Under the pieces are notes generated by a model, which worked only from the letters and a program-made list of their open reading frames with translations, was not told the DNA's origin and ran no database searches. A stretch of DNA of 51,077 nucleotides from the IMG/VR virus record IMGVR_UViG_3300020735_000013, positions 1-51,077 of that record, one strand, 5' to 3'. The position numbers and the translations under genes are program-made. This DNA comes from a virus (lineage: Duplodnaviria; Caudoviricetes). Positions 1 through 51,077 of the stretch are shown piece after piece; positions within the stretch are counted from its first letter, which is position 1, and every line of letters starts with the position of its first letter.

Positions 1-425
1 GTGCCATTAGGCAAAGCATAAATGCCAGTAGAAGCGTTGGTTGTGCTTGTTTGGAATGCTGTACGGGAAGCAAACGTGGCGTTACTAAAATCACCAAGAA
101 TGCGACCAGATGTGCCAGTGAATGTTAGGTTTCCACCTGTGCCAAGGTTACTTGCTGTTAACGTTGTGCCGTTCCAAGTAAAGTTGGCAGAAGCGCCAAA
201 CACGCCGCTGTTGTTAAATTGAACTTGTGTGTTGGATCCTGCAGGGCCAGTAGCTGTAGCTTTAGAAGCCAATAACTGAACAGCACCGCCGTTGTCTTTG
301 TAATACAGTTTGCCGTCAGTAATGTTAATAGCCAACTCACCATTGACCAGATTTGCTGGTGACGGTGCGTTGCTTGCTGTTGCGCTGTAATATAATGCTA
401 TTGGTGTGTAACCGCTTTGTGCCAT
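1..425 (-). CDS. Tail fibre protein, 3'-truncated by the window start; N-terminus paralogous to 426..1784
   Basis: Not in the ORF track. Hand translation from ATG at 425 is open to the edge: MAQSGYTPIALYYSATASNAPSPANLVNGELAINITDGKLYYKDNGGAVQLLASKA... The ATG directly follows the TAA of the upstream gene. Confidence 0.8.
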   Translation of the reverse strand, partial: MAQSGYTPIALYYSATASNAPSPANLVNGELAINITDGKLYYKDNGGAVQLLASKATATGPAGSNTQVQFNNSGVFGASANFTWNGTTLTASNLGTGGNLTFTGTSGRILGDFSNATFASRTAFQTSTTNASTGIYALPNG

Positions 426-1784
426 TTAGAATGTGCCTCCTGCTATGCCAGCTGTAATGGCATTAGTTGATCCGTTGTAAGTAAGTGAACTATTCACTAA
501 AACTGGGTTGTTACCCGTTGTTGCTGTCAAGAATGCTAAATAGTTTGTAGTGCCAGAACCCGTGCTTGTTGCCACGTTGGTAGCATTAGTTGCCGTTGTG
601 GCTGTTGCTGCGTTACCGCCGATAGACAAGCCAGATGCTGTACCTGTAATATTGGTACCCACCAATGTGCTTGGTGTGCCCAAGTTTGGTGTTACCAAAG
701 TTGGCGATGTGGCTAATACTACGTTACCAGAGCCGGTTGTTGCGGTACTAGATGCCGCAGTAAGTTGGCCTTGTGCGTTAACTGTAAAGTTACCAAGGGT
801 GTAGCTACCAGCGCTAACCGCTGTGTTGGTGATACTGAAAGTGTTGCCAGTGAGTGTAAGACCAGTACCCGCAACATAGGTGTTTGCGCCAGAGAACTGT
901 ACCCAAGTAACCGCCGTAACACCCAGTGTGCCACCCGGATCGGATGTACATACCCAACCAGTATCGGCTTGAGTTGTACCCTCTTCGACAAACACATAAG
1001 CTGAAACCAATTGGTTCCAAGTGTTGGCATCCGATGAGCGGCTCCATGCGCCAGAGGCAGATACATAGATGCCGTTTTGGGCCGGTGCTGATTGGTTTTT
1101 AACCAACACACGGCTAGATGATGTAGTAACACCGTCAATTGTCTGCTCGCCAGACAGCGTGATGTTTGCTGTAGTGGCGACTAACACTGGGGCCTTGGTG
1201 CTCAAGCCTTGTGCCACAGAGTCAACGTACTGCTTGGTTGCTAACTGCAGTGCGCTAACTGGGTCTTGCGTTACGGTGACGCTTGTAAGGCCAGCCAGTG
1301 TGAGTGATGTGGCGCCCAACGCAATGTTGGTCGTGCCAATGGTCAGTGAGCTGTTTGCCAACTGGGCGTTGGTAATGGTACCGCTCAAAGAGGTCGTAGG
1401 AATCGTTGTAGAGGCCGTAGCAGCGCCCGCACCGTTAGCATATAGGTAACCAGTCAAGCCGCCAACAGAAAGGCTGTTAAGGGTTGCTAAACCGGTTGTA
1501 GATAGTGTTGTAAATGCGCCGGTAGATGGTGTTGATGCGCCGATTGTGGTGCCATTAATTGAGCCGCCAGTGATTGTTACCGAGCTAAATGTACCAGACG
1601 CAGCACCCTTGCTGGCAATCACTTGAACGGCGTTGGTGTTGTCCTTATAGTACAGCTTGCCGTCGGTAACGTTAATCGCCAGCTCAGAACCAGAGGAGCT
1701 GTTGGTTAGGTTAGCCGCAGACGGCGCATTAGACGCTGTCGTGGAGCTGTATATTAGTATGGGGGTATAGCCTGACTGTGCCAT
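426..1784 (-). CDS. Tail fibre / receptor-binding adaptor protein
   Basis: Thr/Gly/Ser-rich; ELAINVTDGKLYYKD N-terminal motif; ATKQYVD and RVLVKNQ..AQNGIY..W.R..DA fibre motifs. Confidence 0.75.
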   Translation of the reverse strand: MAQSGYTPILIYSSTTASNAPSAANLTNSSSGSELAINVTDGKLYYKDNTNAVQVIASKGAASGTFSSVTITGGSINGTTIGASTPSTGAFTTLSTTGLATLNSLSVGGLTGYLYANGAGAATASTTIPTTSLSGTITNAQLANSSLTIGTTNIALGATSLTLAGLTSVTVTQDPVSALQLATKQYVDSVAQGLSTKAPVLVATTANITLSGEQTIDGVTTSSSRVLVKNQSAPAQNGIYVSASGAWSRSSDANTWNQLVSAYVFVEEGTTQADTGWVCTSDPGGTLGVTAVTWVQFSGANTYVAGTGLTLTGNTFSITNTAVSAGSYTLGNFTVNAQGQLTAASSTATTGSGNVVLATSPTLVTPNLGTPSTLVGTNITGTASGLSIGGNAATATTATNATNVATSTGSGTTNYLAFLTATTGNNPVLVNSSLTYNGSTNAITAGIAGGTF

Positions 1785-1793
1785 TTAATTACC

Positions 1794-2468
1794 TTAAAAT
1801 ATTCCGCCGCCGATGCCGGTTGTTGCGGTAACGATTGGAGTTGTCAGTGTGCCAGCTCCGGGGTTAAACTGTAGTTGTGTAGATGCTACGTATTCTGTTG
1901 TTGGTGTGCCGCTGATTACATCTGTAAAAATAGGGTAGCGTACTGCGTTGGTGCTGTTGTCGTTTGCAATCGTGGCGCCACCAGCGCCCGGTTGCCCCCC
2001 TGGAATACCAAAGTTAAACACCGCATTTTGCGTCGTGCCAACGTTTGTTACGGTAGGGCTGTTACCATACGGCAGCGTCGTTGCGGTGCCAGCGGTTACG
2101 TTTGCTGACGCACCTTGCGGGCCAGTGGGGCCTTGTGGGCCAACTGGGCCTTGTGAGCCAATTACGTTACCCAGATCAATTGTCGAGCCGTTTGTTTCAG
2201 TTAAAATTAAATGGCCTGAGCCATTAATTGTTGCTGCTGTGAACCCAGGTATTGGGCCTGTTACAGATGATGTGCCATCCGTGTAATAGAAAATTAAATC
2301 ATAATTACCAAGTAAAGAAACTGAAGTAATTAGTTTTCCGGGTGAGACAGCATTAGCAATGTTAGAGATTAACGTTTGCTTTGATACTCCACCTTGTACT
2401 ACTACCGTTACCTCGTTGCCAGTTAGGCTTGTGGCGACCGGTAGGTTGGTTATCGGCTGATTTGACAT
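1794..2468 (-). CDS. Tail fibre-associated protein with short collagen-like G-X-Y stretch
   Basis: ITNLPVATSL N-terminus, GSQGPVGPQGPTGPQG, NFGIPGG motif, C-terminal GIGGGIF. Confidence 0.65.
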   Translation of the reverse strand: MSNQPITNLPVATSLTGNEVTVVVQGGVSKQTLISNIANAVSPGKLITSVSLLGNYDLIFYYTDGTSSVTGPIPGFTAATINGSGHLILTETNGSTIDLGNVIGSQGPVGPQGPTGPQGASANVTAGTATTLPYGNSPTVTNVGTTQNAVFNFGIPGGQPGAGGATIANDNSTNAVRYPIFTDVISGTPTTEYVASTQLQFNPGAGTLTTPIVTATTGIGGGIF

Positions 2469-2474
2469 GTTTTC

Positions 2475-3086
2475 TTATGTATAAGTAAATCCACCATGGG
2501 CAGTTGATGTGCCAAATGGGGAAATTACAGTCACATCTGCTAGACCTGCCATGTATGCTGGAGTAATAGCTGATATTTGGATTGAGCTAATAAGGGTAAA
2601 TGCGGCTGGTATGCCAGCAAATTTTACGGTGTCCACGCCCGTAAGATTATTACCGTTAATTAACACGTGTGTGCCACCTGTGTGGGATCCTGTGTTAGGG
2701 CTAACTGATCCAATTACCGGATTTAAACTCATTGTAGAATACGGTGAGTTGTTTGTGTAAGACAAATCTCCAGTATCTCCACCAACGGGTGGTGTACCTT
2801 GAATAAAGATTGAATCTGGCCCTTCAGTAAATCCGCCAGGTAATGTTATTTCGGTTGGTTGCAACGCAACTGATACGTCTGGTCTAGGAAAACGTAGTGC
2901 AATATTTTCTGTTTGTAGTGCCGGTAAACGCCAAGGATCAAAATTATCTTTGTCTTCAGCGCATACTCTCATCCCTGGGAAATTGGGATCTGGCATTAAA
3001 TCGACATACGGAAACTTCCTATTGCAGCGGTCACAGACCGCTACAGATAGGACAGAATTTCCGCGAGTGTCAAGATAAACAGGCAT
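2475..3086 (-). CDS. Virion protein with N-terminal CxxC motif and C-terminal IPT/TIG (Ig-like) domain
   Basis: VCDRC..; C-terminal PVIGSVSPNTGSHTGGTHVLINGNNL...FTYT has the IPT/TIG pattern. Confidence 0.65.
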   Translation of the reverse strand: MPVYLDTRGNSVLSVAVCDRCNRKFPYVDLMPDPNFPGMRVCAEDKDNFDPWRLPALQTENIALRFPRPDVSVALQPTEITLPGGFTEGPDSIFIQGTPPVGGDTGDLSYTNNSPYSTMSLNPVIGSVSPNTGSHTGGTHVLINGNNLTGVDTVKFAGIPAAFTLISSIQISAITPAYMAGLADVTVISPFGTSTAHGGFTYT

Positions 3087-3094
3087 TTATTGCC

Positions 3095-3898
3095 TTAAAT
3101 TGCTGATGCTAGTGCTTGACCGTCATTTTGAATCAAAAAGCCTTCAATATAGGCGGCAACGTGTTGCGAAGAGCTATCGCTTGTTGAAAAAGCAAAAGTT
3201 AAATCTGCTTTTTGTTGAAACACATTTGGTGCATAACGGTGTACATCCACGAACAATGTAAAGCTAATTTGCGCGGTAGAAAGATTAATACCGTTTGTGG
3301 AATTAGTCAAATTGTAGAAAATGTATACATTGCTAGATAAGCTGCTACCAGACCAAGCATTAATACGGTTAAGGTAAAATGTGTAACCATTTGGTACAGT
3401 GTACACTGTCATTTGGCTACGACCTAAACCCGGGTTAATCTGAGCGTAAGTTGTACCACCGTTTGAAACAGTAATTGTTCCAACGTTGCTAACTTGACCA
3501 GAAGCTACGGCAGTCATAACTATGCTATTAATACGCAAAAATTTATTAACTGTAGTTACGCCAGTTGTACCATTTAATGCTACAACTTCGGTTAACTGAT
3601 TGTAGTTAGCATCAAGACCATTGATAGTTACTTTTGCTGGGCTTGCATCTGTTGCAGATGAACTAGCCACAGTCATGGTCAAAGCGGTGCTAGGGAATGT
3701 ATATGCTGTTGCATTTTCCCATAATGGGATTGACGTGCCTGCCACTGCAGCATTGTAACCATTAATATTAACTACTGTGTGACCCATAATTTGGTTACGG
3801 GAAACTTGTAAGTCAAACGGTTCTGTGCGACCAACTTTGGTAACAGATTCGATTGCTGCCGGAATGTTTTGTAGATTTGTTACTAGATTCGATGCCAT
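3095..3898 (-). CDS. Putative virion structural protein
   Basis: 267-aa beta-rich ORF with RBS in the structural cluster. Confidence 0.55.
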   Translation of the reverse strand: MASNLVTNLQNIPAAIESVTKVGRTEPFDLQVSRNQIMGHTVVNINGYNAAVAGTSIPLWENATAYTFPSTALTMTVASSSATDASPAKVTINGLDANYNQLTEVVALNGTTGVTTVNKFLRINSIVMTAVASGQVSNVGTITVSNGGTTYAQINPGLGRSQMTVYTVPNGYTFYLNRINAWSGSSLSSNVYIFYNLTNSTNGINLSTAQISFTLFVDVHRYAPNVFQQKADLTFAFSTSDSSSQHVAAYIEGFLIQNDGQALASAI

Positions 3899-3950
3899 AA
3901 TTAATTTCCTTTTAAGTTAATGCGGGGGCCAAAGCCCCCGAGGCAATTAA

Positions 3951-4523
3951 TTAGTTGTTTGTGTAGCCAGAACCGTAAGCAGTGATAGAACCATCAACGT
4001 TGCGGGCTGTGTAAGATACATCAAATGTACCAGCCAAAGAACCGCTTGACAATGTTGTTACTGAAGCTGCTGTGAAAGTCAAAGTAGCGTCGAGTGTACC
4101 AATGTTGTTGAGGATAGCTGCAACGGCTGCAGATGCTACAAAAGCAATAGCGATAACACCGCCGGCTGCTGTTGGGGTGATTGTGCCTAATGTTGTAGTT
4201 GTTACAGCACCAGTTGTTGGGTTTGTTTGAGCGATTGCTACAGTGATAACACCACCAACTAAACCACCAGCGGCGGCAGTTTGGAACAGGCGAATGTTAG
4301 AGATTTGTGCGCCGGCTGGCAATACAAATGGGGTTGGAGTTGTTTGACCAACATCAGCAGTAGTAAATACTGTTGCTGTACCGGTTGTACCAGTGATTGG
4401 GTTTGTGATGTAGCTTTGTTGTGTGCAAGATACTGCGCCAGTGTTGTCTGGGGCGATTGTACCGTTGTTTGTTGGGTTATTGCGTTTGAATACGCGAATT
4501 GGGCCTGTGAATGTGCTTGACAT
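3951..4523 (-). CDS. Putative virion structural/decoration protein
   Basis: MSSTFTGPIR start, Thr/Ala-rich; first gene after the capsid terminator and has its own phage promoter. Confidence 0.55.
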   Translation of the reverse strand: MSSTFTGPIRVFKRNNPTNNGTIAPDNTGAVSCTQQSYITNPITGTTGTATVFTTADVGQTTPTPFVLPAGAQISNIRLFQTAAAGGLVGGVITVAIAQTNPTTGAVTTTTLGTITPTAAGGVIAIAFVASAAVAAILNNIGTLDATLTFTAASVTTLSSGSLAGTFDVSYTARNVDGSITAYGSGYTNN

Positions 4524-4619
4524 TTTATTTCCTTAATCTCAGTGGGTATCCCAAGCTGTCTCTGAGTGCGTCTACCGGGAAGTTTCGGTCGTCAGAATGG
4601 GATAATTCTTCCTATACTT

Positions 4620-4649
4620 ACTAATACGCTAATTCTTTCAAAAGCGCCC
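4620..4649 (-). promoter_or_regulatory. Phage late-type promoter GGGCG-N15-GCGTATTAGT
   Basis: Reverse complement: gggcg cttttgaaagaatta gcgtattagt; one of a family of intergenic copies. Confidence 0.7.
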
Positions 4650-4657
4650 CAAAAAGC

Positions 4658-4686
4658 AAAAAACCCACCTTGTGGGTGGGTTTTTT
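4658..4686. terminator. Intrinsic terminator after the major capsid gene (bidirectional form)
   Basis: aaaaaa cccacc ttgt gggtggg tttttt. Confidence 0.8.
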
Positions 4687-4705
4687 GTATTTCGAGAGGT
4701 TTGGA

Positions 4706-5623
4706 TTACAAACCAGCTGTACCGAAAATGTTACGTGCATCATGCCAACCGGTCGCATAGCGCTCAGTTGCTTTATAACGCATAGAATCAGTTTCGAAAT
4801 CGCCTTCCATGGATTTCTCCATTGGACGACGCATAACGAGCATGAGACCATTTTCTGCATCAGTCTGTACCCACCAAGCCTTAGAAGAGCTCAAACGAGT
4901 AACAACGTGTGTGCCTTTTGGCAACATACCTGTTGACTTGATTGGGTTCAAATCGTTGTCGGCTGTACCAGAACGGAGAACAGATTTCAGAATTACTTCT
5001 GACTGGAACTCGAGTGCTGGAGGTACAACTAATTGCTCAGCTTTCAAGCGGATACGCTTACCGTTGTTGTCTACTGCAGAGCGGATCTGGATGAGCATTT
5101 GCTCAACAGAAGTTTGGCTCAATGAAGCAGCTGTAGATAACTGGTTAGAGTAAGAACCGCCGTTAGCGATTGGGTGAGCTGTGTTGATCAATGTAACGCC
5201 ATCGCCACCTGTGTAGCCAGTTGTGAACGCGAAGTTCAACAAGTTAGCGCACAAAGTTTCTTTAGTTTCAATCATAGACTGAGCTAAATGTTTTGCGAAA
5301 GTGCTGCCGATACGGATGTGATCGCCGTCTTCCATCAAAACTTTGGTCAAGGCGTATGCCAAGCCATAGATTTGGTAGATGAAACGTGTGATATACAACG
5401 TACCACCTTGATCGTAGCTAACTGGAGTGCCATCAGGCATTGCAGGAGCTGCGTTCATACCGAAGAGCATTACTTCTTCATGGTAGTTACGTGGGATACC
5501 CTGGATCTGTTCAACAAATCCTTTCCATTCGTCAGCGCGTTGTTCATAAACGCCATCAAAGACTTCGTTGATAATCGGTTCGACTACCGCACGAAAGTCG
5601 GTACTACGCATTGGGGTTGCCAT
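4706..5623 (-). CDS. Major capsid protein
   Basis: 305 aa; lies after scaffold-like genes, has strong codon bias and a downstream terminator; LVVPPALE and YKATERY..GW motifs typical of HK97-fold capsids. Confidence 0.8.
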   Translation of the reverse strand: MATPMRSTDFRAVVEPIINEVFDGVYEQRADEWKGFVEQIQGIPRNYHEEVMLFGMNAAPAMPDGTPVSYDQGGTLYITRFIYQIYGLAYALTKVLMEDGDHIRIGSTFAKHLAQSMIETKETLCANLLNFAFTTGYTGGDGVTLINTAHPIANGGSYSNQLSTAASLSQTSVEQMLIQIRSAVDNNGKRIRLKAEQLVVPPALEFQSEVILKSVLRSGTADNDLNPIKSTGMLPKGTHVVTRLSSSKAWWVQTDAENGLMLVMRRPMEKSMEGDFETDSMRYKATERYATGWHDARNIFGTAGL

Positions 5624-5640
5624 TGCTTATTCCTTTCGTA

Positions 5641-6309
5641 TTAGATCGATACCGCTGGGGCAGCGAATGTATTGTTAGCGATTACAACTTGAACGATTGT
5701 GTAAGCATCGCCCCAAGCGTTTGTAACGCCTGCTGGGTATGCTACTTCACGACCGAGACCAACAACGCGAACTTGACCTTGAGCGCCTGAAGCAACTGGA
5801 GTTGCCAAAAGAGCTGTAGTGGAGAAGCCTGCACCGCCTGTACCGATTGTGTAACCGTCAGTCACCAAAGAACCTGCTGTAGTATCAAAGTTGTACTCTG
5901 TACCAATAGCTGCTGTGCTTACTGAACCATTGCACTGAATTTCATATACAAGAGCTGGGTCTTGGAAAATCCAGAAAACGATTTGTGTAGCAGCTGCCAA
6001 TGATGTAGCTGTGATTGATTTGCCTAATGTACGACGACCTTCAGCGGTTGTATATTCTACACCGTCGAAAGAGCCATAAACCTTGCCAGAAGCGGCAGTT
6101 TGGTTAGCGATTGTTAATTGACCTGAAGATGTCAACGCTACTGGAGTGTACTGGTAAAACGCCACTTGGGCACCAGACAAAGAGTAGGGGGCTGTGTATG
6201 AAGCACCGTTTGTAGTGTAGCTGTTTGTTCCAACGAATGGAACAGAACGGTCAAGACCACTTGGGTGATACGCAGGCTTCAGACCAAAGGGTTGAAATAC
6301 TGTAGACAT
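5641..6309 (-). CDS. Putative capsid cement/minor head protein
   Basis: PFGLKP start and DPALVYEIQ motif; immediately upstream of the capsid gene. Confidence 0.55.
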   Translation of the reverse strand: MSTVFQPFGLKPAYHPSGLDRSVPFVGTNSYTTNGASYTAPYSLSGAQVAFYQYTPVALTSSGQLTIANQTAASGKVYGSFDGVEYTTAEGRRTLGKSITATSLAAATQIVFWIFQDPALVYEIQCNGSVSTAAIGTEYNFDTTAGSLVTDGYTIGTGGAGFSTTALLATPVASGAQGQVRVVGLGREVAYPAGVTNAWGDAYTIVQVVIANNTFAAPAVSI

Positions 6310-6339
6310 AGTCTATTTTTCCTTTGTTTTTGAAGAATG

Positions 6340-6897
6340 TTAAGAGAAACGAACATTTTTGTTATTCGCCTTTGCGGTTTCTTTTTCCATTTCCAAAAGA
6401 CCACCTTCGAGAACTGAACGTCCACCTTTATTACCTTGCGCTGTGTCGCGAACCTGCGCTGTAATATTGCGTTGGTGTTCAAGCGGATCCTCCAGATGGA
6501 GCATACGCATTACTTCTTGATAGATATCTTCTGGTAATTTAAAAAGTACCATTTCGTTACAACTAACACAGCCTTCAAACTTGCCTGAATTCATCTTGCC
6601 TAGTCCTTCAAAGCCTATTCCTAATTCTGAGGCTTTAACTGGCTCATAACCCAATGCCATACGTTTGTCGATACTGTCGTAAGTATTGGTTGTTGATAAC
6701 CAACACAAGTGCATTCCAGGGATAATGCCACCTGGAAGTTCGGGCAACGCACTATTTGCCCACTTGTCTCTAAACGCATCAAGGCGTTCACGACGTGCAA
6801 TGTCATCTGGAGCGGCCGTTGTAGTCCGCTCAATTACTTCTTGAACTCGATCGGCTAAGCGATCATCTAAGTCCCGTTTAATTCTTGTATTTGCCAT
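6340..6897 (-). CDS. Head-module hypothetical protein
   Basis: 185-aa ORF with RBS between scaffold and capsid genes. Confidence 0.55.
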   Translation of the reverse strand: MANTRIKRDLDDRLADRVQEVIERTTTAAPDDIARRERLDAFRDKWANSALPELPGGIIPGMHLCWLSTTNTYDSIDKRMALGYEPVKASELGIGFEGLGKMNSGKFEGCVSCNEMVLFKLPEDIYQEVMRMLHLEDPLEHQRNITAQVRDTAQGNKGGRSVLEGGLLEMEKETAKANNKNVRFS

Positions 6898-6902
6898 GAT
6901 AA

Positions 6903-7898
6903 TTATTCCTTATTAGCGCGGTCATACGAGGCGTATGCGCGGATCATTTTGTTTCGTTTAGCTACGTCATCCCATGCACCAGCGTCTTTAATTGCCTGAA
7001 CGCGCTCTCTGGAGAGAGTAATAGTCCCTGGCTTGGTGCTTGAGTCATTTGCTACTCGGCTAGAGGCTGTTGGGCCTGCTGAACGTTTGGCTGATTTTCC
7101 ACCCTGCGATGTGTAGCGGTGTGGAAGGCGTGCTGATAAACGATTATCGAGTTCTTCCCAGTACTCCGGGTCACTTGGATCCCATCCGTCTGTTGCTAAC
7201 TCTTGATCAATTACTTTGGCAATTCTACTATCTGTGTCGCGTGCCTGTGGATCGTACCAGCTGTTCTTTTTAAGCCATTTTGTTGCGTTGGCTTGAACTT
7301 CTGTGCTGATCTCGTTAGGTACGTTTTGCTTAGGGGTCTTTGCGGCCTCTAGCTGTTGTTTTTTGTAATGTTGAACCTGAGCCAAACGCTGTTTAGCATC
7401 TGTTAATTGCTCTAGGAACTCTACTTGACCGGCCATATCGCCATTTTGGGCAGCTTGTAGCATCTTCATCTTTGCATACTCGACTCGAGTGGCTTCGTCT
7501 TCCACTTGTTTGTCGATTTGTGCAAACTGATACGATGCGGCAGTGCTTTCTACGGCAGCTAGGCGTTTAGCCAGCTCTTCATTGCGTCGTTCAAGTGTTG
7601 TAATCTTGTTTTTAGCAGTTAGATCGCGCTGTTTCTTTAACTCTTTCTTGAGTTTGCGCTCTTCACGTCGTGCTTCACGAATTTTTTCACGTTCTTCGTC
7701 GTTTTCGGCGTTTTCGTCGTCCTCGGCGTCTTCATCTGCGTGCTCTTCGTGATCTTCGTCGTCGTGATCATCATTTTTATCTACTTTTTTGCCCTTTTTT
7801 ACCTCGTCGTCCCCAATTTCTTCTGGGAATTCTACCTTGGCAAGGATTGAGCCATCCTCTTGTTCCCTAATAGGGACATCTTTTTCATTATCTGCCAC
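6903..7898 (-). CDS. Putative capsid scaffolding protein
   Basis: Very acidic N-terminus followed by long coiled coil; position between portal and capsid. Confidence 0.6.
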   Translation of the reverse strand: MADNEKDVPIREQEDGSILAKVEFPEEIGDDEVKKGKKVDKNDDHDDEDHEEHADEDAEDDENAENDEEREKIREARREERKLKKELKKQRDLTAKNKITTLERRNEELAKRLAAVESTAASYQFAQIDKQVEDEATRVEYAKMKMLQAAQNGDMAGQVEFLEQLTDAKQRLAQVQHYKKQQLEAAKTPKQNVPNEISTEVQANATKWLKKNSWYDPQARDTDSRIAKVIDQELATDGWDPSDPEYWEELDNRLSARLPHRYTSQGGKSAKRSAGPTASSRVANDSSTKPGTITLSRERVQAIKDAGAWDDVAKRNKMIRAYASYDRANKE

Positions 7899-7913
7899 AA
7901 TTTTCTTTCAAAA

Positions 7914-8360
7914 TTAGTCTACAAACGCCTTCATTTTCTGCGCATGTTCAAATGACTTGATGCGAGAAATGATTTCACGTGCCTGCAATGTGATGAATAC
8001 TACTGCCGATCCATCGTCGCCGGGGTTAATAACAAAACGGTCACCACCGTACTTGATAGTACGTACTAGATCGCCTTCTTTGCACCATGGGCCTTCGACC
8101 CAATAGGACAATTCTTCGTCTAGGTTGCGGTATGCTAAGGGGCCAACTTGAACCACTTTAGCTACTGTCTCATTAAAACGTAACGTCTGTTTGGTCTCAT
8201 CAACTAGGATGATTCCGCCCTTACTGGTTGTTTTCTCACGGCGTAGTTGAACTAAAACGCGATCACCAGCTACTTCTACTCCAGGGTCAATAACTGGAAA
8301 ACACTCTGCTTCTGATCGTGTATCCGGCTCATCTGCCTGGTTGATATCAAATGCTGCCAT
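7914..8360 (-). CDS. groES: GroES-like co-chaperonin
   Basis: GDRVLVQ..EKTTSKGGIILVD..AKVVQVGP..KEGDLV..YGG Cpn10 signature. Confidence 0.85.
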   Translation of the reverse strand: MAAFDINQADEPDTRSEAECFPVIDPGVEVAGDRVLVQLRREKTTSKGGIILVDETKQTLRFNETVAKVVQVGPLAYRNLDEELSYWVEGPWCKEGDLVRTIKYGGDRFVINPGDDGSAVVFITLQAREIISRIKSFEHAQKMKAFVD

Positions 8361-8380
8361 CCGGCAACCTCCTATAACCT

Positions 8381-8572
8381 TTACAGGTCGTCTTCATCTT
8401 CCGTCAAAATTTCATTGATAATATCAAGCACTTCTTTAAAGCCCTCGTAACGTCCCACCATTCTCTGGTAGTCTTCAAACGAGTTGATATTATTTCCCGC
8501 AGTGACGGCTTCTGCGATTTTCTTTTGTTCATCTCGCGTACGCGAGATAATTTCTGATAAAAAGTCCTTCAT
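8381..8572 (-). CDS. Small hypothetical protein, probably leaderless
   Basis: 63-aa ORF whose ATG is 6 nt downstream of a phage promoter core. Confidence 0.6.
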   Translation of the reverse strand: MKDFLSEIISRTRDEQKKIAEAVTAGNNINSFEDYQRMVGRYEGFKEVLDIINEILTEDEDDL

Positions 8573-8578
8573 AATCTT

Positions 8579-8608
8579 ACTAATACGTGGGAGCGGATAT
8601 TTCCGCCC
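8579..8608 (-). promoter_or_regulatory. Phage late-type promoter GGGCG-N15-ACGTATTAGT
   Basis: Reverse complement: gggcg gaaatatccgctccc acgtattagt. Confidence 0.65.
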
Positions 8609-9099
8609 TAAAAATTGTTATTCTTTGAACAATTTTCTTTTTTAGTTAGGATTTGTAAATTCCAAGGAACATGTAATCCCGAAACTGTTTTTCCTTTTAG
8701 CGGCACAATATGGTCTACTTCAAACTTTCCACCTAATGTTTTTTCCATAACTTTTGCTTGTTGATAAAACCCAAGTATTTGAATCTTGTGTGCATCAGTT
8801 AGCCATTTTGGTGTTCGTTGTATTTCTGTTGCGTGCCTTTGCATTGCGTAAGAGTTTACTTTTGCTTGGTTTTCTTTTTGCCACCAAGCAGTATATTCTT
8901 TTGCAATTTCTCTATTTTCTTCGCGCCATTTAGCCATTCCCGCATTTTGTTTTTCAAATGCTTCTGGGCTATACCACGACTCTGTATAAAAACCGTCTTT
9001 TAGCGGTCTATCTTTTCTGTAGTGATGAAACCTAAAACCATCTTCACGCAAGTCTCCACGTTTAAATGGTTTGTCGGTTTTTGGATTTAATCGTTTCAT
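8608..9099 (-). CDS. HNH homing endonuclease
   Basis: EVDHIVPLKGKTVSGLHVPWNLQILTKKENCSKNN; AT-rich relative to neighbours. Confidence 0.85.
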   Translation of the reverse strand: MKRLNPKTDKPFKRGDLREDGFRFHHYRKDRPLKDGFYTESWYSPEAFEKQNAGMAKWREENREIAKEYTAWWQKENQAKVNSYAMQRHATEIQRTPKWLTDAHKIQILGFYQQAKVMEKTLGGKFEVDHIVPLKGKTVSGLHVPWNLQILTKKENCSKNNNF

Positions 9100-9106
9100 G
9101 CAACGA

Positions 9107-9319
9107 TCAGTAAAAGTTACCGCCTTTAATATCTTTTAAGTTTTTGTCTGGACCAACTTTAGATGACTTGGCCATCTTGTTGCCATTCAATACTGCGTTG
9201 TTTGAACGCTTGGAACCAGAAGCTCCAGCATCAATTGTTTTTTCGCCAGGGCCGCCAGCATAGCCGGGTGTGCCTGTCATTTTGTAAGATTTGCGGAATC
9301 CTAAGAGATCGTCTGCCAT
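9107..9319 (-). CDS. Small basic hypothetical protein
   Basis: 70-aa ORF directly after the portal gene. Confidence 0.55.
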   Translation of the reverse strand: MADDLLGFRKSYKMTGTPGYAGGPGEKTIDAGASGSKRSNNAVLNGNKMAKSSKVGPDKNLKDIKGGNFY

Positions 9320-9320
9320 G

Positions 9321-12218
9321 TTATTGTCCTTGTGGGGGTTGTGGTGCTGCTGCTTGTTGTTCTTGTTGTTGCTGCATTTGAGCCATTTGTTGCTGGTGTT
9401 GCTGGTCAGCTTGTTGTAGGCCTTGTTGGTGCTGCTGATCTGCCTGCTGCAGACTTTGTTGGTGCTGCTGGTCTTGCTGTGCTAATTGTTGTTGACCTTT
9501 TTGAGCTTCAATCTGGGCTTGAACTTGCTGTGACTGTTGATCAAATTGTTGTTGCTGCACTGCTAATCCATGTTGACGGATGTCTTGGCTGGCTGCCGCG
9601 ATTGCTTCCATGGCTGACTTATCTTGGTCTGCCTCTAGTTGAGCTTGGATACTATCCATCTGCGCGCCGGCTGTGATCATAGCCACACGTTCCTTAGCAG
9701 CGTTGTTGATGTTTGCCATGGCAATATCAGTAGCGTTGCGTTGGTTATCGATGCTAGTCTGTGTGCTGTACTTAGCTTGTAACTCTTGAACTTTTTGTTG
9801 TAGCTCTGCAATCTTGATCTGATAATTTTGCTGATCTTGTTGCATCTCGAGCTGCATCTTAGCCTGGGACTCTTGTGCTTTACGCTGAGTCTCAGCCATT
9901 TGAGTTTTGAGAATAACTTGAGCAGTTGGGTCAGACATCGCAGCAGACTGTTGTTGTTGCTGTTGTGCTTGTGCCACTTTCTGTGCCAAGGCTCCAATTT
10001 GCTGCACATACTGAGCCATGTTTGCTTTGGAGTCTTCGTCAACCATTTGTGAAGCCAAAGCCAGGGCTTGTTGCGCTTCAATGTCAAGTGGGTTTTCTTG
10101 ATGCAGGTTGAGCACATCTTTGCCACCGGAAGCCTGAGCAACATACGCACGCATGGACTGCAAGTAGTGCAGTGTCAGGTGCTGCTTGATGTGTTCTAGG
10201 GCGTGTGGTGCAAACACTGGACCAATTACTGGGTTACCACCGTACGCTGGGTTTTCTGCGTACTCTAAGTGAACCTTGATGTGAGCGATATGATCTTGGT
10301 CTGGGTACGCTGCAGCTGGTCGGCCCATAGTCATCGAGACGTTCTCGAGCGCAGGGTTAGACTCAGAAGCACCTAATGGGTTTGGTAACACTTCTTCCAC
10401 TGAAGGAATTTTTAACTGATGCAACACGCGGCGATAGACAGCACGGATGTCGAACATACCTGGAGGCGCAGATGTTGCCATCTGTAAAAGTGCCTGGTTC
10501 TGTGCTAAGCGCTGTGACTCAGAAAAAATGTTAGGGTCAGATACTGGGCGCACATCTGAGTTGTACGCAAAGTCGCGAACTTCAATCTCAGAGCCAGACT
10601 GATTGTCCATCTCGTCCAGGTACCAGTGGTTGATACGGGAGATGATGGCCAGGGACTTGGCTTGTGAACGGTGTAAGCGCGCATGAATGGAGGAGAATAC
10701 CTTGGCACCTTGCTCGATCAGAGCTTGGGTTGTGCCAACAGGCATGTTGTTGTTTGCTTCGCCGATCTTTTCTTCGGCAGTAGTTACCACACCTTTAGCG
10801 GCGTCAGTTAACCAGCCTAGCAAATTGAACAGAACGCTAGAAGGCTGATTGAACGGCATTGGCATTGCAATCTTGCGAACGTCGTCAACGCCAGGGGCGC
10901 CTTCAATTTCTACAACTTGGGTTGGCTCAATTCGGTCAGACTGTCCTCCAATTCGACCACCTTTGAGTTTAAGTAGCGTTTGGCTGTTGTTGATGTGAGC
11001 AGCGTCAAGTAAAGCACGCAGAGCGCCGGTAAGAGCAGCAGACAAGCCGCCGATAAGCTGAGGCAATCCAATAGCGTAAGCTCCGCGCCAAGGGATGAAT
11101 TTAAACTCGACAAACCAATCCAATTTTTCGAGCTTTTCATCGCCAGATTCCCAGTTGCGGTATAGTGCTAGTACTTTGCTTGTTGTCTCATCGATTGTGA
11201 GGATGTATGGAGCACGACGGCCTTGCGTTTCTGGATCATCATCCAGACGCATAAAGCACGTCACTTCGTAAATGCGGCGTAGACCATCAATGTTTTTAGA
11301 TGGCTCTGATTTGCCTTCAATCTTGTTGTTTGCTTTTTCAGACTGAGTTTGTTCTGTTAGCGGTGCGTCTGATGTGTACTCAGAGTCAATATCGATGTAG
11401 ATACCAGCTTCAACGCGCTGTAAGAATGTGTCTTCTGTAATGTCCTGAACTTCAGTTACACGCTGCGCGGTGTAAAAGTTTGTCGTGGAGTACGGCAATA
11501 GGATGTTGTCGATCGGGACCCACTCGCAAGTTGGTCTGGCTTGCTCAGCGTCATAGCGCCATTTTAAGAACTGAGAACCGCCAAGAGGGAGTTGGGTCAG
11601 CAACTGCTCCATCTCATCTCGGAACTCAGGTATTTGTTCTGTGAGCTGCCAGTTCATAAAGTCTACTTTACGATTGGCTGTCTCTTCTTTAATTCGGTCT
11701 GCTTGACCCTTGATGTTTGATTTAACAATTCCATCAGGTGGCAATAATTCTCTGGTTGACGATGCTGCGAAATCTACACAGCTTTCAGCCATTACTGGAT
11801 GAACAACCTTAGAAGCTCCATCAAAAGTAGCGCCGCCAGGGGCATCCTTACCAAGACCAGTGCGACGTAAACCCTCTTCATACTGTTTATCTCGTTGTTT
11901 GCGGGACTCACGATCAACGTCAATATAATCTAAATATTCTACCGCGAGAGATTGAAGTACGCCGTCATCAAATACCTCAGCTAAGTTCGCATAGAACTCA
12001 GGATTTTTCTGTGGGCTTTGTTTTTCTTGGAAGTTTACTACGACAGAGCCGTCATCTAACTCAATGACTTCTTGCTCTGCATCGTCCTCGTCTAGCCCGA
12101 GCTCGTCTTCAAATGCTTCCATCTCCGCGTCTTGATCTTTTGCGTCATGGATTTCTTCTTCACGGTCTAAGCCGGGAAGGTTACTGCCTGTTTGAATCGG
12201 TAGTCTTGGATTTGCCAT
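9321..12218 (-). CDS. Portal protein with Gln-rich C-terminal extension
   Basis: 965 aa, directly downstream of terL; HPVMAESCVDF and LPLGGSQFLKWRYD motifs; long helical barrel-like tail. Confidence 0.8.
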   Translation of the reverse strand: MANPRLPIQTGSNLPGLDREEEIHDAKDQDAEMEAFEDELGLDEDDAEQEVIELDDGSVVVNFQEKQSPQKNPEFYANLAEVFDDGVLQSLAVEYLDYIDVDRESRKQRDKQYEEGLRRTGLGKDAPGGATFDGASKVVHPVMAESCVDFAASSTRELLPPDGIVKSNIKGQADRIKEETANRKVDFMNWQLTEQIPEFRDEMEQLLTQLPLGGSQFLKWRYDAEQARPTCEWVPIDNILLPYSTTNFYTAQRVTEVQDITEDTFLQRVEAGIYIDIDSEYTSDAPLTEQTQSEKANNKIEGKSEPSKNIDGLRRIYEVTCFMRLDDDPETQGRRAPYILTIDETTSKVLALYRNWESGDEKLEKLDWFVEFKFIPWRGAYAIGLPQLIGGLSAALTGALRALLDAAHINNSQTLLKLKGGRIGGQSDRIEPTQVVEIEGAPGVDDVRKIAMPMPFNQPSSVLFNLLGWLTDAAKGVVTTAEEKIGEANNNMPVGTTQALIEQGAKVFSSIHARLHRSQAKSLAIISRINHWYLDEMDNQSGSEIEVRDFAYNSDVRPVSDPNIFSESQRLAQNQALLQMATSAPPGMFDIRAVYRRVLHQLKIPSVEEVLPNPLGASESNPALENVSMTMGRPAAAYPDQDHIAHIKVHLEYAENPAYGGNPVIGPVFAPHALEHIKQHLTLHYLQSMRAYVAQASGGKDVLNLHQENPLDIEAQQALALASQMVDEDSKANMAQYVQQIGALAQKVAQAQQQQQQSAAMSDPTAQVILKTQMAETQRKAQESQAKMQLEMQQDQQNYQIKIAELQQKVQELQAKYSTQTSIDNQRNATDIAMANINNAAKERVAMITAGAQMDSIQAQLEADQDKSAMEAIAAASQDIRQHGLAVQQQQFDQQSQQVQAQIEAQKGQQQLAQQDQQHQQSLQQADQQHQQGLQQADQQHQQQMAQMQQQQEQQAAAPQPPQGQ

Positions 12219-12298
12219 AGATTATTTATGTTTTTTTGCGCGGGGTTCTATTGGCCGGCAATGGGGAATAGGGTGGACATAATTGAGTCCTTATTTTA

Positions 12299-12328
12299 AC
12301 TAATACGCTAATTGAGTCTAATCCGCCC
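12299..12328 (-). promoter_or_regulatory. Phage late-type promoter upstream of portal
   Basis: Reverse complement: gggcg gattagactcaatta gcgtattagt. Confidence 0.7.
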
Positions 12329-13773
12329 TACATAGAATATGGATTTACGAACTTATTCCTTATTGCGTCATCAGAATAGTCATAGTCACGTGCGGGTAGG
12401 AAATCGAGCTGAATCCAGCCAGAATCACGCAAAACACGCAAGGCCTGGGATAGGGAGTCCACGTAGTCATCATGGCCACCGGCTTCTGGGAACGAACATA
12501 CCTGGCGCAAGAATCGCTTGGCCCATTCGGCAAAGTCGCCCTTAACCTTGGAGTCTTCTGGTATGAAGACCTTACCCTTGGCAACGAGGGGCGCCACAAT
12601 GTTTAATCGCTGTACCTTATCCGCGCGCCCGGGGTTGTAGCCACGTACGGGCACACCAGAGCCCTGGAGCTCTTGTATAAGGGATATACCAGCACTCTTG
12701 TCTTCCATGAGGATCAGGTCCGCTTTACGGCCCTTACCGAAGTCGTTATCGGCGCCGTACACGACCTCCTTAAAGTCATCGATGACCTTGCGGCGCAGCT
12801 GTGGGTAGGCTAAATGCTGGTCCCACGCATCCAATAGGATGATGGATGTACCAGCATCTTCTTGCTCGAACACACCCCAGACTGTGCATGCAGTCGGGTC
12901 GTTCATGGTCTTTTCGCTGGTCGCCGGGTCATACGAGGCGATTACGTATTCTAAGATTGGCGTCGGCCTGTTGGCCGGCCACATCTTGAACTGCTTGCGC
13001 TTGATGATACCAGACGCTTCTGGGTCAAGGATTTCTCCGTAGATCTCCTGTCTGCCGATGTCTGTGCCGTCGTAAGTCTCGAGCTGTTTGAAGAAGGTCT
13101 CTGAGAGGTTGGCTCGGTTGTCAAACGATGAGGCGTTGACCATGTAGACGTCGCCACCAATTTTTCCTTCGGCCAGGTCGACGATGAGTTCTTTTGGCTT
13201 TGGGGTGGTGGTGATGATTTGCTGGACTCTTGGGATCCTAGGATCCTTAAGTCGCAAAGTGAACTGGACACCATCGTATGCGTCGTCGAGATAATCGAAG
13301 GCGCACAGCTCGTCAAACCAGGCCCCGTGGTATTGTTTACCACGATATCGTTCTGGCTCGGAGGCGGGGATTCCCTGGATGATTGATCCGTTGGTGAGGG
13401 TAATCTCAAAGAGGGACTTGTTGTAATCGCGGATAAGTGAGGCGGGAATGATATTGAGAAGTCCGGAGTCTCCCTCAAAACAAGTTGCACGAATATCATT
13501 GGAGGTTGGGGCAGTAACGAGCCAGCGTGTGCCCTCGTACTTCCAAGCGCGAATACCAATCCAATGAGAGGCAGTATGAGTCTTACCAGATCCACGACCT
13601 GCCAGCATGAGGAACGTGTCATACTCGCCATCTTCGGGTTCTTTTTGGTGCGGGAGGGCCTGCAGGCTCCATTTGACCTGCCACATGACGGAATCGAGTT
13701 GTTGCTTGGGCCAGTGTTTGTGTGCATCGGCGAACTTCTTTAAAGTAAGTTCCTGCTTTGGTGTTAAAGACAT
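12328..13773 (-). CDS. terL: Terminase large subunit
   Basis: Walker A AGRGSGKT, Walker B AWFDE, TTTPK coupling motif, RNase H-like nuclease SYDPA..HDDYVDS. Confidence 0.95.
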   Translation of the reverse strand: MSLTPKQELTLKKFADAHKHWPKQQLDSVMWQVKWSLQALPHQKEPEDGEYDTFLMLAGRGSGKTHTASHWIGIRAWKYEGTRWLVTAPTSNDIRATCFEGDSGLLNIIPASLIRDYNKSLFEITLTNGSIIQGIPASEPERYRGKQYHGAWFDELCAFDYLDDAYDGVQFTLRLKDPRIPRVQQIITTTPKPKELIVDLAEGKIGGDVYMVNASSFDNRANLSETFFKQLETYDGTDIGRQEIYGEILDPEASGIIKRKQFKMWPANRPTPILEYVIASYDPATSEKTMNDPTACTVWGVFEQEDAGTSIILLDAWDQHLAYPQLRRKVIDDFKEVVYGADNDFGKGRKADLILMEDKSAGISLIQELQGSGVPVRGYNPGRADKVQRLNIVAPLVAKGKVFIPEDSKVKGDFAEWAKRFLRQVCSFPEAGGHDDYVDSLSQALRVLRDSGWIQLDFLPARDYDYSDDAIRNKFVNPYSM

Positions 13774-14756
13774 GAGATAAATCCTTCCCCGACTAAGAAG
13801 CTCTTATCAGCTCCTTCGGTTTCTATATGAACACACATCTGTGGTTCAATTTGTTTTACGTGCTCTATGTAGCGCCGGGCTTGGTGGACCTTGAGCTTAG
13901 GTGACTCTTGGTGCTCCATGAGTTTGAGGCGGCTTCTAAATGTCAGTGTGTACTCGTTAAAGTCTTCCCGGTACGCCATGTTGGTCTTAATGCCTAGTGA
14001 TTCCACAAGGCCCTGGATTTGGCGCATTAGCTGGGATACTTTTCCCGTAATACGAAATGTATCTGACTGTTTGTTATACTGGCTGCGCTTGGCGTACAAG
14101 ATACCAGAGAGCAGTTCAATACGCTGCTCGGGCGCGGCTAGTAGGTAGTTGTTTGGGATTCTGGTCGGCACGTTGGGGATGAGCTGTGACTCAACCGTCG
14201 GCTTGGTGCTATAGACCCGGATGTGGATCTTTTTGTCACGCCAGGATGTTAGCAAGTAGCCGCAGTCCTTGAGCTTTTGGGTGACGTACTCGGTGTGCGC
14301 CTTGGGGATCTTGATGTGGTTCTTGGGGTTCTTATTGATGAACCAAAAGCCAAACACAAACGGGTGGACTGGTAGGTCCTGGTGCGACAGGGCAATAGGC
14401 TGGGTCGATGGTACCGAGTACAGCAGTGAGTTGTTTTTTCCACGTAGCGGGGCGTCTACCAGGTCCTGCATGGTTAGTGGTCGCAGTGGGCGCCTGAACT
14501 TATGCACACCCTTGTAGGTCACCAACCTGTTTCGGTATTTGGGGTTTTCTGTGGGTAGCGCTAGGTGTTTGTCACCAGAAATTGTTAGGCCATCAGATAG
14601 GGTGACTCGGTAGCAATCTTGGGCATAGTACTCTTGGACCAAGGTGACTTTGGCTGGTTGGCCAAGTCGGTCAAATACGTAATCTCCTACCTCAATCTTG
14701 GAGGCAGGTTTCCAGTAGTTATGGGTTAGTACTTTTTCTGTTGCTAGTATCGCCAT
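13764..14756 (-). CDS. Free-standing intein-like protein (Hint termini plus LAGLIDADG-like endonuclease region)
   Basis: N-terminal AILATEKVLT..W..ASKIEVGDYVFDRLGQPAKV; central HPFVFGFW and EQRIELLSGILYA; C-terminal CVHIETEGADKSFLVGEGFISCL*. Confidence 0.75.
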   Translation of the reverse strand: MAILATEKVLTHNYWKPASKIEVGDYVFDRLGQPAKVTLVQEYYAQDCYRVTLSDGLTISGDKHLALPTENPKYRNRLVTYKGVHKFRRPLRPLTMQDLVDAPLRGKNNSLLYSVPSTQPIALSHQDLPVHPFVFGFWFINKNPKNHIKIPKAHTEYVTQKLKDCGYLLTSWRDKKIHIRVYSTKPTVESQLIPNVPTRIPNNYLLAAPEQRIELLSGILYAKRSQYNKQSDTFRITGKVSQLMRQIQGLVESLGIKTNMAYREDFNEYTLTFRSRLKLMEHQESPKLKVHQARRYIEHVKQIEPQMCVHIETEGADKSFLVGEGFISCL

Positions 14757-15027
14757 GGTAGTTTTCTCGGACCCATTGGTCCAGGTAGCGCCCTAACGGC
14801 GCCCGAATGTTGTTTTGAACGGAGTACGGCAGTTTGGCTATGTTTAAGACTGCCTTGGTGCAGGATAGTCTAAACTGCAGGTACTTGGCGGTTTCTTTGT
14901 CCAGAATATTAGACGAGACATCCACCGTGTCAAAGTTGTACAAATCACATACCAAGATTCGTAAGCCCTTAAACTCACCGGCCACATTTTCCAGCGCGCC
15001 TTGGATTTGGTAGATGTATTTGTCCAT
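14719..15027 (-). CDS. Hypothetical protein, probably leaderless from ATG 15027
   Basis: MDKYIYQIQG start lies 6 nt after a phage promoter core. Confidence 0.55.
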   Translation of the reverse strand: MDKYIYQIQGALENVAGEFKGLRILVCDLYNFDTVDVSSNILDKETAKYLQFRLSCTKAVLNIAKLPYSVQNNIRAPLGRYLDQWVRENYHGDTSNRKSTNP

Positions 15028-15033
15028 ACTTCC

Positions 15034-15063
15034 ACTAATACGCAACTGGGGTAAATAAGCCCC
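15034..15063 (-). promoter_or_regulatory. Phage promoter heading the packaging operon
   Basis: Reverse complement: ggggc ttatttaccccagtt gcgtattagt. Confidence 0.65.
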
Positions 15064-15097
15064 AAGGTTTTAAAATATAGCTCGACTCTGTCCCCTT

Positions 15098-15271
15098 TTG
15101 TCTGGGTTGTCTGGGTTGCGAGGCTTATTCCAGTCCCCCCATACCCCCCCCTTATTATTTTTAAAAAATTATTTTAAAAAAATTAAATAAAGGGTTACAA
15201 CCCAGACAACCCATGCAGGGCGGCTGTAAGTCATTGATTTTGTTCAACGCAAATGATAATGATTCTTATTT
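15098..15271. repeat. Origin-like element, copy 1 (inverted iterons, C-tracts, AT-rich core, IHF and Fur-like sites)
   Basis: Homologous to 21297-21467; 36 bp identical (15184-15219 = 21380-21415). Confidence 0.75.
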
Positions 15272-15898
15272 ACTTTTTAAAAAAAATTTTAGGAAATTGG
15301 TTTTGCACCAAAACGGTGCATTTTGTAAGAGCTTGGGGGTTATGGGGCCCCCGGCGGCGGGTCGGCGTACAGGACCCAAATAGGGGATGTGGTATATAAA
15401 CAACACCCCGTCAAGGAAAAGGAGGGCCAACGTGACAATTTGCCTATGTCAATAGGTATATACCCTATGTGTTGCGCCAATACAACACTGTGGTATACAA
15501 ACAACAAGGCAACATGACACGCGCCCAAGCGCAGGCGCAGATGAGAATGCGTCTCATTCGCATCTAGGCCAACGTTTCACATTGCGGCATTGCATCTCAC
15601 AATGTGGAATGCAGACTATGCACCAATGTGGTGCGTTGGTCAGTGCACCAATGTGGTGCATTGGCATACTGGCTATTAGGGTAAACACCTATTGACGGAT
15701 AGGAGGGGCAAGAAGGGGCCTAGGAGACGAGCTGATGTGAGATGAGGGGTAGGTATCATCTAGGTGGAGAAGTCTAGTGATTGATATACTGTGTGGGCTC
15801 ACAGGGCACGCGTGCGCGAGGTGGCTAATTGGAGGGTGGGCGAGTGTTGGCTATTAGTCACAGACCACGCAGTCCCACAATATCCCACATAACCCCAC
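15227..15898. promoter_or_regulatory. Cluster of host-regulator-like binding sites (IHF, Fur, NtrC x3, HexR-like x3, IclR-like x2, LexA, MraZ)
   Basis: Matches to WATCAA-N4-TTR, AATGAGAATNATTCTCATT-type boxes, TGCACC-N5-GGTGCA, CTGT-N8-ACAG and (CCCAC-N5)n; coordinates in findings. Confidence 0.6.
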
Positions 15899-15923
15899 AA
15901 TCTAGTCAAGTATTAAATAGGTG

Positions 15924-15952
15924 TTGACATTCATTTCAAAGGTCCGTATACT
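15924..15952 (+). promoter_or_regulatory. sigma70 early promoter
   Basis: TTGACA-17 nt-TATACT. Confidence 0.85.
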
Positions 15953-15959
15953 GTTTTAC

Positions 15960-16215
15960 ATCGGAAGTGCAGTGGCTAATCCACTCAGGTAGTAAGCAAG
16001 TAGCACGGGGCCCAGCCCCACACCATCGCCCTTGCCTCTGCTCCAGCTGACATCTGACTGTCGCCAGTGACTAAGTACCAGCTGGCTTACCAACGTGGCG
16101 ATCCCTAGATATGCAAAGGCAAAGACTAGGTGCTGGATAAGAGGCAGTGCTCGAGACCAGCCAGTTAATCACTGAGATAGTATGCACCAGCGTGCTATGC
16201 CAGCAGTTAACTCAC
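15960..16215 (+). ncRNA. Candidate structured early leader RNA
   Basis: No credible ORF; nested helices 16033-39/16140-46, 16042-47/16132-37, 16061-66/16096-101, 16104-08/16126-30, 16177-85/16190-98. Confidence 0.45.
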
Positions 16216-16237
16216 AACACCACACAGGAGTAATACC

Positions 16238-16492
16238 ATGACAACAACAGCAACCAAGGCCACAACCCTGACATTCAAACAGTTAATGACTATCCAGTCA
16301 GTACTGCAGGATGCACGCAGAGAGCAGGCCCATGCAACATACGCACACGATCAGGTAGTTAAGGCATCACTCAAGGGCAACCCTGAGCGCCTTGAGTACT
16401 TAGTGGACGTACAGCAGGCAAACTATGATCAGAAACAAAACCTAGACCACGCATTCTATGCAGTCGAAGAGATGATCAGAGAGTACCAGTAA
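16238..16492 (+). CDS. Early hypothetical protein
   Basis: RBS AGGAG; first ORF after the early promoter. Confidence 0.7.
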   Translation: MTTTATKATTLTFKQLMTIQSVLQDARREQAHATYAHDQVVKASLKGNPERLEYLVDVQQANYDQKQNLDHAFYAVEEMIREYQ

Positions 16493-16495
16493 TCA

Positions 16496-16547
16496 GGTCG
16501 AAACAGTCGTGAGACTGTCTGCACGTTATGCGTGCACTGATGAGACC
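16496..16547 (+). ncRNA. Type II hammerhead ribozyme 1
   Basis: ggtc GAAA cagtc gtga gactg TC^ tgcacg ttatg cgtgca CTGATGA gacc; complete core, three paired stems, GUC cleavage after 16519. Confidence 0.92.
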
Positions 16548-16566
16548 AAACACTAGGAGCTATACC

Positions 16567-16818
16567 ATGCCAAAATTTACAGTGGTTAAACTAATTGACC
16601 AAAACAAAGTAGTGCCAGCAAGACTATTGCCCGAGCAGTCAGGTGACTACCTCGAGTGGTCAGTGGATGATAAAGACACCCTCCAGTACAATACAAAGAC
16701 CAAGCAGTTTAGCTATGAAGAGTATGAATTCCAAGATGATGACTGGGAGCTAGTTAACACCCTTGGCCACGATGTCGCGTACAAAATTGCATTGAACGAG
16801 GGCATCATCTACGAATAA
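16567..16818 (+). CDS. Early hypothetical protein flanked by two hammerheads
   Basis: AGGAG RBS before ATG 16567 (MPKFTVVK...). Confidence 0.7.
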   Translation: MPKFTVVKLIDQNKVVPARLLPEQSGDYLEWSVDDKDTLQYNTKTKQFSYEEYEFQDDDWELVNTLGHDVAYKIALNEGIIYE

Positions 16819-16821
16819 GCA

Positions 16822-16872
16822 GGTCGAAACCACTTGACGTGGTCTATACTTTTCTAGTATACTGATGAGACC
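16822..16872 (+). ncRNA. Type II hammerhead ribozyme 2
   Basis: ggtc GAAA ccac ttgac gtgg TC^ tatact tttct agtata CTGATGA gacc; cleavage after 16844. Confidence 0.92.
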
Positions 16873-16889
16873 AAACAACAGGAGCATAT

Positions 16890-17204
16890 ATGTACACAAT
16901 CAATATCGGATTAGCAAACCCATTCACCGGCAAGTACAACACGACCGACCGCACCATCGCAATGGCCCTGCAGTTTATTGAGGGTATTGTAGACATTAAG
17001 GTATCAACAGCAGGCGATGAGCCTACTGTGATCATCCAGTACACGCACCACAGGGGCAGTATCGCAGTGTTGGCGACTGCATTAGATCAGGACTGCATCG
17101 CACGTTACGATCACCAGCTCCTACGTGGTGAGCTCATTGGTGACAAGGCAGAGGCATGGGGTGAGTTTAACCCTGAGTATTTTCAGACTTGTTTTGGAGG
17201 GTAA
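16890..17204 (+). CDS. Early hypothetical protein
   Basis: AGGAG RBS; DQDCIA..GELIG..WGEFNPEYF. Confidence 0.7.
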   Translation: MYTINIGLANPFTGKYNTTDRTIAMALQFIEGIVDIKVSTAGDEPTVIIQYTHHRGSIAVLATALDQDCIARYDHQLLRGELIGDKAEAWGEFNPEYFQTCFGG

Positions 17205-17208
17205 TATT

Positions 17209-19204
17209 ATGAGTGATCTATTTAAACAGCAAGAGCTATTGAAATCCCTACTGGTAGAGGATGCCCTGCTTTTTGAAGAGGGCGACTGGGACGGGCTGGC
17301 CCAAGTGCGTATGAGTATTGACGCAGTCCGAGATCAAATTGCTAAACTACAAGGAGACTAACATGAGACAGCAAATAGTAGAAATGGCACTGCGTGAGCT
17401 CAACCGGCTAATACTTAATGAGGTAGAATATCCCACGGCCTTTGACCGGTTACTGTTGAACCTAGAGCTCAGTAGTGCTGAGGGTGATGAGCTCCAACGA
17501 TTGTATGACGAACAGGGATGGGCAAGATAATGACTAGAGTACAAACCCATTACCAAGGCGATGCCATGGTGTTTATCCAACGCGACGGCACTAAGGCCAC
17601 GCACCCCTATGAATTCACCCACAAGGGTGTTGACTATTACCTGCTAGGTGGTGTATACTATGACCTAGAGCAGGATTTGATTGACAGAATATTTAATTAG
17701 TTTTCGGTGGTTTGGTGACACTATTCAGCTCAAGTACTCGCAGACGAACGACTAAAAAGACACCAAGCCACCACCCAATACAGGAGGATATATGGCCGTA
17801 TCATTAGCACACAACATGGGTAACATAGTGCGCTCCAATATGAAGTGTACTAACTGCACCCATAAACGCGCATTCTTTTATAGCAAAGGCATTTGGTTTT
17901 GCTGGCACTGTAAGTGCACTCGACCAATGACACCAGTAGAAATTGATCAAGTAAATGAAGAGAACCAAAAACAAAGGGAGTACTCATAATGATTAAATAC
18001 GCAGTCAGATTAGACAATCAGGTAATATGGACCTGCGACGGCAAAGAAGAGCTCTATGATAGTGAGGAGGATGCTCTCTTGGCACTTCAGGAAGAGATGG
18101 ATGCCTGCGAGCGTGCGTGCCATCTTGGCTACATGGAGGACATTGGGGACTTTGACAATTACAGAATAGTGGAGGTGGAAAATGACTAATTGCTACTTAA
18201 TCGAGTTTGAAAATTTAGACGGGTGTTTCCAGTATGAGAGCTTTATGGCTGAGGATCAGTTTGAGGCAATCGACTTGTTTGACGAGCACTACCCAAAGTG
18301 CACGCCTTACAATGTATTCCTACAATTAAACCAATGGAGCAAAAACGATGAGTAAAAAGTACAAAGCATACGCAACAATCTCATACGATCTTGTTTGCGA
18401 GTTTGAGGTAGAAGACGGCGAGGATCCGTGGGACGTGGGGCGTAACCTCGACGGCGGTGATTTTAAAGAGATTGACAATTCCAGTGACTGGAACGTCTTT
18501 GACGTCGTGGAGGTAACAGAATAATGGGCGCGCTATATGACCTGATATTGAACGATGAGTACCGCACCACAATCTACGCGCATGATGAGCAGGACGCGTG
18601 GGAGATTGCTAATAGGTGGTACAATAACCCCGAGCAGGCCAAGATTAAACTACATGAGGAGCAGGTATAATGAAAACAATCACTATGACAATTGACGAAT
18701 ACAACACAATACGTCGTCTCAAAGATTTTGCGCAATGGTACATTGAAGAGCGAGAGCCAAGTGGCGAGCAGTATTTTATGGATCTTGAGGATGTATGTGC
18801 AGGCCAAGCGGCCATTGCGATTATTGACAGTAATATCTTTAAGCAGTATACTGCTGAAACATTCGAACCAACACAGGAGTAATGCCATGACATTCACAAT
18901 CAAAGACGTAAACAACATCGAGACAGACGACGAGGTAAGCCCAGCGGAGTATTACCAGTCAATCCAGCGCGCTATCAATGCCGGTATGTGGTCAATGCAG
19001 GGATCATACGGACGTGCCATGATGGACGCTATCAATGAGGGTAAGTGTTTGTTAGGCCTTAAACCTGCTAAGGATTATTGGGGTAACACTATCCCATCGC
19101 GCCTACAAGTTAAGGACGGCACCAAGGGATCATGGGACTATGTCAAAGAGCACAGCGGCATGGTATGGGCAAACAATATGGCAGGTGTTGACATCAAGAA
19201 ATAA
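17209..19204 (+). other. Array of small, tightly packed early ORFs (e.g. 17792-17989 Cys-rich, 17989-18189, 18670-18882, 18887-19204, plus several <60 aa)
   Basis: Consecutive GGAG-type RBSs and overlapping stop/start codons on the + strand; no recognisable functions. Confidence 0.6.
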
Positions 19205-19216
19205 TTGCAGTATAAT
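19188..19216 (+). promoter_or_regulatory. Consensus sigma70 promoter
   Basis: TTGACA-17 nt-TATAAT, upstream of the genes leading to the phage sigma factor. Confidence 0.88.
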
Positions 19217-19236
19217 ATCATTTTACTGGAGGATAT

Positions 19237-19500
19237 ATGAACAATCTAATCGACGAGTATGGCATCATCAATCAACGCATCGCTGAGCTAGAGGAGATCA
19301 AACATAAACTCAAGGCCGAGATTCTCTCACGTGGTGTTGGTATCTATGAGGGGCTCTCATGGTTTGCTGAAGTGCAAGAGTATGACCGTGAGAACATCTC
19401 AGCACCATTGGTGCGTAAGTTAAGCAATGAGGATTTTGTAAAGCAGGTGACAACCATTCAACATATCAAGGCAGTAGTAGTTAAACCACTGGAGGCATAA
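19237..19500 (+). CDS. Hypothetical coiled-coil protein
   Basis: GGAGG RBS, 87 aa. Confidence 0.65.
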   Translation: MNNLIDEYGIINQRIAELEEIKHKLKAEILSRGVGIYEGLSWFAEVQEYDRENISAPLVRKLSNEDFVKQVTTIQHIKAVVVKPLEA

Positions 19501-19979
19501 CATGCACGGATTAAACATTATTAAAAGACTCAACCGCACAGAGCAGGACTTTATTGACCACATCCTTGCAACACCAGTACCGGATGTAAACCTATTAGAC
19601 GTGTGGACTAATTGGAAAGCAGAACAAGCAGAGGCCAAGGCAGATGTCGCAGTACAAGTACATACTGATTGACGAGTTTGGAGGGGCCTGCAGGCAGTTT
19701 GTATCTAAGCTGGAGGCTACCCCCTACCTTACCGCAGGCATGAGCTTAAAGGCACTACCACGTCAGCCCAAAGTCAGCCCGTACCAATTAGCCACAACAC
19801 TATTGAAGGAGGCACCATTTTGAAAGTCATCGGATTCTTTATGTTTATTTATGGCTGGTTTACCTTGTATGATGCAGGCCTTAGCTTTGAGGGCACAGCA
19901 TTCTTACTAGCAGGCCTGCTCATTGTGATGTACGAGGAGATCTTGCCACGTGTTGAGATTTTATTCAGAAGGAATCACA

Positions 19980-20543
19980 ATGAATGACTTTTTAACTGAT
20001 TACCTGCAATCCCTGTATGGTATACCAGTGTTAGATTCAGAAGAGGAGTACGCATTAGCAGAGCGCATCAGTCAAGGTGACGAGCAGGCATTAGATAAGC
20101 TGGTCACCCACAACCTGCGCTTTGTGGTGTATACTGTACGCAAACTGACGGCGTGGAACCACTCACGCACACCGCAGGAGGATTTGATTGGCATGGGCAA
20201 CATGGCACTACTAAAAGCCGCTCGCCAGTGGAAACCAACCCAAGGTGCTAAGTTTGCCACGTACGCCAAGGGGTTTATCCTTCGAGGCATTGAGCGTGGA
20301 CAAGATGACACTGAGAACCTGATACGTATACCAATCAAGGTGCGAGAGGAGATGCGCAAACTGATGTACACTGAGCGTGCATTAACTCAAACACTAGGAC
20401 GACAACCCACGGCCAATGAGATGGCCACTATCTTAAACAAGACAACCAAGAGGATTAACCAGCTTAAGTTTTACATGCAACAAGAGCCAGCGTCCTTGGA
20501 CGCACTGCAATTAGATAAACTGGAGGATAACGAAGATGAGTAA
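19980..20543 (+). CDS. sigma70-family factor with regions 1.2, 2 and 3 only (no region 4)
   Basis: DYLQSL..PVLDSEEEYALA, LVTHNLRFVV, EDLIGMGNMALLKAA, KFATYA, LIRIP, LGRQPTANEMA; ends just after SLD and an acidic finger. Confidence 0.88.
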   Translation: MNDFLTDYLQSLYGIPVLDSEEEYALAERISQGDEQALDKLVTHNLRFVVYTVRKLTAWNHSRTPQEDLIGMGNMALLKAARQWKPTQGAKFATYAKGFILRGIERGQDDTENLIRIPIKVREEMRKLMYTERALTQTLGRQPTANEMATILNKTTKRINQLKFYMQQEPASLDALQLDKLEDNEDE

Positions 20544-20883
20544 CTTTACACCCGAGCAAACCCGCGCCTATGAGCGATTCATTCGCGCCCGTAACAATGT
20601 ATCCCTTGGCCAGTACCGCCAGTACAATAAGAACCCATGGCAACCCACCTCAGACGTGGTGTGCACAGTGGACACAGAGAACATGAACCACCCACTGTTT
20701 GAACAAAATGATGCGTGGCTGGAGTACAAAGAGGCCAGCTTAGCATGGTGGGCCATTGAGCCACGCTACCGAGATGAACAGCGTATGCGCTCATCACGTG
20801 GTGATTATGGTAAGGCAGACAACTGGGACGTACGTGCCAGCTATGTAAAGGACAGCTTTAAGAACATCGAGAAAGGGCAGTAA
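20536..20883 (+). CDS. Hypothetical protein
   Basis: 115-aa ORF coupled to the sigma gene. Confidence 0.6.
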   Translation: MSNFTPEQTRAYERFIRARNNVSLGQYRQYNKNPWQPTSDVVCTVDTENMNHPLFEQNDAWLEYKEASLAWWAIEPRYRDEQRMRSSRGDYGKADNWDVRASYVKDSFKNIEKGQ

Positions 20884-20884
20884 T

Positions 20885-21076
20885 ATGAAACTGATACCAA
20901 CAGAAATCCATGAGGATGGTGAGCTCACTAAGATTGAGTACCACAATGAGGCAGGTGAGTTTGTCATCGAGGCAGTATGGGATCCTGAAGATGAGCAGAC
21001 CAGTGAGAATCGTGTAAAATTTCGTGCGTGGGCAACCCGCCTATTAGATCAAAAAGGATATGAGGTGATTAAATGA
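20885..21076 (+). CDS. Hypothetical protein
   Basis: 63-aa ORF in the same operon. Confidence 0.55.
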   Translation: MKLIPTEIHEDGELTKIEYHNEAGEFVIEAVWDPEDEQTSENRVKFRAWATRLLDQKGYEVIK

Positions 21077-21241
21077 ATAAAGATCCATGGGACAACTACC
21101 TAAAATGGTTATTACTTTTCACCGCCTTATACTTTTTAGGGCACATAGCCTGTGCGTTGGCTGATCAGACCATCGTACAGACACCAGGTGCACCGACTAC
21201 TACCTGCATTGTCAACAAGGGATGGGTTACCTGCTTGTAGT

Positions 21242-21467
21242 AAATGAGAATGATTCGCATTTGAGCCCTAATAAAATCAAGGACTTAGCGAAGACTTGCA
21301 TGGGTTGGGTGGGTTGTGTACCATATTCACCCCCCTTATACCCCCCTTTGATTTTTTTAAAAAGATTTTTTAAAAAAGATAAATAAAGGGTTACAACCCA
21401 GACAACCCATGCAGGCAACGTGTAACCCATTGATTTTATTCAATCCAAATGAGAATGATTATCATCT
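21242..21467. repeat. Origin-like element, copy 2 (mirror-symmetric; putative replication origin)
   Basis: Fur-like / IHF / iterons / AT-rich core / iterons / IHF / Fur-like, immediately upstream of primase-helicase. Confidence 0.75.
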
Positions 21468-21475
21468 AGCTTATA

Positions 21476-21518
21476 TTTCACATTGTGAGAGCATAAATAC
21501 CCCATTTTGCGTATTAGT
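21476..21518 (+). promoter_or_regulatory. Phage promoter with upstream TTTCACAWTGTGA palindrome
   Basis: tttcacattgtgaga starts 32 bp before tgcgtattagt. Confidence 0.7.
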
Positions 21519-21539
21519 TATGGCAAGAAGAAAGGAATT

Positions 21540-23840
21540 ATGAAACCAAACACGCTACCAGTCCTGACACAAAACATACCAGCGACCCTAAAGAAAATCC
21601 CACGCTGGGTGATGTGGTCATTCGTCGAGGTAGGTGAGGGCGAGAACAAACGCTGGTCCAAGATGCCACTGCAGACTAATGGCAGACCGGCCTCATCCAC
21701 CAACCCCGAGACGTGGGCAGACTTCCTCACAGTCGAGGATGCCTATCAGTCAGGTAAATTCTCAGGTATCGGCTTTGTGTTCAGCAAGGACGACGACCTA
21801 GTAGGCATAGACTTAGACGATTGCTTTGACCACCAATCAGAGTCTTTCATAAATGCTGCAATGCAGCATCTCGCCAGTCAGGTCGATGGCTACATGGAGA
21901 TCAGCCCATCGGGTACCGGCGTAAAGATATTCACCCGCTCCATCCCGTTTGCCTCACACGCAGACCACTCAATCGGCTTTGAGGCGTATTCTCAATCTCG
22001 GTTCTTTACTGTAACAGGACACCATTTATCAGGGACAATACCCGATGAGCCTCAAGATCTCACAGACATCATTCCCGCCAGAGCTCTACGACACACAGGC
22101 GACGCCTTCGGTGACTACACAGCTCCACTGGAGGGATGGGACATCAACCGAGTCGAGACAGAACTCTTGGCCAACATCGACCCCGAGTGTGGCTACCATG
22201 ATTGGCTCAAAGTCGGGGCAATTCTACACCATCAATTTCATGGCGACGTCGAGGCGCTAGAGGCGTGGGATAGATGGTCAGCAACAGGCTCATCCTACAC
22301 CTCAACGGGTGACTACTCATGCGAGAACAAGTGGAGAACCTTTAAGGGCTCAGGTGCCACGCTGCGCTCATTGATATTCCAAGTGAACCAAAAGGAGCGT
22401 CAGCAGGCATTGGCACGTGGTGAGATTATCCTTGACGCTGGCACCATGAACCACGCCCGTAAATTCTTGGAGTCTTACTACACTGAGGAAGAGGGTTACA
22501 AGTTAGTGCACTACGCCGATGACTTTTATATCTACGGCGGCACACACTATGAGGTAATCGAGGAGGCAACGATCCGCTCCAAGGTATACACCTTCTTAGA
22601 TAAGTGCAAGAAGTCAGGTAAGCAAGGTGCGTTGGTGCCGTTCAACCCATCGCCGGCAACTGTCAGTGGCGCGTTAGATGCAATCAAGTCGATTGTCCAC
22701 CTACCAAACCACCAAAACACTAAGCCACCGATTTGGTTAGAAGAGTATGCACGCACTAAACCCGAGGCCAGCAAGTTAGTCTCACTTAAGAATGGCTTGT
22801 TTCATTTAGAGGACTCGATACTGATACCGCACTCACTGGGTTTTTTTACACAGAACTCTTTGCCGTTTGCTTATGATCCAATAGCCACATCACCAACGTG
22901 GGAGAACTTCTTACACTCGGTGTGGCCTGATGACCAGCAGTCTATCGAGTGCCTTCAAGAAATGTTTGGCTACATCCTTAGTGGTGACACCAAGCAACAA
23001 AAATTCTTCAACATCATCGGCCCACGTCGCTCAGGTAAAGGCACAATCAACAAGGTGCTCGTTGCCCTACTTGGACAACATAACACAGTGGCACCAGAAC
23101 TAGGAGAGCTTTGTGACACATTTGGTCTTCAACCTTGGCTTGGTAAGCTACTCGCTTCTTTTACTGATGCTCGCGCACCGGAAAGGAATCGTTCTGCTGT
23201 GGTTAGTCAGCTTCTTCGTATTGTGGGCGGTGATACCATTACCGTAAATCGCAAGAACAAAGAGGCATGGAACGGATACCTCCCAACGCGATTAGTAATC
23301 TACTCGAACGAAGTTTTGCAACTAACAGAGAACTCTAACGCATTGACTGGCCGTATGATTGTATTGAAGATGACCAAGTCGTTCTTTAATAAAGAGGACA
23401 CCGACCTAGCGCACAAGCTAGAGCAAGAGCTCGGTGGTATCTTTAACTGGGCGATGGAAGGACTCAAGCGTCGTATCAATCGCGGTGGCCACTTTGTGCA
23501 ACCTGAGAGCGGTAAAGAATACCTTGACCTGATGGCCGAGCTGGGCAATCCAATCGGCTCATTCGTTGAGGACGCGTTGATCTTTGACGCCACCTCAATG
23601 GTTAGCAAGGACGATGTGTTTGCATGCTACAAACACTGGGCGCTTAAGAAGTCTATGAGCCCAGGAACCGAGCAGGCATTTAAGCGCAGATTCTTGGCGG
23701 CAACTCAGGAGAACTTTGTTAAGTCAGATCTAGTTAGCACCAACGGCGAGAGATCGCACGTGTACATGGGTGTGCGCTTTAACGACAAGGCACAGAAATT
23801 CTTAGACGGAATTGTAAAATTTGATGAAGGAATATTTTAA
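21540..23840 (+). CDS. Primase-helicase (AEP-type primase, PriCT-2, D5-like SF3 helicase)
   Basis: GIDLDDC, EISPSGTG, RFFTVTG; YHDWLKVGAILH..WDRWS; Walker A GPRRSGKGT. Confidence 0.9.
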   Translation: MKPNTLPVLTQNIPATLKKIPRWVMWSFVEVGEGENKRWSKMPLQTNGRPASSTNPETWADFLTVEDAYQSGKFSGIGFVFSKDDDLVGIDLDDCFDHQSESFINAAMQHLASQVDGYMEISPSGTGVKIFTRSIPFASHADHSIGFEAYSQSRFFTVTGHHLSGTIPDEPQDLTDIIPARALRHTGDAFGDYTAPLEGWDINRVETELLANIDPECGYHDWLKVGAILHHQFHGDVEALEAWDRWSATGSSYTSTGDYSCENKWRTFKGSGATLRSLIFQVNQKERQQALARGEIILDAGTMNHARKFLESYYTEEEGYKLVHYADDFYIYGGTHYEVIEEATIRSKVYTFLDKCKKSGKQGALVPFNPSPATVSGALDAIKSIVHLPNHQNTKPPIWLEEYARTKPEASKLVSLKNGLFHLEDSILIPHSLGFFTQNSLPFAYDPIATSPTWENFLHSVWPDDQQSIECLQEMFGYILSGDTKQQKFFNIIGPRRSGKGTINKVLVALLGQHNTVAPELGELCDTFGLQPWLGKLLASFTDARAPERNRSAVVSQLLRIVGGDTITVNRKNKEAWNGYLPTRLVIYSNEVLQLTENSNALTGRMIVLKMTKSFFNKEDTDLAHKLEQELGGIFNWAMEGLKRRINRGGHFVQPESGKEYLDLMAELGNPIGSFVEDALIFDATSMVSKDDVFACYKHWALKKSMSPGTEQAFKRRFLAATQENFVKSDLVSTNGERSHVYMGVRFNDKAQKFLDGIVKFDEGIF

Positions 23841-23979
23841 TGAACGAGCAAGATGAGAAGAGTTTTTATATGGGGATGATTATCCTTGGACTGATTGTCA
23901 AAGGAGCACCCCTTGGATATATTCCTGACATGGCAACAAATCTATTAAACGAAATCACCAACAAACTAGAGGAGTCAAA

Positions 23980-24405
23980 ATGAAACAACGCGAAGGATGG
24001 GATGGCAAAACATATTACATACCTGAACTGGCTGATATGGTCGGTAAAACATTTAGCTCCGTCAAATTAAATGATGACGACACCGAGCTGTTGTTTGAAT
24101 GCGATGAGGGCACGTTTAGATTTTACCATGCGCAAGATTGTTGTGAGCACGTGCGCGTTGAAGATGTAATTGGCGACCTGCAAGATCTAGTGGGTGAGCC
24201 ACTGCTACGTGCAGAAGAAGAGTCCAGCGATGAGGCGCCAGAGCGTGAAGACAATCCCGACAACTATTGGGATGAGTGCCACACGTGGACTTTCTATAAG
24301 TTTGCAACTCGCAAGGGTTACGTGGACGTACGCTGGTTAGGCGAATCTAACGGCTACTACAGCGAGAGCGTAGACTTTGACTTTACACCAAAACAAGGAA
24401 ACTAA
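23980..24405 (+). CDS. Phage hypothetical protein
   Basis: QDCCE..WTFY..RWLGESNGYYSE; RBS present. Confidence 0.65.
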   Translation: MKQREGWDGKTYYIPELADMVGKTFSSVKLNDDDTELLFECDEGTFRFYHAQDCCEHVRVEDVIGDLQDLVGEPLLRAEEESSDEAPEREDNPDNYWDECHTWTFYKFATRKGYVDVRWLGESNGYYSESVDFDFTPKQGN

Positions 24406-27147
24406 ATGAACATCCATGCACCTGAAAGACAACAAGATGAAACCTTTGCGGGCTACAAGGAGCGTAGGCTCACCTCCAAGGCGATCTACAAAGAAAGCCA
24501 ACGTGGCCAACGATTGGCGGCAATGGATCCTAAACTTTTCTTCGTCACCCCGCATCATTGTAGTGTGGAGCGTAAAGCAAGGCGAGATCAGATTGCACTC
24601 ATGGGAGCTAGGCAGTACAAGCGCCTTACCAAACGGATGAAACGTGAAGCAGTTTAACTTTAGAAAAACCATTGCACGCAACAACTTCACCATCATCTTT
24701 GGTGGTGTTGGTTGTCGCAGAACCGTTTTGCATTTTTCATCGGGAGCCAAATCTAAAGAGCCATATAAGCGCACTAAATTATCTAAAATTCGTAGAGCAC
24801 ATCAAGGCTGGCAAAACAAAGTATTCGGTAGTATTCATGGATTAAAAATTCACCGTCAATACGGCCGCCGCAAACCAACACCGCAATTTAGGAGATAACA
24901 TGGAACGACATCTATTAGCAAACCGCATCATCACCCCTGACGGCACCATGCTCCAGTCATACCATCGCCACGACTACAAAGAGTACGTTGATGCCAATGG
25001 TAAAGAGTATATGATTGATGGCGGTATATACTATCAACGTTGCAACGTGCACGATGACGCACCACACCAAGACGCGAGTGTGTACTCAGACGATCCGCAT
25101 GAAGTCATTAGAGATGCTTTGCACTGGGGAACCTATGGCAAGAACGGCGACAAACCAATCCAATGGAAACCCGTGAGTGCCTTATCAAACCCGCACATCC
25201 ACGCGATCATCACAACCCAGCACCACATCCCCGAGCACATTAAAAAGGTATTTGTAGATGAGGAATTTTACCGCCGTGATCATGGCATTGTGGTGGAGGA
25301 CGCAGAATGAACGCAGATGAATTAGCTGATTTAATGGAAAAATATAGCACTGCTGGATTTATGAGTCCGTTGGCGGAAGAGTTTAAAAAAGCAGCCACAA
25401 TGCTACGCCAGCAACAAGCTGAAATAGAGGCGTTGAACCAGCGCATTGAACGCATGATTGAAAACGCAAGCCATCATGAAGGTATCGCACATGCCGGTGG
25501 GTTTGAACAAGGTCATGAGGTCGGGCGCCAACTTGGCATGAAACAAGAGCGAGCATTGTGGGAACTAGCAGCATCAACACAGGAGATAATGAAATGACCA
25601 CCTTCACCACACAAGACCGGCAAGATGCGCAACGCACTCCGTTGACCGATCATGCAATACTATTAAACGCACGTTATTTTGAAGAGCTATACACAACATA
25701 CGATAAGGCAACAGATACAAATACAGTACATGTTCGTTTTGATGCTTTAAAGTTCGCCCGCGCCATCGAACGCGCCCACGGAATAGGAGAATAGTATGAT
25801 TGAAGTTAAAAAAGTCAGAAGACAAAACGCAATTAAACCAATTCGGTTGAACCAAGGTCAATATATGGCTCTTGTAAATATGGGCGAAGATCCAACCAAA
25901 TTTATAAACAAATTAGTTGCCAAAGTAGCCAAGAAAAGACGCTGGACTTGGTGGTTTGCCAAACAGGCAAATAAACCATGAGCTTCACCATCCACCAAGC
26001 AGACGGCCTCAAAGTCATCCAGTGGTTCCCCACAACCGACGAACTTATTGCCAGCATGCTGGCCAACCCTAACGACGTATACCATAGGAACACATGATGA
26101 CAACCGAACAAGACGCAGTACAACTATACAACCACGTCATGCACAACGCGCTGATCTACGGCCAAGGTTTCTTGCGCTTTACAGCAGACGGCAAGTGTGA
26201 GGTGGTAGATCCCAGCCAATATAAAGAGCTGGCTGAAGCGTTACTGTGGGCAGAAGAAAATCAGGTGAAACATGATGATTGACATAGGACTAGCTTTTAT
26301 CATAGGCCTGATGATCGGGTTGGTGTTAAAACCTAAAAACAAAGACTTAGCTGAGCAACAGGCAATCTACGACAAGAGGCTAATTCAGTACGAGATTGAT
26401 ATTGCATATTATAAAGAACTGTGCAAATGGCACGTAGAACAAAGGAAAGCAAATGACCAAACCAAAAGTAGTTAAACCGGCGGTAAAAGAAAAAAGCGGC
26501 AAAGTAATCGCTGGCACCCCAGCACTCTCACACACCGAGATTGAAAAGAAAGCTGGCCGTAAGAAGAATGAAGACAAGCGTGGCTTCTTGCTATCAACCG
26601 GCGAATTTGCCGATCGTAAAGAGGCCGCCAAGGTAGCTAAGGCTGCAGGCGAGGTAAAGAAACCAGGCAAAAAGCTACACAGCCATGAGCTACGCCAAGG
26701 ACTAGGAATTAAGAAGGCACCGAAATGACAACAACCCGAGACGGAGGTAAAGGTGATGCAAGACGACCACTCACAATTGACGAAGAGCAGTTTAATAAAA
26801 ACTGGGATGCAATCTTTAATAAGGATGATAAGAGCGAGACACCAAGCGAAGATGAATCCGAAATCCTTAACACCATCCCCTTCGGACGCTAAGAAGGCGT
26901 ATGAAGAACGCAAAGAAGCACTACTGAAAGGCAGACCATGACCAAAAAGAAAACAGTCGAGTTTGAAGAGGGCTGGGCCGACGAGCTCGACCTAACCCCC
27001 GATGAGCTGGCTGACCTCATGCGCGGTATAACCCAGCTAGTCGAGACTGGAGAGATCTTTGAAGAGGCCATCCCAGTCAGTGAACTGCCAGAAGAAGAAC
27101 GTGCAGAGATCTATGAGCGCCTAAGCAAAAAGAATACGAGGCATTGA
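24406..27147 (+). other. Cluster of small hypothetical ORFs (24406-24657, 24644-24898, 24900-25310, 25307-25597, 25796-25981, 26094-26282, 26272-26475, Lys-rich 26453-26728, 26938-27147)
   Basis: Same strand, translationally coupled; functions not recognisable. Confidence 0.55.
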
Positions 27148-27755
27148 TGATTAAGAAGAAAAAGAAGTACAACTACTACAAGCTAGACGTTGGCTTTTTT
27201 CCAGACATTGTTAAGCTCTGTTTTGATGACAATGTATTTCAACAAATTTTAAAAGACCATGAGATTACTCTTAAAGCTAATGCACTGGATTGTGGAATTG
27301 CCGAGACTCACCTTATTGGCGATGGCAAAGATGCGATCATCATTCTGGTTTTTAATATGGCTCTTGTTAATGATAATCTTGGCGAGCTGGTTGACACGAT
27401 TACTCACGAAGTTAGTCATGCCGTCGATCACCTGGCCGAGCACATAGGCGAAGAGGATAACTTTGTCAATGAGACCCGCGCCTATCTATCAGGCCATTTA
27501 GCCGGCCAGATCTTTAAGATCTGCATACACGAAAAGGAAAAGTATGCTGGAAAAGCAAGTAGAAAGTTATCTAAACAAGCGAGTAAAAGAAGCGGGCGGT
27601 CTGAGCTACAAGTGGATCAGCTCGGTGAGCGGAGTTTGCGATCGGATAGTACTGATAAACCAGAGGTGCTTCTTCGTGGAACTGAAGACAATGACCGGAA
27701 AGATATCACCAAGGCAGACGATAGTTTTTTCTCAAATGAAAGAACAGGGTTTTGA
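27144..27755 (+). CDS. Hypothetical protein with HExxH motif
   Basis: TITHEVSHAVDH..ETRAY; zincin-like motif. Confidence 0.55.
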   Translation: MMIKKKKKYNYYKLDVGFFPDIVKLCFDDNVFQQILKDHEITLKANALDCGIAETHLIGDGKDAIIILVFNMALVNDNLGELVDTITHEVSHAVDHLAEHIGEEDNFVNETRAYLSGHLAGQIFKICIHEKEKYAGKASRKLSKQASKRSGRSELQVDQLGERSLRSDSTDKPEVLLRGTEDNDRKDITKADDSFFSNERTGF

Positions 27756-27816
27756 GGTGCGTATACTGAAGAGCAAGGAAGACATAGATGAATTTATTAG
27801 GGGCGCTTTGGCATGA
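27544..27816 (+). CDS. VRR-NUC domain nuclease
   Basis: EKQVE..GVCDRIVL..FFVELK..GKISPRQ. Confidence 0.85.
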   Translation: MLEKQVESYLNKRVKEAGGLSYKWISSVSGVCDRIVLINQRCFFVELKTMTGKISPRQTIVFSQMKEQGFEVRILKSKEDIDEFIRGALA

Positions 27817-27830
27817 ATATGCGTATTAGT
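27801..27830 (+). promoter_or_regulatory. Phage promoter GGGCG-N15-GCGTATTAGT
   Basis: gggcg ctttggcatgaatat gcgtattagt. Confidence 0.65.
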
Positions 27831-27922
27831 AGATATAGAGAAGGCGAAAAGGTTTGCAAGCCCTGTCTGTGCCGATACACAGTCTAGCCCCTCTAATATC
27901 CCCTACTTATCGGAGTATCAAA

Positions 27923-28408
27923 ATGAAACTTTGCAATATTTGCAACGAAACAAAACCCCTATCAGAATTTTATAAAAACCCACCTGCAAAAGACGGTCAC
28001 CACAAAGTCTGCATATTGTGCTATTTAAAAAGGAGCAGTAAGTCTAAAAAAGAATACAAAACGACAAAACGGGGGCACATGCAGGCATTTAAGGGAGCGG
28101 CAGCTCATAGAGCAAGAAAAAGTAACTTGCCATTTGATATTGACATTGATTATTTAATGTCTATTGCAACAGACACTTGTCCTGTATTTAAAACACCTTT
28201 CGAATGGGGTCAATATAATGGTCCGAGACATGCTTTCGGTCCGTCGTTAGACAGAATTATCCCCGAATTGGGTTATGTTAAAGGAAACGTAGTATTTATT
28301 AGTAATTTAGCAAATACAGTTAAATCAAACGTTACAGAAAAAGAACTTTATGCTGTGGCCGATTGGTTACACGACGCAAGAAAGAAAGTACTTGATGCTC
28401 AAACGTAA
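27923..28408 (+). CDS. HNH-like homing endonuclease
   Basis: CNIC..KPLSEFY..CILC zinc ribbon; CPVF..PSLDRIIPELGYVKGNV..ANTVK. Confidence 0.8.
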   Translation: MKLCNICNETKPLSEFYKNPPAKDGHHKVCILCYLKRSSKSKKEYKTTKRGHMQAFKGAAAHRARKSNLPFDIDIDYLMSIATDTCPVFKTPFEWGQYNGPRHAFGPSLDRIIPELGYVKGNVVFISNLANTVKSNVTEKELYAVADWLHDARKKVLDAQT

Positions 28409-29729
28409 TCAGCTTCACCAATACCAACTCAATATGATTGAAAAAGCCAAAACTATTCCTCACATGGGTCTATTTATGGAGGTTGGGCTTGGAAAAACTA
28501 TCACCAGTTTGACTATAGTTGCGGAACAGTTTTCGGGTAAAACTTTAATTGTGTGTCCTAAAAAGGTAGCAGAGACTGTCTGGCACAAAGAAGCTGCAAA
28601 CTGGGAGCACACCAAACACCTTAAAATATCAAAAGTATTAGGAACGGAAAAGCAAAGAATTGCTGCGTTGCAAGAGGAAGCAGACATCTATGTAATTAAC
28701 ATCGAAAACATTGTGTGGCTAACTGGCCGCCCAGAAATGTTAGTGTTTACTAACTTAATTTTAGATGAAAGCCAAAAATGGAAAGATGCTAGTACAAAAA
28801 GGCATAAAGCATTGCGTAAGTTCCTAAAACAGTTTACCCATCGTGCTATTTTGACGGCTACGCCCGCACCACAGGGCCTACAAGACCTTTATTCACAGGT
28901 GGGAATACTTGACCTAGGCCAGCGCCTTGGAACGTCTCTGACGGCGTTTAGGACAGCCTACGCAGAACCAGACAAAATCAATAGGCACACAAGACAGGTG
29001 TACTCCTGGAAACTGCGTTCGGGCATGGATGCCATCATTAACAAAAAGATTGAAGATATTTGCTTTTCATTAAAAGCAGAAGACTATTTGCAGCTGCCGC
29101 CTGTAACAGTTATTATACACAAAATAGAAATGTCTAATAGTGCGAGGAAGCAATATGATGAACTTAGAAAAAATATGGTGCTTGAAGTGGAAGAAAACAC
29201 AATCACAGCCCCAACGGCAGCAACACTATCGAACAAACTCTTGCAATTCACTTCGGGCGCGACTTACACAGAAAATGGAGAATGGATCGAAACCCATAGT
29301 GATAAAATGGAATACCTTGTCGAGATCATGGAGAGTAATGTATCACCGACCCTCATCTTTTACAACTACAAACATTCTTTGGAACGACTCAAAGCGCAGT
29401 TTCCTCAAGGTGTGGTGCTGGATGCTTCCAACATCGAGGCGTGGACGTCTGGTAAAATTCCAGTGCTATTCGCACACCCGAAATCCGCTGGCGCTGGGCT
29501 CAATCTTCAAAACAACACAAGTCACGTGGCACAAATCGTATGGTTTGACGGCACTTGGAGCAGTGAAGAGTTCACACAAGGCAACGGGCGTATTCACAGG
29601 CAGGGCCAAACGTCACCGGTTATCATTCATCAGTTAGCCATGGAAAAAACGATTGATGAACTGGTGATTGAGGCGTTGGACAAAAAAGTAGAAGTGCAAA
29701 ATATTTTACTAGACGCCCTAAAAATGTAG
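28395..29729 (+). CDS. SNF2-family helicase
   Basis: EVGLGKT, ILDESQ, LTATP, GAGLNLQ, QGNGRIHRQGQ. Confidence 0.9.
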   Translation: MLKRNQLHQYQLNMIEKAKTIPHMGLFMEVGLGKTITSLTIVAEQFSGKTLIVCPKKVAETVWHKEAANWEHTKHLKISKVLGTEKQRIAALQEEADIYVINIENIVWLTGRPEMLVFTNLILDESQKWKDASTKRHKALRKFLKQFTHRAILTATPAPQGLQDLYSQVGILDLGQRLGTSLTAFRTAYAEPDKINRHTRQVYSWKLRSGMDAIINKKIEDICFSLKAEDYLQLPPVTVIIHKIEMSNSARKQYDELRKNMVLEVEENTITAPTAATLSNKLLQFTSGATYTENGEWIETHSDKMEYLVEIMESNVSPTLIFYNYKHSLERLKAQFPQGVVLDASNIEAWTSGKIPVLFAHPKSAGAGLNLQNNTSHVAQIVWFDGTWSSEEFTQGNGRIHRQGQTSPVIIHQLAMEKTIDELVIEALDKKVEVQNILLDALKM

Positions 29730-29734
29730 CAAAT

Positions 29735-29745
29735 TGCGTATTAGT
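29735..29745 (+). promoter_or_regulatory. Phage promoter core driving leaderless ACP
   Basis: tgcgtattagt, 6 nt before ATG 29752. Confidence 0.6.
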
Positions 29746-29751
29746 GTAGAC

Positions 29752-30045
29752 ATGAATGAAAAAGAACTCCTAGAACTCCTCAAAGGGATCATTGCCTTGG
29801 CAACACCCCTTAACTCTAACGGCGTGGAAATCACGTCATTAGACACGCCGATTGCAGACACCGGCTTAGATAGCCTGGATTTGCTCATGGTGGGGATTTA
29901 TTTGAGCGACGTTTATGGAGTATCTGAAGAGATAGCAAAAACAATGGATCCAGTAACCATTCGAGACATGCTGCAGTTTATGCAATTTCACAGCACTAAA
30001 CAGCCTGTTAGCGTAGAGGCAACGTTAAATGATATATCTAACTGA
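29752..30045 (+). CDS. Acyl carrier protein
   Basis: Small acidic protein with phosphopantetheine site GLDSLDLL. Confidence 0.85.
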   Translation: MNEKELLELLKGIIALATPLNSNGVEITSLDTPIADTGLDSLDLLMVGIYLSDVYGVSEEIAKTMDPVTIRDMLQFMQFHSTKQPVSVEATLNDISN

Positions 30046-31132
30046 TTACAGAACGGTTTGCAATGAGAATACGACGCTTATCTCTGACATTGATTACCCC
30101 CAGCGTGTTCATTGGTTTGCTGATAGCTATAGTAAATCTCATACCGGATTTAGTTACGCACCACATATCGTGGCCTCTAAACTCCTGGACCCGACACTGA
30201 TTGAAGACTTACGCAGCAGAGAAGGTCGTACAGCATTTATCCTAGCAGCGGGCAACACTAACTTTGCTGGGATCAATAAAGACATACCAAAGACTAGCCT
30301 TAGTTACAACTACAAATTTTCACACCTAACATTAACGCAAGTGTACGCTGGAATTTTGGCAAAGTATTTGGGCGCAGAAGACATGATCCTAACAGACTCC
30401 AGCGCATGCGCTTCAAGTCTTAAGGTGATGATGGATGTGCAGATGTTGTTTCAGATGTATCGGTTTGATAGAGTAATTGTTGTATCCGTTGAAGACCAAG
30501 TTAGTAACATGGTATTAAAGTTTTTTGGTGAATCCAAGGCAGTCTTAACGAAAGAACAAGACGACGCCGGCGTTTTACCATCGGCCTTTGATGACGTGAA
30601 TTATGGTTTTCATATCGGCCAGGGTGCTGTACTTGCAGTGTTTGAAAATGAGAACCACGCTAAGAATCCTGCAGCTCGCCTATTAAGCTCGTACAACGCA
30701 TCTGAAAAGGGAGCCAACGCGATAGGACAGCGTGAGGATGGTGAAGGCTTTGCTAAGGCCGCATACGGCGCGTTGCGCTACGGTAACTTAATGCCAAGAG
30801 ATATTGATGTCATTAAGACCCACGGAACCGGCACAAAGTCAAACAACAAGGCAGAACACAGCGCCCTGGTCACTGTATTTGGTAAAGAGTTTACTGCGAC
30901 ATCATTTAAACCAACGATCGGCCACACCATGGGAGCGTCAGGTTTATTAGAGACTTGTCTACTGTTAGATAGTTTAAAAACCGGAGTCGTCCCGCCAATT
31001 AAAAACAGGACAACAGAAGACCACCGGTATCTATCGTCTGCAATTACAGTAGATAAAGATACTAAGATTTTAAGTTTAGCAGCAGGTATGGGAAACATTT
31101 ATTCAGCAGCAATCTTTGATACAAAACTATGA
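30029..31132 (+). CDS. Beta-ketoacyl-ACP synthase (FabB/FabF-like)
   Basis: Catalytic Cys-His-His: SACASS, KTHGTGT, GHTMGASG; C-terminal AAGMG. Confidence 0.9.
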   Translation: MIYLTDYRTVCNENTTLISDIDYPQRVHWFADSYSKSHTGFSYAPHIVASKLLDPTLIEDLRSREGRTAFILAAGNTNFAGINKDIPKTSLSYNYKFSHLTLTQVYAGILAKYLGAEDMILTDSSACASSLKVMMDVQMLFQMYRFDRVIVVSVEDQVSNMVLKFFGESKAVLTKEQDDAGVLPSAFDDVNYGFHIGQGAVLAVFENENHAKNPAARLLSSYNASEKGANAIGQREDGEGFAKAAYGALRYGNLMPRDIDVIKTHGTGTKSNNKAEHSALVTVFGKEFTATSFKPTIGHTMGASGLLETCLLLDSLKTGVVPPIKNRTTEDHRYLSSAITVDKDTKILSLAAGMGNIYSAAIFDTKL

Positions 31133-31440
31133 GAACAAAAACCAAACATAAAGTAAACGCAGCAACTCCAAGATTATCAGATGAAGAGCTTGACCCAATC
31201 GAACAAGACGACGGTGAGGGCGTATCATCGGATATGATGGAGGCATACCTTCCGTGGAGCTTGGAAGATATTATGGATGTTAAAAGACTGATAGCTGATA
31301 AGTTACCAGCCAAGCAGCAGTTTATTTTAGAGGCGTTTTTAGAAGGTTTGACACACTTGGACGTTGAGGTAACAGAAAAATATTGGCGCTATCATTTTTC
31401 TAAGGGTGTTGAGTTTATTAAAAAGGAATTGAATTTATGA
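31129..31440 (+). CDS. Stand-alone sigma region 4-like protein
   Basis: DVKRLIADKLPAKQQFILEAFLEGLT..YHFSKGVEFIKKEL resembles the L..LP..Q..I..EGL..A..L.K sigma4 pattern with a shortened HTH. Confidence 0.5.
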   Translation: MRTKTKHKVNAATPRLSDEELDPIEQDDGEGVSSDMMEAYLPWSLEDIMDVKRLIADKLPAKQQFILEAFLEGLTHLDVEVTEKYWRYHFSKGVEFIKKELNL

Positions 31441-31628
31441 ACTTTATTGTAGAGCATAAATACAAGGGCAAATATGTTATGGAAACAATTACCGGTGTGG
31501 AAGACCTTGACACAAGCATATATCAAGATTTATTGGGAATATGGGTTTGTGACAGCATGGAGGAAACACTTATCATGGAAAAACAACTACAGGAGATGAG
31601 AAGTGCAAGATCCAGTCAATCATCCTAA
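31437..31628 (+). CDS. Hypothetical protein
   Basis: 63-aa coupled ORF. Confidence 0.5.
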   Translation: MNFIVEHKYKGKYVMETITGVEDLDTSIYQDLLGIWVCDSMEETLIMEKQLQEMRSARSSQSS

Positions 31629-31842
31629 GCATTACACAGATCACCCGTCAGGCATTGAGTGTATTCAGATCACCGAACACATGAGCTTTAATCTAGGCAA
31701 CGCATTAAAGTATATCTGGCGATGTGATTTAAAGAAAGACGCAATAGAAGATTTAAGAAAAGCACGTTGGTACATCGATCGAGAAATTGAAAAGCGTGTC
31801 AACCCAACCGGTGTAAGACACGATGAGGAGTGTGGTAAATGA
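31603..31842 (+). CDS. DUF3310-like protein
   Basis: DPVNHPKHY..IECI..FNLGNALKYIWR..EDLRKARWY. Confidence 0.85.
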   Translation: MQDPVNHPKHYTDHPSGIECIQITEHMSFNLGNALKYIWRCDLKKDAIEDLRKARWYIDREIEKRVNPTGVRHDEECGK

Positions 31843-32057
31843 AGATCGAAATTGATGACGACTTTGCTGATGAGATTGTCAGGGCCACACTAGCAGAAAG
31901 CTATGTTAGTGTCTCTGGTATGCTTAAAAACCCAGACGCGTGGCACGAAGATGATGTAGCAGCATGGAAAGAATTACTACCGGCGATTAAAACTGTGGGC
32001 TCCTGGTTTAGTGTTAACTTTGAAACAGAAATTAAAAAGGCGAAAAAGAAAAAATGA
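31839..32057 (+). CDS. Hypothetical protein
   Basis: 72-aa coupled ORF. Confidence 0.55.
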   Translation: MKIEIDDDFADEIVRATLAESYVSVSGMLKNPDAWHEDDVAAWKELLPAIKTVGSWFSVNFETEIKKAKKKK

Positions 32058-32389
32058 GAGATTTTTTTGAAGCAGTATTTGCAAGTGTGTTTGGTATTAT
32101 TGCGTTTATTTTAGTTATTGCGGGTTGTTCTTATTTAGGCTGGTTGTCGTATGACTATTTTGCACCTAAATATATGGCCACAGATAATAAAGTATTCCAT
32201 GAATCACAACAGTACAACGATGGAATGGTACGAGATTTAGAAAACTTGCAGATGGAATACATGAATGCAGATGCAGACCATAAGCAAGCACTTCGTGCTA
32301 TTATTTTGCATCGTTTTTCTGTTTATCCCGAAGATAAGATGCCAGCGAACTTACGTAATTTTTACAATCAATTAAGGAGTGGTAAATGA
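32054..32389 (+). CDS. Membrane-anchored protein
   Basis: N-terminal hydrophobic helix, soluble C-terminus. Confidence 0.65.
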   Translation: MRDFFEAVFASVFGIIAFILVIAGCSYLGWLSYDYFAPKYMATDNKVFHESQQYNDGMVRDLENLQMEYMNADADHKQALRAIILHRFSVYPEDKMPANLRNFYNQLRSGK

Positions 32390-32877
32390 AAAAGTTAGCC
32401 ATATTAACTTTGTTATCCGTAGCAGTATTGGCTGGATGTCAAGATGATGATAGTAGCTCAGCTAAAGAGCGTCGTGCCCAAGAGCAAATGAGCCTTCAAG
32501 CGGTAGAGGCTGTTGGTATGCCAGCCATTACCAACTTTGCTGAAAAGCGCATGATGAAGGACATTTTAGAGATACGTGACCAAGCTGTTGCCACAACAAC
32601 ATATACTGTGGATATGAATGGCAAGTTCCACAAGGTGTGTAACTCAGTAGGTTATGGTTTGCCTTACGCAACACAGTACACAAACCCACAAATGCCACAG
32701 CGCCCATTTAATGGCAATACTTATGTGTTACCCCAAGCTGATCCTAATGGATTATATTCACCAGCAAGCGCAGACGGCACATGGGTGCAGTGCGTGGATC
32801 CCAAAAGTAACAAAGCGAAGGTTGTTTATATCGAACCCCGCGTGGTGGTAAGTCCTATTCCTTTAGGTGACCAATGA
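32386..32877 (+). CDS. Lipoprotein
   Basis: MKKLAILTLLSVAVLAGC signal peptide and lipobox. Confidence 0.75.
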   Translation: MKKLAILTLLSVAVLAGCQDDDSSSAKERRAQEQMSLQAVEAVGMPAITNFAEKRMMKDILEIRDQAVATTTYTVDMNGKFHKVCNSVGYGLPYATQYTNPQMPQRPFNGNTYVLPQADPNGLYSPASADGTWVQCVDPKSNKAKVVYIEPRVVVSPIPLGDQ

Positions 32878-33617
32878 AAAAGTATACGTACTGTGATTTA
32901 GAGCAAGCAATTTATCAAGCGTGGCAAACGATGGATGATTTAAAATTGTTTGCTGAAGAGTATTACGATGGACCCCAGGAAATGTCAGTTGATGAAGCGT
33001 TTAACTACATGGAAGGCATTAGGGTACTAGGAGATTTAAAGTTTCGTAAGTTAATGGATATGATGTGCCGCGTGTTTGAGCTCGATGAGTACTGCACGGA
33101 TCCTGAAAAATTGGCACGACGAGATGAAGTATTTGCAGCAGTATTTAATCAACCCAAGAAGAAAGGAAGTAAAAAATGACTGATACAGTCGACGTAGCAG
33201 CACAAGAAGTAGATCCATTAGCGGATAAAATTGTTTCATTGAAGTATAGCGTTAAAGATGTTAATGGCATCATCAATATGATGAACACACCATTACAAAC
33301 TCCGGTCATGGCCTGGGCAAACTTAATCGCTAACATTCAAGCTCAATGTGCACCACAAATTGAGGCCTTGAACGCAAACGCGGAGACACCAAGTGAACCT
33401 CAAACAGCTGCTTAAAAGCGCAGGCATTAGCAACAACATCATTAAAGAAGTTGAACGCAAATCCAAGATGACAACGGCGATGCAAGAAGTAGAGCACCAA
33501 GAAAAGGCTGCAGCAATGGCCAAGATGATGCTTAATGATGTAATGCCCCACCTGCATGGAGCGCTTAACAAAACGCCACCATCAAAACCTAAGAAGACAA
33601 TCATTATTCCGGACTAG
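32874..33617 (+). other. Three small hypothetical ORFs (32874-33179, 33176-33415, 33393-33617)
   Basis: Coupled ORFs on the + strand. Confidence 0.55.
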
Positions 33618-33646
33618 GGCGATTTTGTTAGTAAATGCGTATTAGT
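33617..33646 (+). promoter_or_regulatory. Phage promoter GGGCG-N15-GCGTATTAGT upstream of the tRNA
   Basis: gggcg attttgttagtaaat gcgtattagt. Confidence 0.7.
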
Positions 33647-33732
33647 AGATATAAGGGCTTGTCGGGATGACACCCCTAGCTGTAAAGAAAGCTAATGGCC
33701 CCCTGGAGCCATCATAGAATCCAGGCTATTTA

Positions 33733-33815
33733 GCTGAAGTCGCATAGTGGCAATTGCAGCTGCTTTGTAAGCAGCCCCGAAAGGTACGTCAGTTCGAGTC
33801 TGACCTTCAGCACCA
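33733..33815 (+). tRNA. tRNA-Thr(UGU) with long variable arm and encoded CCA
   Basis: Acceptor GCTGAAG/CTTCAGC-A-CCA; anticodon arm gctgc-ttTGTaa-gcagc; T arm gtcag-ttcgagt-ctgac. Confidence 0.88.
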
Positions 33816-33833
33816 ATAACAACAAGGAATTTT

Positions 33834-33986
33834 ATGGCAGCTAAACCTGGCCTATATGCCAATATACACGCTAAAGAAGCTCGCATAAAAGCAGGTTCCG
33901 GCGAAAAGATGCGCAAACCTGGTACCAAAGGCGCGCCCACAGCTAAGGCATTTAAAGAGTCTGCTAAAACAGCAAAGACAAAATAA
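33834..33986 (+). CDS. Small Lys/Ala-rich basic protein (50 aa)
   Basis: AAGGA RBS; MAAKPGLYANIHAKEARIKAGSGEKMRKPGTKGAPTAKAFKESAKTAKTK; stop overlaps the next ATG. Confidence 0.7.
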   Translation: MAAKPGLYANIHAKEARIKAGSGEKMRKPGTKGAPTAKAFKESAKTAKTK

Positions 33987-34381
33987 TGGCAACCAAAAAA
34001 CCATCACCAAACAAAAAACTATTTACTGAGGAAATGGCAAAGACCGTTTTAGAGCTCGGTAAACAAGGCGCGTCCCAAAAGTCTATGTACGCAGCTATTG
34101 GTATTAGCCGCGCCACAGCAGCTAAATGGAAAAAAGAAGATCCATTGTTTGCAGAAACTATGGATATGGCAACAGTATATGGCCAGTCTTACTGGGAGAT
34201 GATGCTCCTAGCCAACGTAGACAACAAAGCATTTAACTCCAGGATCGCAGAAATTGCGCTCCGAGGACAATACCCCGATGACTACAAAGACAATCGCGAG
34301 ATCAAAGCAGATATTAAGCAAGAAATTGCGGTAGATTTTAATGGTGAAATAGCAAAATTGATTGCCGCCCTTAAAGAATAA
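33986..34381 (+). CDS. Putative terminase small subunit (HTH)
   Basis: GASQKSMYAAIGISRATAAKWKKEDPLFAE HTH followed by helical oligomerisation-like region. Confidence 0.55.
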   Translation: MATKKPSPNKKLFTEEMAKTVLELGKQGASQKSMYAAIGISRATAAKWKKEDPLFAETMDMATVYGQSYWEMMLLANVDNKAFNSRIAEIALRGQYPDDYKDNREIKADIKQEIAVDFNGEIAKLIAALKE

Positions 34382-34405
34382 GTTTTTATTTTTTCAGTTT
34401 TATAC

Positions 34406-34433
34406 AAAAAAGCCACCTAAAAGGTGGCTTTTT
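34406..34433 (+). terminator. Intrinsic terminator abutting a phage promoter core (34433-34443)
   Basis: aaaaaagccacc taaaa ggtggcttttt gcgtattagt. Confidence 0.75.
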
Positions 34434-34476
34434 GCGTATTAGTAAATATACAACTAACCAGACTAAAAAGGCTAAA

Positions 34477-35631
34477 ATGACAGCACATGCCCTCCTCAGC
34501 GCATCAGGATCCAAACGATGGCTTTCCTGCACACCTAGCGCTAGGCTAGAAGCAACAATCCCAGAACAAAAACGTGGTGCCGGTGGAATAGACTTTTCTG
34601 CAGAAGGTACACTGGCGCACTCATTATCTGAGATTCGTCTGCGTTTACAATACGGCCAAATAGGACATGACGAATATGAAAGAGAATATGAAATCATCAA
34701 GACGCACCCAATCTACCAAAACTACACACCCGATGAACGAGACGATTTCGAGGCTAACGTCGACAATTACGTTTTATACGTTCGCTCTCAGATCGGTGAA
34801 GGGGATACACCTCTATTTGAGCAACGTGTGGACTTTAGTGATTACGTCCCTGATGGTTTTGGTACAGCCGATGTGGTTATACTTTCTAAGCATTCCATTC
34901 GAGTCATCGACCTTAAGTTTGGAAAAGGAGTCCCCGTCTACGCAGTGGACAACCCCCAATTACGATTGTACGCTCTCGGAGCATATAGCAAATTTAAGGA
35001 CGAGTATCCAGAAATTAGGGAAGTCACGTACACAATCCACCAGCCTCGCTTGGACAGCATATCATCTGATGGGACATCCATCGCTAAGCTCGTTGATTGG
35101 GGCAACTATTTCGTCAAACCAAAAGCGAAAAAAGCATGGAGCGGCGCAGGAGAATTCCTCCCAGGAGAGTGGTGCCAGTTCTGCAAAGCAAAAGCGCAAT
35201 GCCGAGCGCGTAGTGACTTCAATACAGAGCTCGCTCGCCAGGAGTTCAAAGCGCCAGCGTTACTAGACAATGATGAGTTTAGTCTAGTACTCTCCAAAGC
35301 GCAGCAGTTACGCACATGGGTAAACGACGTAGAAGAGTATGCACTAACCAGGGCAATTAATGAGAACATTGTGCCACCCGGTTACAAGCTGGGCACCACA
35401 AAAACCCATCGTAAGATCTCTGACACGGCCTTAGCGGCCACCGTTTTGGTCGAGAAGGGTATGGACCCACAAATCATTTGGGAGGCTCCAAAGCTCAAAT
35501 CGATCGCCACGTTGGAAAAGCTAGGACCAAAGGGGCAAGTAGCTGCATGGCTGGGTAATTTGATCCAGCGCCCAGACGGCGAGCCAAAGCTAATCAAGGC
35601 AAAAGAAGACGCCACGGAGGACTTTAAATGA
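34477..35631 (+). CDS. DUF2800 / Cas4-like PD-(D/E)xK nuclease
   Basis: HALLSASGSKRWLSC, EGTLAH, FGTAD..IDLKFGKG, QLRLYALG, CQFC...C. Confidence 0.88.
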   Translation: MTAHALLSASGSKRWLSCTPSARLEATIPEQKRGAGGIDFSAEGTLAHSLSEIRLRLQYGQIGHDEYEREYEIIKTHPIYQNYTPDERDDFEANVDNYVLYVRSQIGEGDTPLFEQRVDFSDYVPDGFGTADVVILSKHSIRVIDLKFGKGVPVYAVDNPQLRLYALGAYSKFKDEYPEIREVTYTIHQPRLDSISSDGTSIAKLVDWGNYFVKPKAKKAWSGAGEFLPGEWCQFCKAKAQCRARSDFNTELARQEFKAPALLDNDEFSLVLSKAQQLRTWVNDVEEYALTRAINENIVPPGYKLGTTKTHRKISDTALAATVLVEKGMDPQIIWEAPKLKSIATLEKLGPKGQVAAWLGNLIQRPDGEPKLIKAKEDATEDFK

Positions 35632-35789
35632 ATACCTGGCTAATGGGATTTATTGCAATCGTATACTTCATCGTTGCCGTAAACTTTTTTAGAAACAACG
35701 AGATAGGCTTTGGCCTGTCTTTTATTGGTTATGTAATAGGAAACATTGGATTGATATTGGCCGCATTAAAAATATAATAAGGAGTCAGT

Positions 35790-36047
35790 ATGCAGGTAGC
35801 GTGCTATGGTTCAGAATTTGACATTCCGGACCTTTTAATAGATACATACATTAAAGATTTTAACGCACTGCCAGGGAGTGGATACCGAGAAGGGGTTTGT
35901 CAAATACGCGAATCCATCGAGGAGATACTTGATATTATTGCCGAAGAGCCGGATCTGCTACATGAAAAGGATTACCATCACGACTTCATTAAGGCACTGG
36001 CAATGAAGCAAGCATTAGGTGAATTGGGCATTTTGTACGACGCCTAA
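35790..36047 (+). CDS. Hypothetical protein
   Basis: AAGGAG RBS, 85 aa. Confidence 0.6.
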   Translation: MQVACYGSEFDIPDLLIDTYIKDFNALPGSGYREGVCQIRESIEEILDIIAEEPDLLHEKDYHHDFIKALAMKQALGELGILYDA

Positions 36048-36050
36048 GTA

Positions 36051-36093
36051 TTTCACAATGTGAAATAGTAAAACAGCAGATTTGCGTATTAGT
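36051..36093 (+). promoter_or_regulatory. Phage promoter with perfect upstream palindrome TTTCACAATGTGAAA
   Basis: Palindrome starts 32 bp before tgcgtattagt. Confidence 0.72.
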
Positions 36094-36166
36094 AACAACA
36101 GTAAAAGGTTAGACAGACTGGCACCTACTGAAGACCAGTCTTAATGTTAAAAAGGATTTAATCATC

Positions 36167-36685
36167 ATGGCAACAAAATCAATCAAAACCAAGTTTGTAA
36201 CTGGTAAAGTACGTTTCTCCTACGCCAATGTGTTCCAGCCAGCTGAGACACCAAACGGCACATTAAAGTACTCTGTTTCTATCCTGATCCCAAAATCAGA
36301 TACAGATACTGTCAATCGTTTTAAGAAGGCCTTTGAAGATACCAAGACAGCTAACGCAGCTGTATGGGGTGGCTCTATTCCTAAGCTCCTTAAAGGCGGC
36401 TTACGTGACGGTGACGCAGAGAAAGATGACGCAGCATACGCAGGTCACTACTTTATCAACGCCAGCTCTAACGAGAAACCTGGCATTGTTGACCAAGACT
36501 TGAACCCAATCATTGACACCAGCGAGTTCTACTCAGGTTGCTATGGTCGTGCTTCAATCACATTGTATCCATACGATACAAGTGGCTCTAAAGGCATCGC
36601 TGCCGGTTTGAACAACGTTCAGAAACTGGAAGACGGTGAGAAGTTTGGTGGTTCTACTTCTGCAGCGGCAGACTTTGCAGTATGA
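36167..36685 (+). CDS. DUF2815 ssDNA-binding protein
   Basis: VRFSYANVF, LRDGD, YSGCY, GLNNVQKL.DGE, acidic/aromatic tail. Confidence 0.88.
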   Translation: MATKSIKTKFVTGKVRFSYANVFQPAETPNGTLKYSVSILIPKSDTDTVNRFKKAFEDTKTANAAVWGGSIPKLLKGGLRDGDAEKDDAAYAGHYFINASSNEKPGIVDQDLNPIIDTSEFYSGCYGRASITLYPYDTSGSKGIAAGLNNVQKLEDGEKFGGSTSAAADFAV

Positions 36686-36951
36686 GTTCACTAGTCGGAA
36701 ATGGGCAGTTATATTTTACTAATGCCCAAAACGGAACAACTTGGACAACTATCGGAGGGCCAATGAACAAGAAGCGTAACTTTTCGCTGAGCTTTGAAGA
36801 GACTGAGAATGGATTTGTTCTGAACACCACAGAAAATAAATTCAATCCAGAATACAATCAGCATCAGCAAATTAGCAAGAAATTTGTTTTCAATGACACT
36901 AACGAATTGATTAAAGCCGTTAGCGATATCATTCGAAACAAACAGCAGTAA
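36682..36951 (+). CDS. Hypothetical protein
   Basis: ORF after SSB; start uncertain. Confidence 0.5.
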   Translation: MSSLVGNGQLYFTNAQNGTTWTTIGGPMNKKRNFSLSFEETENGFVLNTTENKFNPEYNQHQQISKKFVFNDTNELIKAVSDIIRNKQQ

Positions 36952-36977
36952 CTAAGTAGTACCCAGTAGATGGGCCA

Positions 36978-37007
36978 AGCCGGGGTGGAAACCACCTCGG
37001 CTTTTTT
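36978..37007 (+). terminator. Intrinsic terminator
   Basis: gccggggtg gaaac cacctcggc tttttt. Confidence 0.75.
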
Positions 37008-37043
37008 GCCCTTTAATAACCATAATAACAAAGAGAATAATAA

Positions 37044-38918
37044 ATGGATCAGTATCAAGAATACATTGCAGCTAGTCGTTACGCGCGCTATCAAGATGAC
37101 AAAGGCCGTCGTGAATCATGGCCAGAAACCGTAGCACGTTTTACAGATTATGTATTTAGTCGTACACCAGCAATCACTGACAACACAGAATTAAAAGCCG
37201 AGTTATATAACTCCATTGTTAACCTTGAATTGATGCCGTCCATGCGTGCCATGATGACTGCAGGAAAGAGTGCCGATCGTGACAATACTTGCGTCTATAA
37301 CTGCAGTTATCTCCCAGTTGATGATCCGAAGTCGTTTGACGAAGCGATGTTTATCCTCTTGTGTGGCACTGGAGTTGGTTTCTCAGTCGAGTCAAAGTAT
37401 ATTAGTCAGTTGCCGGAAGTGCCAGACCGTTTATTCGATTCCGAACATACCATTGCAGTCCACGATAGTAAAGAAGGATGGGCAAAATCCCTCCGACTCC
37501 TCCTTGCAAACCTCTGGGCCGGAGAAATTCCAAAGTGGGACGTCAGCAATGTTAGACCTGCCGGAGCACGACTCAAAACTTTTGGTGGAAGAGCTTCCGG
37601 GCCGCAACCATTAGTTGATTTATTTCAATTTGCAGTAAACATTTTTAAACATGCCAAAGGTCGTAAACTCAATTCATTAGAGTGCCATGACTTGATGTGT
37701 AAAATTGGTGAAGTGGTGGTAGTTGGCGGTGTTCGCCGATCAGCTATGATTTCACTTTCCGACCTGGACGACGAAAGGATTCGACATGCAAAAGCTGGAC
37801 CATGGTGGGACACTGCGCCACACCGCGCTCTTGCGAACAACAGTGCGGTGTATAACGAAACACCTACTGTCGGAAAGTTCATGGAAGAGTGGCTGTCACT
37901 TTACAACTCCCATTCCGGTGAAAGAGGGATTTTTAATCGGGAAGCTGCTAGAAAGACGGTTGAAAAATACGGGCATCGTGATCCAAATTATGAGTTCGGA
38001 ACTAATCCATGCTCGGAGATCGTTTTGCGACCATACCAATTTTGTAATCTCAGTGAGGTTGTAGTACGCCATGACGACGATAAAGAAACACTTTTACGTA
38101 AAGTTCGTTTGGCTTCAATTTTGGGTACTATCCAAAGTACATTCACTAAGTTCCCTTATCTGCGTAAAGTCTGGCAACGCAATACGGAGGAAGAGAGATT
38201 ACTTGGTGTATCACTTACAGGCATCTATGATAACAAACTCATGTGCACACAAGGAGAAAAATTAAATGAACTACTCGCAGAATTACGAATCTGCGCCCGA
38301 GACACTAATAAAGAATGGGCAGCAATTCTTGGAATTCCTGAAAGTGCTGCAATTACCGCAGTCAAACCCAGTGGAACAGTCTCTCAATTGGTTGATAGCG
38401 CTTCAGGAATTCACCCAAGACATTCCAAATATTACATTAGACGAGTGCGCGGAGATAAAAAGGACCCTCTTAGCCAGTTCTTGGTGTCCCAAGGAGTACC
38501 TTCGGAGGACTGCGTATACAAACCCGATCAAACGACAGTATTTAGCTTCGCTCAAAAAGCTCCAGACGGACTTACAAGGGGTGATGTTACCCCCATTTCC
38601 CACTTGGAACTCTGGCTCACTTACCAAAGACACTGGTGTGAGCACAAGCCATCAGTCACCATCTCAGTCGAAGAAAAAGACTGGCCAACAGTTGGAGCCT
38701 GGACTTGGGAAAACTTTGACGAAATCTCCGGAGTCAGTTATCTCCCCTACGATGGAGGAACTTACAGGCAAGCTCCATACGAGGAGTGTACAAAGGAAGA
38801 ATACGAAGCCCTCAAAAAGTCTATTCCAAACATTGACTGGTCTCTTCTCCAAGAAAACACCGACAACGTAGAAGGCGCTCAAATGCTTGCTTGTACTGGC
38901 GGAAGTTGTGAGATCTGA
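37044..38918 (+). CDS. nrdJ: Class II (adenosylcobalamin-dependent) ribonucleotide reductase
   Basis: PSMRAM, YNCS, TNPCSEI, FCNLSEV, KPSGT, C-terminal ACTGGSCEI; no beta subunit nearby. Confidence 0.9.
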   Translation: MDQYQEYIAASRYARYQDDKGRRESWPETVARFTDYVFSRTPAITDNTELKAELYNSIVNLELMPSMRAMMTAGKSADRDNTCVYNCSYLPVDDPKSFDEAMFILLCGTGVGFSVESKYISQLPEVPDRLFDSEHTIAVHDSKEGWAKSLRLLLANLWAGEIPKWDVSNVRPAGARLKTFGGRASGPQPLVDLFQFAVNIFKHAKGRKLNSLECHDLMCKIGEVVVVGGVRRSAMISLSDLDDERIRHAKAGPWWDTAPHRALANNSAVYNETPTVGKFMEEWLSLYNSHSGERGIFNREAARKTVEKYGHRDPNYEFGTNPCSEIVLRPYQFCNLSEVVVRHDDDKETLLRKVRLASILGTIQSTFTKFPYLRKVWQRNTEEERLLGVSLTGIYDNKLMCTQGEKLNELLAELRICARDTNKEWAAILGIPESAAITAVKPSGTVSQLVDSASGIHPRHSKYYIRRVRGDKKDPLSQFLVSQGVPSEDCVYKPDQTTVFSFAQKAPDGLTRGDVTPISHLELWLTYQRHWCEHKPSVTISVEEKDWPTVGAWTWENFDEISGVSYLPYDGGTYRQAPYEECTKEEYEALKKSIPNIDWSLLQENTDNVEGAQMLACTGGSCEI

Positions 38919-38963
38919 TCCATGGGATTGCCCTCCGCTAAACCTTATGAATTGGAATCTAGC

Positions 38964-39131
38964 ATGGACGTGGCAAGCCCATGCACCGGGGTCTGCAAGT
39001 ACCAACTGCATGACAACGTGTGCATCGGTTGCCGCAGAACCGAGGCAGAAATTACTGATTGGATGGGTTTATCAAACAGCGAAAAGCAACAGGTAATAAA
39101 TAGAATTAAAGAAAATTCCAACTACACTTGA
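38964..39131 (+). CDS. DUF1289-like small Cys-rich protein
   Basis: SPCTGVC..CIGCRRT.AEITDW. Confidence 0.75.
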   Translation: MDVASPCTGVCKYQLHDNVCIGCRRTEAEITDWMGLSNSEKQQVINRIKENSNYT

Positions 39132-39214
39132 GCACGGATAACCACCCAATAACTGCAGTGAGGGAGGCCCGCAAGGAAGGCAAGGTTGGTCAGGGGGTGC
39201 AAGTCCCCCAACTA

Positions 39215-39257
39215 TTTCACATTATGGGATCTTCGGATCCCATTTTTGCGTATTAGT
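39215..39257 (+). promoter_or_regulatory. Phage promoter with upstream palindrome variant, overlapped by a terminator hairpin
   Basis: tttcacattatggga starts 32 bp before tgcgtattagt; atgggatc-ttcg-gatcccat-tttt. Confidence 0.65.
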
Positions 39258-39307
39258 AGTACTAAGATAAATCGTAGATACGTCTACTTGCCATAGGAGC
39301 ATTAAGT

Positions 39308-39829
39308 ATGTCAAACACCTTCCTCATAGCCGATACCCATTTTGGGCACGCCGGCGTCTGTAATTTTCTCCGATACGATGGTACCAAGCTACGACCATGG
39401 ACTGATCCAGAACAAATGGATAAGGACATGGTTGAGTATTGGAACGATACCGTCCGTCCAAATGATAAAGTCTATCATTTAGGTGATGTGGTCATGCACC
39501 GCAAATCCCTACAAATTCTTAACCAACTCCACGGCAATCTTGTGTTAGTAAAAGGCAATCATGACATCTTCAAGCTCGAAGACTATACACCCTATTTCCG
39601 AGACATTCGTGCCTATATTGTCATGGATGGATTTATTCTCTCACACATACCAATCCACCCTGACTCTAAGGCACGATTTAAAGGGAACATCCACGGCCAT
39701 CTGCACGCCAATTCGCTTGACGACCCGTGGTATTGTTGCGTATCAGTCGAACACATTAACTACCGTCCAGTCAGCTGGGCCGATACTTTAAAACGAATGG
39801 AGAAGCAAAATGCAATTTCTAACGATTAA
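39308..39829 (+). CDS. Calcineurin-like metallophosphoesterase
   Basis: DTHFGH, HLGD, GNHD, SHIP, HGHLH. Confidence 0.9.
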   Translation: MSNTFLIADTHFGHAGVCNFLRYDGTKLRPWTDPEQMDKDMVEYWNDTVRPNDKVYHLGDVVMHRKSLQILNQLHGNLVLVKGNHDIFKLEDYTPYFRDIRAYIVMDGFILSHIPIHPDSKARFKGNIHGHLHANSLDDPWYCCVSVEHINYRPVSWADTLKRMEKQNAISND

Positions 39830-40910
39830 TAGCCTAGACGACTTGCTCCCATTCGTTGAGGAGAAGAAAGAGATTCACGTACGCACCACAGAAGATGGCT
39901 TTACAACGGTTATCTATCGCTTTATGGATAGCAACACCTTTGATACTGTAGAGTCATTAGAGGCCCGCGGCATTATGTTTGATGACCTTGGTAATGTGAT
40001 CTCGCGCCCACTGCACAAGTTCCACAATCTAAACGCCACGCACTCCGGAATTAACTCTTACACCAAAGAGTACATCTTGGCAAACAAGGATCAAGTGGCT
40101 GTGATTTATGAGAAGCTAGACGGCTCCATGATCTCGACTGCTAACTACCATGGTCAAGTTCGCCTTCGCTCTAAGGGCACATTCGATAGCGACGTGGTCA
40201 AATTGGCACAGAAGATTTATGATCAAAGCTCTAAGATTCAGCAAGTTTGTGAATTGTGCATTCGTGAAAATTGGACAGCTACCTTTGAGCTCACCCACCC
40301 AGAGGCACGTATTGTACTTGATTACAAACAGCCACAGTTACGTTTGCTCCATATTCGTGATAATATCACTGGCCGCTACTTGGTATGGGATATTGATAGT
40401 ATTGAAAAGTGCCCAACAATTCCATTAGATCAGCTCGAAACGATTTTGTCCGATGAGCACCTAGAAAACCTGCGCGACAAAGAGGGCTACGTGATCCAGT
40501 TCAAAGACGGCGACATGGTCAAGATCAAATGCCCATGGTATGTATCACTGCACAAGACTGTTACCTTTGTGCGTAAGCGCGATATTGTCGAGCTGGTACT
40601 TAATGAAACTTTGGACGATGTTTATGAGGCGTTTAAGAAGTTAGGAATTGATACCAAGAAGGTACAAGAGATTGAGCACAAAGTGGTTCAAGAATTGATT
40701 GAGATTGAGCAGGCTGTAGAAAAGCTACACAACGCCACTAAGGACTTGGAGCGCAAAGAGGTTGCCTTAGAGTACCGCAACAATTTGTACTTTGGCATGA
40801 TGATGAGTATGCGAGATGGTAAAGAGATTAAGACTAAAGAGTGGTACCGCAAAAACATCTTGAAGACTTGGTCTTTACAGGCAGTCGATAATATTGGAGA
40901 AAAAGAATGA
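39810..40910 (+). CDS. T4 Rnl1-like RNA ligase
   Basis: EARGIMF, PLHKFHN, motif I EKLDGS, TATFE, EGYVI, VKIK. Confidence 0.85.
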   Translation: MQFLTINSLDDLLPFVEEKKEIHVRTTEDGFTTVIYRFMDSNTFDTVESLEARGIMFDDLGNVISRPLHKFHNLNATHSGINSYTKEYILANKDQVAVIYEKLDGSMISTANYHGQVRLRSKGTFDSDVVKLAQKIYDQSSKIQQVCELCIRENWTATFELTHPEARIVLDYKQPQLRLLHIRDNITGRYLVWDIDSIEKCPTIPLDQLETILSDEHLENLRDKEGYVIQFKDGDMVKIKCPWYVSLHKTVTFVRKRDIVELVLNETLDDVYEAFKKLGIDTKKVQEIEHKVVQELIEIEQAVEKLHNATKDLERKEVALEYRNNLYFGMMMSMRDGKEIKTKEWYRKNILKTWSLQAVDNIGEKE

Positions 40911-41326
40911 AGACATTGACTTTAATTCGTGGCTTGCCAGGTAGCGGTAAGAGCACATTAGCTGTTAAGTTACAAGACGCCTACACCGTTGGAACTGAAG
41001 CCGATGCTTATTTTTATGACGACTATGGTAATTATGTGTTTGATGCAGATAAGCTAAAGCATGCGCATGAATGGTGCCAGAACGATGCTAGGGAATTGTT
41101 AGAGGCTGATTACAATGTTTTGGTATCCAACACCTTTACCACATTGCGCGAGATGAAAGAATACTATCTCATGGCCAAAGAGTTTGGCGTGCAATTAAAC
41201 ATTATCACTTGTCAGGGCCAATTTGGTTCTGAGCATGATGTGCCAGAAGAGACTATGGAAAAGATGCGTAAGCGTTTCTTTCACGGTGACGTAATTGCGG
41301 AATTGGGAAAACTATATGATCTATAG
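40907..41326 (+). CDS. P-loop polynucleotide kinase-like protein (AAA_33-like)
   Basis: LIRGLPGSGKST, VSNTF, HDVP..MRKRF. Confidence 0.82.
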   Translation: MKTLTLIRGLPGSGKSTLAVKLQDAYTVGTEADAYFYDDYGNYVFDADKLKHAHEWCQNDARELLEADYNVLVSNTFTTLREMKEYYLMAKEFGVQLNIITCQGQFGSEHDVPEETMEKMRKRFFHGDVIAELGKLYDL

Positions 41327-43259
41327 TATTGACTTTGAGACCCGTAGCGCCGTTGACTTAGCTGAACAGGGGCTGGACATATATGCCAATGATTCTTCAA
41401 CAGAAGTGTTGTGTATTGCGTACGGGGTTAATCCAAATAGTGTACAAGTAGCCTCTCCTCTACACAATCCAACATACAAAGAACATGCACTATTTAAGCA
41501 TGTAGTAGAAGGTGGCAAAATCCAAGCATGGAACGCTATGTTCGAGTACGCCATCTGGAACTGCGTCTGTGTGCCTAAGTACGGCTGGCCACCACTAAAG
41601 CTGGAGCAGTGCATTGACTCTATGGCCATAGCCGCGGCTAATAACGTGCCCCAATCTCTTGGTGATGCGGCTATCTTTATGGATAGCGCGCATCAGAAAG
41701 ACACCCGCGGCCGCTATTTGATCAATAAGCTATGCAAGCCCAAAAAAGACGGCTGGTTTGATGAGAGTGAGCCGTTAATGAAAGAGCTTTTTGATTATTG
41801 CGCACAGGACGTACGCACAGAGATGGCTATTGTAGCCGATTTAAGGCCCCTTACAGCCTCCGAAATGGATGTCTGGACCCTTACCCAGCGGATTAACCTT
41901 AGAGGCGTCCCAGTGGACCCTAAAGAGCTCCGTAATGCCATCGCTGCTATTGACTTCGTTCAGAACGACCTTAACGCCGAATGCCTAGCATTAACCGGCT
42001 GCAAGCCATCTGAGCGAGCCAAACTACTGGCCTGGTTAAATAACATGGGCGCGGGTATGGCTGATTTGACCGAAAAGACCGTTTCAGCTATGTTAGTGCA
42101 CACTAACTTACATAAAGACGTGCGCAGGGCTTTAGAGCTGCGCCAAGAAGGAAGCCAGACTAGCGTGGCTAAGTACGCTAAAATGTTGGAGATACAACGT
42201 GACGGAAGAATTAGGAATACCCTGGTTTACCATGGTGCTAGTACCGGTAGGTGGGCTAGTCGTGGTGGGCTTAATCTACAAAATATTGCTCGCCCTACAC
42301 TCGAAGATGATGAGATTGAAGCTGCAATACCGGGTGTGTTTGGTGGAGATGTGGGAGATGTGCTGCGAGCAGGAGTACCAATGGGCACACTTGCTTCCCT
42401 CGTCCGATCAGCAATTAAAGCTCCTGAAGGACGGACCTTCGTGGACGTGGATTTTAGCTCGATTGAAAACCGAGTTGGTGTGTACCTTGCGGGACAAAAA
42501 GATAAAGTTGAGCTTTTCCGAAAAGGTCTTGATGAGTACAAATTTTTCGCCGCTAATTCGCTCTACAGCATCCCGTACGAAGCTGTTACAAAAGATCAAC
42601 GACAAATTGCCAAGAGCGCGGTCTTGGGCGCAATGTTCGGACAAGGAGCAAAAGGTCTTGTCAAGTATGCTGAGGGAATGGGAGTAAGCCTTACCGAAGG
42701 GCAGGCAAAGAATGCAGTAGATAATTACCGCATGTCGTATGTGAAGGTAAAAGAGTTGTGGGCAAAGTGCGAGAGCGCTGCCATACAAGCAGTTGAGAAT
42801 CCCGGCAATCCATTTCGGGCCGGTGATAAGCTGGTTCTAAAGGTGGCCAAGGACGCTCTGTGGATGCAATTACCATCAGGCAGACTCATCTGCTGGCAAA
42901 GGCCACAGCTCGAGTTGCTCACCACTCCGTGGGGTGCTAAGAAGTTGGGCGTCACTGTGCACAGCCAAAACACTTACACTCGGCAGTGGAGTAGAAACGC
43001 GCTGATTGGTAGTTCGATTTTTCAATCCGCGGTACAAGGTACCGCTAGGGACTGTCTTGCCGTGGCTATGATTAACCTTGAGAAATCCGGTTACGAGGTG
43101 ATCAACAGTATCCATGATGAGGTTTTACTCCTAGTTGAAGAACAAAGCGCGGAGTCCGCATTATCTGACGTCATGCGAATTATGACGACACCACCAACGT
43201 GGGCTCCCGACTTTCCTCTTGCTGCGGAGGGCTGGATCAATAAGCGTTACAGAAAGTAA
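41316..43259 (+). CDS. Family A DNA polymerase with 3'-5' exonuclease
   Basis: IDFET exo I, AWNAMFE, YCAQDV, TGRWAS..NLQNI, DFSSIENRV, RQIAKSAVLG, IHDE. Confidence 0.93.
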   Translation: MIYSIDFETRSAVDLAEQGLDIYANDSSTEVLCIAYGVNPNSVQVASPLHNPTYKEHALFKHVVEGGKIQAWNAMFEYAIWNCVCVPKYGWPPLKLEQCIDSMAIAAANNVPQSLGDAAIFMDSAHQKDTRGRYLINKLCKPKKDGWFDESEPLMKELFDYCAQDVRTEMAIVADLRPLTASEMDVWTLTQRINLRGVPVDPKELRNAIAAIDFVQNDLNAECLALTGCKPSERAKLLAWLNNMGAGMADLTEKTVSAMLVHTNLHKDVRRALELRQEGSQTSVAKYAKMLEIQRDGRIRNTLVYHGASTGRWASRGGLNLQNIARPTLEDDEIEAAIPGVFGGDVGDVLRAGVPMGTLASLVRSAIKAPEGRTFVDVDFSSIENRVGVYLAGQKDKVELFRKGLDEYKFFAANSLYSIPYEAVTKDQRQIAKSAVLGAMFGQGAKGLVKYAEGMGVSLTEGQAKNAVDNYRMSYVKVKELWAKCESAAIQAVENPGNPFRAGDKLVLKVAKDALWMQLPSGRLICWQRPQLELLTTPWGAKKLGVTVHSQNTYTRQWSRNALIGSSIFQSAVQGTARDCLAVAMINLEKSGYEVINSIHDEVLLLVEEQSAESALSDVMRIMTTPPTWAPDFPLAAEGWINKRYRK

Positions 43260-44885
43260 CTATTGAGCCTTAATAACAGGTGTGTCATTGAAAAGCACAC
43301 CTGTTCCTGTATCTGTGTGGTAGCCACTGTAGCCAGCGTCTTTAATCATACGCTCCATATTGTTTATGGTGTGTTCAGGGCTGTGTTGCGTGATTCCCAT
43401 CTGCATCAGATAGGGATCATTGGTCCGAGACTTTGTATAAAAGTCTCCAGGGTCTTTTGAAATTGGGTAGCTATTTTGTGACACGCCGGTGTACTTATTG
43501 CCACCAACACCGCTCTCTGGAACAATGTTATCACCGTGGTAAAAATATGAACGTGGCGCGATGTCAGCCGCGTTAGCTAGGCGCGCTGCTTCAGCACCCT
43601 TCATGCCCGTGCCGTATTTTCTTGGATCCAAGGCTGTCAAATCAGCTTTGGGTGAGAAGTGCGTAAATGGTACTGTGACTGCGTGTGCTAATTTTCTAAT
43701 TGCACCGCCATCGGCTTTTGATAGCCTAGGGTCGTATGGGTTAAACTCACCACTATTTCCAATAGCAGACTTAATGCTGTATGGGTTGTAAGACACAACC
43801 TCGCTCAGGTTACCATCATGGTACTGAGCAAGACCATCGTAGCCCTGCTTTTGGGCGCGGCTCATTACTTCTTTACCAATATATCCTCTTGTGTCGTAGG
43901 CTTTTTCAATTATCTTATCGGCCTTATTCTCATCGACACCAAGCTGCATCAACGCGGCCTTCATCGGATCCCCACCACCTGTTGTAGTATGAATCTCTAA
44001 TGGATTTCTTAAATTTGTATGGACCGGCATTACGTACCCGCCGGCGTCACTAGCATAGTGGCTTGCAAACTCAGGGTTAGGTGTCATATAGATACCAGCA
44101 CCTAATGCGCCTTCTTTACTTTGCTTTAATTGAGATAGCGCCTCGGCACCACCTTTTTCGGATACGGTTGTACCGTGATAAAGTCTTTGTGGTATTTTAG
44201 ACTCTTCTAAAAATTTAGCCAGTGCCCCCATGACTTGACCACCTGGAGCATAGTGACCAACACTACCACCCTCGGCCTTCATAAAGTCTGTAGACTCTGC
44301 GTCTTCTGGGTTGTACTTAGCAAACTTGCCACGAATGTTTTGTGGCTTTAATACACCGACGTTAGGGACAGCAGCCTCGGTAACCGCAAAGCTATCGTGA
44401 CCAGTATCTCGTAGGTGCTGTAAAAACTCTGGGTGCTCCATAGTACCCCAGTTGTTGATTGGATCAGTCAGCCTGTCCATCATTCTGCCTGTCTTAACCT
44501 CTAACTCATCTGGCATCGCGTTAGGGTGTTTCTTTGCAATATAGTCCGCAACAACTTGCTGACTCTCAGCAGTAGCTGGGTCGAAATGTTTACCAAGGTT
44601 TACGCTTACTGGATAGATAGTCGCACCGGTCATGTACTGATCTGGTTGACCAACCATCTTTTCTATTGTCGCCTTACCGGGCACATAGTCATGTGCAAAG
44701 TCTGTGCTCTTGGTGACAAACGTTACACCAGGTGTATGCCACTCTGGTGGTTTTGTACCCTTAGTGGGATCAAATGCCTTAATGTTAGGCGAAGGGCTAC
44801 CATGGTAAAAGCCCTCAGTAAACTGGGCCTTATATGCAGCCTTTGCGTCTTCTAACAACGCCTTCATTTTAGCTAAGTTTGGCAT
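43260..44885 (-). CDS. Putative ejected polyvalent protein with tandem ART-PolyVal-like domains
   Basis: FYHGS..FVT..A..Y..YPV, LYHGT..GAGIYMTP..A..YA..VMPV..GYDG, and FTHFS..DAGYSGY modules separated by AxGG linkers. Confidence 0.6.
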   Translation of the reverse strand: MPNLAKMKALLEDAKAAYKAQFTEGFYHGSPSPNIKAFDPTKGTKPPEWHTPGVTFVTKSTDFAHDYVPGKATIEKMVGQPDQYMTGATIYPVSVNLGKHFDPATAESQQVVADYIAKKHPNAMPDELEVKTGRMMDRLTDPINNWGTMEHPEFLQHLRDTGHDSFAVTEAAVPNVGVLKPQNIRGKFAKYNPEDAESTDFMKAEGGSVGHYAPGGQVMGALAKFLEESKIPQRLYHGTTVSEKGGAEALSQLKQSKEGALGAGIYMTPNPEFASHYASDAGGYVMPVHTNLRNPLEIHTTTGGGDPMKAALMQLGVDENKADKIIEKAYDTRGYIGKEVMSRAQKQGYDGLAQYHDGNLSEVVSYNPYSIKSAIGNSGEFNPYDPRLSKADGGAIRKLAHAVTVPFTHFSPKADLTALDPRKYGTGMKGAEAARLANAADIAPRSYFYHGDNIVPESGVGGNKYTGVSQNSYPISKDPGDFYTKSRTNDPYLMQMGITQHSPEHTINNMERMIKDAGYSGYHTDTGTGVLFNDTPVIKAQ

Positions 44886-47413
44886 TATTTCTTCTTTGCT
44901 TTTTTAACTTTGCCGCCTTTTTTCTTAGGCTGGGCATCGTCTTGGTTCATTGCCTCACCGGCACCGAGCGCTCCAATACCATACATCGGTTTATCAGCAC
45001 GGATAAATCCTTTTAATACTTCTTCTTGTGGCTCACCAGTAATTTTGCTAGTACGTGCAAGCATCTCGTTAATCTCTTGCATCATCGGCTTACCTGGGTA
45101 ATCCTTAGCCCCAGCCCATGCAATGTCCTGGAAATTAGCAGGTTGTACTCCAGCCTTTTCAGCTTCTTTGGCAAGAGCCTGCTGATATATGCCATAAGTA
45201 TTTGGAGGCGGAGACATCATCTTAGGGTCCCATAATTGACTCATCTGCTCATCAAGAGTAGATACGTCACGGTGACCTAAAAAGTTAGCAGAGAAATTAT
45301 GGCGTTTTGGATTAGTCACAGGTATCTCACCCATCTCGGCTAATTTCTTAGCCTGCTCCATATTGCCACTAACAAAACGGCCACCAATTGGGAATGGTAA
45401 GTCCGCAGCTTTTGTTGGAATCTCATGCCCTAGATTTTTTTGAAAGTTTGTGTATGCCGCCATCATCAAGTTTGAGTTAGGATCCGCACCACCAGTTGTG
45501 GCGGCCATAGCGTCAGCAAAACGGGCCTTAAATTGTTTACGTCCCTCTTCAGGGCCTAACTCTTTAATAAACGCGTCTTCTAATTGACCCATAGCATACC
45601 AGTCTTTTGCGGCTGGTCTGTCCTTAGCCTTCTCGTATGCACCACGTAGTCTGGCTAATGACTCTGGATCGTTAGCCAGTGCCTCATACTTGGCAATTGT
45701 ATCCGCCTTTTTAGGTACAATGTCTGTGGCTGTGTATCCAGCTGTCGGATAGTGAGACGGGTCTGCGTAGTATCTTTGTTCAATATTAAAGTGTGGCTCG
45801 TAGTTGCCGGCATCAATTTCTTTTTGAGCAGCCTTACGAGCTTTTTGAACACCTAACGCCTCTGGGCTTAATTGTTTTTGTAAAAACTCTTTGCCTGTCT
45901 TTGCATCTACTGCAAGCATTGGTGCTATTACATCAGGATAAGCCTGAGAAATTTTGTATGGATCCACACCAAACTTTTTGGCTAGACTCTCCGCGCCCTT
46001 GACAATCTTACCTCCAACGGCGTGCCCTTCAACTTGCACATGTTTTCCGTTATACAACTGAGGCAAAAGATGACTATCAGCTAAAACACTTTTATGTTTT
46101 GGCAGTACATCATCAATAAACCGGATACCTTTTGCAATCGTTGGAGCAACAGCCTTAGCACCTTTTTCAATGTATGGCTCAGCTGCGTCAATGCCCTTAT
46201 CAAAGGCCTTGTTGCCAGCTTGGTATTGCAGCAATCTAGCTAACTTACCTGTACCACCAGTAAAAGGTGCAGCGTCCATGGCGCCAGATAAATAGCTGCC
46301 CATAGCACCTAGATAGTCGCCTTCTGAAGAGCTGTGAACAAACTCTTTAGCATTTTGTCCAAGGCTACCAGGGGTCTGTGCCAACCAGCTTAATGGATTG
46401 TATTTAGCCTCTGAGTCAGCACCCTGACTACCCATTAGTCCGCGAGCTTGTTGCATACCGATGTATGGCGCGATAGCATCGCGAATACGCTCGTTGTAGC
46501 TTGGCTCGTATGCCTGTGCGGTACCCATCTCTGGTTGACCACCACCGGCTAGGTGAACTAGACCGCCATCTTTTTTTCCCATGTCTTCTGGTAGTATTGC
46601 CTGTACGGCTGGTACACCAGCAGCGATAGCGGTACCAATCGCACGAATTGGTTTGTTGCGAGATTGTGACGCAGCACCACCAAGTACACCAAGCCCGCTT
46701 AACGCAGCACTTCCGTAGTTGCCGTGTGCGCCTTCTTCAACCATGTGACCAAACTCACCAACGGTCTCTGCACCGCCTGCTACACGACGCAGCATGCTAG
46801 ATGTCGGCGTACGGTCTGCGTTAAGAATAGAAGACGCTATTTTTTGTGGGGCTGTCTCTTCTGGTAACTGGTTATTAATTCCTAAATAGCCACGGCGAAT
46901 ACCTTGACTAGAGCCTCGGGATTTAATAGGGGCACCGGCTGCAATTTTACCTTTGATATTTGCATCAGCATAATCTTTACCGCCAGCAAATGGATTGCTA
47001 CTTTGTGTTCTATACCAGTTTTGAACGGCCTGTGGAGACTTAGACTCGTTTGCGCCAGTAAGTGCCTGCATTAACATATTTTTTGATGGGGCGGCAACAG
47101 GATTGACAGCCGAGGCAGCAGTCTGCACACCGGTATCAACAACCCGGCCAACAGTTGGCCCAAGCATGGCGCCGGTTGCAGCGCCAATAACAGCGCCCGC
47201 TGGGGCGGCTGGAATACTGCTTTCTGTATCTGTCTTAGCAGCTGGTTTTGCTGTGGGTTCAGGCAATCCAGCTAAATACTTTAATACGTCCTCTTTTGAG
47301 TGACCAGAGGTAATTGCTGCGTTGGTATCGTAGTTGTGTAACTTAGCTAGGTACTCTAGCTGGTCATCCATAGAATGACCTGCTGCGGTAGCTGCATCTG
47401 TATCATAGCTCAT
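44885..47413 (-). CDS. Large internal virion/ejection protein
   Basis: Ala/Gly-rich N-half, globular C-half, AxGG motifs; lies in the structural arm. Confidence 0.55.
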   Translation of the reverse strand: MSYDTDAATAAGHSMDDQLEYLAKLHNYDTNAAITSGHSKEDVLKYLAGLPEPTAKPAAKTDTESSIPAAPAGAVIGAATGAMLGPTVGRVVDTGVQTAASAVNPVAAPSKNMLMQALTGANESKSPQAVQNWYRTQSSNPFAGGKDYADANIKGKIAAGAPIKSRGSSQGIRRGYLGINNQLPEETAPQKIASSILNADRTPTSSMLRRVAGGAETVGEFGHMVEEGAHGNYGSAALSGLGVLGGAASQSRNKPIRAIGTAIAAGVPAVQAILPEDMGKKDGGLVHLAGGGQPEMGTAQAYEPSYNERIRDAIAPYIGMQQARGLMGSQGADSEAKYNPLSWLAQTPGSLGQNAKEFVHSSSEGDYLGAMGSYLSGAMDAAPFTGGTGKLARLLQYQAGNKAFDKGIDAAEPYIEKGAKAVAPTIAKGIRFIDDVLPKHKSVLADSHLLPQLYNGKHVQVEGHAVGGKIVKGAESLAKKFGVDPYKISQAYPDVIAPMLAVDAKTGKEFLQKQLSPEALGVQKARKAAQKEIDAGNYEPHFNIEQRYYADPSHYPTAGYTATDIVPKKADTIAKYEALANDPESLARLRGAYEKAKDRPAAKDWYAMGQLEDAFIKELGPEEGRKQFKARFADAMAATTGGADPNSNLMMAAYTNFQKNLGHEIPTKAADLPFPIGGRFVSGNMEQAKKLAEMGEIPVTNPKRHNFSANFLGHRDVSTLDEQMSQLWDPKMMSPPPNTYGIYQQALAKEAEKAGVQPANFQDIAWAGAKDYPGKPMMQEINEMLARTSKITGEPQEEVLKGFIRADKPMYGIGALGAGEAMNQDDAQPKKKGGKVKKAKKK

Positions 47414-47415
47414 TA

Positions 47416-49188
47416 TTACTTCCTATGGAAAGAGGATAGATCGCTTGAACTGCCTTGTGTCTTAGCATTAAATGGGTCACCTAATTCACCGGGTTGACGA
47501 CCAATGATTTTTGCTAATTTACCATTATGTTCCGCAATAATATTCTTAACGTCCGGGCTGCGCATAAACCGACCAAACGAGGCATACTCTCCGTTAGCTG
47601 CACGATACTTATCGTATAGGTCACCAATTTTATTATCAAACTGGGCACGCTCAGACATGACACTAGCCTGCATGTTTAGTACCTTAGCCGGGTCTTTAAC
47701 AGAGCCAACAGCGTCCTTAACAAGTTTACGCTCGTTATCAGATACAGCACCTTGACCAGTTAAGTATGTCTTGGCATAGTCTAACTCAGCAGCCCCGAGT
47801 GATTTTTCAACGCGGTGTAACTTTTGAATTTGTTCTGGTGTTGCACCAGCTTCCATTAAGTTATGTTCTAAGTTAGCAATACCCAATGTACCAAATTGGC
47901 CTGCGTTAATACCGCTCTCCAATTGTTTAAGTGCAAAAGGAGTAAATCCTCTTTTAGCTAACTTACCAAAAATCTGTTGCATATCTGGGTCTTCAGTAAC
48001 GGCCTTAATGTCATTAAAGCGTGTGATACGCTCACCAGAACTTTGATATGCTGTATCAACTTGACTAGCTTTAACAGCATTTTGTGCTTCTACTTTCTTA
48101 GCAAACTCACTACCACCCTCAAGAGGAACTTTAGCGTTAGCTGCCTGGAACTCTAGGTCTTCTTTTGTACCAGGTGCAAATGGTGAAGCCACGCGTTGTG
48201 TCTGAGCAGGAGCCGCAGCAGGAGCTGCAGGTGGTGGGGCCGCAAAAGTGGACGGATGTGCTGGAGGAACTGGAGTTGTTAATTGTGGTGCCTGAGCTGC
48301 AGGAGCGCCCGCAGGAGCCGCCGCAGGGGCTTGGGTAGGCATAGGCCTAGGAGCAGCAGCGGGAGCTGCTGTAGGGGCCGCAGGAGCGCCAGGGATGCCT
48401 GTTGGGTTACCACCTGTGCCAGCAACGCTAGTAGCCGCACCAAAGGGTGTGCCTTGACCTGTACCACCAATACCGCGTACGTCGTGTGGTACAAATGCAC
48501 TTGCACCAGCAAACTTAGTCAGCACAGCGGCTGGAACGAGTTTAGGATCAATTAAGCCATTCTGTACCATGTACTGAACATCTTTAATCATGTCAGTCTT
48601 ATTGGCGTTTTTGGCTAAATATTCTTGAATAGCTTTTTGTGCACCCACCGGGTCGCGTGTGGCCTGGTTGGCAATACTTTGACGTAGGGCTGGATCTTCT
48701 ACCAAACCTAACATACCACCTTGTTGAACCATTGAGGATGCCGCTGTTGGGCCACCGGCAGTAATATGTGATGGTGGGAGTGTTGTAGTAGCAGAACCTG
48801 AACCGCCAGAACCAAACAATTGATCGCGCATGGCATTAGCTTGTGCCATACCAATCTTAGCCTGAGACAATTGGCTCTTCATGCCAAAAAGTTCAGCGTC
48901 TTGACGATCTTTTTCTAACGCACGGTTTTGCAATGCCTCTGCAGGACCTGCAACGCCGCCTGACCACCAGGCCATGGCGTCTTTCATGCCTTCCATAAAG
49001 CTGCCTTTTTGGGCTTGCTTTTCTTCGATGAGTTTTTGCATGTTGGCTAAAAGCTCAGGATCGTATCCACTTGCTATTGTAGATGTACCTAAAGAGTAAG
49101 GACCTTTAGATGCTGCAGGCTTTACTGTACCAACGGCTACTGGCTCGTCAGCTGATAATGAATCTAATCCGGATGTTGTATCTGCCAT
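47416..49188 (-). CDS. Internal virion/ejection protein with Pro/Ala linker
   Basis: 590 aa; PAAP-rich centre; GQGAVSDNER motif. Confidence 0.55.
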   Translation of the reverse strand: MADTTSGLDSLSADEPVAVGTVKPAASKGPYSLGTSTIASGYDPELLANMQKLIEEKQAQKGSFMEGMKDAMAWWSGGVAGPAEALQNRALEKDRQDAELFGMKSQLSQAKIGMAQANAMRDQLFGSGGSGSATTTLPPSHITAGGPTAASSMVQQGGMLGLVEDPALRQSIANQATRDPVGAQKAIQEYLAKNANKTDMIKDVQYMVQNGLIDPKLVPAAVLTKFAGASAFVPHDVRGIGGTGQGTPFGAATSVAGTGGNPTGIPGAPAAPTAAPAAAPRPMPTQAPAAAPAGAPAAQAPQLTTPVPPAHPSTFAAPPPAAPAAAPAQTQRVASPFAPGTKEDLEFQAANAKVPLEGGSEFAKKVEAQNAVKASQVDTAYQSSGERITRFNDIKAVTEDPDMQQIFGKLAKRGFTPFALKQLESGINAGQFGTLGIANLEHNLMEAGATPEQIQKLHRVEKSLGAAELDYAKTYLTGQGAVSDNERKLVKDAVGSVKDPAKVLNMQASVMSERAQFDNKIGDLYDKYRAANGEYASFGRFMRSPDVKNIIAEHNGKLAKIIGRQPGELGDPFNAKTQGSSSDLSSFHRK

Positions 49189-49190
49189 AA

Positions 49191-50140
49191 TTATTCCATT
49201 GTTCCGCTAGAAACTAAATTACCATTAGCATCGTATGTATTTGTTCCTGTTGTTCCGCCAGCATAAATTTGATCTGGGGTTAACGAACTACTACCGCTGC
49301 TACTATTTCCACTAAATAAATTGCCTATTGAATTTAACCAACCTGTTGTTGGGGCAACATAACCGGTTGAACCTGGAGTGCCGCTTCCGGATGAACCAAA
49401 TAAAGAACCTAATAGACCACCTGCTGATACACCAGTGCCGCCCAATGCACTTGCCAAACCCATAACTTGGTTTAACGGGGAAAGTTGTGTTGTGTTTGAT
49501 ACTGTTTGTGGTGCCTGGATAGATGACAATACATTACCTAAGTTAGCAGCATTTGTGTAAGGAGCAGCTTGTTGGTACTGACCTGTTGTCAATAAGTTGT
49601 TAATGTCTTGCTGTGCTACGTTACCTGCAGCAGCGCCAGCGTTTACGCCGGTTGCTTGGTTTTGTAATGCAGCTTGGTTTTGTGTAGCTAATAGGTTAGC
49701 CTGAGCGTTACCGCGTGCAACATCCATAGCTGTTTGGCCACGTAAGCTGCCAAAGTTACCAGAGCCAATGTTACCCGCTTCAACCGGAGCCAATGTTTGT
49801 GGCAGCAATTGATTTAATTGTTGATCTTGAGCTTGAAACAAACCACCAAGGGCTGTGCTTGTGTTCGGTGTTACGTTACCGGAAGCATCCGTTGTCCAAG
49901 GATTGGCTGCACCGCTTGCAATGCTTTGCAGCGTGCCGCCAGCTTGAGTAAAAGCATTAGTTGGACCCGAAAGCGAGTTAACAGCATTCTGGGCAACAGT
50001 TTGCCCTGGAGCTGGTGCGCTGGCGTTAGCAGCAGTTGCCTGGTTCACTACATTTTGTTGCGCGGTATCGTACCATGATGGTAACGACGTTGTCTGTGTA
50101 CCTGTGTTTGAGATTAAACCGCTTAGTCCTGTGCTTGCCA

Positions 50141-50141
<1 letters not shown>
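49191..50141 (-). CDS. Pilot/DNA-transfer-like virion protein
   Basis: Gln/Ala/Gly/Asn-rich; GNFGSLRG; Gly-rich hydrophobic C-terminus. Confidence 0.55.

Positions 50142-51077
<936 letters not shown>

Follow-up and report, generated by a model that had tools for sequence, protein, structure and literature searches.

What could a phage gain from a non-coding gap packed with sites that resemble the operators of many unrelated host regulators? A sequence-only reading had described such an array at 15227-15898 of one phage contig, at the strand switch and a likely genome end, and had offered a landing pad for host proteins, a regulator decoy or a sensor of host physiology as its role. We analysed the whole stretch (the window), IMGVR_UViG_3300020735_000013, a single phage contig of 51,077 bp, together with its relatives and candidate hosts.

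Phage, family and candidate host

The window is probably a fragment of a longer genome, because a 65.6-kb contig (L390) is identical to it in every segment tested across 12328-16818. Virion and packaging genes run leftward from about 15045 and small early genes rightward from 16238. Downstream of the early genes lie genes for a sigma factor (19950-20543), a primase-helicase, a helicase and DNA polymerase A. A possible HTH protein is also encoded, as are GroES (7914-8360), a beta-ketoacyl synthase (30029-31132) and a B12-type ribonucleotide reductase.

The terminase large subunit gene (terL; Terminase_6N/6C), at 12328-13773 on the minus strand, served as the family anchor in a search of IMG/VR for relatives, which returned 430 related stretches; 80 were kept. 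A MAG titled 'uncultured beta proteobacterium' also contains three contigs with a TerL match. The relatives of this MAG (G002-G027, 1.4-2.8 Mb), presumably Polynucleobacter-like, were used as candidate hosts. The phage contigs in the MAG and the operators shared with these genomes point to a betaproteobacterial group as the probable host. The nearest cultured portal and TerL are those of Caulobacter phage RW and its cluster (46% and 42%, respectively), and the portal also matches CRP-901 and HTVC023P. A blastn search of the array region against cultured phages found nothing.

A search for a TerS identity of the ORF at 14719-15045 gave no identification. The free-standing 330-aa ORF before terL (13764-14756) matches parts of terminase and helicase-loader PHROGs and had no match in a Pfam search; it is possibly intein- or homing-endonuclease-like.

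Operator-like sites in the strand-switch gap

All motifs listed in the sequence-only reading are present at 15227-15898, small one-base slips aside; the two 15-bp palindromes, for instance, truly extend over 15453-15467 and 15677-15691, one flanking base less on each side than had been given. Gapped palindromes (arms of at least 5, gap of at most 11) number 40 in the 750-bp tile starting at 15000, compared with 2-24 in the other 67 full tiles. We built 12 matrices from sites in betaproteobacterial genomes, nine of them from gene-anchored loci. Those for Fur, the cox2-type operator and the 15-bp palindrome are less independent, since the host sites behind them were first located with patterns modelled on the phage. 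Scanning 15227-15898 gave nine matches, compared with a mean of 0.34 and a maximum of 3 in 500 dinucleotide shuffles; five of the nine are not fully independent, and the other four (three NtrC, one IclR-type) come from gene-anchored matrices. For the MraZ match from 15873, the 27-bp matrix extends one base beyond 15898.

From left to right the gap holds an origin-like module, a conserved anchor, a variable array, and then conserved elements with MraZ-type boxes and a sigma-70 promoter. One NtrC-type palindrome, matched by the glnA-derived matrix, lies to the left of the anchor (15304-15320). The tract 15433-15506 comprises a 5+9+5 dyad (TGACA-N9-TGTCA, 15433-15451), recovered in the palindrome listing, the first 15-bp palindrome, and two 18-bp dyads (15470-15487 and 15489-15506). 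It is followed by a Fur-type site with two overlapping matrix matches (15538-15566) and by a pair of IclR-type sites 20 bp apart (15575-15609), which is like the upstream region of host aceA and in which the copy at 15595 is above the matrix threshold. Two more NtrC-type palindromes, 25 bp apart, were found both by the matrix and in the palindrome listing (15619-15660). The second 15-bp palindrome carries a conserved 3′ extension (15677-15696). De novo 11-mer clusters mark out conserved elements in a fixed order (15701-15860), among which lies a non-conserved LexA-like 16-mer (15789-15804). Four MraZ-type boxes with a 10-bp period, supported by the matrix and by host comparison, occupy 15864-15898 on the minus strand, and a sigma-70-type early promoter (11 of 12) lies at 15924-15952 on the plus strand, before the first early ORF (16238). 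A search of the array for structured RNA families found none.

Correspondence with operators of the candidate hosts

The labels NtrC, Fur, IclR-type and MraZ hold: the words found in the phage also occur in the hosts, where NtrC, Fur, IclR, MraZ, PhaR and HrcA operators precede glnA, amtB, tonB, aceA, mraZ, phasin and groES. The regulator names other than NtrC are those that we presume from the consensus. For glnA, mraZ, aceA, phasin and groES, the site was found upstream of the expected gene in five of five genomes each. The phage differs in that the operators are removed from their genes and strung together, and its NtrC-type sites are spaced at 25 bp, whereas glnA is preceded in all five host genomes by two such sites about 51 bp apart. 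The NtrC pattern occurs at eight places in 5 of 26 genomes, and at five of these places it precedes glnA, amtB or CP-ATP-grasp genes. The core NtrC regulon, in the accessible text of PMC5343134, includes glnA and amtB.

The IclR-type pattern has 13 host places, eight before isocitrate lyase genes (two called by Pfam, six by the same N-terminus) and one before a probable aceE; the spacing of the pair at host aceA is 20 bp in three of five genomes, 21 bp in one and 25 bp in one. Of 26 genomes, 15 carry the Fur pattern (control, 0), in front of genes for TonB, a TonB-dependent receptor and solute-binding proteins. Three boxes with a 10-bp period precede mraZ in five of five genomes; a strict triple pattern matched 0 of 26 because the middle box of the host differs. 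De novo footprints before phasin, groES, nrdA and recA yielded dyads that we take to be of the PhaR, CIRCE, NrdR and LexA types, respectively.

In a sliding test, at least 12 arrays were matched by 37 of 952 upstream windows and by 7 of 1,111 coding windows. The coding maximum (29 arrays) exceeded the upstream maximum (26), and single peaks therefore have no value as proof. The 15-bp palindrome was not above control in the host genomes (10 non-phage matches compared with 9 control matches, 41 genomes); all 10 lie outside ORFs of at least 120 aa.

Other labels did not survive. HexR had been proposed as a weaker match, and an RpiR-family HTH was found in none of eight candidate-host genomes; three of five host matches to the HexR pattern lie before porins, and the matches are no more numerous than in the control. 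The 18-bp dyads resemble, by eye, two elements upstream of a host porin gene (5/5 genomes). They are not confirmed as operators, the porin-promoter matrix matching just 2 of 42 arrays of relatives, the same as in shuffles. The proposed LexA site (15789-15804) scores below the threshold of the recA-derived matrix, and its arms are broken in seven of seven similar stretches of other arrays. The IHF-like site and the first Fur site are present as described, but belong to the origin-like module copied before the primase gene.

Conservation and reshuffling among relatives

Anchored loci were found in 128 cases; the 109 with at least 700 bp downstream were kept, and dereplication left 42. Conserved motifs with divergent spacers had been suggested as a check in related phages. 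The array proved to be family-wide, with the kind, number and order of sites varying. The median array holds 8 sites of 4 kinds, compared with 0.43 in shuffles, and an early-gene control gave 7 sites in 34 segments of 400 bp. Enriched among the 42 arrays (shuffled mean in parentheses) were NtrC in 31 (0.8), the 15-bp palindrome in 26 (1.3), IclR-type in 24 (1.4), Fur in 24 (1.1), PhaR in 20 (2.0), cox2-type in 19 (1.7), MraZ in 13 (1.3) and HrcA in 6 (1.0). LexA (3), NrdR (2) and the two porin-promoter matrices (porinB 3, porinA 2) were not enriched across the same arrays. With these matrices, two of the 42 arrays have no site and one has a single site. Spaced dyads found de novo recur in up to 27 of 42 arrays, compared with at most 11 in shuffles.

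Nearly every array has its own number and order of sites, and a relative whose TerL is 95% identical aligns over no more than 35 of the 290 bp of the array body. When near-identical genomes are compared, conservation of the array (98-99%) does not exceed that of terL, so this comparison carries no signal of selection. Dense site clusters occur only at the strand-switch gap, with smaller groups at the primase module (window and four relatives, 52-60 kb scanned). Relatives add PhaR, CIRCE, sigma-54 (in both orientations) and DnaA-type sites; the exact DnaA-type 9-mer is in 3 of 42 arrays and absent from the window. An IclR-type site has a partner at exactly 20 bp in 22 of 38 cases in phages; NtrC and PhaR sites lack any constant spacing to a partner. 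The asymmetric CIRCE variant of the host is carried by relatives. Phage sites never outscore host sites in the six kinds compared, on host-trained matrices that are biased towards the host, and the symmetry of NtrC-type sites is 0.77 in phages and 0.64 in hosts. The array of host-type operators is real, conserved in the family and reshuffled.

NtrC activates transcription via sigma-54. With a matrix seeded from a relative, whose sigma-54 label we presume, the best score in the window was 10.4 (threshold 14). Among the relatives, 11 of 42 arrays carry a total of 21 sites, of which 10 are forward and 11 reverse, some of them in back-to-back pairs; since they face both ways, they are not aimed at the early genes. 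The 31 arrays with NtrC-type sites include that of the window, which has no sigma-54-type site at threshold, and sigma-54 itself was found in only three of eight candidate hosts.

Despite the lack of matrix enrichment, relatives L092, L076 and L063 visibly carry nearly identical copies of the host NrdR box. Four of the 10 host matches to an operator that is frequent in the arrays of relatives (noted at L298 and L303-L305) and absent from that of the window precede the gene for cytochrome oxidase subunit II.

Origin-like modules, anchor and possible genome end

The module at 15097-15272 consists of iteron-like inverted repeats (15103-15118 and 15198-15213) around an AT-rich core, followed by what we take to be an IHF-like site (15227-15239) and by a Fur-type site at about 15250-15271. 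A second module (21239-21490), with Fur-type sites at 21241 and 21446 and an IclR-type site at 21476, lies before the primase-helicase gene (21507-23840); the copy at 21301-21468 is 79% similar over 170 bp. The module is duplicated likewise before the primase gene in four of five relatives, and Fur-type and IHF-like sites flank both modules. Iterons around an AT-rich core beside a P4/D5-type primase-helicase, with matching copies within the phage, suggest that both modules are replication origins. At the strand switch of HTVC023P (L472, 2600-2800), iteron-like repeats, an AT-rich core and an IHF-like site are seen by eye beside terS, as here.

The conserved anchor (15344-15409), found at 109 loci (42 dereplicated), is a GC-rich dyad with a variable centre of about 19 bp (15344-15377), followed by a G4...C4 hairpin (15383-15409); the operator-like words inside the hairpin vary from relative to relative. 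The anchor is a candidate packaging or terminus signal. One contig spans 15200-17745 at flat depth (15.9 and 15.5; assembled contigs only). Depth is also level where contigs from four runs pass through the anchor, and it shows no step over 15200-19200 (contigs only). Contig ends, of which 80 are distinct, are scattered, with a local excess at the AT-rich module and a single end at the anchor.

The RW group offers the closest guide to the genome end. The Caulobacter phages RW and KcrB (Riverwalk cluster; PMC11053796) have the closest cultured TerL and portal. Their packaging genes, strand switch and early genes share the layout found here, and their 2,940-bp terminal repeat runs from a terminase fragment to inside the strand-switch gap (KcrB annotation, RW sequence). 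They differ in host class, and the RW gap, by eye, has no operator array. By analogy, the gap with the array would lie near a genome end as the sequence-only reading supposed, a position at the inner edge of a terminal repeat being more probable than one at the very tip. A cut near the anchor would place the array a short way inward of the left repeat's inner edge, some 3 kb from the leading end, and also on the concatemer end left behind. For CRP-901, the accessible text of PMC10149686 gives circular assemblies only.

Promoters and positional use of sites

The view that the sites are mostly too far from a promoter for ordinary repression is borne out. The only good sigma-70 promoter is that at 15924-15952, and most array sites lie 250-600 bp from it, without fixed distance or order. 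The MraZ boxes end 26 bp before its -35 element. A phage-sigma promoter motif occurs near 3526, 4619, 8578 and 12298 on the minus strand and near 21506, 27818, 34431, 36081 and 39245 on the plus strand. An IclR-type palindrome lies exactly 30 bp upstream of three replication-gene promoters in the window, which are among the matrix's own seeds, and 29 bp upstream of two promoters of relative G046. This shows that at least one motif, the IclR-type, is used positionally.

A PhaR-type palindrome at 21853-21869, inside the primase gene, is at the same place in five of five genomes scanned; it may reflect coding constraint.

Possible functions of the array

We consider it likeliest, with a probability of roughly 0.4, that the host-operator-like sequences form an occupancy platform, coated by host proteins on DNA entry. 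The array has a conserved signal, likely terminal, on one side and the first early promoter on the other. Host proteins would coat it as soon as its DNA enters the cell, and the coat would hold the leading DNA in the cell and shield or insulate the origin and the first promoter until these are handed over to RNA polymerase. A mixture of regulators that respond to different ligands would ensure occupancy of the block in any cell state. Place and density are conserved and regulator identity is not, which fits a block valued for being bound. Also consistent with such a platform are the turnover of sites over 42 arrays, the sigma-54-type sites facing both ways, NtrC-type sites without sigma-54, the restriction of clusters to the gap and, by analogy, the RW-group terminal repeat ending in the same strand-switch gap. 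Against it count the flat contig depth, the scattered contig ends, the arrays with no site (2/42) or one (1/42), the RW gap with no obvious array by eye, the roughly 3 kb that the RW analogy puts between array and end, and the IclR-type sites 30 bp before three promoters. Turnover would also be tolerated by a decoy.

As a decoy, the array would titrate scarce regulators (Fur, IclR, PhaR, HrcA, MraZ, NtrC) as genomes multiply from the adjacent origin, and would, with no phage protein involved, rewire the iron, carbon, nitrogen and chaperone genes of the host. Multicopy boxes are known to titrate Fur. Several sites per regulator per genome, the adjoining origin-like module, from which dosage would rise early, and the greater symmetry of the phage NtrC-type sites speak for it, as do the phage GroES, ribonucleotide reductase and ketoacyl synthase, through which the phage would engage these pathways. 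Yet the phage sites do not exceed host sites on the (host-biased) matrices for six kinds, the set of targets is replaced wholesale from one close relative to the next, activators are mixed with repressors that act in the opposite sense, and a decoy needs no fixed place beside the anchor; we regard it as possible but doubtful. A control hub, in which bound host regulators gate the early promoter or origin firing and delay or speed lysis by the nitrogen, iron, carbon and division state of the host, has a precedent in CtrA, which binds and regulates phage promoters in gaps and terminal repeats according to the accessible text of PMC9437464, where a similar role is proposed for CtrA-site regions. 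The MraZ boxes close to the -35 element, the IclR-type sites 29-30 bp before three promoters in the window and two in a relative, and the Fur and IHF-like sites around both origin-like modules would suit it. The distance of most sites from the only good promoter, their unfixed order, the dependence of NtrC on a sigma-54 promoter that was not found in the window, and the two-way sigma-54-type sites of relatives make it quite unlikely. Both readings yield to the occupancy platform because sites are interchangeable across arrays, though the three roles are not mutually exclusive.

It is also conceivable that phage proteins (terminase, replication or HTH proteins) are what binds the repeats, or that the repeats are neutral remnants of host promoters; their likeness to operators would then be incidental. 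In favour of this are the phage's own sigma factor and possible HTH protein, the tie between the IclR-type word and phage promoters, the lack of a matched host protein for the 15-bp palindrome and for the elements at 15701-15860, and the chance peaks in the coding controls. This explanation is, however, highly improbable in view of the enrichment of five gene-anchored matrices (NtrC, IclR, PhaR, MraZ and HrcA), the excess of upstream over coding windows in the sliding test, and the reproduction in phages of both the 20-bp IclR pair and the host's asymmetric CIRCE variant.

A bolder version of the occupancy platform, which we think unlikely, is a host-agnostic, gene-free entry device made of fast-evolving captured host operators near the leading end, present solely to be bound. 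Any available regulator would then ratchet in and guard the incoming DNA before any phage gene is expressed. If true, it would be a general answer to how DNA ejection is completed and to the purpose of unexplained repeat tracts near phage ends.

Relation to known systems

Repeat-rich non-coding DNA near the entering end is known from the injection-stop region of T5 and the leading-end entry of T7, and datA-type loci soak up host protein. We know of no multi-regulator, reshuffled array in T5, T7 or datA-type loci. A search of open-access text found no paper on multi-regulator arrays in phages. CtrA-site-rich gaps and terminal repeats occur in alphaproteobacterial phages (vB_BsubS-Delta, phiCbk-like), with binding and regulation shown, in the accessible text of PMC9437464. 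Like the present array, these regions are crowded with host-regulator sites and lie in terminal repeats or in a large gap where divergent genes meet; they appear there to have evolved repeatedly. They involve one regulator, linked to promoters, with binding shown. Here the sites are likewise concentrated in the gap, but one regulator acting on adjacent promoters was not found; instead a median of 4 kinds per array, known from sequence alone, is swapped between relatives and mostly not promoter-linked. The reshuffled multi-operator array is a variant of the known host-regulator gap, with a possibly new function.

Host-regulator sites in phages are usually taken as single-input switches (LexA, CtrA). 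An array of this kind in a large freshwater phage family points to occupancy over signal, or to gene-free rewiring of host metabolism. The operators also provide a sequence fingerprint for host prediction of uncultured phages.

RNA elements and other intergenic features

Between the early genes, a type II hammerhead-like element (16496-16551) scored 28.8 bits, under the Rfam cut-off of 37 (E 0.01); a probable second copy lies near 16820-16874, and relatives have repeated copies. A DUF2815 RNA motif (36106-36169) precedes an ssb-like gene, and a tRNA lies at 33733-33812. A 46-bp intergenic element (17716-17761) is common to many otherwise unlike contigs in four runs.

Follow-up and report, generated by a model that had tools for sequence, protein, structure and literature searches.

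A candidate two-part sigma factor in a tailed phage, with a second part that may act as an optional late switch

We propose that the phage of IMG/VR record IMGVR_UViG_3300020735_000013 encodes a two-part sigma factor whose second part would serve as an optional late switch, a reading to which we assign a probability of roughly 0.6. The window, that is, the whole stretch of 51,077 nucleotides analysed here, holds a short sigma gene and, beginning 10,586 nt beyond it, a small sigma-4-like gene. In known split sigmas, either both halves are required at every promoter or one partner is a flap binder that reads no DNA. We found no description of such a pair in the literature; new here are also a promoter class with a palindrome and the extra, paralogous copies of the small gene that some relatives have in the early region.

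19980..20543, plus strand: short sigma factor with regions 1.2-2-3; 187 aa, ATG start, without region 4
20536..20883, plus strand: conserved ORF of 115 aa that overlaps the short-sigma stop; no family found; candidate third regulator

A Pfam scan of the 187-aa product matched Sigma70_r1_2 (5-35), r2 (41-99) and r3 (123-174), with r2 above the cut-off, and returned no region-4 match; the C-terminal end is the acidic 3.2 linker. The structure model matched SigmaS/SigA at E 1e-10, and profile-profile comparison with 38 full-length sigmas gave 99.95%. The equivalent of sigma70 Y430 is retained, that of W433 is not. In 59/63 distinct sequences from fetched loci the stop falls at position 187-189 (the remaining four are cut by locus ends); because these relatives end within two codons of the same place, the gene is not frameshifted, and a frameshift or assembly error is ruled out. 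No sigma continuation is in view, since the stop overlaps the start of the unrelated ORF 20536-20883. Region-4 Pfam was found in 0/120 short-sigma homologues among the matches listed (414 found). None of 33 matches among cluster representatives fuses sigma and small protein, the two longer ones resembling chimeric ORFs; a fused form was likewise absent among 7,997 longer candidates at E<=0.01, an absence of little weight. The Pfam result and the conserved stop confirm what a preliminary description of this DNA had claimed, a sigma without region 4 or frameshifted continuation.

19188..19216, plus strand: perfect host sigma70-type promoter, TTGACA-17-TATAAT; among the strong sites, the closest one before the short sigma
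15924..18852, plus strand: span with four further strong sigma70-type promoters (15924, 16834, 17630, 18824); heads the early region

Upstream of the short sigma lie five strong sites of the TTGACA-17/18-TATAAT type, one of them perfect. The total of the generic sigma70 scan was not above shuffles (44 vs 35.0, sd 6.1), and only its top-scoring early-region sites were used. Within 3 kb before the short sigma, a phage core site was present in 0/49 loci. Both results fit the earlier proposal that host sigma70 makes the short sigma.

The phage core motif CGTATTAGT occurs 11 times in the window, against 0.26 expected, and relatives carry it in the classes GCGTATTAGT, TTGCATTAWT, TTGCATTAGT, TTGCATAAGT and TTGTATATAT. 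Among 16 genes compared, only the short sigma separated the core classes completely: its identity was 0.81 for A-A and 0.51 for A-B pairs, compared with 0.76/0.79 for SNF2, 0.86/0.85 for RNR and 0.86/0.86 for terminase. Short-sigma residues that track the class include R102, E105 and K120, which align with sigma70 Q437, T440 and H455, residues with a role at -12 and the extended -10. As it is alone among the 16 genes in separating the classes, the short sigma likely reads the -10 core (GCGTATTAGTA); this claim of the preliminary description is well supported by the covariation.

29736..29746, plus strand: core-only phage promoter, GCGTATTAGTG, where the SNF2 helicase gene ends; the ACP, ketosynthase and sigma-4-like genes follow it
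34434..34444, plus strand: core-only phage promoter before the exonuclease gene
3526..3536, minus strand: core-like variant GCGTATTAATA within a structural gene, perhaps a chance match
29749..31132, plus strand: ACP and ketosynthase genes, an insertion between promoter and sigma-4-like gene in a minority of relatives
31129..31440, plus strand: stand-alone sigma-4-like protein of 103 aa

The small ORF is a real gene, because it has 595 homologues among 597 candidates and a pN/pS of 0.13-0.22 (7 pairs). It directly follows the SNF2 helicase in 73/101 distinct relatives (27 have an insertion, one another arrangement), and further replication genes come after it. The small gene had been placed behind a core-only promoter; that promoter exists at 29736, but it lies 1.4 kb upstream in the window, with the ACP and ketosynthase genes between. 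Co-occurrence across relatives, proposed earlier as a check, was seen in 6/6 complete family records, two of which are near copies and all of which were chosen for holding one gene, and in 23/37 records searched with both profiles. Thirteen of the other 14 are fragments short of the other gene's position; the last (G032) has an unrelated sigma. Such co-occurrence is common to all core genes, and co-evolution of the pair beyond background was not seen (small protein vs sigma rho 0.61; portal 0.65, terminase 0.59). Neither gene was detected in two outgroup phages, whose capsids are 66% identical, or in the nearest cultured capsid relatives (Caulobacter RLK group), and 50,697 phage records held no cultured member for the small gene. 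Relatives measure 64-68 kb (the window record is not a whole genome), and some of them carry divergent second copies of the small gene in the early region. The order of events was not drawn from the small-protein tree, whose branches are long.

The small protein consists of an N-terminal acidic motif, LSDEExDPxE, and a predicted three-helix domain (44-103). The window's copy had no sigma-4 Pfam match; 14/52 aligned members matched Sigma70_r4_2 below the cut-off (best E 0.0036), profile-profile comparison with sigma-4 gave a probability of 2.7% (E 0.017), and a sequence search of solved structures returned chance matches only. When the model was compared with 48,161 chains, all eight with Z>=8 were sigma factors (Z 8.0-8.5, rmsd 1.8-3.9, 54-66 aligned), Z near 8 being the range that the tool calls common among small helical folds. 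The top Foldseek rows were sigma-4 as well, at a best E of only 0.82. A sigma-4 fold is therefore likely mainly from the predicted model, at moderate scores, in agreement with the earlier view of 31129-31440 as an isolated region 4. There is also a departure: the helix-turn-helix has 10 residues in 75/75 members and 14 in 37/38 sigmas, and the scaffold helix before the recognition helix is missing from the model. A helix-turn-helix that is four residues short may or may not read a specific sequence. Conservation within the domain is highest in the recognition helix (K84 in 74, Y88 in 74, H89 in 72, W86 in 71, R87 in 70 and E83 in 65 of 75 members).

12298..12328, minus strand: GGGCG-N15-core promoter of the portal gene
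8578..8608, minus strand: GGGCG-N15-core promoter of the GroES-like and capsid genes
4619..4649, minus strand: GGGCG-N15-core promoter of the genes downstream of the major capsid gene
33617..33647, plus strand: GGGCG-N15-core promoter before tRNA-Thr and a terminase-small-subunit-like gene
27801..27831, plus strand: GGGCG-N15-core promoter before the HNH endonuclease gene
15033..15043, minus strand: terminase-operon phage promoter with a degenerate upstream box, GGGGC in the window

GGGCG stands exactly 15 nt upstream of 5/13 core-like sites in the window (P about 2e-13). Across 19 records and the window, whose promoters are orthologous and not independent, the spacer was 15 in 73/73 GGGCG occurrences within 60 nt of 176 core sites, where 0.10 would be expected. 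The box is retained in all five core classes and appears to behave like a polymerase-tethered -35 element; the near-invariant recognition helix would match its unchanging GGGC. It marks the promoters of late genes: portal 9/9, capsid run 12/12, post-capsid run 9/9 and tRNA/terS-like run 13/13. The promoter at 27801..27831 points through SNF2 towards the sigma-4-like gene. Equating GGGCG with late promoters, as was done before, holds for these genes but mostly not for the terminase operon, whose promoter has GGGC(G/A) in only 2/31 copies and GGC there in 12/31 distinct copies. At the small gene's own promoter, GGGCG was found in 0/46 direct cases and 0/17 via ACP, which could be explained alone by the overlap of its -35 zone with SNF2 codons; in a divergent lineage (L366, L368, L371) this promoter carries GGGCG with a spacer of 14. 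As GGGC is invariant, no covariation ties the box to the small protein, and the fragments from the divergent lineage with a changed recognition helix (L365, L530-L533) contain no late promoter in which such covariation could be seen. No other sigma-4-like gene was found among the 51 window proteins scanned, and many small ORFs are without a family.

21476..21519, plus strand: primase promoter with palindrome TTTCACATTGTGAGA, 18 nt and core
36051..36094, plus strand: SSB/RNR promoter with palindrome TTTCACAATGTGAAA, 18 nt and core
39215..39258, plus strand: degenerate palindrome, 18 nt and core; promoter of the phosphoesterase, RNA ligase and DNA polymerase run

The two promoter classes distinguished earlier proved incomplete, as a third element, TTTCACAnTGTGAAA, a 15-bp palindrome at helical-turn spacing, occurs at many of the replication promoters classed as 'core-only'. 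It is present at SSB (11/11), polymerase (6/6) and primase (7/14) promoters and is probably the site of a separate dimeric regulator. It has gone from the promoters of whole sub-clades (G024, G025, G031), which keep GGGCG and the small gene with the same recognition helix. An Rfam DUF2815 RNA begins 12 nt after the core of the SSB/RNR promoter. The ORF at 20536, which has no family or fold lead, is a candidate palindrome binder on mixed evidence: in one sub-clade (L135-L140) it was lost together with the palindrome, but four loci without it have the palindrome, and many loci with it have none at primase.

Co-folding with the RNA polymerase beta flap, another check proposed earlier, lent weak support: with a betaproteobacterial flap, the small protein scored 0.54, against 0.00 for the best control, the runs agreeing in at least 77% of contacts and partner pLDDT being at least 81. 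The mark was reached by 116/157 solved pairs and 2/215 mismatched pairs, and 18 solved pairs and both mismatches lay at <=0.60; the pass may reflect resemblance to sigma-4/flap complexes of solved structure. The 30 Pseudomonadota sampled have nearly the same flap tip, which makes E. coli polymerase a plausible test partner. For the earlier claim that the small protein adds GGGCG recognition, the predicted sigma-4 fold and fixed spacing speak in favour, the co-fold weakly so, and the shortened helix-turn-helix speaks against. Our best reading is that it would read GGGCG from the flap.

Alternatively, the small protein could bind the flap like gp33 without reading sequence, GGGCG being read by another phage or host protein, or, in a variant, act as a blocker that displaces sigma70 region 4 and shuts off host and early promoters. 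We consider this unlikely. The weak co-fold fits it equally and the helix-turn-helix shortened in 75/75 members favours it; according to the available text on T4 gp33, that protein attaches to the flap tip and lowers basal transcription without reading DNA sequence (PMC2988020), and SPO1 Gp33 is reported, in the part of the source available, as an inhibitor of sigma-A early transcription (PMC13401047). The divergent second copies in the early region could be such blockers. However, flap binding would not require a nearly invariant, exposed recognition-helix face, and a box whose spacing does not vary calls for a reader tethered to the polymerase. Slightly less likely still, the small protein could be an independent late activator like LtrA or RinA and no sigma subunit; on its own or in oligomeric form, it would bind GGGCG and draw in polymerase that has the short sigma on it. 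Stand-alone Sigma70_r4-like late activators follow the replication module in other phages, as the accessible part of PMC3753634 describes; the small gene sits at a roughly similar place, with more replication genes beyond it, Caulobacter phage RLK has OmpR-type and GcrA-like regulators after SNF2, and the pair shows no special co-evolution. Against this, Ltr occupies several direct repeats of 7 nt at a single terS promoter (PMC3753634, available text), whereas here a single 5-bp box, which would be too short for free binding, turns up in many promoters at an unvarying -35 position; the weak flap co-fold also counts against it.

We regard as improbable that the small protein is a dimeric binder of TTTCACAnTGTGAAA, activating or shutting off the replication promoters, with GGGCG read by something else, such as region 3 of the short sigma or host factors. 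GGGCG lies about 20 bp past the reach of sigma region 3, and the three sub-clades that lost the palindrome kept both the small gene and GGGCG, even though the palindrome at SSB, polymerase and primase promoters is without an assigned binder. Just as improbable is a small protein unrelated to sigma, such as a packaging or replication accessory, beside a T4 gp55-like minimal sigma. Such a protein would account for the lack of a significant sigma-4 sequence match in the window's copy, and Z near 8 can reflect a common helical arrangement, but searches of three kinds converge on sigma-4, with few other candidates, and the strictly spaced GGGCG would be left without a reader.

In the two-part sigma that we favour, the phage would build its own promoter-recognition factor in two steps. 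Host sigma70 would transcribe the early region, including the short sigma, from the sites observed there. The short sigma, lacking a -35 reader, would then open the -10 core on host RNA polymerase and fire core-only promoters, among them that of the small gene, as well as the replication promoters with the helically phased palindrome. As the small protein accumulates, it would occupy the flap tip, its acidic N-terminal motif perhaps anchoring it in the RNA exit channel like a 3.2 linker, and add GGGC(G/A) recognition at the observed fixed distance, so that virion-gene promoters would be switched on late. From the layout of the promoters, only those of the GGGCG class would need both parts. The two proteins need not touch, as the polymerase could be the scaffold. 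We further consider, at somewhat less than even odds for all of its parts jointly, a sigma70-type factor cut in the 3.2 linker with a self-sufficient 1.2-2-3 part; a plug-in -35 reader with a non-canonical helix-turn-helix shortened by four residues; a large part that serves three promoter classes by swapping partners (none, a palindrome-binding regulator, the sigma-4-like plug-in); a second, early-expressed plug-in in some relatives; and hence a naturally modular, mix-and-match sigma that times development. If true, one sigma, not two, would suffice for a transcription cascade, a -35 reader supplied as a separate subunit would reprogram the same holoenzyme, and sigma-4 could work in trans with a shortened helix-turn-helix. 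The family offers five natural sigma/-10 pairs, on which the -12/extended -10 recognition code and orthogonal two-input switches could be tested.

Among known systems, T4 gp55 and gp33 (with the gp45 clamp) were named earlier as a precedent. As proposed for our phage, a sigma without region 4 reads only a -10-like element, and gp33, like the small protein, is a separate chain, of about 110 aa; it binds the beta flap tip, as the small protein may, the pair being called a split sigma in the available parts of the sources (PMC2988020, PMC7892883). The likeness is looser than claimed, however: gp33 is not structurally related to sigma-4 (PMC7892883, available text) and reads no sequence (PMC2988020, available text), whereas a sigma-4 fold is predicted for the small protein. 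Gp55 combines a sigma-2 domain with a helix-loop-helix and is not a sigma70-like 1.2-2-3 protein. The clamp is required at T4 late promoters, which lack a -35 box, while the late promoters here have one at a fixed distance; among the 51 window proteins scanned of this incomplete record, no sliding clamp turned up.

SPO1 gp34/gp33, Francisella MtvS1-MtvS2 and mycobacteriophage gp53-gp52 are likewise pairs of proteins that have been proposed, or demonstrated, to take the place of host sigma or to dislodge it (10.64898/2026.10.01.756105, PMC13627669, 10.64898/2026.10.05.756390; available parts). We saw no sequence relation to them, and SPO1 Gp33, for a long time regarded as one half of a split sigma, is now described as a sigma-A inhibitor in the available text of PMC13401047. 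In the accessible parts of these sources, none of the three is reported to add a -35 box at promoters that its partner serves. Another comparison is with LtrA, which is Sigma70_r4-like, and the related RinA/ArpU/LtrC late activators of Gram-positive phages: there too a sigma-4-like protein stands alone, and its gene, which follows the replication module, serves to activate packaging genes (PMC3753634, available text). Our small gene lies at a roughly similar place, with further replication genes beyond it. Ltr activators suffice with host polymerase and use direct repeats at one terS promoter; here, unlike Ltr, a phage-specific -10 core tracks a phage sigma and one fixed box recurs at many promoters.

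Bacillus subtilis SigO-RsoA (YvrI-YvrHa) and Tn916 Sig7-Sig8 also place sigma-2 and sigma-4 functions on two polypeptides, which cooperate on core polymerase (PMC8103513; 10.64898/2026.10.01.756105; available parts). In these two systems the genes share one operon, their promoters require both parts, and the small, divergent part is the sigma-2 one. Here, the genes lie 7-11 kb apart behind different promoter types, the large part keeps regions 1.2-2-3 and the cut falls in the 3.2 linker. The large part also appears, from the promoter sequences, to serve promoters without a -35 box.

The window is a linear virus record of 51,077 nt from a tailed phage, syntenic with complete relatives of 64-68 kb. 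By capsid, the closest cultured relatives are Caulobacter phages RW/RLK/KcrB/GB2A (66%), with HTVC023P-type phages at ~40%. One relative sits in a genome bin titled 'uncultured beta proteobacterium', a weak hint at a betaproteobacterial host. The features used are as follows.

Features of the window
minus strand: structural genes (protein family scan)
from ~15.9 kb: early region
19980-20543, plus strand: short sigma (187 aa, regions 1.2, 2 and 3)
31129-31440, plus strand: small gene (103 aa, sigma-4-like)
plus strand: replication cluster (primase, SNF2 helicase, exonuclease, SSB, RNR, family A polymerase)
33733-33815: tRNA-Thr(TGT), downstream of a GGGCG promoter
36106-36169: Rfam DUF2815 RNA, before SSB
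21476-21490, 36051-36065, 39215-39229: palindrome TTTCACAnTGTGAAA at replication promoters
15575-15609: extra palindrome copies near the early/terminase divergence

The terminase large subunit lies in two overlapping ORFs (12331-14756), a split common to all relatives examined; the first ORF weakly matches a homing endonuclease. A structural-region protein (43260-44885, minus strand) carries an ART-PolyVal ADP-ribosyltransferase domain present in some relatives only. On either side of the early region is a 135-nt direct repeat (15145-15279 and 21341-21475, 81% identical), which may serve as an origin of replication or a place of recombination; each copy has inverted GGGTTGTCTGGGTTG arms and A/T tracts, upstream of the terminase and primase promoters. 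Four 19-nt boxes, AAATGA(G/T)AATG...CAT (15251, 15539, 21242, 21447; alike boxes in relatives G002 and G008), resemble the Fur (iron regulator) box.

Judged by its sequence, the short sigma is a genuine, untruncated gene product, ending after region 3 as the preliminary description had it. Pfam regions 1.2, 2 and 3 were matched and region 4 was not; the region-4 family was absent from all 120 listed homologues (414 found). The stop falls at position 187-189 in 59 of 63 distinct short-sigma sequences from fetched loci, the remaining four being cut by locus ends, and a distant member (L365, 39%) is likewise short at 180 aa. Profile-profile alignment of 38 members with 38 full-length sigmas gave 99.95%, and the C-terminal end, EPASLDALQLDKLEDNEDE, is an acidic 3.2 linker aligned to that of RpoD. 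Upstream sites fit the proposal that host sigma70 would make this protein: the window has five strong host-type promoters there, one perfect. In relatives, a host-type site lay ≤4 kb from the sigma gene on the sense strand in 33/46 cases versus 17/46 on the other strand (strict pattern, 10/49 versus 0/49), and a phage core lay in the 3 kb upstream in 0/49 loci.

As to that core, the putative phage -10 element, the window has 11 copies of CGTATTAGT (0.26 expected), and the DUF2815 RNA starts 12 nt past the core at 36084, as expected for a -10 element. Five cores are in use among relatives. Only the short sigma, of 16 genes, separates the core classes without overlap in pairwise identity (0.81 within class A, 0.51 for A versus B); SNF2, exonuclease, RNR and terminase show no such sharp A versus B difference. 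In a tree of 60 sigma rows, each of the labels A, B and D is confined to a single branch with strong support (those of A and D also enclose unlabelled rows), while class C is split. Class-tracking residues include R102, E105, K120 and R122, the first three aligning with sigma70 Q437, T440 and H455. Those sigma70 residues read -12 and the extended -10, and it is there that the cores diverge (GCGT against TTGC). F4 and Y24, which have no core-reading role, rank equally high because class and descent are confounded. Very likely, then, the short sigma reads the core and, as proposed, would fire core promoters.

Upstream of the core stands a second element. We scanned 60 nt upstream of 176 core sites (19 fetched records plus the window) and found GGGCG at a spacer of 15 nt in 73 of its 73 occurrences (0.10 expected), a count that measures conservation of orthologous promoters, not 73 independent events. 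GGGCA takes this position at ten further sites, and in the window alone GGGCG does so at 5/13 core-like sites (P about 2e-13). With its frequent next G, the box ends 17 nt ahead of TATTAGTA, which is the -35/-10 geometry of sigma70 promoters. Sorting promoters by next gene in 19 records revealed GGGC(G/A) before the portal (9/9), capsid run (12/12), post-capsid run (9/9) and tRNA/terS-like run (13/13). Core-only and GGGCG classes both exist as described, but there is also a third class, with the 15-bp palindrome TTTCACAnTGTGAAA before the core of replication promoters: SSB 11/11, polymerase 6/6, primase 7/14 and exonuclease 3/16 (random 60-mers, 2.1%). Whereas GGGCG has a single spacing, the palindrome lies 7 (1 case), 17-18 (17) or 28-29 nt (9) from the core, in steps of one helical turn; spacings of 12 and 44 are probably chance. 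It is lost in some sub-clades.

Neither element precedes the terminase operon (9/9) or the small gene (12/13 promoters; in the thirteenth a match at 44 nt is probably chance). In a wider count, GGC at the -35 place was found in 0/46 direct and 0/17 ACP-interrupted small-gene promoters and in 12/31 terminase operon promoters. The small gene therefore does lie behind a core-only promoter, except in a divergent lineage (L366, L368, L371; also L367, L369, L370) with GGGCG/AGGCA-N14-GTGTATTAGT there. Its exonuclease and SSB genes appear to have host-type promoters, and its cascade appears rewired. The interrupting acyl carrier protein and ketosynthase genes (window 29749-31132) are inserted at the SNF2-end promoter in 27/101 relatives; close homologues lie among tail genes of outgroup phage MW202545. 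HNH endonuclease genes often have their own GGGC(G/A) late-type promoter (window 27801-28408, G002, G004, G010, G026). The one at 27801 points towards the small gene, a possible feedback, and is absent in relatives without the adjoining HNH gene.

The small gene (595 homologues; pN/pS 0.13-0.22 over 7 pairs, raw proportions) is real; its sigma-4 likeness comes from the predicted fold, not from sequence. The model has a mean pLDDT of 78 (84-98 across residues 41-103) and helices at 45-58, 61-71 and 83-100. Foldseek gave no match at E≤0.001, its top rows being sigma-4 domains (best E 0.82). In a wide structural search all 8 of 48,161 chains at Z≥8 were sigma factors, scores that the tool itself warns are common for small helical folds. 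A 30-row profile was colinear with sigma from the 3.2 linker to the region 4 end (probability 2.7%, E 0.017), placing V81-TEKYWRYH opposite RpoD V-TRERIRQI; a narrower 52-row profile did not reproduce this. From scaffold-helix start to K84 there are 10 residues in 75/75 small proteins versus 14 in 37/38 sigmas, so one helical turn is missing from the helix-turn-helix. Despite this, the recognition helix is the best-conserved part of the domain; in the N-terminal part, the acidic residues D22 and E25 never vary (75/75). The described resemblance to an isolated region 4 thus holds for the predicted fold but hardly for sequence. The small gene and the short sigma both occur in 6/6 complete family records, as all core genes do, and neither was detected in two outgroup phages. 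In 4 of the 45 distinct sigma loci that extend far enough upstream, a second, divergent copy of the small gene directly precedes the short sigma within the early region; the usual copy is retained as well in the three such records that were checked.

Early second copies in relatives' loci
L107:8982-9275
L382:7610-7945
L383:3031-3435 (= L385)
L384:9834-10136

Since GGGCG stays the same in all five core classes, the part of the sigma that varies is not what reads it, nor can a sigma that lacks region 4 extend as far as the box. Of sigma-4-like candidates we saw none but the small protein, whose recognition helix is unchanging and whose own promoter has no such box, and we infer that it reads GGGCG. 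Co-folding residues 40-103 with a betaproteobacterial beta flap gave 0.54 (runs 0.54, 0.50, 0.55) versus 0.00 for three controls; contacts agreed at ≥77% and partner pLDDT was ≥81, with no interface given. This is above the mark, reached by 116/157 solved and 2/215 mismatched pairs, but in the low range (≤0.60) that holds 18 solved pairs and both mismatches. The score lends weak support to flap binding, though it may reflect resemblance to sigma-4/flap complexes already solved.

The -35 recognition proposed for this protein agrees with the fixed spacer and the fold, but against it count the shortened helix-turn-helix, the divergent lineage's small-gene promoter with GGGCG or AGGCA at spacer 14, and the window's GGGCG promoter at 27801, aimed at the small gene. 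Co-evolution with the sigma (rho 0.61) does not exceed that of portal (0.65) or terminase (0.59), and no fused form was found among cluster representatives or longer candidates searched. Less probably, the small protein would be a free-standing LtrA/RinA-type late activator. Caulobacter phage RLK has OmpR-type and GcrA-like regulators after SNF2, which marks this slot as regulatory and fits such an activator equally well. In RLK (L526:18374-18937, 29328-29645), gp061, after SNF2, matches the GcrA N-terminal part (E 5.7e-8) and gp049, before primase, weakly the C-terminal part (E 0.043); a GcrA-like regulator may be divided there between the same two genomic slots.

Our best reading, at a probability of about 0.6, is a two-part sigma whose short sigma reads the core and whose small protein is an optional late GGGCG-reading part. 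The system would work like a two-subunit sigma, the genetic part of that definition being found and the biochemical part at most weakly predicted. Full-text literature searches, whose coverage takes in a minority of subscription journals, turned up no account of the pair in this family. The suggested precedents, T4 gp55/gp33 and SigO-RsoA, stand for divided sigma function. The T4 pair has been described as a split sigma, yet gp33 is structurally unrelated to sigma-4 (PMC7892883) and reads no sequence, T4 late promoters being without a -35 element (PMC2988020). SigO-RsoA and Tn916 Sig7-8 (PMC8103513; 10.64898/2026.10.01.756105) place regions 2 and 4 on co-transcribed genes that act together (a table in PMC10141391 reverses the SigO-RsoA domains). 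LtrA is described in PMC3753634 as a stand-alone sigma-4-like late activator using host polymerase and direct repeats, and SPO1 Gp33 is reported in PMC13401047 as an inhibitor of sigma-A transcription. From each of these the phage pair differs in its cut point, in having genes far apart and differently timed, and in a second part that is apparently optional and sequence-reading.
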